The notes under the pieces were generated by a model that did not search any database, had not been told where the DNA came from, and saw only the letters and a list, made by a program, of their open reading frames with translations. 64,000 nucleotides of DNA. Source: a virus. Position numbers and translations under genes: made by a program. The stretch spans positions 1 through 64,000 of the IMG/VR virus record IMGVR_UViG_3300020160_000289; one strand, written 5' to 3'. Of this stretch, positions 1 to 64,000 are shown in pieces; position 1 is the first letter of the stretch, and each line of letters begins with the position of its first letter.

Positions 1-254
1 TAAATGCCTTGTTCCTGTGCGTGACGGATAATATTACCTGAACAGATATAACTCTTTCCTGCGCCACTTTCTCCAGCAAATACTGTAACTTTGCCAAGGG
101 GGACTCCCTTGTTGAAGTCCCCCGAGATCAAATAGTTAAGAGCATAGTTACCGGTGCTTATCCAGTCTGTAGGATCGTTAAATCCAATACCTAGTCCTTC
201 AATAGACTTGGTGATAGATTTACGAAACTTAGAGATATCAAATGCTTTTCCCAT
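1..254 (-). CDS. uvsX: UvsX/RecA-like recombinase, N-terminal part (runs off window)
   Basis: Manual translation MGKAFDISKFRKSITKSIEGLGIGFNDPTDWISTGNYALNYLISGDFNKGVPLGKVTVFAGESGAGKS contains the RecA-type Walker A motif; follows gp32. Confidence 0.9.
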   Translation of the reverse strand, partial: MGKAFDISKFRKSITKSIEGLGIGFNDPTDWISTGNYALNYLISGDFNKGVPLGKVTVFAGESGAGKSYICSGNIIRHAQEQGI

Positions 255-268
255 TCTGATCTCCTAGA

Positions 269-1264
269 TTAAGCGGTTGCGTTACGTGCTTTGATCTTCG
301 CTAGAATATCTTGTGCTCGTGAACTTGCTTCGCTACCGCCAGTACTTACCGGTGCTGCCTTTGGAGCATCTGGTTCAAAAGGTGGATCTTCATCTTCTGC
401 TACAGGTGTAGCTACAGGTGCTGATACAGGAGTAGCTTTAACTGCTCTTGTGTTATCTGCTGAAGAATTGCCGCCGCCAAAGCCAGCTGGTTTGAAGTAT
501 TGTCCCCAACGTTCCATGTCAAATGCTTCACCGTCTACTGACGCTTCAAACATTTCTTTCATGACCTTGAGTTCTACTTCGCCTGGCTTCTTAGGTAAGA
601 AGTCCTTAAGATTAAAAGAACCATACTGTTTAACAGCACCTTGTTCTTCATCGTTTAGAGCACGTTCACGACGAGCCCATTGTGATGTAGAGTAGTCAGC
701 ATAGCCGCCTTTGCTAGTTTTAACAATACGGAAATCTACGCCACGCAGGCTGTCAGTTGGCATTTCTTCCATATCAGGATCAAGCAAAGCTGCCTTGATA
801 ATGTTGAAGATTTGACTGCCGATGATGAATCTACGGATTGGATTCTCTGGAGTCTTACCATCTTCCTTGTACTGGCTATCAACAACGAAGCCTTGGAATA
901 GATATGACTTTTTCTTCCAGTACTTACGACCCATGTCTTCCAAAGACTTGTCTTTGAACCATGGACGAACTTCTGTTAAGATTGGGCAAGTTTCTCCCCA
1001 CATTTCCATACAAGGAACTTGCACAGTTACGGGCTTGGAATTTGCTTCACCTTTAACGCCGGCGAAGGGCAATTTGATCATTGCTCGTTCAATCCAGAAG
1101 AAAGTGTTGTTTGGATCTGCGTCAGGTAAGAAACGAACCGTTGCGGTTTGTCCTTCTGCGATATTCCAATGGGGGTAAATTGCGTTGTCTCCGCCGGACG
1201 AGCCGCCGCCGTTTTGTTGAGATGCTTGTTGAAGTTTTGCTCGAATTTCTGCTAACGTTGCCAT
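269..1264 (-). CDS. gp32: T4 gp32-like single-stranded DNA-binding protein
   Basis: ATVRFLP motif, C-x7-CP Zn ligands, KYWKKKSY, GYADYSTSQW, low-complexity/acidic tail; next to uvsX. Confidence 0.9.
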   Translation of the reverse strand: MATLAEIRAKLQQASQQNGGGSSGGDNAIYPHWNIAEGQTATVRFLPDADPNNTFFWIERAMIKLPFAGVKGEANSKPVTVQVPCMEMWGETCPILTEVRPWFKDKSLEDMGRKYWKKKSYLFQGFVVDSQYKEDGKTPENPIRRFIIGSQIFNIIKAALLDPDMEEMPTDSLRGVDFRIVKTSKGGYADYSTSQWARRERALNDEEQGAVKQYGSFNLKDFLPKKPGEVELKVMKEMFEASVDGEAFDMERWGQYFKPAGFGGGNSSADNTRAVKATPVSAPVATPVAEDEDPPFEPDAPKAAPVSTGGSEASSRAQDILAKIKARNATA

Positions 1265-1317
1265 AATGATTTCCTTATAAATGTTTTATTATGCCTCTTC
1301 TTTAAAGCCCACTGACT

Positions 1318-1358
1318 AAAAAGAAAAACTGTGCATAGCGTTAACTATACACAGTTTT
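1318..1358 (-). terminator. Hairpin plus U-tract upstream of gp32
   Basis: Minus strand AAAACTGTGTATAG-TTAACG-CTATGCACAGTTTT followed by TCTTTTT. Confidence 0.6.
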
Positions 1359-1396
1359 ATTTATCAACGCAACCTCAACGGCTGCTATTTTTGATT

Positions 1397-3322
1397 TTAT
1401 TTCACCAAACCAGCAAGACGTCTAATGTCTTCGTATTGTTGTTGTGCGGCCATCATGCCTTCGCGGGCTTGACCTTGTTGGCTTAAATGAGCTACTAATC
1501 TTTCGGCTAATGCGCCGCCTTGATCGCCAAACATTTTCCTACAATGCGTAACCACTCCAGTTTCGCCTTTTGGAAACTTACCTGTTTCACGGTCGTAAAA
1601 TGATTTTACCACTTCAGCAATTTCTTTAGTGTTTGGTCTTTCTTGTTCTGGTTCAGCATTGGACATTGTTTCTTCGCCCATGTGCTGTAGTTCACTCATT
1701 GTATCGGATAGGAAGTCTTCATCATAGCTGATTAAATGTTTTGCCTGCTTTGGGCTCATTCCTAGTTCTTTAATTAGGACCATACCAATGGCGCTGATTA
1801 GATCTTTTTCTTTAGAAGGATCATATTCGATTCCCTTATCATGTAGAACTTTAGCAACTTGGAATGATGTACGATCTTCTGGAGATTCTGCCATTGGCTC
1901 TTCAACCGGAGCCATTGCCGGGTCTTCAACCGGAGCAGGTGCCGGAGCAGGTGCTGGGGGTTGTCCGCCGAATAACTCGTTTGCCGCCTCTGGATCTTCT
2001 TTTTGTAACCATGCTACGATAGTAGGTGTTGGATCTGACTCTGGGTTCAATTCTGCGGCTGCTTCTAATGCTGTTTCCAATGAATCGTTATGTACGCCAA
2101 TACCTTGTAATGCTTCAATAGCACTAACGGCGTCAGCACCCAAAGTTAATCCGCTGTCTAACAAATCTTTTAATGCCATAATTGTATCTGGCTCTAATGT
2201 GCCTTCAGATACAGAGTGCGCCCAAGATTCAAATTGACTGAAGTCGTCTGTTGTTTCGTTAACTTCTTCGCTATGAACAGGACACGTATCTTCATCTTTT
2301 TCGCAAGTACATTCTTCAGAACCTTCGTCTACATATTGTTCTAAATCAACAGTTCCTGCTTCTTGCATGATGCTATGTATTAATGGAAAATATTGTGCTA
2401 AATCTTCTTTAAAGTTTCTCACAGTAAACTTTGATTTATAATCTTCCATAGTAGCTTGATCCATTACAAATCCATCGTCTTGTTGAGGAGCATGGTTTTC
2501 ACAGTATGCTTCGTAAAACTTTTGTCCTGACATACACTCAACTGTCTTGCGTAATTGATTTAATTTACCTTGACTGCGTTCGATGATTTCATTTACTTCT
2601 TGGTTCATCTGATCGTGTTGACCAACATGACGCTTAAATGCTGTAAGTTGAGCAATTTGCTCGCTCATCCCAATAATAGAATTGCCAACATCATCATATG
2701 GACGACCGCCGTTGGCCACGTGACGTTGCATTGCTTTAGCGCCTGCTAGATGAATGAACGGATATTTGAAACGCTCGCCTTCTGAGTTTTCAATAAAAAT
2801 TGCGCTGATATTTCTGCTACGAGAACCTTTTTGGTTTTCGTCAACTACCTTGCTATGACGAACACGTAGAAGTGTATTTTCTAATTTGCGAAGACTTGTC
2901 TTTGGGCCTCCGTACATTGCAGACTCATTCATGTTATTTTCCTTAGTTCCGTTTTGGGCCAGATATTGATAATCATTTTTGTTTAGATTGCCCTTTGTAA
3001 TATCTCTTGTATCAAATCTCAGCAGTCTACGTTTAGCAAAGTATCGCATTTCTTTTAAGAAATCGTACCACATATCTAACGTAATACTATCAACTCCTTC
3101 AGTTATACCTTGGCTATAAAAAACTTTCAGGCTTCCTAATTCACCTAGCGAGATGCTAACGCGACCCAAGGTATTGCCTTCTACAGCAAAGTCGAAGTCA
3201 AAAAATCGTGCGTCTTTTGAGTTATTTGTAATAGACCCTGATTCATCGCCCATTTCTACATTTTCGAATCGGCCGCGAATTTTGTCAAAGACGTCTTGTG
3301 CTATAATTTCGATGATATTCAT
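1397..3322 (-). CDS. Conserved-looking hypothetical protein, acidic, probably head-associated
   Basis: Long ORF; likely start MNIIEIIAQD at 3322, just after a TAAATA promoter (the ORF-track start at 3373 overlaps terminase); C-terminal DIRRLAGLVK. Confidence 0.7.
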   Translation of the reverse strand: MNIIEIIAQDVFDKIRGRFENVEMGDESGSITNNSKDARFFDFDFAVEGNTLGRVSISLGELGSLKVFYSQGITEGVDSITLDMWYDFLKEMRYFAKRRLLRFDTRDITKGNLNKNDYQYLAQNGTKENNMNESAMYGGPKTSLRKLENTLLRVRHSKVVDENQKGSRSRNISAIFIENSEGERFKYPFIHLAGAKAMQRHVANGGRPYDDVGNSIIGMSEQIAQLTAFKRHVGQHDQMNQEVNEIIERSQGKLNQLRKTVECMSGQKFYEAYCENHAPQQDDGFVMDQATMEDYKSKFTVRNFKEDLAQYFPLIHSIMQEAGTVDLEQYVDEGSEECTCEKDEDTCPVHSEEVNETTDDFSQFESWAHSVSEGTLEPDTIMALKDLLDSGLTLGADAVSAIEALQGIGVHNDSLETALEAAAELNPESDPTPTIVAWLQKEDPEAANELFGGQPPAPAPAPAPVEDPAMAPVEEPMAESPEDRTSFQVAKVLHDKGIEYDPSKEKDLISAIGMVLIKELGMSPKQAKHLISYDEDFLSDTMSELQHMGEETMSNAEPEQERPNTKEIAEVVKSFYDRETGKFPKGETGVVTHCRKMFGDQGGALAERLVAHLSQQGQAREGMMAAQQQYEDIRRLAGLVK

Positions 3323-3332
3323 ATTAGCGTAT

Positions 3333-4922
3333 TTATGTAAAACTATTGATAAAGATTGGCATAGGCAAATCAAGGTCTTCTAATGCCCTATCTTGTACCA
3401 TTCTGTCGTAGATTACAGGATCCCAATCACCTAGCATACTAACCATGCGTACTGCTAATAGCATACTTGATACAAGATCGTCCGTTTCGTTAACTTTTGC
3501 TTCAAAACTGATGCCTTTTGCGATATAAGTTTTGAGTTCGCTTATCAGAGCATTGCTGTGTATTTTTAATCGCTTTTGTTCAATTAGCTGTTTAAGTTTA
3601 GCACAGGCTGCGATTTTACTGATGTTAGTAGTGTTGAACCCCCTGCGGAATCGGCGCACGTGGCCTTTCTTAATAGGCTCACTTAGAAATAGTCCAGGGA
3701 TGCTTTCTTCACCCATTTCGTTAATTGCTACAAGGGCGGCTTCTCCTAGGGTGTTGTTTTCTACACTGTAATAAATCTGTCCTTTTAAGTCAGCACTAGA
3801 GCATTCTGCATCGAGAAACTTACATATATCTCTCATGATTCTAACTTGACTTTGTACAGGGGTAGTGTTATGACTCCACTCTCCTATCTGTTGAAAACTT
3901 GGAACTTCTAATACCTGTATAGCTGCCGGATCACCGCCCGTACCTAAACTAGGGTCTAGTGCTACTACGTAAATGCTGTTAGGATCGATCTTTTTATACC
4001 ATCGCACCTGTCCCATTTTCATCAAGGGTTCTATACCCTCCATTCCGGACAACACGATAGAGTCAATTAATGTTTCATCAAAGATCAAGAATTCGCATTC
4101 GTGTTCACGACGGAACCGTTCTTCGCCAATACGTGATTTTTCAGTATCGGCCCAGGCTTGGTCTCTATCAGGGTGTTCACTCCAATGTGCCCTGAACGGA
4201 AAGAATCCGTTCTTTCCTATCTCTTGTTCGTTGCCGTATTCGTCAAACTTTTTATTTGCTTCTTTCCAAATTGTAGCAAACTGATCCTCGTCACTGTTTG
4301 GCGTACTGGTGATAATTGCTTTACCACCAGTTGCTAGTGTAGGGCTGATAGAAGTCCAGAATTCTACAGCAATGTTTGGTTCAACGAACGCAAACTCGTC
4401 AGCATATAGTAGTGATAATGACATACCACGACCAGTTGTTGGAGTAGTTGTCTGCGCTACAATACGTGATCCATTGTCGAATTCAATACTTTGTTTGTTA
4501 TAACTTTTAACACCGCATCGAATATGGTCAGGACACAATTCATATGCGTAGCGTATACGACTCATAATTTCCTGAGCACCTGTGTACTTGTGCGCCGCTA
4601 CAAGAATAGTGCTATCAGGTATAAACATGGCAAACCACAAGAGATAACCTGCAGCAGTTGTTGTTTTACCTGTTTGTCGCGGAAGCAAATTAACATTAAA
4701 TCTGTGATCGTGATAAGAATCAATTAGCCTACGTTGATAATCAAACGCAACATACTTCATCTTTCCTTTAACAGGATGTTGGATATAAAAAAAGTTATCT
4801 AAGAAATAGTGAGGACCAACTGCTTGATCTTGACATTTCATCAAATCCTCAATATCTTGCTCACTCCACTTTTGTGTAGTATGAGGTTTCTTAATTAAGG
4901 TATCGAATTTATTAACGGCCAT
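3333..4922 (-). CDS. gp17: Terminase large subunit (gp17)
   Basis: PRQTGKTT Walker A, LLYADEFAF Walker B, ITSTPN motif III, RNase H-like ALDPSLG and DDLV nuclease motifs. Confidence 0.95.
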   Translation of the reverse strand: MAVNKFDTLIKKPHTTQKWSEQDIEDLMKCQDQAVGPHYFLDNFFYIQHPVKGKMKYVAFDYQRRLIDSYHDHRFNVNLLPRQTGKTTTAAGYLLWFAMFIPDSTILVAAHKYTGAQEIMSRIRYAYELCPDHIRCGVKSYNKQSIEFDNGSRIVAQTTTPTTGRGMSLSLLYADEFAFVEPNIAVEFWTSISPTLATGGKAIITSTPNSDEDQFATIWKEANKKFDEYGNEQEIGKNGFFPFRAHWSEHPDRDQAWADTEKSRIGEERFRREHECEFLIFDETLIDSIVLSGMEGIEPLMKMGQVRWYKKIDPNSIYVVALDPSLGTGGDPAAIQVLEVPSFQQIGEWSHNTTPVQSQVRIMRDICKFLDAECSSADLKGQIYYSVENNTLGEAALVAINEMGEESIPGLFLSEPIKKGHVRRFRRGFNTTNISKIAACAKLKQLIEQKRLKIHSNALISELKTYIAKGISFEAKVNETDDLVSSMLLAVRMVSMLGDWDPVIYDRMVQDRALEDLDLPMPIFINSFT

Positions 4923-4936
4923 ATTATTATTTAATG

Positions 4937-4964
4937 AAAAAAATAGCCTCCTAAGAGGCTATTT
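4937..4964 (-). terminator. Intrinsic terminator
   Basis: AAATAGCCTC-TTAG-GAGGCTATTT plus T run on the minus strand. Confidence 0.75.
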
Positions 4965-4981
4965 GGTTATACCATTTTAAA

Positions 4982-6211
4982 TTAACGCTTAATACCAGCG
5001 GCATTTAATGCGGCTGCTCTATCGGCGTAACCTTTAACACCTGGCTTAATATCTTTAGATGCTTTACCAATGGCAGCTTTTACCTTAGGAGAAGCGTCAC
5101 TAGCATTAACGTGTTTCATGGTAACATTAGCTTGATGACTTGCCTCATCATACTTATTGTATTTGTCTCTAACTTTATCTAAGTCTTTACCTTCGCGACC
5201 TGCTTTAGCCAGAGCCTGCATACCTGCCTTGCCATACTTTTCATGACCTTTGGCCGCACGACTCATAGTTCTTTGTTCGCTGTCTTCTTCAACAAACTTT
5301 TTGTACTCGTTCATTAATTTAGATTCAAAAGCGGCTAACGGGTCAACTGTTTCTTCTTTCTTGTTATCTGGCATTGGATTAGAGCCGCTGTTAGCAGGAG
5401 TTGTAGTCATGTCTGCTGAACGAACTTTATTAATAATATTGGCAAAATCGTTGCCATCACCGTAACCTTTTGTTTCTGGTTTTGGAGCATTATCATAGCT
5501 CTCGTCTTTTTCTTCTTCATCGCTAGCAGAAGGACCGTCGCCACCGATTTTGTTTAGCTTGTCAGTTGTGCCTTTGATGGGCTCGTCGCTTGTAACTTTA
5601 ACAGGCATGTCTGTAGTAATTTTAACAGGCTCTCCTGTTCTAATTTTCTTCATCATGTCAGCAAGCTCATCAGAACCGCTGTCGTCTACTGCTCCGTCAT
5701 CGTCGCCAAAAGTTGGACCGCTAACTGCTGGACCACCTGTTAACACATCGTCACGCTCCATGTCGTGTTCCATACCATGATCGGCCATGTCGTGATCACC
5801 GTCCCGATCTAGGTCGCCCATCATCTTAGGCATTGGTGCGCCCATTGTTGGCATCATAGATTGACTAGGAACATCACCTTTAGCTAGATCCATAATGCCG
5901 CGCATCATGGCAACAATTTCACCTGCGTTACCAGCACTCATGTTTAAGCTAGCTGGTAGTGACGGCATTGGTGCGCCCATAGGCATCATTCCGCACTCTG
6001 CGATTGTGGATTCTGTTAATTTTGTTTTAAAACCAGACAGCGCTCTTAGATCTCCGAGATTAGGTTCTGGTAATTTTGGAAGATTAATATCCTTCTTACC
6101 TTCAGTAATCATTTCATCAACGTGTGCTGTTTCGGCAACCATTGGATTAACTACATTTGGATTGCCCTTGTCTAAGTCGGCTAATCTTTTCATTACATCT
6201 ATCATTTGCAT
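4982..6211 (-). CDS. Hypothetical low-complexity protein, possible head internal/core protein
   Basis: 409-aa ORF, Met/Pro/Asp-rich, several I/L-x-E sites, DLDRDGD motif. Confidence 0.6.
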   Translation of the reverse strand: MQMIDVMKRLADLDKGNPNVVNPMVAETAHVDEMITEGKKDINLPKLPEPNLGDLRALSGFKTKLTESTIAECGMMPMGAPMPSLPASLNMSAGNAGEIVAMMRGIMDLAKGDVPSQSMMPTMGAPMPKMMGDLDRDGDHDMADHGMEHDMERDDVLTGGPAVSGPTFGDDDGAVDDSGSDELADMMKKIRTGEPVKITTDMPVKVTSDEPIKGTTDKLNKIGGDGPSASDEEEKDESYDNAPKPETKGYGDGNDFANIINKVRSADMTTTPANSGSNPMPDNKKEETVDPLAAFESKLMNEYKKFVEEDSEQRTMSRAAKGHEKYGKAGMQALAKAGREGKDLDKVRDKYNKYDEASHQANVTMKHVNASDASPKVKAAIGKASKDIKPGVKGYADRAAALNAAGIKR

Positions 6212-6213
6212 AA

Positions 6214-6792
6214 TTATTTTCCTTTGCCGCTGATCGGGCTATGTGAGCTAGCTTCTGTGTCGGTACTGTATTTTGCGGCACCTTCTGACGCAACTACTTC
6301 GCCCCTAGCCTTACGTCTTTCAGCCGCATCGGACTGAAGAGATTTTAAAAACGTTGTGTTATATTTTGCGCCATAATAGTCTGTTGAATCTATTTTTGGT
6401 TGTTCAGAATAGTTAGGATCATTTAATAATGCTCCTGTGCGCTTTTCTGTTGGTGTTTGATATTCTTCAAGTGGTTCGCCTGGTTTGCGTACCACAATAT
6501 TTTCATTAGTGATTCTTAAACCGCTAGAGAGATACTCTGTTAATTCAAACTGTGTTGTTGGATATTCTAATGTTACTTCGTATATAGTAACTTCTATATT
6601 TTTTAATTTTGGAAAATCTAAAGGCAAGTCTTGTATTGGCGTTTTGCCTATTTTCTTGAAACCAGCTACGCTGAAACGTTCTAATAACCCCTTTAGCTTT
6701 GCTTCATGTTCAGTGGTGCACTCACCCGCAATTTTAATGCGAAAGTCGTACGTTTTTTTAGATTCTGTTAAATGTTCTTTAAATGATCTCAT
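6214..6792 (-). CDS. Hypothetical protein (MRSFKEHLTES start typical of T4-like head-associated proteins)
   Basis: 192-aa ORF preceded by TAAATA at 6810-6815. Confidence 0.65.
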   Translation of the reverse strand: MRSFKEHLTESKKTYDFRIKIAGECTTEHEAKLKGLLERFSVAGFKKIGKTPIQDLPLDFPKLKNIEVTIYEVTLEYPTTQFELTEYLSSGLRITNENIVVRKPGEPLEEYQTPTEKRTGALLNDPNYSEQPKIDSTDYYGAKYNTTFLKSLQSDAAERRKARGEVVASEGAAKYSTDTEASSHSPISGKGK

Positions 6793-6808
6793 CGCGGTTT
6801 CCTATGCT

Positions 6809-7291
6809 TTATTTATTCATATTTTTAAGTTTTTCCAGGAGACTGTTACGATCTGTAATCAAATAACCTTCTGCCTGTATTGCCCCTTGCTCTTGATCGC
6901 CGTTCTTTTTATCTACAGCATATTTTTTAAGCTGTAGTTCTACCATTTTTAGCTTTTTATCAATCTTGTTAGATTTAGCTGTAATAGCGGCCTGTAGCAT
7001 AGTTCCTGCTACTTCAAACATTCGGGCGCCGTATCTTGCTTCTACATTCATGCCCAAATCCATTAGGTCGTCGTAGGCTTTTTCTGCTTTATTTGCTAGA
7101 GCATCTAGTTCAGCATCACTAATATCGCCTAGCCCTTTAACACGGGGAAGAGCTGATGAAATTTTGTCAAATTCTTCTAATTTTTCTTGTAATGATATTA
7201 CAGGAACATCGTGCGCTTCATTAGGAGACTCTACGGGCTCTGTAGTTTCTTCCGGGGGCAAATTAAAAAGTTCTTCAAGTTTCTTTGTCAT
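6809..7291 (-). CDS. Hypothetical coiled-coil protein, possible terminase small subunit
   Basis: 160-aa helical ORF upstream of the terminase cluster; function inferred from size and position only. Confidence 0.45.
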   Translation of the reverse strand: MTKKLEELFNLPPEETTEPVESPNEAHDVPVISLQEKLEEFDKISSALPRVKGLGDISDAELDALANKAEKAYDDLMDLGMNVEARYGARMFEVAGTMLQAAITAKSNKIDKKLKMVELQLKKYAVDKKNGDQEQGAIQAEGYLITDRNSLLEKLKNMNK

Positions 7292-7299
7292 AATATTAC

Positions 7300-7740
7300 T
7301 TATCGCTTTTTACTGCCATTATGGAAAATATCACGCTCGCTAATAACTCTAAACTGTATTCCGTATTTTTTACACCAAGCTGTGGCAGCTTCCCATTTGG
7401 CTAAATTGCGTATATACTGTGCTTGATTTAATTTGTTTTTTCCCACAGCTTCTAATGTAGCTTGATTATTAGGTTTTATTTCTATCAGTTCTGCGTGTTT
7501 TTTTTGATTTCGATCCAAATATACAATTAAAAAATCTGGGACATAGACAGTATTTTTACCAGTTAACGGATCTCTATAGGGTATTTTTACACTTTCGCTA
7601 GCCCAATGTTCCACAGCAGGATTGTTATCACAAAACATCATAAAGGTAAGTTCCCAACTTGATCTATAAGTAGGGTCTCCCATACCTTGATATTTTTCTG
7701 GGTTCTTAGGTACAAATTTTCCTCTAGCAGTATTTCTCAT
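7300..7740 (-). CDS. gp4: Head completion nuclease (gp4, TnsA-like PD-(D/E)xK fold)
   Basis: GKFVPKNPEKY, YRSSWE, WASE, YVPDF, IEIKP, AKWEAA motifs. Confidence 0.9.
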   Translation of the reverse strand: MRNTARGKFVPKNPEKYQGMGDPTYRSSWELTFMMFCDNNPAVEHWASESVKIPYRDPLTGKNTVYVPDFLIVYLDRNQKKHAELIEIKPNNQATLEAVGKNKLNQAQYIRNLAKWEAATAWCKKYGIQFRVISERDIFHNGSKKR

Positions 7741-8111
7741 TATGCTAGTATGTTGCGTTTTACAGAATCAACCGGTGTTATACTTTGAATAGATCCTAAC
7801 ACACTGGTTTTAAATCTATTGTAATTTAATACCTCAGCGATAATTTGGCTTAGATCGTTCTCACCGAGGTTTTTCATGCTATCTAAAATAGTCAATGGAT
7901 TGTAATTATCTCGCTTTGCCTGGATCATGATCGTTATAGAAATTGACTCGGCAGCGTCTTCACTAAATCCTCTGTTTTCTAACATACCTTTCATCGCAGT
8001 TAGAACAGTTTGATCTAGCTCAACTGGAATGTCGTTGTATTGAGTAAATGTCTTGTTAGTAGCATCACTAGATGATACTGCTTGTTTTTTTATAGGTAGA
8101 TTAGTAAGCAT
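7740..8111 (-). CDS. Hypothetical protein
   Basis: 123-aa ORF translationally coupled to gp4. Confidence 0.65.
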   Translation of the reverse strand: MLTNLPIKKQAVSSSDATNKTFTQYNDIPVELDQTVLTAMKGMLENRGFSEDAAESISITIMIQAKRDNYNPLTILDSMKNLGENDLSQIIAEVLNYNRFKTSVLGSIQSITPVDSVKRNILA

Positions 8112-8113
8112 GA

Positions 8114-9724
8114 TTAATAATATTGTTGTGTAACAACTGTGTTATCTGTATAAGTTACGTTTGTTTGTCTTACTAGATCGGGATTTCCGGCAACATTATA
8201 AACATCTTCGCTACTAACACCAAGAGTAGTAGTATCAACGTTTAACGTTGAATTTGGAATTTCGATTGCTACGGCTTCAGCGATCATAGTATCTAATGCG
8301 ACAATATTTTGATTTACAGAATTAAGCTGTTCTGTTAATTTATTAGGATCGGTATAACCAGACGCATCAAGTTGATTATATATTGAATCTAACATTGCTG
8401 TATCGTTAGTCGCTTGGGCAACTGCGAGAGACTCAGCTACTCGATCTTGTATAGCTTGATTTGCTGCAATTTGTGCTGTTAGTGTGTCTGCTATCGCTGA
8501 CTGTTCTACTTGTACTGCTAACAGTCCGGCACTTGTTGAAGGCAACGATGCTGGTAATAATCCTTTTAGGGTATTTCCAATTTTTGAAATACCTGCTGAA
8601 AACCCTGCTGCCACATTTCCCAACGTTGCTCCGAGATTAAATCCTCCACCGCCGGCACCTTGTGATCTAGGTACTGCTGTTGTAGGCTGTTCTCCGGGTA
8701 GTGTTGCTAGACTTAAACCGGATGGGCTTGTTCCTGATAGCGCATCTGGGAGTTTACCTGTCCTTGCTACTTTATCTAATAAACCAAATCCTTCTGACAG
8801 TACACTTGCCCTAGTTATGTTTTTTACATTATTAACTAGACTAGTAGCACCTCTGGCTGTTCTAACTAGGCCAAATATACTTGTATCTCCGCTACTGCCG
8901 AATACTTCACCTAGCCCCGGGATAACACCGCCAGCGCCTAAAATACTATTGTTGCCGCCGCCGAAAATACTCAAGGGGCCTTGCTCATTATCGTAATGAA
9001 GGGTGGCAAAACCATTTGGCTCTCCCTTTTTAACTTTCCCGGTACCGTATAACACAGTTTCATATGCTACTGTCATTTTATTTTCTAGTAGTTTGCTTTG
9101 TGATTGATCCATTTGATCATGACTCCAGTCAGTGATGATTGGATTAACTAACACAAATCCTGTAAACTGTTGTCTGTTTAATTGATATATTTCTATGCTG
9201 TTAAAAAACGGGTCCGTTTGATTATTATTAAGACCATACGTAGTACTCTCGTTAACGCTAGTACCTAGTGTTTTATATTTTGTATCAGTGAAACTTTTAG
9301 GAACGCTTAAACCATTTGTATTTTTACCGTCGGCAAAATAGTAATTGTAATAGGCTTTCCAGAGCCCGGTTGTGGTATTATTGTGATCATCATGGAACGA
9401 AATATTAACTGGCTGATAATCAATTTTACTTTGTACAATAGTCTTCTTATTATACTGATTCATAGTTTCAGTTGACATTTTAAACTTTGGAAGATCTGAT
9501 GCTTTTACTAGGACACCTAGTTCTCTACCGTTCCTGTCCATGTATTCTTGGATGATAGGATTGTTGTTCCTGTTAATATTAAAAACAACATAGTAAAGGA
9601 AGCCAGCCTTTGGCGCTAGTCTAAAATAATCATCAACATATAACCTTGCGGCATGTCGATAATCTTTAACCTGCGTATTAGAGCTGAGTGTTTGCCCTAA
9701 AAAGTTTGTAAATGCGTTTGACAT
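8114..9724 (-). CDS. Tail-tube-like (gp19/gp54 family) baseplate/tube initiator with long C-terminal extension
   Basis: N-terminal region resembles tube proteins (LPKFK..ETMNQYN, YQPVNISFHDD, MTVAYE); likely start MSNAF at 9724. Confidence 0.55.
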   Translation of the reverse strand: MSNAFTNFLGQTLSSNTQVKDYRHAARLYVDDYFRLAPKAGFLYYVVFNINRNNNPIIQEYMDRNGRELGVLVKASDLPKFKMSTETMNQYNKKTIVQSKIDYQPVNISFHDDHNNTTTGLWKAYYNYYFADGKNTNGLSVPKSFTDTKYKTLGTSVNESTTYGLNNNQTDPFFNSIEIYQLNRQQFTGFVLVNPIITDWSHDQMDQSQSKLLENKMTVAYETVLYGTGKVKKGEPNGFATLHYDNEQGPLSIFGGGNNSILGAGGVIPGLGEVFGSSGDTSIFGLVRTARGATSLVNNVKNITRASVLSEGFGLLDKVARTGKLPDALSGTSPSGLSLATLPGEQPTTAVPRSQGAGGGGFNLGATLGNVAAGFSAGISKIGNTLKGLLPASLPSTSAGLLAVQVEQSAIADTLTAQIAANQAIQDRVAESLAVAQATNDTAMLDSIYNQLDASGYTDPNKLTEQLNSVNQNIVALDTMIAEAVAIEIPNSTLNVDTTTLGVSSEDVYNVAGNPDLVRQTNVTYTDNTVVTQQYY

Positions 9725-9740
9725 AGTAATATTTAGTCGT

Positions 9741-9769
9741 AAAAAAAGACCCATAAAAGGGTCTTTTTT
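9741..9769 (-). terminator. Intrinsic (bidirectional) terminator after tail tube
   Basis: AAAAAAGACCC-ATAAAA-GGGTCTTTTTT. Confidence 0.75.
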
Positions 9770-9782
9770 CTAGCTTCTGTTA

Positions 9783-10421
9783 TTAACCAGTTGCTAAGGA
9801 AGATAGTGTTCTTCCTACTGTAGCTCCGAGTCCCACTGGTGCGCCTGTTGCGCCTACCTGTAGTGCGTTATCGAACACGATTGTTAAAGCGATTTCCATT
9901 GGAGCACTTTCAGCATAAGCTAATTCGTTATAATTAACCTGCTGTAGATAGCATCCATAGCATTCCCATGTTTCTAAAACATTAGGTGCCCATGTGCCGT
10001 TATCTCCGTTACCACCGTCTAACATTTCGATTCTTGTTAGGAATTTGTATTCGGCTCCTGATGCAGCACTTGCCTGCTCGAAGAAGTCGAATTGTTTCTG
10101 TAACTGTTCGCCAATTAGCTTGGTTACGTTTCCGCCGACGTCATCACGGATACTAATTGTCATTGGTTGCCATGAGTGCTTACCAGCATAGTGGATCTGG
10201 CTGTTGTAAACGTGAATAACCTGATCTTCAAACTGTACTTGCGGTCTTGCGGCAGTTACGACTTGCTTAGTTAGTTCTGTCGTAGGCTTTGTTACACCAA
10301 AGTTTTCTAATGATACTCTAAAACGATATTTCAGCTTTGGCATCAATAGACCTTGGCTGGTGCTACTTTGACCACCTGCTGCCAACGGTACTGTGAATTT
10401 ACTTAAACTTGCAATTGCCAT
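9783..10421 (-). CDS. gp19: Tail tube protein (gp19-like)
   Basis: Follows sheath; PKLKYRFRV, YAGKHSWQPMTISIRDD, WECYGCY, LTIVFDNA. Confidence 0.85.
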   Translation of the reverse strand: MAIASLSKFTVPLAAGGQSSTSQGLLMPKLKYRFRVSLENFGVTKPTTELTKQVVTAARPQVQFEDQVIHVYNSQIHYAGKHSWQPMTISIRDDVGGNVTKLIGEQLQKQFDFFEQASAASGAEYKFLTRIEMLDGGNGDNGTWAPNVLETWECYGCYLQQVNYNELAYAESAPMEIALTIVFDNALQVGATGAPVGLGATVGRTLSSLATG

Positions 10422-10454
10422 CTTATTTGCTCCTTGTCCTTATATATTTACCCA

Positions 10455-13400
10455 TTATAGTCCGGCCTTGATGTCACCAGTATTTTTCAAGCGTAGAGGA
10501 ATGTAAATAAATTCCACTGCTTTTACTGGTTCGACGGCAATGTCTAACCATAGTTCTGAACGATCAATTCTTGTAGGTGTGTTGTTTGATTCATCACATA
10601 CTACTAAGAAGTCGTACAATGCTCTTTGTCCTACTAACTCTAATAGGAAACTTTCTGTTGCTTGTTTGATTTCGTTACGTGTAATTCTGTCGTTAGGTTC
10701 AAACAAGAATGGTTTGACCAATAACGCCATTTGTCTACGTAAGTACGCAACTAATCGGGATACATTAATTCTATCTAGAGCACTTGCGTTTCTAGCGCGA
10801 GTGTATTGTCCAAAGTTAACAATGCCAGCACCTGGAATTGTTGCGATTGGGTTAACCTTAACTCCTGCTAGTACGTCACGCAGGCTTTGTGGTAGAGCTG
10901 TTGTTTTGAACTCTCCGTTTAGCAAGTAACCTACTGCTGTAGCATTGTCAACACCGCCACGACGTGTTCCTGCTGGAGCAAACCATTGGAAGCTCTTCTG
11001 ATCGCTCATTGCGATTGTACGTAGCATCATGTGACTTGGTGGAACAACAATGAAGTTTCCGCTGTTGTCGTTTGTGTAACCACTTGGATAGAACATAGCC
11101 ATGTATTCGTCATAGCTAACTGCGCCATCTTCACCGTTGTCAAACGCTAGGGCTGTGTTGCTACCCCAGTTGTTTAGTTCTGTGCCGCTTGGCTGTAATC
11201 TAAACGGTGTGTCACCGATTACAAACGCTGTTAATCCGCGATCTGTATTTAGAGCAACCATGTTTTGAATTGCTTCTGGATATCCAGGAGTAGCAATCAA
11301 GTTAAAGATTACTGTGTCAGTGTCACGAACACTTTGATTTGTGTCAATTACACTCTTCAATGCCGCAACAATAAATCCGCGTTGAGCAAAGCGACCGAAG
11401 CTACCTTGACCGACTGCGTTGTTAGGGCTTACTGTGATCCAACGATCTGAAACGTATGGAGTAGTTGAGTTAGAGCCGTCCATTTGTTCGTCGCCAAAGC
11501 GCGAGTTCTTACCGTCTGTAGCATTGATGTTGATATGATCAACAACATACTTCTTGACGTTGAAACCGCTACGGCGTAGATTCCATAACTTCATACCACG
11601 TGGGTATAATGCTGGATCTGGAGCGTCTGGGTCTAGATAATTGCTAGTTAGCAAGTCTGTGATAGCTGACATCTCTGCGCTTGTACCAGAAGTACCCCAA
11701 CGTGCGTCAGCAAACAACCAACCGTTTGGTGTTGTTTGATCAGCAGTATCTTGTAATACCCACTTACCATCTTTACGTACATATACGTCCATGCCGTACA
11801 TGTCAATGTCAGCTGTGCTGATCCAAATATCATTGTCAACTAAAGGATCGCCGTTTACCTGTGTTGTTGGAGCAACACTGGCAATCTGAGGACCAGTAGC
11901 ATCTGTTGTTGGATATAGACTTCTATAACCCTTCCATGTAGTTCCGTTGTGGACCATGATATCTACTTCGTCAACAACTGAACTATACCATAATTGGCCG
12001 TCAGCTGGTGTTGTTTCAGGAGCCTGTAGTTTAGCTTCGTAAACTAATGGTTTCCAGTTACTTGCGAAGTAAGTGATGTTTCTAGCATCGTTCGTTACCT
12101 TGGCATACAAATTCTTTGTGCCTGTTTCTATTCCGGCGTTATCTCTTGCCCAAGCTGAATATCCTAAGAAACTGTTCAATGGAGTAGCAGTTCCATCTGT
12201 TAATAGAATTTCGCCACCCTTTTTGTGTTGAATAGTTAGACTTGTAGCGTTTCCACTAGTGTCATATGATGCAGCAATCGCTTCAACGTTGGTCATATTC
12301 AAGTTATTGATTGCGCTAATGATTTGATCAACAGTATTGCCAGCTGTTAAAGTTACAGGATAAGCTGTGCTAAAATCAGCGACGCCGTCTACTGAAGTTG
12401 CTAGGCCTTCATATAACGTAAATGATGAGCTAGTAGACACTGTTCCGGTTGTTGCTACAGAAGTAATTTTTGTAAAGCCTGTAGCATTTCTACGCCATAC
12501 TTTAAATTCTACCAATGATGGTGTGTTTGTAGTTGTAGAAGATGTGCCTGCTCCTAGCATAGCATTCTGTTGGACATAAACTGAACCAACAGCAATATCA
12601 CCTGTAGAGTTAATTGCGTTGATGGCGCTTTGTGGCTCGGCATAAATTGGAGCAGATTTTAGTGTCCACTCACTTGTTGCTTCGTTATAAACTTTAACAT
12701 ACCAATCGGCGCCGCTGTTAGGACTTGTTGTCTTAACATATACAGAACCACTTGCTTTGTCTGTAAAGTCTGGAAACTTAAAATGTGGTCCTTGGAATAG
12801 TTCTACTTTGTCAAAAGTTCCAGCTGTCAATCCAACTGCTGTTAACATGGCAAGTAGGCCTGTTCCGACTTCAATTTTAACTTTACCGTCAATTAGAGTA
12901 CCGTTGCTCTTAGCACGAGCATCTGCGTAGATTTCTAAGAAGCCAGCAGTATTAATCTTAGCACCAACTCCTCTTGTACGCATTGCAGTGTTGATAGCTG
13001 TTACTAGGTCACTTAGGTTATTACCACTTAGTGTAATTTCTTGTCCGTTGATTTTTAAGTTACTACCAGAGTAGGACACTAACGCACCAGATGCTACAGT
13101 CTTAGTACCTGTAACGACTGGCCAGCTGGTCTTCCAGCAGGTGCTGGTAAATGTCACACTTGAAGTAAATCCTAATTCAACATCAGAACCAACTTGTACC
13201 CAATTACCATTTGTATTTTTATACCATAGTGTATTATCATTGTTGCTGGTTACAACAATTGCATACTGTCCGTTAGAACCATAGCTTGGCTTAGGTGTTA
13301 CACCTAGACCGCTAACTGTAGCAGTTGCTAAATTTGTGTTATCAATGACTAATGGAGTTTTAGCAGTAAAAGCACCATCTGTCTTGTTCCATTGGAATAC

Positions 13401-13835
13401 TCCAAATTTTGTATTTGATGTATCAACCCAATATGTACCATTAACAGGAGTTCCTACTGGCTCGCTAGCAGTAGCAACTAATTGACTTGTGTCAATATTA
13501 GCACGAGCAATAAAAGCACGACTACTTACCCCAAGCAAGCTATAAGCCGCTTGTAGTCCGTATTCGTTCAGCTCGCCACCGTGTACTGGATTGCCGTTGG
13601 CATCAGTGTAAAATTGTGGTGTTCCGAATGTGTCGGTTAAATCACGCTGGCTTGTGATTAAATACACTTTACCAGCATTTGCCGCTGTAGTACCAGGTGC
13701 TGTTCCTGTGCCACTAGCATTTTGTTTGTCGGCTGCGGATGTGACAAAGATCAAAGGTACGGTGCTTGGAGCAGCCGGTAGATAGAAACTTTCGTCGATT
13801 ACGCTTACTTGTACGCCTGGTGAACTTAGAGCCAT
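10455..13835 (-). CDS. gp18: Contractile tail sheath protein (gp18) with large internal insertion
   Basis: MALSSPGVQVSVIDES start; C-terminal WFAPAGTRRG, ALDRINVSRL, FLFEPND, PVKAVEFIYI. Confidence 0.93.
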   Translation of the reverse strand: MALSSPGVQVSVIDESFYLPAAPSTVPLIFVTSAADKQNASGTGTAPGTTAANAGKVYLITSQRDLTDTFGTPQFYTDANGNPVHGGELNEYGLQAAYSLLGVSSRAFIARANIDTSQLVATASEPVGTPVNGTYWVDTSNTKFGVFQWNKTDGAFTAKTPLVIDNTNLATATVSGLGVTPKPSYGSNGQYAIVVTSNNDNTLWYKNTNGNWVQVGSDVELGFTSSVTFTSTCWKTSWPVVTGTKTVASGALVSYSGSNLKINGQEITLSGNNLSDLVTAINTAMRTRGVGAKINTAGFLEIYADARAKSNGTLIDGKVKIEVGTGLLAMLTAVGLTAGTFDKVELFQGPHFKFPDFTDKASGSVYVKTTSPNSGADWYVKVYNEATSEWTLKSAPIYAEPQSAINAINSTGDIAVGSVYVQQNAMLGAGTSSTTTNTPSLVEFKVWRRNATGFTKITSVATTGTVSTSSSFTLYEGLATSVDGVADFSTAYPVTLTAGNTVDQIISAINNLNMTNVEAIAASYDTSGNATSLTIQHKKGGEILLTDGTATPLNSFLGYSAWARDNAGIETGTKNLYAKVTNDARNITYFASNWKPLVYEAKLQAPETTPADGQLWYSSVVDEVDIMVHNGTTWKGYRSLYPTTDATGPQIASVAPTTQVNGDPLVDNDIWISTADIDMYGMDVYVRKDGKWVLQDTADQTTPNGWLFADARWGTSGTSAEMSAITDLLTSNYLDPDAPDPALYPRGMKLWNLRRSGFNVKKYVVDHININATDGKNSRFGDEQMDGSNSTTPYVSDRWITVSPNNAVGQGSFGRFAQRGFIVAALKSVIDTNQSVRDTDTVIFNLIATPGYPEAIQNMVALNTDRGLTAFVIGDTPFRLQPSGTELNNWGSNTALAFDNGEDGAVSYDEYMAMFYPSGYTNDNSGNFIVVPPSHMMLRTIAMSDQKSFQWFAPAGTRRGGVDNATAVGYLLNGEFKTTALPQSLRDVLAGVKVNPIATIPGAGIVNFGQYTRARNASALDRINVSRLVAYLRRQMALLVKPFLFEPNDRITRNEIKQATESFLLELVGQRALYDFLVVCDESNNTPTRIDRSELWLDIAVEPVKAVEFIYIPLRLKNTGDIKAGL

Positions 13836-13870
13836 TTGTTAATCTCCCATAAATGGTTTTTTATTAAACA

Positions 13871-13876
13871 TATTTA
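13871..13876 (-). promoter_or_regulatory. T4-type late promoter core TAAATA (representative copy)
   Basis: Recurs upstream of genes at 1358, 3330, 4928, 6810, 9730, 10445, 15679, 19086, 20056, 20275, 28304, 29034, 34659, 54153, 56291, 57135, 61226 and 61613. Confidence 0.8.
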
Positions 13877-13938
13877 GTGTGAATGGAGGAAAAATACCCG
13901 CTTAAATACAAGATAAAAGGGAACTAAAAGGGCGGTGT

Positions 13939-14274
13939 ATGCGGGATCTATGTAAAAAATGTCAAAGAAGACCTGTTGCTATCAACTATCGTAAAGAAGG
14001 TAAAATATTCTTTAGATCAATGTGTGATCACTGTGCTAAGAATTACAAGACGGCTCGACCCACTTGGCTTTCTACTGGATATAAAAAGAAAACCACATGC
14101 GATAGATGTGGTTTTGTAGGAACTGAGTCAGAGCAGTTCGATGTTTATCACGCAGATGGTGATATTAATAATTGTAAATACAGTAACTTAAAAACTGTAT
14201 GTGCCAATTGTCAGAGACTTTTACACAAACTCAAGGTACCGTGGCGCAGGGGAGACCTTACACCTGATTTTTAA
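13939..14274 (+). CDS. Zn-finger/HNH-like protein
   Basis: Four CxxC pairs and VYHADGDINN..NLKTVCANC HNH-like motif; TAAATA at 13903-13908. Confidence 0.7.
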   Translation: MRDLCKKCQRRPVAINYRKEGKIFFRSMCDHCAKNYKTARPTWLSTGYKKKTTCDRCGFVGTESEQFDVYHADGDINNCKYSNLKTVCANCQRLLHKLKVPWRRGDLTPDF

Positions 14275-14884
14275 TTGCTAGAAAAAGTTCGTCGATTGAT
14301 CCGTCATTAGTGATAGTAACATCAATGTCGCCGCCTACCCAAGCAGTTTCGCTTGCGTGTATTTTTAAAGTTTCTAACCGTTTTTTACCAATTGCCCAGC
14401 CCATGTATTTGTCACCGGCGTTAGCATTAGCGGCATCATCATACCACTCGGGTTCAGGCCCTCGCTTGATGCGTATTACTTTGCCGCCAGCATTGTGGAT
14501 GGCTTTGATTTCATTTGGGAATCGAACATCACTAATAACAATATTGTCTTTTGAATTGCGAAGTTTACTTTCTAAGCTGGCAATCCAAATGTCATCATGG
14601 AATGCTTTGCGACAAACTTCAGTACCCCAATATTGTAGGATCCAGCGTGGTGTTAGATTGGGCATTTTAAGACGTTCTGCCCACCAAGGATCTACTTGTT
14701 CACGCCATTCACGGGCCATTTTTGTGCGGCCTTCGAGCATGGTACGGTCCCAACCGAATACAGCGGCTACAGCATCTTTTAATGTGTTAGCAAACGAGTC
14801 ACGTCTAAATTCGTGAAAGTTAACCAAATAGTCTGCGGCAGTATCTTTGCCTGAACCGATAAAACCTACAAAACCAATAATCAT
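14258..14884 (-). CDS. gp1: Deoxynucleoside monophosphate kinase (gp1-like)
   Basis: GFIGSGKDT P-loop, TPRWILQYWGTE, ISDVRFPNE, HASE. Confidence 0.9.
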   Translation of the reverse strand: MIIGFVGFIGSGKDTAADYLVNFHEFRRDSFANTLKDAVAAVFGWDRTMLEGRTKMAREWREQVDPWWAERLKMPNLTPRWILQYWGTEVCRKAFHDDIWIASLESKLRNSKDNIVISDVRFPNEIKAIHNAGGKVIRIKRGPEPEWYDDAANANAGDKYMGWAIGKKRLETLKIHASETAWVGGDIDVTITNDGSIDELFLAIKNQV

Positions 14885-14914
14885 AGCATCCCCCAGTAGA
14901 TACTATATTTTATC

Positions 14915-15673
14915 TTATCCTATGACAAATGTCAATGGTTGTTGGTTATCTTTGTTATTAATTAGATCCAATTCGAGCATATCAATTTCGGCTTTGCCTT
15001 CGGATTTTAGGGCAGTTCCGTTTAGGCTTGTTCCACCTTGTGGACTTGCGATAGTCTGAAACTTTTCGCGAGCTTCACCTAACATCATTTTACAAGTTGC
15101 TAGAGCATAGTCACGCAACCATATGCCAGAGTTAGGATCTTGGAATAGTACAAAATCTGGTTTGTGATTGTACATCCATAGTAAAACATGTTCTTCGCCC
15201 CTAGGACGTTGGGTAATTCTTAAACGCTTACTAGTCGGGTTCCAATCAAAGTTGATATAAGAACCAAACATTTTACCAACTTCTTTTTGGTAACTTGCGA
15301 ACATGTAGTAGGTGCTCAGACCGCCCATGTTACTGGAACTCATCAAATAGGTATTAGTGTAGGCCAAGTTAAACGGTTCAAATAAAGTACCGCCATCGCC
15401 GCCGCCTGTTCTAGAACCAATACTTCGTCTAAAAACTTGACGAACTTGCATTACTTCTTGTGATAAAGTATATTCATTTACGTCAGTTTGTAAAGTTAAA
15501 AATCCAAAACTCTCTTCAACGCTGTTACTACTACGTTGACGATATTTTAATAATGCTCTATCTATAGCAGTATTGTAATGTTTAGGATCTAGTTCAACAT
15601 CGACCATGCCGTCGCCGAGCATAGTACGGACGTATTCTATGACTTTTTGTTTTTCTGTTTCAAGTTCGCTCAT
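14915..15673 (-). CDS. gp13: Neck protein gp13-like
   Basis: VDVELDPKHY, WLRDYALATCKMMLGEAREKF, PQGGTSLNG motifs. Confidence 0.8.
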   Translation of the reverse strand: MSELETEKQKVIEYVRTMLGDGMVDVELDPKHYNTAIDRALLKYRQRSSNSVEESFGFLTLQTDVNEYTLSQEVMQVRQVFRRSIGSRTGGGDGGTLFEPFNLAYTNTYLMSSSNMGGLSTYYMFASYQKEVGKMFGSYINFDWNPTSKRLRITQRPRGEEHVLLWMYNHKPDFVLFQDPNSGIWLRDYALATCKMMLGEAREKFQTIASPQGGTSLNGTALKSEGKAEIDMLELDLINNKDNQQPLTFVIG

Positions 15674-15678
15674 GTCAA

Positions 15679-15694
15679 TATTTAGCTATAAATA
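15679..15694. promoter_or_regulatory. Back-to-back divergent T4-type late promoters
   Basis: TAAATA on minus (15679-15684) and TATAAATA on plus (15687-15694) within a 28-nt gap. Confidence 0.75.
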
Positions 15695-15701
15695 TAAGAC
15701 T

Positions 15702-16904
15702 ATGCCAAGACTCTCACTTTACCGTCCTGAAAAGGGACCCGATTTCCGCTTCCTAGATCGAACCATTAACGAACAGTTTCAGGTTGGGGGCACCGATATC
15801 TTAATTCATAAGTATCTGGGACCGCAAGATCCTTTAGACGGGACCGCAACACCTGCGACACCTGTTAATGGAAACCCTATTCCTGAACTAGGAATACAGG
15901 ATGTTCTGTTCATGGAAAACAGAGATAGGAAATACGCCAAAGATATCTACGTGTCTCGTGGAATTTATACCATGCAAGACATAGATTTTAATCTAAGTCA
16001 GTTTGGATTTTTCCTATCTAACGATAACATAATGATCACGTTTCATTTAAGAAGTACTGTAGAGTTATTGGGACGTAAAATTATGGCAGGCGATGTACTA
16101 GAATTGCCGCACTTAAAGGACGAATACGCTTTAGACGATGCCAGCGTGGCACTAAAACGTTTTTATGTTGTTACCGATGTAGCAAGGCCTGCTACAGGTT
16201 ACAGTCAAACTTGGTATCCACACTTGCTACGTGCGAAATGTGAGCCATTAGTAGACACACAAGAGTTTGCTCAAATACTTGATCAGCCTGCTGAAGACGG
16301 CACTGATAATACTTTGAGAGATGTATTGTCGATCTACAATAAAAATATTGAAATTAACAATCAAATTCTTGCCCAGGCAGAAGAAGATGCCGGTCTTAGC
16401 GGTTACGATACTCAGCAATTTTATACACTTCCTGTAAATGATCAAGGATTGTTAGACATTGCCGATGTAACAGATGACCGAGATGCCAGCGAAGATGATC
16501 ATACAGTAGATGCTAGTTCAGTATATGTAAATCCTATGAAGGATGTTTACGTAGGATACTTAACAGGTGACGGTATTCCTCCAAACGGAGCACCGTATAC
16601 CTTTGGAATATCTTTTCCTTTTGGACCAACCGAAGGAGCGTTTCATTTACGAACAGATCACTTACCCAACAGATTGTTTAGATTTAACGGAAACACTTGG
16701 GTATTTGTTGAAAGTAACGTTAGAACCACAATGACTAATAAGCCAGTCAACGGATTACCGGCGGCACCTGCGTTAACTAGACATAATCAAGTTGGAAGTT
16801 TTATTAACAATAATAATACCGCTACTATTGCCGGAAAAGTTGTTGAAGAAAGACAGAGTCTTAGCAAAGCACTAAAGAAACAAAAACCACAGGCAGATAA
16901 TTAA
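15702..16904 (+). CDS. gp14: Neck/head-closure protein gp14-like with C-terminal extension
   Basis: Start MPRLSLYRPE; IQDVLFMENRDRKY, LSQFGFF, GDVLELPHL; between gp13 and gp15. Confidence 0.7.
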   Translation: MPRLSLYRPEKGPDFRFLDRTINEQFQVGGTDILIHKYLGPQDPLDGTATPATPVNGNPIPELGIQDVLFMENRDRKYAKDIYVSRGIYTMQDIDFNLSQFGFFLSNDNIMITFHLRSTVELLGRKIMAGDVLELPHLKDEYALDDASVALKRFYVVTDVARPATGYSQTWYPHLLRAKCEPLVDTQEFAQILDQPAEDGTDNTLRDVLSIYNKNIEINNQILAQAEEDAGLSGYDTQQFYTLPVNDQGLLDIADVTDDRDASEDDHTVDASSVYVNPMKDVYVGYLTGDGIPPNGAPYTFGISFPFGPTEGAFHLRTDHLPNRLFRFNGNTWVFVESNVRTTMTNKPVNGLPAAPALTRHNQVGSFINNNNTATIAGKVVEERQSLSKALKKQKPQADN

Positions 16905-18331
16905 TGGAACATTTTTACGACGGGCAGATTCGCCGATACTTAAATCAATTTATGAGGCTTATGAGCGGCTTTGGGTATAAAGACGGTCGTGGCAATATTG
17001 TACAAATTCCTGTTAGATATGGTGACATGTCCAGGCAGGTTGCCAGTGTCTTGAAAAAGAATAGTGAAAATATTTTAAACTCTGCTCCTTTTATTGCCTG
17101 CTATATTAAGACTTTAGATTTTGCTAGAGATAGATTACAAGATCCAACATACATAGGTAAAATGCACATTCGTGAAAGACAGTTTGGATACATTGATGAG
17201 AATCCCAACAGTCCTACGTTTGGTCAAACGATAGAAGATTACGCTAATGTACAGGGAGAAAATTATACTGTTGAAAGATTAATGCCGAGTCCCTATAATA
17301 TAACGTTTTCAGCAGACATATGGTCAACTAACACTGATCAAAAGTTACAAATTTTAGAACAGATACTAGTATTGTTTCGTCCTGCCATGGAGATACAAAC
17401 TACCAGTAACTATATTGACTGGACTAGTTTAAGCTATGTTGAACTAACTGGAGTTAATTGGTCTAGCAGACAGATTCCCCAGGGTACAGAAAACGATATA
17501 GATATCGCTACACTAACATTCACAACTCCTGTATGGATTACTCCTCCTGCTAAAGTTAAAAAATTAGGAATCATTACCAAGATTATTGCCAACGTGTTTG
17601 TAGAACCAACAGGAACAATTGGTACTGGTGATCTTGTGTTTAGTAATCCGGTCGCTCCTGTAGTTGTTACTCCTGGTAATTTTTCTATATTGTTATCAAA
17701 CAACACAGGAAAGTTAATGGCACCGGGTGAAAATTTAATCATTAATGAATTGGGCACTATTCCTGTTAAAGGTGGAGTTAAAGTCAATTGGCAAACATTG
17801 CTTGATTTATATCCGGGTAACTTTAGAGCAGGCTTAAGCCACATAGAACTTACTAAACCCGATGGTGGGAAAATCGTAGGTTATCTAAGCATGAATCCGC
17901 TCGACGAATCAGACATGGAAATAATGAGCATTACATTTGACGGAGAAACATTGTTAAATTCTGATATTGCTGATTTAACAAGTTCTATAACTCGAGGATC
18001 AATAAACGCCATCATTGATCCTACTACATTTAATCCTGGTCAAACACCGAGTATAGATACTCGATATCTTATTTTAGAAGACATCGTAGCAACAGTTGAC
18101 GGTCCGTCTGCGTGGCAAGAGGGGCAAGGTCAACCATTTAATGCCACAGCCAATGACATCATACAATTTGACGGCACAAAATGGAATGTTATTTTCAATT
18201 CATCAACAGTCACCGACGTTACATATATAACTAACTCATATACAGGTATACAATACAAATGGGACGGAGAACAATGGTCCAAGAGTATCGACGGCATGTA
18301 TGACCCAGGAGAATGGCGTTTAGTTTTATGA
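16904..18331 (+). CDS. gp15: Tail sheath stabiliser/terminator gp15-like with C-terminal extension
   Basis: HFYDGQIRRY, IPVRYG, PSPYNI, QILEQILVLFRP motifs. Confidence 0.8.
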   Translation: MEHFYDGQIRRYLNQFMRLMSGFGYKDGRGNIVQIPVRYGDMSRQVASVLKKNSENILNSAPFIACYIKTLDFARDRLQDPTYIGKMHIRERQFGYIDENPNSPTFGQTIEDYANVQGENYTVERLMPSPYNITFSADIWSTNTDQKLQILEQILVLFRPAMEIQTTSNYIDWTSLSYVELTGVNWSSRQIPQGTENDIDIATLTFTTPVWITPPAKVKKLGIITKIIANVFVEPTGTIGTGDLVFSNPVAPVVVTPGNFSILLSNNTGKLMAPGENLIINELGTIPVKGGVKVNWQTLLDLYPGNFRAGLSHIELTKPDGGKIVGYLSMNPLDESDMEIMSITFDGETLLNSDIADLTSSITRGSINAIIDPTTFNPGQTPSIDTRYLILEDIVATVDGPSAWQEGQGQPFNATANDIIQFDGTKWNVIFNSSTVTDVTYITNSYTGIQYKWDGEQWSKSIDGMYDPGEWRLVL

Positions 18332-18756
18332 CAGAAATTATTTGTAGCGGTGGTTTGTTCTTTGCTAAAGATACGAAAAGATTTTTATTTCTTTTACGTA
18401 ATCAAGGAAAGACAGCAGGCACATGGGGCATTGTTGGCGGCAAAAAAGAACCCGAAGATGCTACAGTTTATGATGGCCTAAAAAGAGAGATTGAAGAAGA
18501 AGTAGGTAAGACTCCTACTATTAAAAAAGTTATTCCGCTTGAATTATTCACTAGCGAAGATCAACATTTCCAATTTAATACATATATGTTGATAGTTGAA
18601 AAAGAATTTATTCCTGTGCTGAACGACGAGCATGTGGGATATGCTTGGTGTGATTTAAACTACTGGCCTAAGCCCTTACATCAGGGTGTAAAAAGAAGTC
18701 TGTCAAATAAAACTAACAGAACAAAAATAGAATTGCTATTAGAAATCCTTAGTTAA
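18328..18756 (+). CDS. NUDIX hydrolase
   Basis: Nudix box GGKKEPEDATVYDGLKREIEEEVG; ATGA overlap with the gp15 stop. Confidence 0.85.
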   Translation: MTEIICSGGLFFAKDTKRFLFLLRNQGKTAGTWGIVGGKKEPEDATVYDGLKREIEEEVGKTPTIKKVIPLELFTSEDQHFQFNTYMLIVEKEFIPVLNDEHVGYAWCDLNYWPKPLHQGVKRSLSNKTNRTKIELLLEILS

Positions 18757-19080
18757 TTACCAAGGTTTGTTTAGTGTAACAGTTGCCGGAACTACCTGTT
18801 GTTGGATTTGATTTGCTAGGTTATCTTTAAAGTCTTGTAGTACTTCTTCTCCTAGCGCAGATTCAACCCAGACTTGTACGAGATTTTGTGTTAGATAATT
18901 GAATTCTCTAAACTCCATAGAGTCGGGTTCTGATATTCCTACATTTCCAAAAAGTTGAGCGCCGTGACCTTCACCGTCTGTTGCGGATAGGATGTATTCA
19001 ACATTGTGAACAACATTAGACATCCCGTTTAATGTTGGATGAGCTAGAAATCGGGGAAATTCCCATGTGTAAGTAATCAT
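18757..19080 (-). CDS. Small tail-fibre-associated protein (paralog 1)
   Basis: MITYTWEF...VVHNVEY...LTQNLVQVWV...PW; start at 19080, 5 nt after TAAATA. Confidence 0.65.
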   Translation of the reverse strand: MITYTWEFPRFLAHPTLNGMSNVVHNVEYILSATDGEGHGAQLFGNVGISEPDSMEFREFNYLTQNLVQVWVESALGEEVLQDFKDNLANQIQQQVVPATVTLNKPW

Positions 19081-19088
19081 AATTTTAT

Positions 19089-19655
19089 TTATCTCCAGTG
19101 AGCACCTTCGTACCACCCTGCTAGACTGTATCTAATACCAGATGTTACCGGCTTAACTTCGTGATATATTAAACTGGGAAACACGCAAACGGTGCCCTTT
19201 GCTCTTAAATTTTCTGCGTTTGGTTTATGGTTTACATCTATAAACTCTAGATCTCCGCCATCGTAACTAGTTGGGTCAGATAACTGTACAGTAAAACTTA
19301 ATTTCCTATGTGTTTTTAAAGGACTTATAAAGTGTGTATCTTTATGCTGTTTATAGCATCCTTGGTTTTTAGAGTCGTAAGAAGCAAATTGTATTTCTGG
19401 CAAATATCTGTAGTCTACGCCGAACCAGGAATTATTAGCTGCCGCTACTAGTTTGTCTAGTTCGCTGTATAACCAGTTCCATTCGTTTGATCTACGTATC
19501 CATCTTACAGAGCTTCTGCGATAATCGTCGCTGGTACGAGTACTTTGAGGGCCTAGTGTAGCAGGCTCTTCAGTAATTTCTAAAGATTTTTTAATTATTT
19601 TGTCGCAAATTTCTGAACTAAAATGTTCTTTAAAATACGACCACTCGCCGATCAT
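19089..19655 (-). CDS. 2OG-Fe(II) oxygenase (PKHD/prolyl-hydroxylase-like)
   Basis: HKD facial triad, RKLSFTVQLS, YDGGDL, FPS..YHEVKPVTSGIRYSL. Confidence 0.9.
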   Translation of the reverse strand: MIGEWSYFKEHFSSEICDKIIKKSLEITEEPATLGPQSTRTSDDYRRSSVRWIRRSNEWNWLYSELDKLVAAANNSWFGVDYRYLPEIQFASYDSKNQGCYKQHKDTHFISPLKTHRKLSFTVQLSDPTSYDGGDLEFIDVNHKPNAENLRAKGTVCVFPSLIYHEVKPVTSGIRYSLAGWYEGAHWR

Positions 19656-19661
19656 CGTCTA

Positions 19662-20030
19662 TTATGGAGTTACAGGACCGTCTGCCTCTGCCTTAGATAT
19701 CGCAATTTGTTCAGTGACAGTGACATTAGTTGTTGTACTATCAGCAAAAGAAAGAGTCTTTATGTTAGGCATTAGCGAATTTTCAATTACTGTGACGGCA
19801 ACTTTTGATTTAACCCATTCAATGATTTGTTCTTTAGTTACCTGGTCAGCTGGTCTGAAATCTGTGATATTATCGATATCTAATTCAACTACACCCATTT
19901 GGCTTTTTGTTTTTCCCGAATCGGATGTAGCTGTGCACTGCCAGACAACACGATATACTACATCCTCATTTCCTTCATGAGAATCTAGTAAATCTACATT
20001 TTGTAATGACCATGTATAGGTTGTTGCCAT
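19662..20030 (-). CDS. Small tail-fibre-associated protein (paralog 2)
   Basis: TYTWSL...VVYRVVW...VTKEQIIEWV. Confidence 0.65.
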   Translation of the reverse strand: MATTYTWSLQNVDLLDSHEGNEDVVYRVVWQCTATSDSGKTKSQMGVVELDIDNITDFRPADQVTKEQIIEWVKSKVAVTVIENSLMPNIKTLSFADSTTTNVTVTEQIAISKAEADGPVTP

Positions 20031-20058
20031 TTCTTATCTCCAGTAATTAAGCTAATAT

Positions 20059-20250
20059 TTATCCTTCTGAACCGGGTCCCATTGGGCCGTTACCGGAAGG
20101 TTGTTGTTGCTGTACTTGTGGTCCAGCCTGTTGACGAATAGCATCGACCACTAAAAAACATGTTTCGTACGGCAGTTTGCCTAGGCCGGCCATTACGGTG
20201 TTTAGTTCATTAAGGTCTAATGTTAAAGTGATTTTTTGTTCTTGTGTCAT
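20059..20250 (-). CDS. Small hypothetical protein
   Basis: 63 aa; GGAG SD and TATAAATA at 20275-20282; LGKLPY motif. Confidence 0.65.
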   Translation of the reverse strand: MTQEQKITLTLDLNELNTVMAGLGKLPYETCFLVVDAIRQQAGPQVQQQQPSGNGPMGPGSEG

Positions 20251-20300
20251 GTTGGAAAACTCCTGTTATAGTATTATTTATATACGCAGTTAATAGGTGT

Positions 20301-20747
20301 TTAAATATCGGTTCTAGCAGGTTCTGCTACTGTAGGGATCGGAGTTACATTTGGATCCTGCCATGGCATTCTTTGAACTTGACGTTTGATATTTAAGTTT
20401 ACGCCAATTTTTGCGGCGATTGAGTCGTTAATGTGAGCGCGATAATTTGGCTCTTCAGCTATTGGTTGAATCCAACTTAGTACCATTTCTTCTGTTAACT
20501 CGTCGTAAGGTACAAATTCGCCTTCGGGAACATCGACAGATGTAAAAGGTGTAGCACCGTCAAATTTTCCTTCATTTCCGTTTTCGTCCGTACCAGTTTT
20601 ACGCCAGTAAGTTTGTACCACCGCGTTGCTGTTTGAGCCCTCATCTGAAACTTTCATCCCAGTTACTTCCCATTTAAATGTGACGGTAGAAGTTATGCCC
20701 CCTGGCCAACTCATTACGATTGATGCTGTTGTTGCTGTTGTTGACAC
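20301..20747 (-). CDS. Small tail-fibre-associated protein (paralog 3)
   Basis: TFKWEV...AVVQTYW...FVPYDELTEEMVLSWI...MPW; GTG start with GGAG SD. Confidence 0.65.
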   Translation of the reverse strand: MSTTATTASIVMSWPGGITSTVTFKWEVTGMKVSDEGSNSNAVVQTYWRKTGTDENGNEGKFDGATPFTSVDVPEGEFVPYDELTEEMVLSWIQPIAEEPNYRAHINDSIAAKIGVNLNIKRQVQRMPWQDPNVTPIPTVAEPARTDI

Positions 20748-20761
20748 AATAGTCTCCTGAT

Positions 20762-28282
<7,521 letters not shown>

Positions 28283-28318
28283 AGCTTATGACTTGTTATC
28301 CAATATTTATCTGTAAAT

Positions 28319-29017
28319 TTATGTTGTGATTTCCACAGTTTCGACTCTTGCTACAAACCTTACAGGGTTTGAATCTGCGGCAGTTGCTACTACTTGAAGT
28401 CCTCCGTATACTGTATCTGCTATGACATTGACGTCATAGGCAGCATTGCTTGACCAAATTTTTGTTTTGTTTACTACTTTTACAGCAGTAGAAGCAGTTC
28501 CTGTTACTTTAGAAATTATTCCATTAAATTCCCAAGCACCTTCGTTAGCAGATGTTGTGGCTTTTGCTGTAACTAAAATTTTAAAAGAAAACGCAGAATT
28601 ATTTGGTAGTATAATTTGATTAGTCGTTCCTGCCGCAGTTCCATCTGTAGTTAATGCGGTTGCTATTGCGGCGGCTACTTGTCTACGTAGTATATAAAAT
28701 CCTGCTTGAGCATCTCCGTCAAACTGGAAATTGCCCGAAGAGATTATATGAGCATAGTTAATGTTTCTAGTAATAGCACCAGGGCCTACTACAAGATTGC
28801 CAGCGATACCGGCTCCGCCATACACAACCAATCCGCCTGTAGCAGTACTAGTAGCATTTGTAGAAGTAGTTACAATTACTCTTTTAGCAGTAAACGGATC
28901 TAAGCTGGTAATTGCTGATTGAATCTGCCAGGCGTTGCCGTTCCAGACCCAGGTCCTGGTTCCTATATTATAGGTATCGCCTACATTGGGATTTGAGGGA
29001 AAATTTAAATCTGCCAT
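28319..29017 (-). CDS. Virion fibre-associated protein
   Basis: MADLNFPSNPNVGDTY...WVWNGNAW start; TSTATGGLVVYGGAGIAG repeat. Confidence 0.6.
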   Translation of the reverse strand: MADLNFPSNPNVGDTYNIGTRTWVWNGNAWQIQSAITSLDPFTAKRVIVTTSTNATSTATGGLVVYGGAGIAGNLVVGPGAITRNINYAHIISSGNFQFDGDAQAGFYILRRQVAAAIATALTTDGTAAGTTNQIILPNNSAFSFKILVTAKATTSANEGAWEFNGIISKVTGTASTAVKVVNKTKIWSSNAAYDVNVIADTVYGGLQVVATAADSNPVRFVARVETVEITT

Positions 29018-29042
29018 AATTAATTAACCGTTCTATTTAACA

Positions 29043-32000
29043 TTACATGGCTCCTGTAAATTGGATCCAATAGTACCGTGTACCACTCCATATCCACTGA
29101 TACTCAACGCCAATGCTTGGATCAATCCAAAAATCGCCCAACCTGTTAGTTGATGTTGTAGGTGGAGTAGTTGATACTGTTACCCTTGGTGTATATAACG
29201 GTGTTCCCCCTTGACTATAAACATCTCCTTGTATATAAACATCACCTGTAACGCCTATACCGCCCGATACTTGGACAGCATTACCTGCTACAGTTGATGT
29301 AGAATTGCCTGTGTTTGTAAACGAAACTATATTCGTAGTTGTAGCGCCACGGTTTGTTATACTCTGTAACGTGCTTGTATTCCATACAGTAACCGCGCCA
29401 GTTGAAGTGCTAATCGCTGTATCTGTTCCAGCAGTTATGAAGCTTACATAACTACCAACACCGCCTGTTCCTGATGTTAAAACTTCGTATCCAGCAACGA
29501 ATAATTTTTCACCAATATAAACTGTTCCGCCAATGCCTGCCCCGCCAATGATAGTTATTGCTCCGGTCAGTGTGCTTGTTGCCGAAGTAGAGTTGACTAA
29601 TTCTAAAGAACCAAATTTAGCAGATCCCCATGTTCCTGTATTAGAGAAAGCAGCCGGATAGTTTTCAACTCCGCCGGGATAGACATTAGTTTTATAAACT
29701 AATTTTTGAGTAGCATTATCCATACCTAAGAAGGCATGGTTATCATAGGCAGTATTAAGTGTGCTTGTTGTGTTATAGTGAAGTACTAGACCTCTATCGT
29801 ACCCGTCGTTAATGCCTAATAGCGTATCGTTGGCACCAGCGCCTAACTCGATAACAGGATCAGTTATATAAGTTTGTGTAGAATTTACAAAAGTTTGACT
29901 ACCAAATACCTGTAACGAACCATTAATTACTGCGTTACCGTTGACATTTAGTGCCCCGCCAATACCTACGCCACCAGTTACAACTAATGCTCCGTTGGTT
30001 GTAGCAGTACTTGCCGTAGCATTAGTAATACGAATAGCGTTATTAGTTGTAGATCCTCTATTCGTGACACTTTGTAAAGTACTAGTATTCGAGATTGTAA
30101 TAGTACCGGTATTGGATGTAACTGAAAGATCAGCACCTGCTGTTAGAGTTTGAACACCTAAGTTAGTAATGGTAACAATACCGGTACCGGAATTTACACC
30201 TATATAGGTCGAACCTTGTATAGCAATTACACCGGTGTTGTCAATAGTAAATGAAGTTGCTGTGCCAACAGTGACAGCACCGGATCTAATACTAATTCCT
30301 GTTCCGCCAACTGGGGTAACACTTGTTACGACTCGATTTGATTGATCGTAAAGGGCACCTGCGAATACGTTTCCTGCTATTCCTGCGCCACCTGCTATAA
30401 TTACAGCACCGGTACTTGTGCTTATTGAAGCAGTAGTAGCAGTTACATTAAGAATGCCGGAAACGTTAACAGTATTTAGATTTGAAGTAAGGAGAACGTC
30501 TAGAGTATTACCAATAGTTGCGTTACCTTGCGGAATGCTAAGTCCGCCAATAATGATTGAATTAGTGGTAGAATTTCCTCTGGAGGTAACAGCGGTAAGG
30601 TCGTCAATACTTTGAATTATTACGTTACCGGTACTGGTATTAATAGAAATACCGCCACCCGATGCTGTGTTAATAGATGTTACACCATAAGTTCCTAGGG
30701 TAGCATTTGTAATTACTAAACTTCCATTAGCATAGATGTTGTTAGCTTTAATATCTCCACCAACTTCTAGCTGTGCAGTAGCAGTGGTTACATTGATACC
30801 AACAAAATTTGAACCAAATCCTCCTTGTTGGACACGAATAACTTCATTTGGTCCAAGTGCTAAACCTAAAGCACTGTTTACATTTAGAGAAAAATATCCT
30901 GTTGAATTTGTTCCTGTAAAGTATAGATCTAATAATCCGCCAGTTGAATCGTTCCATGATTGGAGACGATAATTTCCGTTTACGTTTAATGGGGATCTCG
31001 AATCAACGCCACCGTCTCCAACAGTTACTTCTCCAGTTACATACGTTCGTTTAGCAACATACAATCCGCCGGATAACTGTACGGCAAATTGACTTCCGTT
31101 AATTGTAGCTTGAGATGTATTAGAGAATGTTATTGCTCTATCAGTTGTTGCCCCGCGCTGTGTAACTAATTGAAGAGTATCAGTTTCTGTCGTTAATGTC
31201 TTAACGCCATTTGAGTAAATGTCCTTGGCCCAAATGTCTCCAGTGACTCCGATACCGCCTGCTACTGTTAGTGCTCCAGTAGTAGTAGAAGTAGACGACG
31301 TAGCATTAGTAATGTTTATAGCATTAGTAGTAGTAAATCCTCTACCGGTCACTGTCTGCAAGGTGCTATTATTCCAAACATACACTTGTCCAGTTTGACT
31401 ACTTACCGAAGTATCAGTGCCGGCATATAGTGCTGTTATACCTAAACTGCCGATGCTACCTTGAGTAACAACTAAGCTACCGTCTGAATAGAGATTGGCA
31501 CCGTAAATATCGCCGCCGACACCTAATCCGCCAACTATAGTGACCGCACCAGTTACTGTACTAGTTGCCTGAGAAGTATTTGTAAATTGTACTACAACGT
31601 TAGTAGAACTTCCTCTACTGGTTACGGTCTGTAATGTGCTTGTAGTCCATACGGTTACTGCTCCAGTTGAAGTGTTTACCGCGGTATCTGTTCCGGCAGT
31701 AAGAGTTGTTACAGCATACTGAGGAATAGTTACAATAGAAATTAACTTGCCGTCGACGTCATAAAAGTTAGCGCCGCTATAAACTCTCTTGGCAAAGTAT
31801 GCTCCACCGTTGGATATTAGTGAGCCAGAACCACTACCGCTAGAATCGCCAGTACTTTCTAATTTTAGTGTACCAAATCTTGCGGCACCCCACGTTCCTA
31901 AACTAAGGAATGAAGGAGTAATTTGACTAAATGGTCCAGTGGCTACTCCAGTTTTAAAGATCAACGTTTCTGATGCGTTGTCCATACCAAAGAAGCTTCG

Positions 32001-34619
32001 TCTGTATGTTGCTGTGCTAATGACCGCGCTAGGATTATAGTGGAATAATAAACCTCGATCAAATCCGTCGTTTATTAAGATATCAGAATTGTCTGGGTTA
32101 GTACCTAAATCTATTACAGGGTCTGCGATAGAAGTCTGAGTACTGTTCACTATTGTGGTCGTACCTTTAACAGTTAGGTTACCAACAACAGTAGCACTTC
32201 CACCCACATAGATATCTTTGCCAATACCTACGCCACCGTTAACAACAATAGCACCGGTGGTGGTCGATACAGCATTATCCATGCTGGTAGCAAACAACTG
32301 ATTAGTAAAGTTTAAACTGCCGTTTACCTGTAGATCGCTTTCGATTGTGGTCAATGACCCCGATGGATCTAATACAAGATTACCGCTAATTGTTTGAACT
32401 CTGTTTGACGAGAATAATAATGAACCAACCTGAATACTTGTTGGCTGAAGCACTGACGCATTAACGCCGTCACTGATTGTTAAACTTGATAACGGTCCTA
32501 ATCTAAAGTTGGCCGTTCCAAAATCCACGTTGCCTGAACGCTGATTAATACGGAACTGATCGCCGACACGGAAATCTCCAAGTTGATCAACTGTTTGATA
32601 GTAAACTTTTGCGCCGTTTAGTTTGACAATTTCATTATCTTGTACAGTTAGTGTCGGATCGTTGGTAAAATCTTTTCCTGAGCCAATGAAGCTCATGTTA
32701 AACGCAATGGCTTTTATGTCAATACCTTCACCGTCGGCATAGATACCATAATTTCCGTAGCAGGCTGCGCTGCCGATACATCTTAACTCACCACCAAACT
32801 GTCTGTAGTCTGCTAGAGTAATCTGAAGGGCGCTGGCAACAACTGTGGCTGTATAAGAAGCAGTTGTTGAATAGATATTTTGTGCGCCCTGCCCATCATC
32901 TTTAAAATCTATACTGGTAGTGGCTCCATCTGCGTGGATCAATATTGTAGTATAAACATCAGAATTATAAGCAGTAGTGCTAGGAGTAAACGTGGTGGTG
33001 TTTCTACAAATGTTACTAACACGGATTTCATCCATGTAACCCTTTAACGATACACTAGGTACTACTCCGTTACCACCAATTTCTAAAGCATCGCTGTTAG
33101 TGATACTGGCTGTTGCTGTGGTAGTTCCTTCTAGAACACCGTTAACAAACAATCTGTTGGTGTTAAACGCATCTCGAGACATTTGCACATGATACCAACT
33201 GCCTGCGCTCAATGCTGTAGTTGCTGTGAATAGGATAGTACCGTGTTGGCCGACTAGCTTATTGTCGGCTCCAATGTACATACCAAAGGTAGTCGAAGGT
33301 GCCGACCCTTTGTTAAACAGTTGTTGTTTAGCATTAATGGAATCTAAATAGACCCAAGATTCTAACGTGTAGGCGTTTAGGCCGTACTGTAAATCACTGT
33401 CACTAACAATGTTTAATAAGTCGCCGTTGGTTGTAAAATGTGCTGATGCTGTTCCAATTTTACGTTGGAAGCTGTCCATTGCTACATTACCGTAGACATT
33501 AATTACTTTGCCGCTACGATCTTGTGCTTCAACAAAGCCGCTGGCCTTGCCAGTTAGATATATGTATTCTGGAGTTACTTCATTAATAACGCCACTAGCC
33601 GCTACGGTACCTGTAGAGCTGATGTAATATAAATTATGCCCTACGGTGAATGTACCTGTGCTGTTGGCTAATCGTAATCGTGTACGGCCGGCGCCGCCCC
33701 AACCGGCTGATCCACTTTCGTAATGGATTCCTTTGTTGGCAAAATAGCTAAAGCCGTTTAGTAACTCTACTCGTGTACCGTTAGTAACATATACTGCGGT
33801 AGCATTTGGAGTAATGAATGTTGCTTCGTTGAATAAAAATGCCGCTTCAAGACTGGTAGAATCTACAAGAGCACCATCTAAGTATGCGCCGCCACCAGCA
33901 TCTGTGCTGTCGTAGCCATATGGATCGCCTGATACAGGATTAGATCCTTTTGTAATAACACTAACTCGTTCTACATAGGGACTACGTGTTGTAATTTTCA
34001 TTCCAGGATCGTATTCAAACGCATAACCTGGTTTATAAAATCCGCCAACTGTAAGGTCGCTGATTGTAGTTTCGCCATTTAATAAAAATGCTGAACTGGT
34101 ATTTGTTGCTGTAGTAGGTTTTACATATACTTGTCGAAGGCCTGCGCCACGAACACTGACTCCGGTAGGAACAGTTAGTGGAAATTGTTCAGTATAGGTA
34201 CCAGCAAGGATGTGTACAACTGCATTTTCTCCCACTGCGCCCGCAAGCTCTAAACCTTGCTTAATTGTTTGTACTGCGCTCTGAGGAATTTTTCCGTTAG
34301 CAGTATCATCACCTTGTTCGGAAACATAAAATACATGTTGGTCGGCTCGAAGGATATCCGTACCTTGTATTCTTAGTGTTCCGCCAATGTTTACATCACT
34401 GGAAAAGCCAACGCCGCCTAAAACTGTTAGGGCACCAGAAGTTGAATTCGTCGAAGAAGTAGTGGAAACAATGTTTAGCGGGCCGCCAAACGTAGATTGG
34501 CCAGATAGGCCTATGCCCCCTTTGATTATTAGGGCACCTGTAGTTGTGCTTGTCGATGTGGCAGTTAATCCGTTAAGGACTACCGCACCGTTTTTAACGA
34601 TGAAATCACTTTGTGCCAT
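29043..34619 (-). CDS. Large virion fibre/appendage protein (beta-helix, LamG-like domain, glycine-rich repeats)
   Basis: FYVSEQGDD..G beta-helix start; TLESWVY/WYHV/GYMDEIRVS LamG motifs; many TGAxxxxGGxGI repeats. Confidence 0.7.
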   Translation of the reverse strand: MAQSDFIVKNGAVVLNGLTATSTSTTTGALIIKGGIGLSGQSTFGGPLNIVSTTSSTNSTSGALTVLGGVGFSSDVNIGGTLRIQGTDILRADQHVFYVSEQGDDTANGKIPQSAVQTIKQGLELAGAVGENAVVHILAGTYTEQFPLTVPTGVSVRGAGLRQVYVKPTTATNTSSAFLLNGETTISDLTVGGFYKPGYAFEYDPGMKITTRSPYVERVSVITKGSNPVSGDPYGYDSTDAGGGAYLDGALVDSTSLEAAFLFNEATFITPNATAVYVTNGTRVELLNGFSYFANKGIHYESGSAGWGGAGRTRLRLANSTGTFTVGHNLYYISSTGTVAASGVINEVTPEYIYLTGKASGFVEAQDRSGKVINVYGNVAMDSFQRKIGTASAHFTTNGDLLNIVSDSDLQYGLNAYTLESWVYLDSINAKQQLFNKGSAPSTTFGMYIGADNKLVGQHGTILFTATTALSAGSWYHVQMSRDAFNTNRLFVNGVLEGTTTATASITNSDALEIGGNGVVPSVSLKGYMDEIRVSNICRNTTTFTPSTTAYNSDVYTTILIHADGATTSIDFKDDGQGAQNIYSTTASYTATVVASALQITLADYRQFGGELRCIGSAACYGNYGIYADGEGIDIKAIAFNMSFIGSGKDFTNDPTLTVQDNEIVKLNGAKVYYQTVDQLGDFRVGDQFRINQRSGNVDFGTANFRLGPLSSLTISDGVNASVLQPTSIQVGSLLFSSNRVQTISGNLVLDPSGSLTTIESDLQVNGSLNFTNQLFATSMDNAVSTTTGAIVVNGGVGIGKDIYVGGSATVVGNLTVKGTTTIVNSTQTSIADPVIDLGTNPDNSDILINDGFDRGLLFHYNPSAVISTATYRRSFFGMDNASETLIFKTGVATGPFSQITPSFLSLGTWGAARFGTLKLESTGDSSGSGSGSLISNGGAYFAKRVYSGANFYDVDGKLISIVTIPQYAVTTLTAGTDTAVNTSTGAVTVWTTSTLQTVTSRGSSTNVVVQFTNTSQATSTVTGAVTIVGGLGVGGDIYGANLYSDGSLVVTQGSIGSLGITALYAGTDTSVSSQTGQVYVWNNSTLQTVTGRGFTTTNAINITNATSSTSTTTGALTVAGGIGVTGDIWAKDIYSNGVKTLTTETDTLQLVTQRGATTDRAITFSNTSQATINGSQFAVQLSGGLYVAKRTYVTGEVTVGDGGVDSRSPLNVNGNYRLQSWNDSTGGLLDLYFTGTNSTGYFSLNVNSALGLALGPNEVIRVQQGGFGSNFVGINVTTATAQLEVGGDIKANNIYANGSLVITNATLGTYGVTSINTASGGGISINTSTGNVIIQSIDDLTAVTSRGNSTTNSIIIGGLSIPQGNATIGNTLDVLLTSNLNTVNVSGILNVTATTASISTSTGAVIIAGGAGIAGNVFAGALYDQSNRVVTSVTPVGGTGISIRSGAVTVGTATSFTIDNTGVIAIQGSTYIGVNSGTGIVTITNLGVQTLTAGADLSVTSNTGTITISNTSTLQSVTNRGSTTNNAIRITNATASTATTNGALVVTGGVGIGGALNVNGNAVINGSLQVFGSQTFVNSTQTYITDPVIELGAGANDTLLGINDGYDRGLVLHYNTTSTLNTAYDNHAFLGMDNATQKLVYKTNVYPGGVENYPAAFSNTGTWGSAKFGSLELVNSTSATSTLTGAITIIGGAGIGGTVYIGEKLFVAGYEVLTSGTGGVGSYVSFITAGTDTAISTSTGAVTVWNTSTLQSITNRGATTTNIVSFTNTGNSTSTVAGNAVQVSGGIGVTGDVYIQGDVYSQGGTPLYTPRVTVSTTPPTTSTNRLGDFWIDPSIGVEYQWIWSGTRYYWIQFTGAM

Positions 34620-34674
34620 TCAGTTTCCCTTTCCACGTGAAGGCGGCTTTAATAGAAATATTTATCCGTATGTT

Positions 34675-34696
34675 AAAAAGGGCTCCTAAGAGCCCT
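34675..34696 (-). terminator. Intrinsic terminator
   Basis: AGGGCTC-TTAG-GAGCCCT plus T run on the minus strand. Confidence 0.7.
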
Positions 34697-34701
34697 AAGT
34701 G

Positions 34702-37700
34702 TTAGGTTACAATAGCCATTCGTAACGCTCGTATGTTCATACTCACCGGAGTATAGTTAGGAGTAAAGACCACTTGTATATCACCTGTGTTATAGCTAAC
34801 ATCAAATGCTCCAAGTTCTCCTGTGTTGGTAAGAATGCCATACTGACTGATGTACACGCCATTTTGTGTTGCGCTTCCGTCGTAAGTTACCATCAACTCT
34901 ACTACATGGAATTTATTAGGTGTACCAGTATCAGTCACTTGAACTAGATATTTTGCTGTTGTAAATTGATTTCCTACATAAGTATCGATCAATACTGGAC
35001 TAGTATCATTTTTACCCGCTACTTTAGAAGAACTAATTTTGTTAGAATCAGCCGCTGTTCCAGTACCAATTAATAGAGACCCTGCTTTAGCATAGCCGCC
35101 GGCAGTAATGTTTCCGCTGATACCTACGCCACCAAATACCTGTAATGCTCCAGTTGCTGTAGTACCGTCGTTTCCGCTAGATGTATTGATCCTTACATCA
35201 CCGTTGGAAACGTATAATGCCCATTTCTTAGTAGCAGTTGCGCCGCCAGTAAATGTTGGAGCATTATCGATATATAATGTGGTAGCATTGTCCCAGTTAG
35301 GCGCAAGTGTACCAAGTATTGTCGGTTGACCCAAACTGTGAATTGCTAAAGTACCGGCATTTGCTCCGATTGTTGTTAAATCAACATATGAAGAAGCAGG
35401 CAATGATAAACCTGCGCCAGTTGTTCCAATGACAGATTTTGATACTGTGCCGTTTCTTGTGATAGATCCGCCAATGTAAACATCTTTAGCAATGCCCGCA
35501 CCGCCATCAACAATTATCGCACCGCTATTTGTTCCAATGGATGTTGTTGTAGACTGTACACGTATGTTTCCGCCGATCCAAACATCTTGTCCAATACCTA
35601 CTCCGCCAACAACAGTTAAATCTCCTGTAGTCGTCGATACAGCATTTGATCCGCTGGTGATACTAGCAGTCTCAATATTGATTCTGGTAGCATTAATGGT
35701 CTTGCCAACGCCCAATCCACCGGCAATTACAATGGCACCTGTAGTTTTATCAGTACTATCAATAGTACTTAATACATCTAAACGTTCAACAGTCAATGTA
35801 TTAACAACACTAACCAATCCACCAACGTTTAAATCACCGTAAATGCCTGCGCCACCTTGTACAACCAATGCGCCTGTGTCGGAACTAGTGCTTTCTGTAG
35901 CATCGTATATTCTTGTTTGGCCGCCAACATTAAGTCTCTTGCCAATGCCAACACCGCCATCAACTACTAACGCACCGCTAGCGGTATTATAGGACTCTGT
36001 TAGATTGTAAACATGTATCGTACCTGTAGTAGTTACACTGCCGCCAATGTTAAGATCTTGACCAATACCAACGCCACCATTAATAATAACAGCACCGGTG
36101 CTAGTACCATATGACGGAGTTTGATTCGAGAAGTAGAATGTATTGGTAAATTCACCGCCAATTCCTGCGTTAACTGTACCGGTTGTTAAAATTTGTGCGC
36201 CGTTGATCCAGCCTTGATCGGCTACATACAAATACTTTGTGCCAATGCCGCCGTCTGGAACTTTTATAGCATTATTTTCAATGCTGGTTATGCTCCAATG
36301 CTCGGCTGTATTTGTTACAGTATTGGCAAATATAGAATTATTGCCAAAGTATGCTCCGCCTGTTACTCTTAAGGTGCCTGTTAAGTTGTCTGTTGAAACA
36401 TTATTGTCTCGTAAAACTAAACTACCAGCTTCTAAAGTACTCCAGGTCCCTGAGTTGTAGTAATCACCATACGGATCGTTACCGCCTACATCTGAATCGA
36501 TGCCTTGTTTAAAAATAAAGCGTTGTGTAGTATTTTCTAAACCTAAGAAAGCTCTAAAATCACTTGCTGTGTTGACAGCAGTTTGATAATGAATTAATAA
36601 ACCCTTGTCATAGATATCTGGTACTGTTAAGATACCTTTATTAGGAGCACCGCCAATATCAATTACAGGATCAACAATATATGTATTTGTAGAATTAACT
36701 GTTACCTGTGTACCTTGACCTAATAGTAATAAGTCGCCTTCAATTATGGCGCTGCCTTTAACTGTTAGATCTCTACCTACCCAAGCACCTCCAGCAACTA
36801 CTAATGCATTTGACGCTTCTGTTCCTGTAGAAGTAGCAGTACTTCCAATGATTAAATTCTTACCTATTCCAACGCCACCTGCTACAGTAAAAGGTGCTGT
36901 CGCAGAATCAGTAGCAATGGTATCATTAACAACTTTAATTGTATCGGCTGTTAAGTTTCTTCCAACAGCAACACCACCAGTTACTACTAATGCGCCTACA
37001 CCTTGACCTATTGAGTCCGTATTATCGGAAATTTGTATAAGACTTTCGAATCTCGATGGACCAGCAACTCCAATACCACCAGAAGTTATTTGAACAGCAT
37101 TGCCGCCTACAGTTGATGTACTGCCTTGATTAGATGTAAAGAATCCTCGTTGAGCCCATATGTCTTGTCCAACTCCGAGGCCGCCGTTAATAACAAGTGC
37201 GCCTGTTGAAGTTGATACAGCATTTTGTGTACTTTGAATAGTGGCCGTAGTTAGGACAGCAAGATAGCCACCAACATAAACATTACCGCTGATGCCTGCT
37301 CCACCGCCTTTAGACAGTATCAACGCACCGGTTTGTGTACTAACTGCCTGCGTACTTGTGGAAATTAAGATACCGTCGGGGAATTCTGCCAAACCTACGT
37401 TTGCTGTAGCACGAGTTAAAATTTCGCTGTCGTTTAATTGGAACGGACCGTAAAAGCTGCCGCCGCCTTGACCGTAAATTCCGTTACCAAAACTAATACC
37501 GCCATTAACCTGTAGGGCTTGGCCTGCTGCAGTTGATGTACTGCCTTTTGTTTCGCCGATGAAGACTGTACCAGAAGTAATATAAACTGACCAGGCTTTT
37601 TCAATTGTTAAATTGGCGCCACCTGTTGGTGCGCCTTTAATATATAAACTTGTTGCGTTTGTATAGGTTGCGTTTTCACTAACTGCGTCTAAAACACTGC

Positions 37701-37968
37701 TACCAAAGTAGTTTACAACGCCCCAGGCTGTTCTACCAGATGTTAAACTATCTGTAAATGTGGCATCGCCTAAGGCAAATTGGGCACCCAGGTTATGATT
37801 AATACCAGTTACATTACCTGTTCGTTTGATGGAACCTGCAATGTTAACATCTTTTGCGATTCCTGCTCCGCCGTAGACAATTAAAGCGCCGCTAGTAGTG
37901 TTGGTAGATTGGGTTACCCCTTCTATCTGCAGGCCTTCCTTGACAACGAAATCTTTATATAGTGCCAT
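34702..37968 (-). CDS. Repeat-rich virion fibre protein
   Basis: KDFVVKEGL start like the 1858-aa ORF; many STxTGALVVxGGVGIG repeats; C-terminal AKYLVQV..FHVVEL domain. Confidence 0.7.
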   Translation of the reverse strand: MALYKDFVVKEGLQIEGVTQSTNTTSGALIVYGGAGIAKDVNIAGSIKRTGNVTGINHNLGAQFALGDATFTDSLTSGRTAWGVVNYFGSSVLDAVSENATYTNATSLYIKGAPTGGANLTIEKAWSVYITSGTVFIGETKGSTSTAAGQALQVNGGISFGNGIYGQGGGSFYGPFQLNDSEILTRATANVGLAEFPDGILISTSTQAVSTQTGALILSKGGGAGISGNVYVGGYLAVLTTATIQSTQNAVSTSTGALVINGGLGVGQDIWAQRGFFTSNQGSTSTVGGNAVQITSGGIGVAGPSRFESLIQISDNTDSIGQGVGALVVTGGVAVGRNLTADTIKVVNDTIATDSATAPFTVAGGVGIGKNLIIGSTATSTGTEASNALVVAGGAWVGRDLTVKGSAIIEGDLLLLGQGTQVTVNSTNTYIVDPVIDIGGAPNKGILTVPDIYDKGLLIHYQTAVNTASDFRAFLGLENTTQRFIFKQGIDSDVGGNDPYGDYYNSGTWSTLEAGSLVLRDNNVSTDNLTGTLRVTGGAYFGNNSIFANTVTNTAEHWSITSIENNAIKVPDGGIGTKYLYVADQGWINGAQILTTGTVNAGIGGEFTNTFYFSNQTPSYGTSTGAVIINGGVGIGQDLNIGGSVTTTGTIHVYNLTESYNTASGALVVDGGVGIGKRLNVGGQTRIYDATESTSSDTGALVVQGGAGIYGDLNVGGLVSVVNTLTVERLDVLSTIDSTDKTTGAIVIAGGLGVGKTINATRINIETASITSGSNAVSTTTGDLTVVGGVGIGQDVWIGGNIRVQSTTTSIGTNSGAIIVDGGAGIAKDVYIGGSITRNGTVSKSVIGTTGAGLSLPASSYVDLTTIGANAGTLAIHSLGQPTILGTLAPNWDNATTLYIDNAPTFTGGATATKKWALYVSNGDVRINTSSGNDGTTATGALQVFGGVGISGNITAGGYAKAGSLLIGTGTAADSNKISSSKVAGKNDTSPVLIDTYVGNQFTTAKYLVQVTDTGTPNKFHVVELMVTYDGSATQNGVYISQYGILTNTGELGAFDVSYNTGDIQVVFTPNYTPVSMNIRALRMAIVT

Positions 37969-37988
37969 TTCTTTTTAATCCTTAAAGT

Positions 37989-39734
37989 TTACCTACTGAT
38001 GCCGGTTTTTATAACCTTAACCTGTTTAACTGAAGCCTGATTTGCCGTGAACAACAATCTTACTAGCCCATTTCCACTTATGTTATAATCCACGTCAAAC
38101 ACTCCAACTGCCCCTCCTGTAGTAATAATACCGTATTCTGACTTATAAACGTTGCCATCGTTGTCCACTAATACGACTATTTCAACTACGTGAAATTTTG
38201 CCCCAGGTCCTACGCCATCAGCTATTTGAATTAAGTTCTTGGAAGTCCTATAACTCGAAGCAGGAAAACTGTCTATTACCGTAGTACTTGTGTTATTTAT
38301 GCTGGTACTGCGTGTAAACAGCTGACCGTCTCCAAAACGGATGCTTCCCGAGACCTGTAATTTGTCTACGCCATTGTCGATCTGTGGGCCTAATAGTAAA
38401 TTTCCGCTTGATTTTACAACTGCTAGCCTGACGGTGTTGGCAGTATCGCTGTAAAGTGTTAAACCACCTTCGAATAGATTGGTGCCGCCCTGTCCTGAAA
38501 AGTTATTTCCGCCAACTTGCCATGTGTAACTCTGTCCGTTTGTGGCAGTATTACGCATTCTAAAGTAGACTCTGTCTGTTGCTATGTTACTTTCTAAAGT
38601 AATGCTTTTTCCAACAAATAAATCACCGCCAATTCCAACTCCGCCCCATACTTGGACGGCTCCAGTTTGCGTACTTGTAGCTAGAGCAGGGTTGTTAACT
38701 TTGAATGGAGCAGTAATTGTACCACCATTCCAATATAGATTGTCTAACGGAACGCCTTCGGAGAAATATCGTTGAGCAAAAACATCGCCATTAACACCAA
38801 GTCCGCCGCCAACTTGTAGTGCTCCAGTAAAGGTACTTGTGGCAGATGTAAGGTCGTATATTTTTACTGGGCCGCCAATATTCATGTTGCCGCCAATACC
38901 TACGCCGCCGGCAACTACTAACGCACCACTATCTGTAGTTGTTGATGTTTCTGTGCTGGTTAATCTTAGTTTACTAGCCTGAAAAGTTCCAGTTGAAGAA
39001 ATTTCAGTAAAGAAACCTTTTCCAGGAATTTTAACACCAATGTCAGTTGCGTTAATTTGTTTATTTGTAATGTCCTGACTTAAGGTATCGCCTACTAATT
39101 GAAACCAGTAAACAGGATCTGTATCTAAAATTTCTTGTTCAGTAAACGTAGTATAATAATATCTACCCTTGTACAGAGTACCGTTAGATACGTAAACTAT
39201 AGCACCAGATAGTTTAGCAGATGTATTAGCATCTGTTGATCTTGTCCAAGTTCCGTTTGTGCCAATTCCTAAATTAGAAACTATATAGATACCATTTTCA
39301 ACAGGATCGTCCTGCTGAGAAACTAAAACACGATCATCTTTTAATAAAGAAACTCCGTCAACTTCAATAGGAGCACCTCCTACCAAGTCAATCGTTCCGG
39401 TAGTTGCGGCTTTTACTGGACCTTTGAACGCAGTAACTGCATTTAATTGAGGAATGCTTACAGGCCCGTTGATAGTAAATGTTCCGGTCCCGTTTGGATT
39501 GTAAACTACATCCCCATTTGGTATTAAGCTCTGTATGAATGTTGCCGTTGTAGTTGCGCTAAAGTTAATAAATCCTAAACTAGTTGCGTAGGTAGTTTGA
39601 GAATTTACTGTAACGATTGTAAAACCAGTAGACGTACTCGGAGTATTACCCAACGCAGCCTGAGTTTGTTGTAGTGTAATAAACCCGGTCGGTGATGTAG
39701 GGTTTCTAACTGATCCGCTTAATAATATTGCCAC
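37989..39734 (-). CDS. Virion fibre protein
   Basis: VKAATT..DRVLV..Q....NGIY..WTRSTD fibre motif; same repeats and C-terminal domain as the downstream ORF; GTG start. Confidence 0.7.
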   Translation of the reverse strand: MAILLSGSVRNPTSPTGFITLQQTQAALGNTPSTSTGFTIVTVNSQTTYATSLGFINFSATTTATFIQSLIPNGDVVYNPNGTGTFTINGPVSIPQLNAVTAFKGPVKAATTGTIDLVGGAPIEVDGVSLLKDDRVLVSQQDDPVENGIYIVSNLGIGTNGTWTRSTDANTSAKLSGAIVYVSNGTLYKGRYYYTTFTEQEILDTDPVYWFQLVGDTLSQDITNKQINATDIGVKIPGKGFFTEISSTGTFQASKLRLTSTETSTTTDSGALVVAGGVGIGGNMNIGGPVKIYDLTSATSTFTGALQVGGGLGVNGDVFAQRYFSEGVPLDNLYWNGGTITAPFKVNNPALATSTQTGAVQVWGGVGIGGDLFVGKSITLESNIATDRVYFRMRNTATNGQSYTWQVGGNNFSGQGGTNLFEGGLTLYSDTANTVRLAVVKSSGNLLLGPQIDNGVDKLQVSGSIRFGDGQLFTRSTSINNTSTTVIDSFPASSYRTSKNLIQIADGVGPGAKFHVVEIVVLVDNDGNVYKSEYGIITTGGAVGVFDVDYNISGNGLVRLLFTANQASVKQVKVIKTGISR

Positions 39735-39735
39735 G

Positions 39736-42700
39736 TTATGCTCCTACCACCAAGATGAACGGTGTCATAGTTGCGTACAAACTCTTTTCAAAGGTTCGTC
39801 CAGCAAGTACACCAGTACTCTGACTAATAACTAATGTTGGTCCGATTCTAAAATCTCCGTTTTGGTCTGTTGATGTAAAGAACACCTTACCGTTATTTAA
39901 TTGAACCACTTCTTTGTTCTGTTGTGGGTCAGCAGTACCTACTTGAGGCAGAGCACCGTATTGTGTACCAGCACCTACATACTCAAATAAGTATCCAGAC
40001 GCTGAAATGTAACTCTGTTGATAGAATCTTACTGTAGCACCATCGATGAATAATGTTGGGTCTGTTACGTTTTGTTCTAGTCGAACAATGTGATACTGTC
40101 CTTTTCGATTAAAGTAACCGTTACCTGTGTTTACAGAATTATAATTTCCACCGTATATTAAATCGTATCCTACCGCATCAATGATTGCTCCAACATCTCG
40201 ATAACACTTATCTTTAGGATAATTTGGAGCGTCGGTAAACGCAGTATCAATATACGCAATAACTTCAGCTTTGATAAAATCTCTATTTGCCAATAGTAAG
40301 TCAAATGCGTTGATAACTTGAGTACTTGTACTTGCTACTTGACTAATTGGTTGTTTTGCTGGTGCTACTCCGGGACCATTGTTAATAATATTTGTAATAT
40401 TATCTATTTTATCTTGTACTAAGGAAACTTCGATACTAGTTCCAGTTGACGCAGATAATACTTGCGGAACTTTAAATTGGTAAGTGTTATCTAATGATGT
40501 TCCGGTAATAATATTACCGACTATGGTCTTAATATAGTCATACGCGGCAGTTGTTTGAGGAATTTGATCGTCAATGGCAGTATCAGCGGCATTAAATCCG
40601 TAGTAGTATACGCCGCTGGTAATACTTTGCCTGTTGCCGCCGTGTAATAGATCAAAACTTAATGAATCGACTATGTACCCAACATCTCTATAACAAATTT
40701 CTCTATCGTAACTAAACTCTTGATTATCTAAATCTATACGAGCAATAACTTCATCTTGAATAAATGCTTTATTAGCTCTTAATATATCGTAACTTGCTAG
40801 TATATTGGTGCTAGTTGAAACTACTCCGTTTGGAACAATTAAGTCAGTTACTCCAGTAGTTCCACCTGTCAATATTGACAGAATTAAATCAACATTATTT
40901 TGTACTGTTTGAGAAATCTTAACAGTACCCGTAGATAAATTTAACACTTGTGCTGTAGAAGTTGTAGCATCTACCGGTTCGTTGACTATGACTTTGCCTA
41001 CTAATTCTTTAATATATCTTATAGCATTTGTAGTTGTTGTTAGTTGTGAAATTATTTCTCCAGTATAGGCATCTTGGTTCCAGTACTGTAATCCGGCAAA
41101 CGTGCTTTCAGTTGTACCTTCGTACAACAAATCAAAAGCAATACTATCGATAATTAAACCAGTGTCTCTCTTACATTTTGTTTTATCATATAAAAATCCA
41201 GTGTTGTAAGTGTTATTAATATAGGCAATAGTTTCTGCTCTAATAAAATCTCTATTAGCATTTAATAGTTTAACAGCGTTGACAGTAGAAGTGCTGGTGC
41301 TTGCTGTTACAGAAATTGATTCTTTAACCGTAACTTCGTCTGGACCGCGCTCAATAATATTATTAATTAAATTAACATTATTCTTAACTATTTGTGCTTC
41401 GACTGTTGTTCCAGTCTGTGTACTAATAACCTGAGTGATTAATGTTTGTTGTGGGTCCGTAATTAAAGTTCCCGTAACAATATTTTCAACAATACTTTCA
41501 ATGAAATTATAAGCACTGGTAGTCTGTGGAATTTCTTTAGGTATTGCTGTGTCTTCTCCGTTATATCCGTAATAGTATACACCGCTTTGAACAGCTTGTT
41601 TGTTACCACCGTAGAGTAAATCAACGCTTACGCTGTCGATCATATAACCTATATCTCGGAAACATTTTTCTTTGTCGTAAACAAACCCTGTAAAATTACT
41701 GTTAATATAAGAAACAATTTCGTCTTGAATAAATGTTCTATTGGCTAACAATAAATCAAAAGCATAAGTTGAGTTAATGTCACTGCTCGCAGTTAAACTA
41801 ATAGAAGTTAATGTTCCGGCAATCGCAGGTCCATTGTTGATAATATTTGTGATTTTATCAACCTTTGCTTTGGCCTTTGTTATTGTAGTACTATTAGCAG
41901 GCAACATATAAGTTATCTGATTTGTAGTATTTCCTGCGCTAGGAATAATTTCAACTCCGCTGATAATATTACCAAGTATGTCTTTTAGTCGATTATAAGC
42001 GGCTGTAGTTTGGGGAATTTCATTTAAAATAGCTGTAGACGTACTAATATATCCGTAATACAACACTCCGCTCTGAATACTCTGCTTATTGCCGCCGTGT
42101 AGTAGATCAAATGCCACACTGTCAATCATGTATCCTGCGTCTCTTTGGCATTTAGCAGAGTCGTAAGTAAATCCACTTGTCTTAGTAGTTTCAACATAGG
42201 CAATAACTTCAGCTATTAGATATTCTTTGTTAGAAAGTAACAAATTATAAGCATAGTTTGTATTTGTAGAAGAACGTCTTTTTCCGTTAGGAACAATAAT
42301 ATCAGTGACTCCGTTAGTTCCGGTGTTTAAAATATCAATAATAAAACCAAAGTTATTTCCAACAACAGCCGATTCGTTTGATGTTGCCACTAATGTTGAA
42401 GTAGTTTGTGTAACGGTACTTTGATATCTTGTGCCGCTCTGATTATTAACTACAACTTTTTGCGCCAATGAGCTAAGGTATATAATAGCGTTAGTAGTAG
42501 TTGTTATTTCGTTGGCAATATTTCCAACATAACTATTTTGATTCCAATATTGGATTCCGGCAAATGTACTTTGACTATCGTTAGTTGACGGATATAATAG
42601 ATCAAACGCAATACTGTCAACAATTAATCCTGTATCTCTCAAACACTTGGCCTGATCATATACAAAGTTAGATGTTTGATCAACATAGGCAACAACTTCA

Positions 42701-45700
42701 TGTTGTAGATATTCCTTATTTGCCTGAAGTAAAGTATATGCCGAAATTGTTGAAGTGGACGTACTCGCAGTTATTCCGTTTGGTACAATTATGTCTGTTA
42801 CGCCTTCGGTACCGTTTTCAAGAATAGTTAAGATTACATCAAAATCCTTCCCTACATTGGCAGCAACAATTGATGTGGAACTAGTTATTGTACTAGTCAC
42901 TTGAGTAACAGTACTTTGATATCTATATCCAGATGTATTATTACGAACAACTTGTTGTGCTAGAGACTTTAAGTAACTAATTGCTCTAGTTGTAGTGGTT
43001 TCTTCACCAGGAATAACACTTGCGTTTTGGTTCCAATATTGAAGGCCGGCAAATGTACTCTGGCTTGTTCCTTGGAATAATAAATCCTGTGCTAGAGAAT
43101 CAACGATCAGTCCTGTATCTCGACTGCACTTAGCAGGATCGTAACTAAATTTACTTGGCCATAGATCGTCAACAAATGCTACAGTTTCTTCTTGGATAAA
43201 TCTTCTATTCTTATCAAGCAACTTTTTAGCATTTAATATATTGATGTTAGGGTCAACATATTGTCTAGGTCGAGTAATTTCTGGACTACTAGTAGATCCG
43301 TCTTTGATTATATTAGCGATAATGTCAAATTTAGATCCTAGAGATCCGACAGCATCGATTCCGCCAGTTAAAGTTGAATCAAATATCTGTGAATACGCAG
43401 TTTGATACGTTCCAAGATCGTTGGTAGAATTAATATAGGCAATTACTTCTTCTTGGATAAATGATCGATTAGCTTGTAAGGCAAGATACGCATTATAATC
43501 TTCCGGAATTAACGATTCTGTTAAAGAAACAGGAACCTTAGCGTTGGCCGCATTGGGTCCGTTGTTAATAATATCAACAATAAGATCAATGCTATCTTGT
43601 AATTTTGTTACTTCTGTTATTGTGGCAGTAGAAATATTTGTTATTTGAGGAACAAAAGTCTGATAAGTAGAAGTTGTTATTCCTTGTACTACATACGGAA
43701 TTAATTGTCGGATATAATTATAGGCCGCAGTAGTTGCTGGGATCTCATTAGCTATCGCAGTTGAAGAAGAATTGTATCCGTAGTAACTAACGCCACTTTG
43801 AATAGCCTGTCTGTTACTCGACACATCTCCGTACGGATGTAGCAAATCAAACGCTACGCTGTCAATCATATACCCTACGTCTCGATAGCAAAGGCCGGCA
43901 TCGTAAGTAAATCCAGAAGTTTTTGTTGTTTCAACATAGGCAATCGCTTCTTCTTGGATATATGTTTTATTACCTAATAATAAATTATAAGCCTTTGTTC
44001 TTTCTTCTGTTCCTGATATTTCACCGTTAGGAATAATTTTATCAGTTACTCCTGCAACTCCATCAACGATGATATCTAATATTACCTCAAAATCATTTCC
44101 TACGATTGTAGCGGCTACGATCGAAGCAGGTGGCGGAGAAATATTTTGTGTAACAGTAGATTGGTAACGAGTTCCTGAGCTAACGCTACCTGTTATATTT
44201 TGAACAATTTCTTGTGCTAACTGCTTAACATACCTAATGGCATTAGTAGTAGTGGTCAGTTCGTTGGCAATGGTGCCAATATACTGATCTTGATTCCAGT
44301 ATTGAAGACCGCTAAAATTACTCTGACTTAGTTCAGTTGTTGGGTATAACAGATCTACGGCAATAGAGTCAATTATTAGTCCAGTGTCTCTCTTACATTT
44401 TGCCTGATTATATACTAATCCGGCGACCGGTTCATTTTGTATTACTCGAAGAGCGAGATTTTTAGCATAGCTAACTGCTAAAGATGTGGTTGTTTCTTGG
44501 CCAGGAACAAGTGTCACTTGATTTGTAACAGTTGACGACAATGACTCGTCGACTATACTTGACAATACTGTATAATATGCGTTACCACAGAAATATAAAT
44601 TAAAAAACGCATCGTAATTTAAGTCTTGATACCCGGATACTATTGGACGGTCTAAAGTTATCGATCTAAAATTGACATCAATTACCTGTGTACCAGTAGT
44701 GATATAAGGAATGCCTGTATCTGGATTTACAGAGTTTCCAAAAACATCAGTCACATAAAGTGTATGACCGACTGCGACGTCAGTTACATCGATATCATTG
44801 ATAGTGTAACTGTTAGTAACAAGGGTGTTAGTGTTAATTGTGGCAATCAGGTATCCTGGATATCCTGCTGAATTAACGTAAGGAACCCTATCACCATTGT
44901 AATCAAGGTAAGTATCAGGGGCAACAACTTCCATAACTTGCCCGATGTGTGGACGATCTCTATCGTTAGGAATAAAGACTTCCATTCTTTGTTTGTTTGG
45001 CCAAAAACCTAATGGGTAGAAATCACTGTTAGGTACGTTTGTAGGATACGCAGGGTTTCTAACAAATCCTGCGAATGCCAATTTGCCTAAACCTTTTGCC
45101 GTTAAACAAGTATCACCAAAGTTTGCGTTAGAGTTAGTAATAGAAGCAATGCCGCCGTTCTCAACAATAACAGCCTGACTACACATAATAGTAAACACAG
45201 AAACTAACTGTGCGTATCCGTTATTAATAATGTGGACTCCGATACCGCCTTGTGTAACTTGCGTGAACGCATCAAACACAAAAGATTGAATAGGTGATCG
45301 TATACTCGGAGCGTTCCCGTCAACTAATGCGCCACCCCCAGACCCTATAGGATCAAGTCTACGATCAGCATACTTGTCTCCGTCATTTACAGTCCATGCT
45401 GTGGGTATATCAGCATCTAAGAACGGATATACCGAAGTTTCTCCAAAATAGATTGTTGCGTTATCGCTAGGACTTACAGTAGGAGAACTTAATGTAATTA
45501 AGTATACATTATCTGACACGGTTGTGATCGCAGTTATTGTAGACGCATTATTAACGCCATTGGGACTTAGACCAGTTGGATATATTAATCCGTAAAGATC
45601 TTCTTTAGGATTTGGAACACTGCTTTCGCCGCTTTGGATGATTGATGAAATTAAATTAAAACTTTCAATTATTCTAGTATTAACAACTTGACCGTTGTCT

Positions 45701-47070
45701 AAATTTAAATTGATAACCTGGAAGGTAGAAGTATCAAATAAATTAGTTACAGTATTATTGACAATAATATCTACTGATAAATCTCTAATATAATTAATTG
45801 CCGCGATTGTTTGAAATTGTTCTCCGGAAATTAAACTGGTATTCCCGGACCAATAGGCTAGCCCTGCTTCGATACTTCTTTTGTTCCCGCCGAATCGAGC
45901 GTCACCAGCAACCGCATCAACGATATATCCTACATCGCGATAACACTTAACTTGATTATATACTAAATCTGGAAATTGATCTTCTACGAATGCAACAGCT
46001 TGTGTTTGTAGAAATATCCTATTCTTTTCTAGTAACAACTGAGCATTTCTATATCCTTCGTTGGCAGCATCATTGACTGCCATACCTACAGAAATAGTAC
46101 CTGTATATACAGAAACTACAATTTGATTTTGATCTGCTGTCCAGGTTGATGTTCCTGCGGCTAACGGAATTTGTATTGTTTGATTTGGGTTAAACATTGT
46201 CCCGTCTTTCAACCACGGACCACTTTGATTGGTACAGTTTTGAATGTACGGAGAATGATATAAATCTATAGGATTTTCTAAGTTAGGAGGAAACGCACAC
46301 ATGTATGCGCCAGTTGTGTATGTACCTTGACCTCCGGGAGCATATCTTTCAACACTTCCTCTACGTAGATTACGCATTTGCATTTGTGCAATGTATACAC
46401 CAGAATTAACATGGAATAAATCTAAATCTTTATTCAATGGTTCAACAAAAGTAGTTCTTAAGTCATTACCAACCACCGAAGTGTATGCCTTTAGAGGTAT
46501 TGGGTTATCTTCAAAATAAGTACCTGCGGCAACTCTAATTGTTGTGCCTTCGGTATACAATGGACTACGAACAGCTCCACTGATTGTTCTACATGCTCTT
46601 GTAGAATCAAGCGCAGATCCGTCATTATTATCATTTCCGTTTGGAGTAACATATAGGGTCAACGGATTAATTGGAAATGTTCCTAGAGGAATACCGCTTA
46701 CAGTAAAATCCCCGGTTACCGAACCGTCGCCAGTTACTGCTAAATCTTGTTCAATGTCTACATCACCTGCTATTTGAACTTTCTGAAATGGTGTTAGTAT
46801 AATATTTGAGTTAGAGTCTACACCGTTAATTTCAATTTCAGTGCCATTTTGCGTGGATCTAATAACCTGACTTGTGAAACTTAGTTTACCTAAAGTATTT
46901 GTAAAAGTAGCTTTACCACTATCGTCTGTTTGTAACGTATAACCAGTATTAGACTCCGGAGCAACGCCGAGCGCAGGCTGAGCATTATCTACTCCTAGAT
47001 AATCCCATCTATCTGGTTTTAAATTCTCTGGGCGAGGAACCGGTTTTCTATTACTTAATAAACGTGGCAT
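39736..47070 (-). CDS. Giant virion protein: beta-helix scaffold with 10 CxRDxG helical (phycobiliprotein-like) repeats
   Basis: LYVTPNGND..DG beta-helix start, SPYIQNCT, AQLVSVFT; repeats spaced about 480-510 nt. Confidence 0.7.
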   Translation of the reverse strand: MPRLLSNRKPVPRPENLKPDRWDYLGVDNAQPALGVAPESNTGYTLQTDDSGKATFTNTLGKLSFTSQVIRSTQNGTEIEINGVDSNSNIILTPFQKVQIAGDVDIEQDLAVTGDGSVTGDFTVSGIPLGTFPINPLTLYVTPNGNDNNDGSALDSTRACRTISGAVRSPLYTEGTTIRVAAGTYFEDNPIPLKAYTSVVGNDLRTTFVEPLNKDLDLFHVNSGVYIAQMQMRNLRRGSVERYAPGGQGTYTTGAYMCAFPPNLENPIDLYHSPYIQNCTNQSGPWLKDGTMFNPNQTIQIPLAAGTSTWTADQNQIVVSVYTGTISVGMAVNDAANEGYRNAQLLLEKNRIFLQTQAVAFVEDQFPDLVYNQVKCYRDVGYIVDAVAGDARFGGNKRSIEAGLAYWSGNTSLISGEQFQTIAAINYIRDLSVDIIVNNTVTNLFDTSTFQVINLNLDNGQVVNTRIIESFNLISSIIQSGESSVPNPKEDLYGLIYPTGLSPNGVNNASTITAITTVSDNVYLITLSSPTVSPSDNATIYFGETSVYPFLDADIPTAWTVNDGDKYADRRLDPIGSGGGALVDGNAPSIRSPIQSFVFDAFTQVTQGGIGVHIINNGYAQLVSVFTIMCSQAVIVENGGIASITNSNANFGDTCLTAKGLGKLAFAGFVRNPAYPTNVPNSDFYPLGFWPNKQRMEVFIPNDRDRPHIGQVMEVVAPDTYLDYNGDRVPYVNSAGYPGYLIATINTNTLVTNSYTINDIDVTDVAVGHTLYVTDVFGNSVNPDTGIPYITTGTQVIDVNFRSITLDRPIVSGYQDLNYDAFFNLYFCGNAYYTVLSSIVDESLSSTVTNQVTLVPGQETTTSLAVSYAKNLALRVIQNEPVAGLVYNQAKCKRDTGLIIDSIAVDLLYPTTELSQSNFSGLQYWNQDQYIGTIANELTTTTNAIRYVKQLAQEIVQNITGSVSSGTRYQSTVTQNISPPPASIVAATIVGNDFEVILDIIVDGVAGVTDKIIPNGEISGTEERTKAYNLLLGNKTYIQEEAIAYVETTKTSGFTYDAGLCYRDVGYMIDSVAFDLLHPYGDVSSNRQAIQSGVSYYGYNSSSTAIANEIPATTAAYNYIRQLIPYVVQGITTSTYQTFVPQITNISTATITEVTKLQDSIDLIVDIINNGPNAANAKVPVSLTESLIPEDYNAYLALQANRSFIQEEVIAYINSTNDLGTYQTAYSQIFDSTLTGGIDAVGSLGSKFDIIANIIKDGSTSSPEITRPRQYVDPNINILNAKKLLDKNRRFIQEETVAFVDDLWPSKFSYDPAKCSRDTGLIVDSLAQDLLFQGTSQSTFAGLQYWNQNASVIPGEETTTTRAISYLKSLAQQVVRNNTSGYRYQSTVTQVTSTITSSTSIVAANVGKDFDVILTILENGTEGVTDIIVPNGITASTSTSTISAYTLLQANKEYLQHEVVAYVDQTSNFVYDQAKCLRDTGLIVDSIAFDLLYPSTNDSQSTFAGIQYWNQNSYVGNIANEITTTTNAIIYLSSLAQKVVVNNQSGTRYQSTVTQTTSTLVATSNESAVVGNNFGFIIDILNTGTNGVTDIIVPNGKRRSSTNTNYAYNLLLSNKEYLIAEVIAYVETTKTSGFTYDSAKCQRDAGYMIDSVAFDLLHGGNKQSIQSGVLYYGYISTSTAILNEIPQTTAAYNRLKDILGNIISGVEIIPSAGNTTNQITYMLPANSTTITKAKAKVDKITNIINNGPAIAGTLTSISLTASSDINSTYAFDLLLANRTFIQDEIVSYINSNFTGFVYDKEKCFRDIGYMIDSVSVDLLYGGNKQAVQSGVYYYGYNGEDTAIPKEIPQTTSAYNFIESIVENIVTGTLITDPQQTLITQVISTQTGTTVEAQIVKNNVNLINNIIERGPDEVTVKESISVTASTSTSTVNAVKLLNANRDFIRAETIAYINNTYNTGFLYDKTKCKRDTGLIIDSIAFDLLYEGTTESTFAGLQYWNQDAYTGEIISQLTTTTNAIRYIKELVGKVIVNEPVDATTSTAQVLNLSTGTVKISQTVQNNVDLILSILTGGTTGVTDLIVPNGVVSTSTNILASYDILRANKAFIQDEVIARIDLDNQEFSYDREICYRDVGYIVDSLSFDLLHGGNRQSITSGVYYYGFNAADTAIDDQIPQTTAAYDYIKTIVGNIITGTSLDNTYQFKVPQVLSASTGTSIEVSLVQDKIDNITNIINNGPGVAPAKQPISQVASTSTQVINAFDLLLANRDFIKAEVIAYIDTAFTDAPNYPKDKCYRDVGAIIDAVGYDLIYGGNYNSVNTGNGYFNRKGQYHIVRLEQNVTDPTLFIDGATVRFYQQSYISASGYLFEYVGAGTQYGALPQVGTADPQQNKEVVQLNNGKVFFTSTDQNGDFRIGPTLVISQSTGVLAGRTFEKSLYATMTPFILVVGA

Positions 47071-47091
47071 CGTTTTCTCTTATGTTTTATT

Positions 47092-47478
47092 TTAATTGTT
47101 TGCTGTTTCTAACACGCTTAATACAAGTTTACACGAGCCGGCTGCGTCTGAATAAGCTCTGATACTATCTTGACTTTCGAGAATCATCTTGCCAGTAATT
47201 AACGATGCTGAGTCATTGGGCGGAATTGGGAAGTTCATTACCAACTCCGATGTTGTATTTGGCTCTTGTGCGTTATTACCTTGGGCGTCAGGAAGAACTC
47301 TAAATCTTCTATGATGACTGAAAGTAACAGTATGTGTAGCTTGACTATCAACGTTGGCCACCTGTGCCATCAAGATAATAGAAGTAACTCCGATTGGTGC
47401 TACATAAACAGTAGCAGTAGTATTAGTATCTAAAATCTTTGTCTTTGTCTTAAACGTGTTTAATGGAATTAATGCCAT
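47092..47478 (-). CDS. Small structural protein
   Basis: 128 aa, GGAG SD; GKMILESQDSIRA motif shared with 54917..55234. Confidence 0.65.
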   Translation of the reverse strand: MALIPLNTFKTKTKILDTNTTATVYVAPIGVTSIILMAQVANVDSQATHTVTFSHHRRFRVLPDAQGNNAQEPNTTSELVMNFPIPPNDSASLITGKMILESQDSIRAYSDAAGSCKLVLSVLETANN

Positions 47479-47489
47479 GTATTTCTCCT

Positions 47490-50400
47490 TTATTCGCTGC
47501 CGCCCGCTTCAACAGCTAAGATGAATGGTGTCATCTGGGCAAACAAGCTCTTTTCAAATGTCCTGCCAGACAACACACCTGTTGCCTGACTAATCACTAA
47601 TGTTGGACCGATACGGAAATCTCCGTTTTGGTCTGTTGAAGTAAAGAACACCTTACCATTATTTAACTGAACAACTTCTTTGGTCTGTTCGGGGTCAACT
47701 CTTCCTACTTGAGGCAAGGCACCGTATTGTGTTCCTGCTCCGCAATATTCAAACAAGTAGCCTGACGCACTTTGATAACTTCGTTGATAGAAGTTAACTG
47801 TACTACCGTCAACAAATAACAATTGATTTCTTACGTTATCTTCCAAAGTAGCGATATGGTAAGTACCTTCTCTTGTGTAATATGTCTTAGCTGCCTCGAC
47901 ACTCCTAAAGTTGCCCCCAGTTTGTAAATCCGCTATGAGAGCATCGATCATTAAGCCGGCATCTCTTCGACATTTTTGTTTATTGTATACAAACGTTTGA
48001 GGGAACGTTTCATTGATATAGGCAATCGTTTCTGCTTTGATAAATTCTTTATTAGCAAGTAATAACGCAAATGCTTTTAATCTATTCGGATTAGCATTTT
48101 GTACAAGACCAACTGGTACCTTTTCGCCTGCTTCGTCTGGGCCGTTTCTAATAATATCAGTTATAATATCAACCTTTGACTGAAGTACTGCAGCTTCTGC
48201 TAAAGTGGCAGGGTTTAAATTAGTTACCTGAGGTACTGCTGTTTGGAAATTTGGAGATGTTGGAGTACCAGTTACAATATCTCCAACAATGGCTTTGATA
48301 AAATTATAGGCAGCTTCTGTTTGTGGAATTTGATTATCAATCGCAGAGTCGGCAGGGTTAAATCCGTAGTAGTAAACTCCTGACATGATACTTTGTCTGT
48401 TACCGCCATGAAGCATATCAAAGCAAACTGAGTCTACAATATATCCAACATCTCGGCGACACTTAGTTTCATCGTAGCTAAAACCGCCGCCGTAAGTTGA
48501 AGTTATGTAGTTAATAACTTGTGTTTTGTAAGATTCTTTGCTTGCTTGGACGTTGGCTACTGCTGTCAATGCTGTAAAGTCAGTAGTTTTAAAACCGTTT
48601 GGAACGATATCATCTGATATTCCAACAATTCCGTTATCTAATATGTCAAGTATGTTGTCAAAACGTTGGCCAGCAACTACACCTGGTGCGCCGCCAGCAG
48701 TTGATACTACTAACGATTTTAGATAAGCAATCGCGCCCCTAGTCTGTACGATTTGATCAATAATATCTCCAGTATAGCTGTCTTGATTCCAATATTGTAA
48801 TCCAGCAAATGTACTTTGAGAAATGCTATCGTAAAGCATGTCAATAGCAATACTGTCAACAATCAACCCTGTATCTCTTGAACACTTGGCTTCATCGTAA
48901 GTAAATCCTCCGTAGATAGCATCTACATAGCTTACAGTTTCGTTCATTAGAAAGATTTTATTCTTTTTAAGCAAAGCAATAGCATCATTTTTTCCAGCAA
49001 CTGCAGTTCCTGTAGTCTTAACTTGCGGTGCGGCCTGTGGTCCAGCTAGTATTACTCCTGTAATAATACCTAGACTATCACTAATAAATCCAGTTGAATT
49101 ATTTCCTGACGGAAAACCATTGTCAATAGTTTGAGCTACACTAGTGCTGTATGTAGCAGTCATTAAAATATTTGATACTACATTGTTAGATATGTCTCTT
49201 AGATAGTTAATAGCGTCAATTGTTTCGGTCTCTTGGCCTAATATTTTACTTTGACCAGTTGGATACGGACTAGTAACTGTTTTGCTACTTAAAATGTTAT
49301 AGTATGCGTTTCCACAGCAATAGATATTAAAATAATTTCCGTTGCCGTATTGGCCGCCACCTTGTAGAATAGGGTTACTCAGTGTAATTGATTGATAATT
49401 AACTTCGGTGATTGTCGTACCTGTTGTTAAGTAAGCAACTCCGTCACCGTTATCATCTGCTTCATATCCAAACTGATCTCTTATATAAACAGTCTGTCCT
49501 ACTGAAACTCCCGTTACATCAATTCCATCAACTGTATAACTGCTGGTCGTTAAACTAGATGTGTTGACAATGGCTGTTAAAAATCCCGGAAATCCTTGTT
49601 CGTTAATGTACGGAACAGTTATTCCGTCGTAGTTTACATATTCGTCTGGAGGAACAACTTCCATCACTAAACTAATGTGTGGTCTATTGGCAGGATCTGG
49701 CACAAACACACATACCTGCTGGCTAGTAGGGAAATAGCCTTGTGGATAATATTCGTTAGCTTCAAAGCTATTTGTTAACTCGTTATAGGCAACGTTGGCC
49801 GGATTGTAAATTGTTCCTCCAAATTTACGTCTTCCATACCCTCGAGATAAAAGACATAAGTCACCAAAGTTATTATTTGAGTTGGTAATAGAAGCAATAC
49901 CGCCGGCATCAGTTTCAACAGCAATGTTACAGAAAATTGTAAACACAGATACTAACTGAGCATAGCCTTCATTGATAATATGAATTCCTCTTCCACCTTG
50001 GGTAATTTGTGTAAACGCATCAAACACAAAAGATTGAATTGGACTTCTAGTAGATGGCGCAAATCCGTCGACGAGAGCACCGCCACCGGAGCCGTTAGGA
50101 TCAATTCTTCTATCAGCAAATCCGTCAAGACTCCATTCGCCTGGCATATTTTTATCTTCTTCTGGGTATACTGTCGTATAACCAATATACATAATATCAT
50201 TTGTTGCTGACGCAATCGTTGAAGTACTTAGATGTAGAATGAACTGAGTTAATGTGGAATTTGTACTAGGAGGTGCGAAAGGTGGACCATTTTCTATAAT
50301 AGTAGCGATAGCATCAAAATTGTTTCTTACTAAATCTCTAGCAACATAACCGCCATTCAATTGACTGTTAATAAGTTGCGGTACAACGATTGTAGCAGTA

Positions 50401-53400
50401 GTTGAGCTTGAACCAGGGACTGTAATTTGTTTGGATGTTTGGTATAAAGAAGTTACTGGATTATTAGCAATAACTTCTAATGCTAGATTTTTAAAATATA
50501 AGATAGCGCCAGCAGTTTCTTTTGTTTGTCCTTCGATTACACTAACCGCATTATCCCAGTAGGCATATCCTGCTTCTAAAGATTTAATATTTGATCGATT
50601 AACAATATCTTGAGCAACAGCATCCACGATTAACCCAACATCTCTAAAACATTTTTCTTCATTGTACTTGAATACGTAAGGGTTGATAAATGTAGTATTA
50701 ACAAACTCAACTACTTCGGCAACAATAAAATCTCTGTTTGCTACTAGTAGATCATATGCTCGAAGAACTGATGTTGATGTGCTAATATCTAAACCTATCG
50801 ATGATAGCTCCGGAGCAGCCGATGGTCCGTATTTTATAATTTTTCTAATTAAGTCAATGTTATCGCCAACCGCTCGAGACTCATCAGCAGTTGCTGCCAG
50901 ATAGTCTGTATTTTGTAAAATATTAGGCTGATATGTTCTTGTAGCAGTTATACGTTGAACAACTTTGTCAACTAACGCTTTCATGTACTTGTAAGCCGCC
51001 ATGGTCTGCGGTATTTCATTTATAAGAACTGTGCTGGTGGAGTTATATCCGTAATAAGAAACTCCTGCTTGTACGCTTTGTCTATTGCCGCCGCGTAATA
51101 AATCCATAGTAACGCTGTTTACTATGTACCCAGCATCTCTTCTACATTTTGTTTGATCGTATACAAAACCGCTTGGTTTATTTGCTTCAACATACGCCAC
51201 TACCTCATCTTGAATAAATGACTTATTATTTTTTAAAGTTTGAACAGCATATAATACATCAACATCTGTAGATACAGCACCGTTTGGTACGATTGTATCA
51301 GTGACCCCTGCTGTACCAACTGTTAAAATATTCAATATTACATCATATTTGTCAACAAGATCAGACACGACTGTGACACTAGTAGCCGTTACTGAGGTAT
51401 CTTGTATAGCTGTGCTTAGTTTGCTAACAGTAAAATTTTGTACTATTTGTTCTGATATCTGTTTAGCATAATTAAAAGCATTTCTTGTAATAGTCTCTTC
51501 GCCAGGTATCTCAGTTGTGCCTTGATTCCAATATTGTAGTCCGGCAAAAGTTGATTGGCTTGATCCTCCATATACTAGATCTAACGTTAAGCCGTCTAAA
51601 ATTAATCCAGTATCTCGTTCGCAATGTGATTCATTGTAAACAAAATCTAATTTTGTAAAAGTAGTATCAACATAGGCCACTACTTCGTGTTGTAAGAATT
51701 CTTTATTAGCTACTAAAAGATCGTAGCTGTTAACAATTTCCGATATTGTGCTAGGATTAACACTATTAGAAACTAAAGATGAAGTTTGCTTTCCTTGAAT
51801 TCGGCGATTGATTAATACAATATTCCTGCTAACAAGTTCAACGGCAGCATTTGTGCCGGTAGTTAAATTGACAATCTGTGTAACTGTTGATTGATAACTG
51901 TCTAATAGTTGATTTTTTAATATTACATCTCTAACGATTGAACCTAGATAAGTTATTGCTGAAACTGTTTCGTCTATTTGGTTCGCTATTACTGCTCCGT
52001 TAGAGTAACTTGCGCCAGCGGCAGTTGATTGCTCATTGCCACCATATAGCAAGTCAGTTGCTAAGGCATCGATTAATAGTCCAGTATCTCTAAAACATTT
52101 TGATCTATCGTAGGTAAAACTTGGAATTGATTGTCCTACGTAAGTTTCATTTACAAATGATACTACTTCCGCTTGTAAGAATCCTCTATTAGCATTTAAC
52201 AATGCCGCGGCATTTTCGTAACCTGGTTGATTTTCTAGAATGTCTACTAGTAAACTAATCGAGTTATCAATTCCGCCTACTACTACTGAGCCGCCATTAG
52301 ATGCTGTATTAAATGATTGAAATGCTATCGTACCTGTAGTTTTTGTAACAGTTACATTAGATACGATATCTTTAGCAATAACTCCAATCCTATTAAACGC
52401 TGCAATAGTTGCAGTAGTTTCGTTGCCTAAAATTTGAACATTGTTTACATAATAAGATTTACCAGCAGTAACAATACTTTCGTTGCCGCCTAAAATAACA
52501 TCATTAACAAGAGCATCTACAACATAACCAACGTCTCTTCTACATTTTACTCTGTCATAAACAAGATCTGAATAAAAGAAATCTACATATGAAACAACTT
52601 CGTCTTGTATAAAAGATTTATTATCTACTAATAATCCTTTAGCAGTTTGAAAATTTGGATCAGGATTTTCAATAGCGTCAATAGTGGCGACTAGTATATC
52701 TGGATCAATTAAAATACCTTTTCCGTTAATAGACATTCCTATCTCGGGCATCTGACCTGAAATTTCAGGGAGTATGTTTACAGTTATAACCGTGGTGTTG
52801 ATTACGTATGTGGATGTAGCAACTACTAATGGAACTTGAACTGTTTGATTTGGCACAAACATTGTTCCATCAAACAGCCACGGACCTGATTGATTAGTAC
52901 AGTTTTGAATATAGGGACTGTGAAATACGTCAATTGGATTATCTAGCTTAGGTGGAAAGGCAACACAATACGCACCGGTTGTGTATGTGCCAGCACCGCC
53001 CGGCACGTAGCGAGTAACTTCTCCTCGACGAAGGTCTCGCATGGTCATCCCAGTAATATAAACACCGCTGTTTACATGGAACAAATCAACTGCGTTGTTT
53101 AATGGAAATACAAAAACTCCCCTTAAGCTGTCTCCATATACAGATGTGTAAGGCAACAATTCAATAGGATTGTCTTCGTAATATTTTCCAGGAGCAACTT
53201 TAATAACAGTACCTTGTTTGTAATAAGGACTTTTAGTTGCTCCACTAATCGTACGGCAAGCACGGCTTGAGTCCATGGCTCTACCATCATTTTCGTCACT
53301 ACCGTTTTCGTTTACGTATAGTATATTATTAACAACAGGGGCAGTTCCAATTGGATTTCCGCCGTAGACTCGAATGTCTCCGTTAATTTGTACGCTCTTG

Positions 53401-54062
53401 TTTAGGGTTCTTTCTAGTAGAGGTATATCTGGAAAGAATTGAACGTTAGTATATGTACCAACAGTATCTACTTGCTTAGTAAAAATATTTTCTAAGTAAG
53501 CACTCTTCCAGTAAGAAGTAGTATTACCGATACTGTAATCAGAAATAATATTAGTATTGGTAATAAATTCTGTTACTGTAAATCCGTTAGTAACTGTGGT
53601 AACAAATGTCCCGGAACTTAGATAGGGTAATAGATCAGTATCAATCTCTCCAAGTAGACTAATCGTGTCGCTTGATGTAGTATCGCCTAATTTAATATTT
53701 CCTTGGGCAAAGAAATTTCCTGTAGCAAATACATCACCGTCAACTCGTAGGTCAGAGTTGATAAATGTATCATCTGTACCGCCTGGTGTAATATTAAATG
53801 GACCGTAGATGGTCGAAACTGTGCTACTAGATGTTGAGCTTTCTATGGTTATTAAACCGATAGTAGCGGTATTAAGGATTATTTTGGCAGCTCTAATTGT
53901 GCCTGTGTTAACATCTAACTCGTATGCCGGAGCAGATTGTCTAATACCAATTCGGCCGTTTACAACGTCAACATATAGCAAATCATCGTCAATTGCTATG
54001 TCTATGCCGTCTCGTCGCAAGTTGCTTGCGAGTAACGGACCAGTAATGCGACCAATGGCCAT
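47490..54062 (-). CDS. Giant virion protein paralogous to 39736..47070, with 8 CxRDxG repeats
   Basis: Same scaffold motifs and near-identical C-terminus (ASGYLFEY..EVVQLNNGKVFFTSTDQNGDFRIG). Confidence 0.7.
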   Translation of the reverse strand: MAIGRITGPLLASNLRRDGIDIAIDDDLLYVDVVNGRIGIRQSAPAYELDVNTGTIRAAKIILNTATIGLITIESSTSSSTVSTIYGPFNITPGGTDDTFINSDLRVDGDVFATGNFFAQGNIKLGDTTSSDTISLLGEIDTDLLPYLSSGTFVTTVTNGFTVTEFITNTNIISDYSIGNTTSYWKSAYLENIFTKQVDTVGTYTNVQFFPDIPLLERTLNKSVQINGDIRVYGGNPIGTAPVVNNILYVNENGSDENDGRAMDSSRACRTISGATKSPYYKQGTVIKVAPGKYYEDNPIELLPYTSVYGDSLRGVFVFPLNNAVDLFHVNSGVYITGMTMRDLRRGEVTRYVPGGAGTYTTGAYCVAFPPKLDNPIDVFHSPYIQNCTNQSGPWLFDGTMFVPNQTVQVPLVVATSTYVINTTVITVNILPEISGQMPEIGMSINGKGILIDPDILVATIDAIENPDPNFQTAKGLLVDNKSFIQDEVVSYVDFFYSDLVYDRVKCRRDVGYVVDALVNDVILGGNESIVTAGKSYYVNNVQILGNETTATIAAFNRIGVIAKDIVSNVTVTKTTGTIAFQSFNTASNGGSVVVGGIDNSISLLVDILENQPGYENAAALLNANRGFLQAEVVSFVNETYVGQSIPSFTYDRSKCFRDTGLLIDALATDLLYGGNEQSTAAGASYSNGAVIANQIDETVSAITYLGSIVRDVILKNQLLDSYQSTVTQIVNLTTGTNAAVELVSRNIVLINRRIQGKQTSSLVSNSVNPSTISEIVNSYDLLVANKEFLQHEVVAYVDTTFTKLDFVYNESHCERDTGLILDGLTLDLVYGGSSQSTFAGLQYWNQGTTEIPGEETITRNAFNYAKQISEQIVQNFTVSKLSTAIQDTSVTATSVTVVSDLVDKYDVILNILTVGTAGVTDTIVPNGAVSTDVDVLYAVQTLKNNKSFIQDEVVAYVEANKPSGFVYDQTKCRRDAGYIVNSVTMDLLRGGNRQSVQAGVSYYGYNSTSTVLINEIPQTMAAYKYMKALVDKVVQRITATRTYQPNILQNTDYLAATADESRAVGDNIDLIRKIIKYGPSAAPELSSIGLDISTSTSVLRAYDLLVANRDFIVAEVVEFVNTTFINPYVFKYNEEKCFRDVGLIVDAVAQDIVNRSNIKSLEAGYAYWDNAVSVIEGQTKETAGAILYFKNLALEVIANNPVTSLYQTSKQITVPGSSSTTATIVVPQLINSQLNGGYVARDLVRNNFDAIATIIENGPPFAPPSTNSTLTQFILHLSTSTIASATNDIMYIGYTTVYPEEDKNMPGEWSLDGFADRRIDPNGSGGGALVDGFAPSTRSPIQSFVFDAFTQITQGGRGIHIINEGYAQLVSVFTIFCNIAVETDAGGIASITNSNNNFGDLCLLSRGYGRRKFGGTIYNPANVAYNELTNSFEANEYYPQGYFPTSQQVCVFVPDPANRPHISLVMEVVPPDEYVNYDGITVPYINEQGFPGFLTAIVNTSSLTTSSYTVDGIDVTGVSVGQTVYIRDQFGYEADDNGDGVAYLTTGTTITEVNYQSITLSNPILQGGGQYGNGNYFNIYCCGNAYYNILSSKTVTSPYPTGQSKILGQETETIDAINYLRDISNNVVSNILMTATYSTSVAQTIDNGFPSGNNSTGFISDSLGIITGVILAGPQAAPQVKTTGTAVAGKNDAIALLKKNKIFLMNETVSYVDAIYGGFTYDEAKCSRDTGLIVDSIAIDMLYDSISQSTFAGLQYWNQDSYTGDIIDQIVQTRGAIAYLKSLVVSTAGGAPGVVAGQRFDNILDILDNGIVGISDDIVPNGFKTTDFTALTAVANVQASKESYKTQVINYITSTYGGGFSYDETKCRRDVGYIVDSVCFDMLHGGNRQSIMSGVYYYGFNPADSAIDNQIPQTEAAYNFIKAIVGDIVTGTPTSPNFQTAVPQVTNLNPATLAEAAVLQSKVDIITDIIRNGPDEAGEKVPVGLVQNANPNRLKAFALLLANKEFIKAETIAYINETFPQTFVYNKQKCRRDAGLMIDALIADLQTGGNFRSVEAAKTYYTREGTYHIATLEDNVRNQLLFVDGSTVNFYQRSYQSASGYLFEYCGAGTQYGALPQVGRVDPEQTKEVVQLNNGKVFFTSTDQNGDFRIGPTLVISQATGVLSGRTFEKSLFAQMTPFILAVEAGGSE

Positions 54063-54189
54063 TCTAGCTCCTTATACACCGAGTTTCACGGATAACCACC
54101 TTGCATTGCGGGTTTACCACAGTATAATCCTGCCAAAAATTTGGCATCGTTGTATTTATTTGGAAAGCAATATTTGTGCCGTATAGGCG

Positions 54190-54912
54190 TTAGCCTGGAG
54201 GGAAATATCCGTCGTATCCAAGCATTGCTACTACTGGCTTTGCTGGCACTGGTCCGGAGAAAGTTATATAACTTCCAGTATTAAATGTAAATGTTAATGC
54301 TGTACCTTCTGTCAGTGTTCCAGTTAACGCATTAGAGATTGTAATGTTAAATGTATTGTCTAAAGTTCCTAACACCACAGTTCCGTTTGGTATAGACGAG
54401 TCGCCTGTGACTGTTGTTCCTGGTTGAACGTTAAACACATTGTCGAGTTGTAGTATTGTATTTCCGGCAGTAGTTGTTGCTGTAGTTGTAGCCGAAGCTG
54501 GGTTAGGATCTGTTGTTAGATCGTAGTTAGTTCCGGGAATTTGAAATACGTTATCAACATAGACCATAACGTTTTGAGCGCCGGCATCGTATGACGGTTG
54601 ATAATCTTGGTTTAATGGTCCAAACAAATTGCTATAATAATTTCCACTTCCTAAATTTTGAGCCACGATCGTAGCCGGTCGTACCATTCTAACTCTTTCC
54701 CAAACATTATTTGATAGAGCTTCAAACTCTAGCATTGTTAAATTATGTCTAATTTGGCCCGGAGTTACGTCAAGCGGAAGTTCTTGAGTTGTTCCAGATG
54801 GCAGTCTTAAACTTTGTGTGGTATCGATAATAGCACGGCCATCTTGCTCTACAGCAAGAGTATTGCTTTGCGGACTATGAGAATCTAAATTTAGTCTTTT
54901 ATAAAATTTCAT
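54190..54912 (-). CDS. Hypothetical virion structural protein
   Basis: LRLPSGTT..GQIRHN and VMVYVDNVFQIPG motifs typical of fibre/baseplate proteins. Confidence 0.6.
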   Translation of the reverse strand: MKFYKRLNLDSHSPQSNTLAVEQDGRAIIDTTQSLRLPSGTTQELPLDVTPGQIRHNLTMLEFEALSNNVWERVRMVRPATIVAQNLGSGNYYSNLFGPLNQDYQPSYDAGAQNVMVYVDNVFQIPGTNYDLTTDPNPASATTTATTTAGNTILQLDNVFNVQPGTTVTGDSSIPNGTVVLGTLDNTFNITISNALTGTLTEGTALTFTFNTGSYITFSGPVPAKPVVAMLGYDGYFPPG

Positions 54913-54916
54913 AGTA

Positions 54917-55234
54917 TTAACCTACTAGAACATAGCTACATGTGCAGGTAATAATTGTATTTTGACTTGCCTGAGCTTGCACGCTGTCACCGTCTTGTAA
55001 AATAAATCTTTCTGTGTCCATGCTAAAAGTTTCTCCGGCCGGAACAGAAATTTGATTTAAAATTATATTTGCGTCACCTGCGGCAATAGCAGACGGTACC
55101 ATCCATACGCTCACTGTTGCGTCAACAGTTAAACTTGAATTACAAAATATTAAGCAGGTAACAGCGTTTTCTCCGTTGGCTACAAAGACTTCTGTTTTTT
55201 GTGATGCGCTTAATTGCGAGTTAGTGATTGCCAT
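54917..55234 (-). CDS. Small structural protein
   Basis: 105 aa; ERFILQDGDSVQA motif. Confidence 0.6.
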   Translation of the reverse strand: MAITNSQLSASQKTEVFVANGENAVTCLIFCNSSLTVDATVSVWMVPSAIAAGDANIILNQISVPAGETFSMDTERFILQDGDSVQAQASQNTIITCTCSYVLVG

Positions 55235-55243
55235 ATAAATTCC

Positions 55244-56272
55244 TTATCCAAATATAATGCTGTATACCAATGCTTTTCTAGCCGATACTAGTTCACCTGT
55301 AACTGTAACGTCTGGATTAGCACCCACGTCAATTGTTTTAAAGAACAATCCAGTGCCGCCTGCTCCAGGAGTTGATGTTGTATAAACTTTAACTACACCG
55401 TATTCTGCTTGAGGCGGTGTGTTAGACATTCCGACTGACAGTCCATTATTTACAACTGTTGTACCTGTTCCGATAGTTGTCAAGAACAAGTTTGCGTTTG
55501 GTGCTAGTGTTCTAAGAGTTGTTCCTACAACTGCTAGGCTTCCTAATTGGATACTACTGCCTTGAACAATCATAGTTCCTACACCATCAATGTAGGTTGT
55601 TATTTTACTAGGTACACCTGTAACGCTATCGTCTGCGACAGTGATATAAGTATTACCTTGTCTTAATTCTAAAGATGTTAGAGCATTAGTAGCGGTGCCT
55701 CGTAAAGCCGAGTTATCAACGTAGTATTTGTTTGGAATGTCATCGTCATGGACAACACGACTAGCGTAATTAGTTTGGCCTGCTACAGATAACACCGCGG
55801 CTGATCCTCGACCTAAGAAGTTAAGGGTGCGTCTATTAAATCCGTCTAGCGGAGCACTACTTGATAGTACGATTCCACCAACTTCGATCGCTGTACCAGT
55901 GCTTCCAGACTTTATTGTCCAAAGTCCTTGAGTTGTTTTATTAGTTTGCGTAGAAGCAACAATTGACCAAGACCTAGCATCGTCATATAAGAACGTAGCG
56001 GCTGTAATTAAACTACCGTTATTTCCTCTATCAACTAAAATACCAGCTTGTCCTAGTGTTACGTAGTTGTTACTTTCACCAGAGTTTAAAACTAAGATGT
56101 TATCTCTAACATTGGTATTTGTAGACGAGATAGCTGTTTGAACGCCACGGACGTCAAGGTTTCCTGTAATAATTACAGTACCGGTATTAACACCAGTGTC
56201 AAGAGTCAGTATACCGGCATTGCCAGTTTTGATCTTTAGATCACCAGAATATGATAAAACGTCTAAGGCCAT
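55244..56272 (-). CDS. Virion structural/fibre protein
   Basis: GNLDVRG..NVRDNILVLN..AGILVDRG motif; TAAATA upstream. Confidence 0.6.
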   Translation of the reverse strand: MALDVLSYSGDLKIKTGNAGILTLDTGVNTGTVIITGNLDVRGVQTAISSTNTNVRDNILVLNSGESNNYVTLGQAGILVDRGNNGSLITAATFLYDDARSWSIVASTQTNKTTQGLWTIKSGSTGTAIEVGGIVLSSSAPLDGFNRRTLNFLGRGSAAVLSVAGQTNYASRVVHDDDIPNKYYVDNSALRGTATNALTSLELRQGNTYITVADDSVTGVPSKITTYIDGVGTMIVQGSSIQLGSLAVVGTTLRTLAPNANLFLTTIGTGTTVVNNGLSVGMSNTPPQAEYGVVKVYTTSTPGAGGTGLFFKTIDVGANPDVTVTGELVSARKALVYSIIFG

Positions 56273-56306
56273 GTATTCTTCCTTTATACATATTTAGCAG
56301 ATCATA

Positions 56307-56330
56307 AGAAAAGGGCCAAAGCCCTTTTCT
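56307..56330 (-). terminator. Intrinsic terminator
   Basis: AGAAAAGGGC-CAAA-GCCCTTTTCT. Confidence 0.7.
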
Positions 56331-56346
56331 GTTGTGCTAATACAAA

Positions 56347-57063
56347 TTAATTATTAGCCAAAGTAACGGTGTCATTGGTTACTGCAGTAGTGATATTCCA
56401 CTTGACCCAAGACTCGTCAGCAAATTCGTGACCAGCTGAACCATATTGTTTTAGTTTTGCCTTGCGGCCATTTAACTTCATAACATAGTATGTTTTACCG
56501 GCATAGTCAGTTGCTGTTAAATCAGCTTCGCCGGCTGCGTCGGCAACACCATCATACACTAATTTAACACGGCCAACACCTTCTGATGTAGCTACTAGAT
56601 ATTTGTTACTGCCTGTTTGACGGATAATATCGCCTAATAGACGTGCTGTTCCACCAGTACCGGATACTAGACCAGCGGTACCACTAGCAGGAATATAAGC
56701 ATATATAGCAAGACCGTTAGCACGAGCAGCCGCTGTTAAACCAATTGCGTATGTGGCAGCAGATCCAGTTGTTGCTGGACTTACTGTTACAGTAACACTA
56801 CCTGTTGAAGTATAACCACTACCTGCGTTTCCGACACTAAATGCTGTTACGCGACGATCGGTTCCGATAGTTAATGTACCAGTGGCAGCTTGGCCGCCGG
56901 CAATTTGAGGTGTTGAACCTGCCCATGTATAGTTTGTTGTAGTAGAATATAGTGTACCTGTTGTAACTACCGCTACTGAAGCAAATCCTTCTCCGCCTAC
57001 GCCTTCACCGTCTAACGCTACGTTAGTGTTGGCAAAAAATTTCTTTTGAATTGGACGTCCCAT
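56347..57063 (-). CDS. Structural protein downstream of capsid gene (possible head decoration)
   Basis: MGRPIQKKFF start, GSGYT Ig-like insert, IIRQTGSNKYLV; own late promoter. Confidence 0.55.
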   Translation of the reverse strand: MGRPIQKKFFANTNVALDGEGVGGEGFASVAVVTTGTLYSTTTNYTWAGSTPQIAGGQAATGTLTIGTDRRVTAFSVGNAGSGYTSTGSVTVTVSPATTGSAATYAIGLTAAARANGLAIYAYIPASGTAGLVSGTGGTARLLGDIIRQTGSNKYLVATSEGVGRVKLVYDGVADAAGEADLTATDYAGKTYYVMKLNGRKAKLKQYGSAGHEFADESWVKWNITTAVTNDTVTLANN

Positions 57064-57141
57064 TTTTTTCTCCTTATTTGGCTACAGGGCGTTCTATGCC
57101 CATACGCGGTGGGGACCGCATAACTGTAGTCGTGTATTTAA

Positions 57142-57169
57142 CAAAAAACCCGCCGAAGCGGGTTTTTTG
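57142..57169 (-). terminator. Terminator after major capsid gene (UUCG tetraloop)
   Basis: CAAAAAACCCGC-TTCG-GCGGGTTTTTTG. Confidence 0.9.
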
Positions 57170-57193
57170 ATTGGTTTAAAGTAACTTTTCGAA

Positions 57194-58372
57194 TTAACGG
57201 AAAGAAACGTTTGCGCTTGTGATAGCAACTTTGCCTAGGTAGTCAGCTGCATTACCTAGAGAAGAAGCAGTGTTTGTCAACTCAACATAGCCGTAGCGTG
57301 TTAAGAAGCCAACTACTGGTTCGAATGTTGCTGGGTCTAGAACAACACCAGAACTCATTAGAGGAATGTAAGGGCAATAGAATGCCGCTGCATCAGCCTC
57401 GGAAGGTCCTTTGTAACCAATTAGACATTGGTTGTTGTCGTCTGTATCGCTTAGATAAGCATCAACATAGATTCTCATGCTGTTATTCAATGTACCAACA
57501 AACTTAGTGTTTGTAGGAGCTTCGAATGTACCTTCTGTTGTACGAGCAAATGCGCTTGTAGTAGCAGATTGTAGGATTGTCAAAGCCTGGTTAGAAATAA
57601 CTGCCCAGTTAGCAGAACCACGACGTGTACGCTGAGCGATCAAGTTAGCAACACGGTTGATCTGAACTGCCAATGCGGCATGCTCGTCACCAACGAATGT
57701 AGCTGTACCAGATACAGCGGCTTGGTCATAAGTTTGTTCAACTGTGCCTAGAGCACGTAAAGAACCTAGAATTTCTTGGTCGATTTCAGCAGTAATTTCT
57801 TGTGCTAAAGCGGCCATGATTTCTGCTTCGATGTCAATACCTTGCATAGCTTGAGCATCTTGTGCTGCCTCGAAAGTCCAACGAGCGCTTAGTTTACGAG
57901 ACTTAGCTTCGACTGGTGCTTTCAAGATTTGAATGCTCATACGCTTGCCTGGTTGGCCTTCTAAGATAGAAGTTGTTTGAGCTTTCGGTGTTGCATTGTT
58001 GTTACCGGAGTAACCAGCTGCAATCTTGAATGGGCTTAGTGCCTCATCTCCAGCTACCACGGAATCGCCGCTTGATGTATCAGCGTAACGAACACGTAGA
58101 GTATGGATTTGTGCTACTGGGCCTGTCATTGGTTGAACACCAACGATTTCGTTAGCAATAACGGTTGGCATAACACGACGAATAACTGGAAGAATAACGC
58201 GGTTTAAAGTTGCGATATTACCAGTGCTTGTAGCACCTGCGGATGCAGATTCTGCCAAGTACTTGCGTGTGTTTTCCAAGCAAACTGCCATTGAAGACTT
58301 ACGTGTACCGGATAGGCCTTCAAGCAGAGCTTCTTTGGTCTCTGACCATCTTTCATTTAATAATTGTGACAT
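57194..58372 (-). CDS. gp23: Major capsid protein (gp23)
   Basis: GVQPMTGP, AKSRKLSARWTFEAAQD, FYCPYIPL, TRYG motifs. Confidence 0.96.
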   Translation of the reverse strand: MSQLLNERWSETKEALLEGLSGTRKSSMAVCLENTRKYLAESASAGATSTGNIATLNRVILPVIRRVMPTVIANEIVGVQPMTGPVAQIHTLRVRYADTSSGDSVVAGDEALSPFKIAAGYSGNNNATPKAQTTSILEGQPGKRMSIQILKAPVEAKSRKLSARWTFEAAQDAQAMQGIDIEAEIMAALAQEITAEIDQEILGSLRALGTVEQTYDQAAVSGTATFVGDEHAALAVQINRVANLIAQRTRRGSANWAVISNQALTILQSATTSAFARTTEGTFEAPTNTKFVGTLNNSMRIYVDAYLSDTDDNNQCLIGYKGPSEADAAAFYCPYIPLMSSGVVLDPATFEPVVGFLTRYGYVELTNTASSLGNAADYLGKVAITSANVSFR

Positions 58373-58398
58373 TTTATGTCTTCTCCTTGAATATTAAA

Positions 58399-59499
58399 TT
58401 ATTTTAGTCCCGCTAATTTGCGGATATCTAAAATATTATCTGAGCCTACCTGTGGCTGTTTGTTTTCACGATCTCCAGTTACAACTGCGCTTTCAGATAG
58501 CATTTCTGGGGCTTTCGCCTTTACTGCTTTCTTCATACCGCCTTCCATAACTGCTGGTAGGTATTTGTCAAATGCTTCATTCAGTTTTGCAGTCTGTACA
58601 GACTCTAGCAATTCTTTCATGATTCCCTTTTTGTCAGCACTTAGTGGTGCTAACAATTCCGCCATTACTTCTTTGCGATTAGCAACGTCATGAGCAACGC
58701 GGATTTCGCGGTCTTTAGACTCTACTAATTTTGCCTTTTCAGTAACAACAGATCTTGCTTCAGCTAGCTCTAGCTCTTTCTTTTCGATAACCTTTAACAG
58801 TTTTGATGTTTCAGATTTTTCGTTCAAGTAGCTTGTGCTGAACTCTTGAGCAAACGCTTCAAATAAACGACGACCGAATGAGTTTTCACGAGCTGAGTCG
58901 ATGTCTTCCTTGAGCTGTTTCATCTCTTTGGTCAATGTCTTCTTAACTGTTTCTTCAACAATTCCGGCGCTACGTTTAATAAACTTAGCTCTAACTTCTT
59001 CAAATTTGCCTTTAGCTTCGCGGACTAGACGAACTTTAGCTTCAGCTAAATCGCGCTTGTCTACAGCAAACTCGTTTATTTCTCTTGCTAGAGCAGTTAC
59101 AATGAACTGTTCTAACTTAGCAAAATTCTCACTAACTTTCTTACGATCGCTTTGGAACTCTACCATTTCCTTACCTAGCTGTTTTAGAATAAATGATTCC
59201 ATAACTTTGGCATCACTACCCATCTTGCGTTGATAAGCAACCTTAGCTTCCGCTAATGCTTTTTTATCTTCAGCAAGTTCAGCCATTTCAACGGCCAATC
59301 TCTCACCGACCATCTTGTCAAGTGCTTCAACCATTACGCTCTTATCATGAGAATAACGTTGAGCAAACTCTTCACGAAGTTCAGCAGTGACTTGGTCGCG
59401 ATTCTCTTGAATCTTCTGATTTAAAGCAGATTCAATCATAGACTTATCGTCTTCTGACATCATGCCACTTTCGACCAGCTTATTGAATGCGTCCAACAT
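58399..59499 (-). CDS. gp22: Prohead core scaffolding protein (gp22)
   Basis: Coiled-coil, between protease and capsid genes. Confidence 0.8.
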   Translation of the reverse strand: MLDAFNKLVESGMMSEDDKSMIESALNQKIQENRDQVTAELREEFAQRYSHDKSVMVEALDKMVGERLAVEMAELAEDKKALAEAKVAYQRKMGSDAKVMESFILKQLGKEMVEFQSDRKKVSENFAKLEQFIVTALAREINEFAVDKRDLAEAKVRLVREAKGKFEEVRAKFIKRSAGIVEETVKKTLTKEMKQLKEDIDSARENSFGRRLFEAFAQEFSTSYLNEKSETSKLLKVIEKKELELAEARSVVTEKAKLVESKDREIRVAHDVANRKEVMAELLAPLSADKKGIMKELLESVQTAKLNEAFDKYLPAVMEGGMKKAVKAKAPEMLSESAVVTGDRENKQPQVGSDNILDIRKLAGLK

Positions 59500-59511
59500 C
59501 GCTTTGTCTCC

Positions 59512-60144
59512 TTAGGGTTTTAACCCATTAATAATATTAAGCATCGCCTCGCGGAGATACTTCTGGGCCTTTGGATCTTGTTTTACCTCTTGCGCCACCC
59601 TAAACGCTCTACTACCGCCTCTCATATTCATAAGATGCTCGTAGACTGGTGTAGGATAAGCTCCTGGCGCACTTGGCTGGGCAACAATGTCGACTGTGAT
59701 AATCTCAAATTCGGATACTTTACCGCTAGCCTCGTCAACGTTTCCGCTGCCTCGACTGCTGACGCCAAGTTTTACACCGGCTTCAAGCATAGTACGAACT
59801 AAATTGCCCATCGGAGTAGGAAGGACTTTCATCTTTCCATAACCATTAGGACCGTCCATCCACATATCTGTTATCATGTGTGACACACGGTCTAAATTTA
59901 CTTTTAAGTCATCTGGATGATCAACTTCGCCTAGAACACTATAACCATTTTGAATCTGGTCATTTAAAGTTTTAACGGCATTTGTAATTTCATCTACAGG
60001 ATACACACGCTGGTTAGCATTGCGTATACCGCCTTGGATAGCAATACCTTTTAGAAAAAGGTTCTTGCCATCTTTGTCGTCAGATTCTAAAACTACTCTA
60101 GCTTGATCAAAACTTAAATGTTCTCTTAGGTATGATAATTTCAT
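59512..60144 (-). CDS. gp21: Prohead protease (gp21)
   Basis: NANQRVYP, LGEVDHP, GVSSRGSG, DIVAQPSAPGA. Confidence 0.95.
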   Translation of the reverse strand: MKLSYLREHLSFDQARVVLESDDKDGKNLFLKGIAIQGGIRNANQRVYPVDEITNAVKTLNDQIQNGYSVLGEVDHPDDLKVNLDRVSHMITDMWMDGPNGYGKMKVLPTPMGNLVRTMLEAGVKLGVSSRGSGNVDEASGKVSEFEIITVDIVAQPSAPGAYPTPVYEHLMNMRGGSRAFRVAQEVKQDPKAQKYLREAMLNIINGLKP

Positions 60145-60157
60145 CCCGATTTCCTAA

Positions 60158-61183
60158 TTAAGCGTTACGATTAGGAGCACCATTTAATGGGCTCTTTACA
60201 ACACCAACGCTTGTCTGTCCTGCTTTGTCACCTGATCCAGAACCAACTGGGCCTGCTGACTTGTTATTACCTGGATATCCAGAGCCTTGCTTGCTTGTAG
60301 CAGAACCGCTCTTCATGCTTGAGGAAGAACTGCTAGAGATGTTCTTTTCAACACCTTTAGTGAATTCACCTTTTGTAGCGCCTAAAAGACCACGTGAGCC
60401 TTTGTCAGCGTTAGGGCTTGTACCAGTATTGCTACTAGTGTCAGCACCTTTACCACCTAGGATATTGTGTGCTGATGCGCCTGTAGTAGGCTTGCCTTTA
60501 CCAGAACTTACTGGGCTTTTTGTATCAGATACAGAAGTTTGACCAGCCATTTCGCCTTTACCAGAACCTACTGGACCTGGAGTCTTCATGCTGTTCTTTT
60601 CCCAGTCGTTACCTACTTTTTCACGGTATTCACGAGTCATTTGACGTGATTCAAATTGACCCATACCCATGGATTCGTCTTCATCTTCTTCGTCTGCTTC
60701 TTCGTCATCAGCTTCTTCGCCGTCTTCTTCGCCGCCAAAATCAGGATCTTCTTCACCATCATTGTGCTCTGGCTCATTTTGTTCATCAGCCATTAGTGCT
60801 TCAAATTCAGCTTTTAGTTCTTCTAGAGCATCCTCTAGATCGGAAATTCTTTCTTCTTCGGTTCCCTCAGCGTCATCACCGATATCGCCGGCCATGTCAC
60901 CTTCGTCACCCATATCGCCCATAGCGGAAGGGTCACTTAGATCGCCGACCATGTCGTCGGTTTCGTCGCCACCAATTTCTAGGGTAGTTTCTTCTTCGAT
61001 GGATTCATCATCTTCTTCATCAGAAGCTTCTTCCATTTCTTCCTCTTCCTTTGCTTCTTCAGCAATCATATTTTCGTATATTTCTCTAGACTTCTCAACA
61101 ACGATTTCATGGAACAATTCATTTGCCTTGTCCATTTCCTCGTTGACTAGAAGATCTAATAGTTGTTCAAACTTGTTAGACAT
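60158..61183 (-). CDS. Acidic prohead core-like protein
   Basis: Very D/E-rich N-half and G/S/K-rich C-half; position of T4 gp67/68 between portal and protease. Confidence 0.6.
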   Translation of the reverse strand: MSNKFEQLLDLLVNEEMDKANELFHEIVVEKSREIYENMIAEEAKEEEEMEEASDEEDDESIEEETTLEIGGDETDDMVGDLSDPSAMGDMGDEGDMAGDIGDDAEGTEEERISDLEDALEELKAEFEALMADEQNEPEHNDGEEDPDFGGEEDGEEADDEEADEEDEDESMGMGQFESRQMTREYREKVGNDWEKNSMKTPGPVGSGKGEMAGQTSVSDTKSPVSSGKGKPTTGASAHNILGGKGADTSSNTGTSPNADKGSRGLLGATKGEFTKGVEKNISSSSSSSMKSGSATSKQGSGYPGNNKSAGPVGSGSGDKAGQTSVGVVKSPLNGAPNRNA

Positions 61184-61364
61184 TGCGGTATTCTCCTTTA
61201 ATTAGATGCGGCAAGGCTGTCGATGTATTTACAGCCAAGATGTAATACTTATGTGAAATGGGTCGAAAACGGTCAATTCCGACAAAAGGTGACAGAGTTT
61301 TAACTCTTTTTTGATTTGTTTTGTAAAAATATTTAACGATTTATTAGAAAAATTAACTAATAAG

Positions 61365-61607
61365 TTATTGAGCCATCTCGGGAGGAGGCGGTGCGTACAT
61401 CACTTTTACAAACTCTAAATGTTCTTTTTGCTCTTTCTCTCGAGCATCTCCAGCTTTTCGTAAATCATTTAACATACGTAAAGTTAATCGTGTCTTACGT
61501 GTGTCTTTAGCACTTACAATAGATTTGTCGTCAAACGGATTGTACCTATCATCATTGTCTAGGGCACTTTCGGTTTCTTTAAAGTAAATAAATTCGTTTA
61601 GCAACAT
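61365..61607 (-). CDS. Small hypothetical protein
   Basis: 80 aa, DTRKTRLTL motif; TAAATA 5 nt upstream. Confidence 0.65.
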   Translation of the reverse strand: MLLNEFIYFKETESALDNDDRYNPFDDKSIVSAKDTRKTRLTLRMLNDLRKAGDAREKEQKEHLEFVKVMYAPPPPEMAQ

Positions 61608-61625
61608 ATCAATATTTATCCAAAT

Positions 61626-63332
61626 TTATGCCGTAGGAGCCGGTGCGCCGTTGCCCATATCAGTAGGTGCTCCGCCTGCCTCAGCGCCAGGTTCGGGAGC
61701 AAGTTCTCCTGCCTGTCCTAGATTTTCCATATCGCTCTGCATACCACCGCTAGTAACTCCGCCTGAACGTAGTTCTGAACTAGCACTTGGTGCTTTCATA
61801 CTTAAACCGTTTTCTTCTTTCCACATTTCTTCGTTTTCTGCCATTTCTTCTTGTGTTAGACCTAAGTAGCGTTTTAAAGCAAAGCGTTTGCTGATATGTG
61901 GAATAGTTACAATGGTTCCAAAGCTACTAATTCTAGCAGTATCCATTTCAGTTTGACGATATGCGGCAAAGTTTTGTGGAGGATTAAACTGTAATTCAAA
62001 TACATTAGGGTCAAAGTTAATGCCTTTGTCCTGTAGATATTCCTTGAATCCTACATCAAATTTCTCATTTAACAGGCTTTGTAATCGCTCGCAGTACTTG
62101 TTAAATCTTAATTCCTGTATGTAAGCAGTACCGACTCTGCCATCATTGAAACTGCTTCCTCCGTCATCTGGTCCAGTAGGTAAGTAGCTACTAGGAATAC
62201 GTAAAGCACGGAACAACTTGTTAGTAAAATAACGTAAATCATCAATTTCTCCTAGGTTAGTGCCACCTGGTAAAATTTCAACTTTACTGCCTCGACCTTC
62301 GCTTGTCTGTGGAAAAAAGTAGTCTTCGTTAATGCTTAACGGGTTGTAGCTACTGTCCACAACAGTTTGTCCACCTCCAGTAACTGAAGGAATTCGTCGC
62401 TGATTAACTTCGTTTTTAACACGCTCAACAAAAGACATAGCAAGGTGACTTGGCATATTACCAACGTCAATATAAAATACCCTTCGTTCTGGAGCACGTT
62501 GGACGCGGTAGATAATGATAGCATCTTCTAGTAATTCCTTTTGCTTGTAAACTTTAAAAATACTTTCTAAAAGACTGTTTCCAAAAGGAAAGTTATTGTC
62601 TAACCCTTCACTCATTGACAAATGAACTACGTGTTTAGCATCAATTGCCCATTGAGTTTGATTGACTCCAAACCTGTTTCCTACGTTTGTAGGATAGGAG
62701 CCTGTCATCGATCTGCCGGTGCCGCCAGAGGTACTAACGTTTCCATTAGGAGGCCCGCCGTTTGTAGCATTAGGTGCGATCTGTGTCACACTTAAATTTA
62801 AAAAATTAGGATTTAGATCACGGATTACATACTGTTCAGGATGCTTTCCATCGCTTTCATTGACGATAATCTTGTCAACTTTTTGCGGATCTACATAAAA
62901 CCAAGCCTGTGTTTCTGGGTCTCTAACAAAGAAACAATCGCCATATTTGAATGCGTTTCTTACAATTTTAAAGATGCGTGTTTGAAATTTATTAAGTTTT
63001 GTCCACTGCTGTAGATACTTTTTAATAACTTTTACTTCAGTAGGAGTAGCTTGATCTTTAAAGAAAATTTGGAACGGAGTACCGTTTTCTTCATTTAGTT
63101 GGCAACAAAACTCTGCTAAAATATCAAGAGCGGCATTTACTTCACTGTCGCTGTCCATGGTATCGTACTGCTGATATCGATCAAGACGATTTGGATGTCC
63201 TGAATAAACATCTGGTAGATAAGAACTATAATTAGATCGGCTACCTGTTGGGCGGTCAGCACCACCGCCACTTAATGGACTAAGTGCTCCTGAAGTATTT
63301 GCTACTGGTGTAAAGTATTTTTTCCAAGACAT
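61626..63332 (-). CDS. gp20: Portal protein (gp20)
   Basis: LLEDAIIIYRVQRAPERRVFYIDVGNMP, EDYFFP, LPGGTNLGEIDD. Confidence 0.96.
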   Translation of the reverse strand: MSWKKYFTPVANTSGALSPLSGGGADRPTGSRSNYSSYLPDVYSGHPNRLDRYQQYDTMDSDSEVNAALDILAEFCCQLNEENGTPFQIFFKDQATPTEVKVIKKYLQQWTKLNKFQTRIFKIVRNAFKYGDCFFVRDPETQAWFYVDPQKVDKIIVNESDGKHPEQYVIRDLNPNFLNLSVTQIAPNATNGGPPNGNVSTSGGTGRSMTGSYPTNVGNRFGVNQTQWAIDAKHVVHLSMSEGLDNNFPFGNSLLESIFKVYKQKELLEDAIIIYRVQRAPERRVFYIDVGNMPSHLAMSFVERVKNEVNQRRIPSVTGGGQTVVDSSYNPLSINEDYFFPQTSEGRGSKVEILPGGTNLGEIDDLRYFTNKLFRALRIPSSYLPTGPDDGGSSFNDGRVGTAYIQELRFNKYCERLQSLLNEKFDVGFKEYLQDKGINFDPNVFELQFNPPQNFAAYRQTEMDTARISSFGTIVTIPHISKRFALKRYLGLTQEEMAENEEMWKEENGLSMKAPSASSELRSGGVTSGGMQSDMENLGQAGELAPEPGAEAGGAPTDMGNGAPAPTA

Positions 63333-63333
63333 A

Positions 63334-64000
63334 TTATTGGTATAGGTTTCCGTTTAGCGATCTAGTTGCATCAAGCTGTCTTTCATCAAATTCAACAGCT
63401 CGCTTAATTAAGCCGAGCGTTTGTCTAGATATGTTATTTAACGTTTGCAGCTCTTCTAGCAATTTTTCACTGCCGCCTATACCTAGGGCACTGGCTGCTC
63501 CTTGTACACCTTGACGAGCATCTTGAACTAACGGATCGGCCGCCCTGGCTAGTTTTTGTCCAAATTCAGTTACTGCCTTAGTTGCGTCAGCCAAGGCCGC
63601 TTGTGGATTGTTTGCTACGTTTTGGATCTTAGTAGATACTTCGCTAGCAGATGGTAATCCGCTGATAAACTCTTTTATAGAACTTCGTGTTATGCCGCCT
63701 CCGCCTAACGGAACAACTGCTTCGTTGCCGTGTAATCGCACATCGTACCCAGTTTTTGGTCCATTAAAAACTCCGCCAGTGCGTGCAGCAGGAGGTACTT
63801 TCTTAGCTTCCTCGGCATCTTTTCTCTTTAGCTCTTCAACTTTTTTAGCTAGCGAACCCAACGTAACATCCTTGCCCTCTTTCATTAGGTCTTCTTGGGC
63901 TCGATTTCTGTACTGATTGTCATTCATCTTTTGCTGAGTTTGAGCAGCCGGTGCCCTAGCTTGAGGAGCAACAGCATTGCCTGCTGTACCCTTTCTAGCT
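63334..64000 (-). CDS. C-terminal part of a tape-measure-like/baseplate hub protein (runs in from outside window)
   Basis: Frame open to the window edge; ARTGGVFNGP..LHGNEAVVPL motif, Ala/Gln-rich helices. Confidence 0.5.
   Translation of the reverse strand, partial: ARKGTAGNAVAPQARAPAAQTQQKMNDNQYRNRAQEDLMKEGKDVTLGSLAKKVEELKRKDAEEAKKVPPAARTGGVFNGPKTGYDVRLHGNEAVVPLGGGGITRSSIKEFISGLPSASEVSTKIQNVANNPQAALADATKAVTEFGQKLARAADPLVQDARQGVQGAASALGIGGSEKLLEELQTLNNISRQTLGLIKRAVEFDERQLDATRSLNGNLYQ

Follow-up and report, generated by a model that had tools for sequence, protein, structure and literature searches.

Tandem phycobiliprotein-like domains in two giant, predicted tail-fibre or baseplate proteins encoded by an uncultured freshwater jumbo phage

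Genomic Context and Architecture of the Two Giant Proteins

The window analyzed here is a 64-kb stretch of viral DNA (positions 1 to 64,000 of IMG/VR record IMGVR_UViG_3300020160_000289), and it carries two giant genes; these and all features given below lie on the minus strand. ORF A (39736..47070) encodes a giant tail-fibre or virion protein of 2444 aa with 10 CxRD globin-fold repeats, and ORF B (47490..54062), recognized as its paralogue from the ORF list, a motif scan, and PHROG profiles, encodes 2190 aa with 8 such repeats. Both match phrog_5342 (E 1e-95 to 1e-102) and also PHROGs 4527, 17885, and 701. The surrounding genes form a T4-like structural module with wedge, sheath, tube, capsid, and portal genes. 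This position, together with the tail-fibre, baseplate, and virion PHROG matches, bears out the initial annotation of the pair as virion proteins and identifies them as predicted tail-fibre or baseplate-associated components. The source is an uncultured freshwater jumbo T4-like myovirus, whose capsid belongs to a jumbo lineage (nearest PA5oct, Phosso, and Vibrio 2.275.O) that differs from the T4-like cyanophage lineage. The record totals 91.5 kb, estimated at ~25% of the phage genome. Megablast against phage records gave no match, and the 64-kb window holds no tRNAs. Between the giant genes lies a small ORF of 128 aa (47092..47478) matching phrog_1276, of unknown function, which is a candidate assembly factor; a hidden CpeT was ruled out, as the match is to phrog_1276 and not phrog_488 (BLASTP E 40). 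A weak second member of phrog_1276 (105 aa, 54917..55234) lies upstream of ORF B.

The motif C-x-R-D-x-G occurs ten times in ORF A (Cys codons at 45943, 44395, 43888, 43126, 42643, 42148, 41662, 41173, 40693, and 40204) and eight times in ORF B (52542, 52095, 51621, 51144, 50649, 48882, 48459, and 47970), exactly as the initial annotation had it. C.RD.G is absent from the window's four remaining frames, the long ORFs of the whole 91.5-kb record contain no further C.RD, and the matches to C.RD.G expected by chance number well under one by a rough composition estimate. Tandem motifs are spaced 141-169 aa apart, and the motif Cys account for 18 of the 34 Cys in the two proteins. When the 16 full repeats are aligned, mean column identity is 37% and ten positions are invariant (Y41, C46, R48, D49, G51, D60, G73, Y76, T93, and A96). 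Profile scanning of A and B, which also delimited the repeats described below, added four Cys-less partial pieces.

In ORF A, a first repeat (A1, V-type, aa 336-489, 45604..46065; E 9e-51) sits between two non-repeat scaffold parts. It is followed by a Cys-less partial piece covering profile positions 76-109 (aa 810-884, 44419..44643), the T-type repeat A2, which is without its first helices (aa 882-1012, 44035..44427), the V-type repeat A3 (aa 1021-1179, 43534..44010), a degenerate repeat without the Cys helix, of which the first and last helices remain (aa 1189-1266, 43273..43506), and an unbroken array of six full repeats, A4-A9, in the order T,T,V,V,T,V (aa 1274-2240, 40351..43251). ORF B carries the five-repeat array B1-B5 in the order V,T,T,V,V (aa 467-1235, 50358..52664), a Cys-less partial piece covering profile positions 77-153 (aa 1584-1682, 49017..49313), and repeats B6-B8 in the order T,V,V (aa 1688-2081, 47820..49001). 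The final repeat of each protein ends after ~85 positions and is fused to a conserved C-terminal fibre domain: A10 (aa 2248-2343, 40042..40329), which ends after profile position 85 and keeps its CxRD, leads into a domain of ~100 aa (aa 2344-2441, 39739..40041; phrog_3442 and phrog_17885), and B8, shortened like A10, into its counterpart (47493..47819; phrog_3442 and phrog_17885). Tblastn finds the C-terminal domain of A in cyanophage tail-fibre proteins as well. The architecture of both proteins is that of a non-repeat scaffold and a conserved C-terminal fibre domain, with 10 or 8 multiplied six-helix globin-fold domains of ~160 aa. The T and V subtypes were considered as mimics of alpha and beta subunits, a reading that was rejected: their order does not alternate, T and V resemble each other (P 3e-57) far more than they resemble either subunit, and alpha is the preferred match of both.

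Fold and Kinship with Phycobiliproteins

AlphaFold2 was used to model repeat A9 alone (40321-40830) and the A8-A9 pair (40339-41316). The single-repeat model is all-helical, with six helices (pLDDT 86, pTM 0.83), and the two-domain model reaches pTM 0.79. In a Foldseek comparison of the single repeat with the PDB, all top matches are phycobiliproteins (TM ~0.6 over ~155 columns). VIA-align gives Z 15.0 to PE beta (5aqd_M; rmsd 2.6, 142 residues aligned), and its top eight matches are exclusively phycobiliproteins or ApcE, with heme globin sensors next at Z 11.1. In the two-domain model, phycobiliproteins come first for both subtypes (Z 16.1 and 13.4), the higher score again being to 5aqd_M (rmsd 2.4, 145 aligned). 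Cyanophage fibre proteins modelled independently in BFVD match at TM 0.7-0.88. The globin/phycobiliprotein fold originally proposed is thus what the model, Foldseek, and VIA-align all return.

Pfam gave nothing useful for the whole giant proteins or for single repeats, and PF00502 gave no match, either in the record at E<=10 or for any of the 16 repeats. The consensus and the alignment to the helix-E region of phycocyanin alpha put forward in the initial annotation were, by contrast, reproduced by HMMER, where phycocyanin alpha is the top PDB match for the 16 repeats (E 0.0057), and by hhalign, where 671 repeats align with 138 cyanobacterial phycobiliproteins over 95 columns (probability 91%, P 9e-7). 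C46, R48, and D49 of the repeat fall on Cys84, Arg86, and Asp87, and GG falls on GG. Masking the motif lowers the score to P 0.014, which shows that the motif supplies most of the sequence signal. This drop would suit an unrelated helical bundle that shares the short motif and a globin-like arrangement by chance, as would the silence of PF00502 and the fact that middling Z scores are common for helical bundles. Such convergence is nevertheless very improbable, given that two structure aligners put phycobiliproteins first across many entries, that the register stays constant over 94-101 columns whether the motif is masked or the comparison is with beta subunits alone (P 4.5e-5), and that reversed and shuffled hhalign controls are flat (P 0.16-0.72). 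The modelled fold and the alignments support the repeat as a distant homologue of phycobiliproteins rather than a look-alike motif, and place it as a diverged branch within the clade of bilin-binding globins, to which phycobiliproteins and BBAGs belong.

With phycobiliproteins (CpcA/B, ApcA/B, CpeA/B, and the ApcE PB domain; PF00502) the repeat shares a globin-type helical fold (Z 13-16), a unit of about 160 aa, and the helix-E chromophore site, K-C-x-R-D-x-G followed by the GG turn, which aligns residue for residue. There are also differences. The phage repeat is 12-17% identical to them and below the Pfam threshold, is shorter (six helices instead of eight or nine), and shows no clear X-Y hairpin for alpha-beta pairing. 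In phycobiliproteins this N-terminal helix hairpin builds the alpha-beta monomer; the sequence alignments begin at phycobiliprotein residue ~36-40, but some structural alignments cover chain residues 1-184. The T and V subtypes are not alpha and beta counterparts. Phycobiliproteins are free-standing in antenna discs, whereas the phage domains stand head-to-tail in arrays of up to 38 in giant virion proteins; and phycobiliproteins carry covalent bilin in (alpha-beta)3 discs, whereas the phage domains are known here from sequence and models. The BBAGs (bilin biosynthesis-associated globins) of heterotrophic bacteria, described by Rockwell, Martin and Lagarias (2023), offer a second comparison, by description. 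They are phycobiliprotein paralogues outside photosynthesis, with CXRD and lyase-free bilin attachment in BBAG-1/-3 (PMC10151467). However, they are small, free-standing, and encoded beside bilin genes, whereas the phage domains are repeats in structural proteins.

Conservation of the C-R-D Triad and Possible Roles

The domain family comprises 1433 representative giant proteins with 2 to 38 copies each. A free-standing single-domain form was sought and discarded, since 11 of 11 matches come from short contigs (about 1-8 kb) and probably represent pieces of giant genes. The ESM Atlas yielded phage clusters only, all below 0.8, and no published description of phycobiliprotein-like domain arrays in phage fibres was found. 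Also among the closest known systems are the giant tail-fibre or gp7-like baseplate proteins of cyanophages (S-PM2 p091, S-CAM4 gp236, Syn9, and P-HM2; PHROGs 5342, 4527, and 701), which combine the same repeat with the C-terminal fibre domain. The phage of the window differs in having many more copies per protein, and in belonging to a different, jumbo capsid lineage and to a clade without CpeT and psbA.

Among about 1530 repeats from 150 representative proteins, the triad is conserved at 95% (C), 96% (R), and 98% (D). R and D are both present in 1433 of 1459 repeats with the Cys, versus 33 of 71 without it, in sequences not weighted for relatedness. Repeats without the Cys mostly have F, Y, or W in its place, and still conserve D60 and Y76. 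Loss of the triad as a unit, with the fold residues D60 and Y76 staying, is the pattern of a ligand site.

There are two alternatives to a bound bilin. The domain could be a pigment-free descendant of a bilin-binding globin, now a rigid helical spacer whose role is to make the fibre longer or stiffer, with C-R-D kept for folding or inter-domain packing. The pTM of the two-domain model suggests fixed packing of neighbours, the range of copy number is as expected of a length-setting unit, truncated and Cys-less pieces are tolerated, and the record has neither lyase nor bilin gene; some phages, discussed below, have bilin genes without the domain. It is harder to explain structurally why about 1500 divergent extracellular domains should retain a lone Cys at 95%, why the triad is lost jointly while D60 and Y76 persist, or why it is identical to the triad that holds the chromophore in the homologous families (PMC10151467). 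A spacer without pigment is a serious contender, though a doubtful one. Alternatively, the pocket could hold another ligand. This might be heme or a different tetrapyrrole, a metal or redox-active ligand bound at the Cys, or a molecule of the host surface, and in the last case the repeats would be receptor-binding domains. In the structure comparisons the runners-up are heme globin sensors and photocobilin globin domains (Z about 11), and fibre-type proteins could contact the cell. Heme globins and globin-coupled sensors, however, have a conserved proximal His ligating the heme iron. No column dominated by His occurs among the 170 profile positions (about 1530 repeats), which makes heme unlikely, and no other axial-ligand residue is conserved. 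Phycobiliproteins clearly outscore heme globins, the conserved residues are those of the bilin triad, and receptor binding is an unlikely role for all of eighteen nearly equivalent internal domains, so that a different ligand appears improbable.

Bilin Genes in Relatives and Other Phages

Bilin genes (heme oxygenase, bilin reductases, and the lyase CpeT) occur in phages of Prochlorococcus and of phycobilisome-free heterotrophs. The initial annotation pointed to the rest of the genome for such genes, and none came to light: heme oxygenase (HO), ferredoxin-dependent bilin reductase (FDBR), CpeT, and any PF00502 phycobiliprotein gene are all absent from the 91.5-kb record, an absence that is uninformative because the record is ~25% complete. 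The HO and FDBR genes behind the bilin supply proposed below are found in the nearest near-complete relatives. The sole near-complete relative (G001, 92% complete, capsid 87% identical) carries a single ORF with 20 repeats, and HO and FDBR genes adjacent to each other about 150 kb from the repeats; a second relative (G002) likewise has repeats, HO, and FDBR. In this both resemble BBAG genomes, which also encode HO and FDBR, but in G001 and G002 the repeats are not adjacent to those genes. G001 lacks psbA, CpeT, and CpeS, and none of the three was found in the jumbo clade of the window's phage. The late-promoter word TATAAATA was sought near the HO-FDBR cluster of G001, where one match against 1.5 expected by chance is not evidence. 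A search for FDBR with a single protein query returned three loci only. Pelagibacter phage Mosig has HO and FDBR, and P-SSM2 has pebS/pcyA (PMC2984593), both without the repeat domain, which is thus no prerequisite for phage bilin genes.

In cultured T4-like cyanophage myoviruses, the domain is present in 15 of 19 tested, at 2-10 copies per genome. Across 20 cultured phages, 15 of 15 domain-positive genomes also have CpeT, and 5 of 5 others have neither (Fisher 6e-5, with the 20 genomes treated as independent). However, all four domain-negative myoviruses form one clade in the capsid tree (support 97/95), so the co-occurrence is one evolutionary event and not 20 data points, and gives no independent support. 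Similarly, cpeT lies immediately upstream of the giant domain gene in four phages, and those four are one clade.

A Putative Pigmented Fibre and Its Significance

Phycobiliproteins attach their bilin at CXRD, as do BBAG-1/-3, which do so by themselves (PMC10151467). By analogy, the phage domains may carry in the fibre a bilin attached at CxRD and made by phage HO and FDBR, a reading that is the favoured one and plausible, if a shade short of probable. Late in infection, each domain would take up a linear tetrapyrrole derived from host heme via the phage HO and FDBR. A thioether would link it to the motif Cys, and Arg and Asp would fix its propionate and pyrrole nitrogens. No lyase is known from the jumbo clade, and attachment would accordingly be autocatalytic, like that of BBAG-1/-3 and ApcE. 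The result would be a mature fibre in the form of a rigid string of pigmented beads, and in the weakest step of the scheme the pigment might make it light-responsive (day/night gating of adsorption) or photoprotect it.

Light is needed for adsorption of P-HM1, P-HM2, and S-PM2, and light-sensitive receptors or tail fibres have been suggested for light-dependent cyanophage adsorption (PMC6628666). The repeat domain is present in these three phages and absent from P-SSM2 and P-SSP7. That bilin-bearing arrays in the fibre or baseplate act as a light sensor gating adsorption, including in phages of non-photosynthetic freshwater bacteria, this one among them, is unlikely but worth stating. If true, this would provide a viral substrate for phage CpeT, as well as for HO and FDBR in some lineages, and light-dependent cyanophage adsorption would be explained.

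The benefit of phage bilin genes has been called unclear (PMC2984593), and the same question has been raised for non-cyanophage PcyA (PMC11480375). The domain, which retains the bilin site unchanged, is a concrete candidate acceptor that can be sought in phages already in culture, and it would make testable why phages carry these genes, as well as the light-dependent adsorption of some cyanophages independent of photosynthesis. Even if free of pigment, the repeats would be an extensive branch of the bilin-binding globins that has gone undescribed, one that bears on the origin of phycobiliproteins.

Repeat-Bearing Proteins of the Window

The adjoining giant ORFs A (39736-47070, minus strand, 2444 aa) and B (47490-54062, minus strand, 2190 aa) contain 10 and 8 C-x-R-D-x-G motifs, respectively, with the codons exactly where the initial annotation had placed them, which confirms its observation. 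The motif is absent from the other four frames of the window and from all other long ORFs of the whole 91.5-kb record, and its Cys accounts for 18 of the 34 cysteines in the two proteins. Tandem copies lie 141-169 aa apart. The 16 full repeats that were aligned share a mean identity of 37%, and Y41, C46, R48, D49, G51, D60, G73, Y76, T93 and A96 (alignment numbering) are invariant in all 16. A scan with the family profile adds four partial pieces that contain no Cys. At the end of both A and B, the final repeat stops after ~85 positions and is fused to a conserved C-terminal domain of ~100 aa. A literature search found no published description of phycobiliprotein-like domains in phage virion proteins.

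Fold and Homology of the Repeat

The AlphaFold2 model of repeat A9 (40321-40830, minus strand), for which the input alignment consisted only of the 16 in-window repeats, contains six helices and is of good confidence (pLDDT 86, pTM 0.83). In a Foldseek search of the PDB all top rows are phycobiliproteins (TM about 0.6 over about 155 columns), at marginal E-values from 2e-3. VIA-align, a structure search independent of Foldseek, places phycoerythrin beta first (Z 15.0, rmsd 2.6, 142 residues), followed by far-red allophycocyanin, three ApcE chains, an ApcD-like chain and phycoerythrin alpha; after the phycobiliproteins come heme globin sensors and the globin domains of photocobilins, with Z about 11. 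With a two-repeat model (pLDDT 81, pTM 0.79) the VIA-align ranking holds for one subtype as for the other (Z 16.1 and 13.4), and BFVD models of cyanophage fibre proteins, made independently, match with TM 0.7-0.88.

The Pfam profile PF00502 gives no score on the repeats. When a profile of 16 repeats is run against all PDB sequences, phycocyanin alpha ranks first (E 0.0057), in an alignment that spans ...YD..KC.RDvG....GG. In hhalign, 671 full-length repeats from the family search align with 138 distinct alpha and beta phycobiliprotein subunits, taken from 80 cyanobacterial loci that a short cpcA motif pattern had retrieved, at 91% probability and P 9e-7 over 95 columns; reversed or column-shuffled controls give P 0.16-0.72. 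This register puts the Cys, Arg and Asp of the repeat on Cys84, Arg86 and Asp87, and GG on GG. Masking the four motif columns leaves the register unchanged (P 0.014), and the beta subunits alone give P 4.5e-5 over 101 columns. The chromophore site is the source of most of the detectable sequence signal. We conclude from these alignments that the domain is distantly homologous to the bilin-binding globin clade. Given the structure searches and hhalign, the proposed phycobiliprotein-like fold and homology are well supported and very likely correct.

The repeats come in two flavours, RDTGL...SQSTFAGLQYWNQ (T) and RDvGY...GGN (V), in the order V; T V; T T V V T V V in A and V T T V V; T V V in B. 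Compared by hhalign, T and V resemble each other (P 3e-57) far more than they do alpha or beta subunits, of which alpha is the better match for both. The non-alternating order, this mutual closeness and the shared preference speak against a correspondence of T and V to the two subunits. The subtypes are an internal duplication within the phage family.

Residue Constraint and Putative Ligand Site

Among 1.84 billion representatives, searched exhaustively with HMMER, 1433 proteins score at E<=1e-3, with as many as 38 repeats per protein and lengths up to 6382 aa; the short matches come from small contigs and are fragments. In some 1530 repeat instances, conservation is highest at D60 (100%), D49 and Y76 (both 98%), R48 (96%) and C46 (95%), followed by T93 (89%), Y41 (84%) and N19 (80%). 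None of the columns in these repeats shows a conserved His, which argues against heme binding. Arg and Asp accompany the Cys in 1433 of 1459 repeats but persist in just 33 of the 71 that lack it (odds ratio 63, with the relatedness of repeats ignored). Most Cys-less repeats have F, Y or W in its place, and D60 and Y76 are retained. The triad acts as a single unit, as would be expected of a ligand site given up by some copies. In phycobiliproteins the established bilin site is CXRD, as it is in the bilin biosynthesis-associated globins BBAG-1 and BBAG-3, which need no lyase to attach bilins (PMC10151467). Putative covalent bilin binding by the repeats is plausible; for the combined statement we would put the chance slightly below even. 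A pigment-free structural role of the repeats is the main rival to pigment binding. A rough estimate gives a pigmented virion no more than tens to a few hundred bilins, a load at which it would not be expected to look coloured.

Genomic Setting and Bilin Genes

The window holds a T4-like myovirus structural module (gp32-like SSB, terminase, sheath, tube, baseplate wedge, major capsid and portal). The PHROGs that A and B match are of the tail-fibre, short-tail-fibre and virion-structural kinds. The major capsid protein (57194-58372, minus strand) is nearest to those of jumbo phages of Proteobacteria, namely PA5oct, Sinorhizobium Phosso, Vibrio 2.275.O and E. coli A4 (68-71% identity). Near-identical DNA occurs in freshwater and lake metagenomes from at least three studies. 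Two small minus-strand ORFs of phrog_1276 (function unknown), one of 128 aa exactly between A and B (47092-47478) and one of 105 aa beside the giant genes (54917-55234), could have a role in fibre assembly. A third giant ORF (2506 aa, 20762-28282, minus strand) matches collagen-like and tail-fibre PHROGs, and another of more than 2320 aa (L004 6590-13549; G000, the window's own record, 84589-91548, plus strand) matches the virion structural phrog_10938 and reaches past the record end; both are without the CxRD repeat.

A search for bilin genes of the kind that the initial annotation suggested found no heme oxygenase (HO), ferredoxin-dependent bilin reductase (FDBR), CpeT or phycobiliprotein gene in the 91.5-kb record, but the record is only 25% complete (CheckV) and lacks the other three quarters of the genome. 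Of 13 long IMG/VR contigs related by capsid, the only near-complete one (G001, 328 kb and 92% complete, with a capsid 87% identical) has 20 repeats in a single 3849-aa ORF, and HO and FDBR genes side by side; G002 (61% complete) has HO and FDBR as in G001. CpeT, CpeS and psbA are found in none of the 13; these phages are thus unlikely to be cyanophages, and bilin attachment, if any, would necessarily be autocatalytic or proceed via an unknown factor. In G001 (L091, G001:C1:161040-167711, about locus 1536-5126) there is a co-directional run HSP20-ClpS-HO-FDBR-CsgF-CsgG, and the curli secretion genes near HO-FDBR hint at a Gram-negative heterotrophic host. One TATAAATA precedes the HSP20 gene by 57 nt, within chance expectation. 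The closest cultured FDBR is that of Pelagibacter phage Mosig, which has HO and ferrochelatase by its neck genes, clustered 2OG-Fe(II) oxygenase genes beside HO/FDBR (L092 1-3340) and no repeat. P-SSM2 carries pebS and pcyA (PMC2984593), and its genome has no repeat either. Phages can therefore synthesize bilins without the domain.

Cyanophages and Light-Dependent Adsorption

A tblastn search with two repeats against 50,697 cultured phage records matched 182, all cyanophages. In 20 complete phage genomes scanned with the repeat profile and PF06206, domain and CpeT are both present in 15 (including P-HM1, P-HM2, S-PM2, S-CAM4, S-H9-1, Syn1 and Syn9), both absent from five (P-SSM2, S-SM2, S-SSM7, Mosig and P-SSP7) and discordant in none (Fisher 6e-5). 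All four domain-negative myoviruses fall in one clade of the capsid tree (support 97/95), so that the pattern represents one evolutionary event and gives no independent support. Directly upstream of the giant repeat-bearing gene lies cpeT in S-CAM4, S-H9-1, S-PM2 and Syn1, which form one clade in the capsid tree (98/99). In S-H9-1 (NC_070961.1) the full-length CpeT match (32008-32511, minus strand, E 4e-43) stands where RefSeq annotates no gene, just upstream of a tRNA cluster and a 3431-aa repeat-bearing virion gene. Several 2OG-Fe(II) oxygenase genes form clusters adjoining the giant fibre genes of S-CAM4 (L002 21924-26585) and S-H9-1 (L220 8696-9307, 22914-24777); such enzymes may modify structural proteins.

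P-HM1, P-HM2 and S-PM2 reportedly fail to adsorb in darkness, whereas P-SSM2 and P-SSP7 adsorb in the dark (PMC6628666). The domain is present in the former three and absent from the latter two (n=5, P 0.1, with the same phylogenetic caveat as the CpeT pattern), and a link of the domain to light-dependent adsorption is only a lead. Identity of the window's capsid protein to those of cyanomyoviruses is only about 35-38%, and the repeat domain is therefore common to very distant T4-like lineages.
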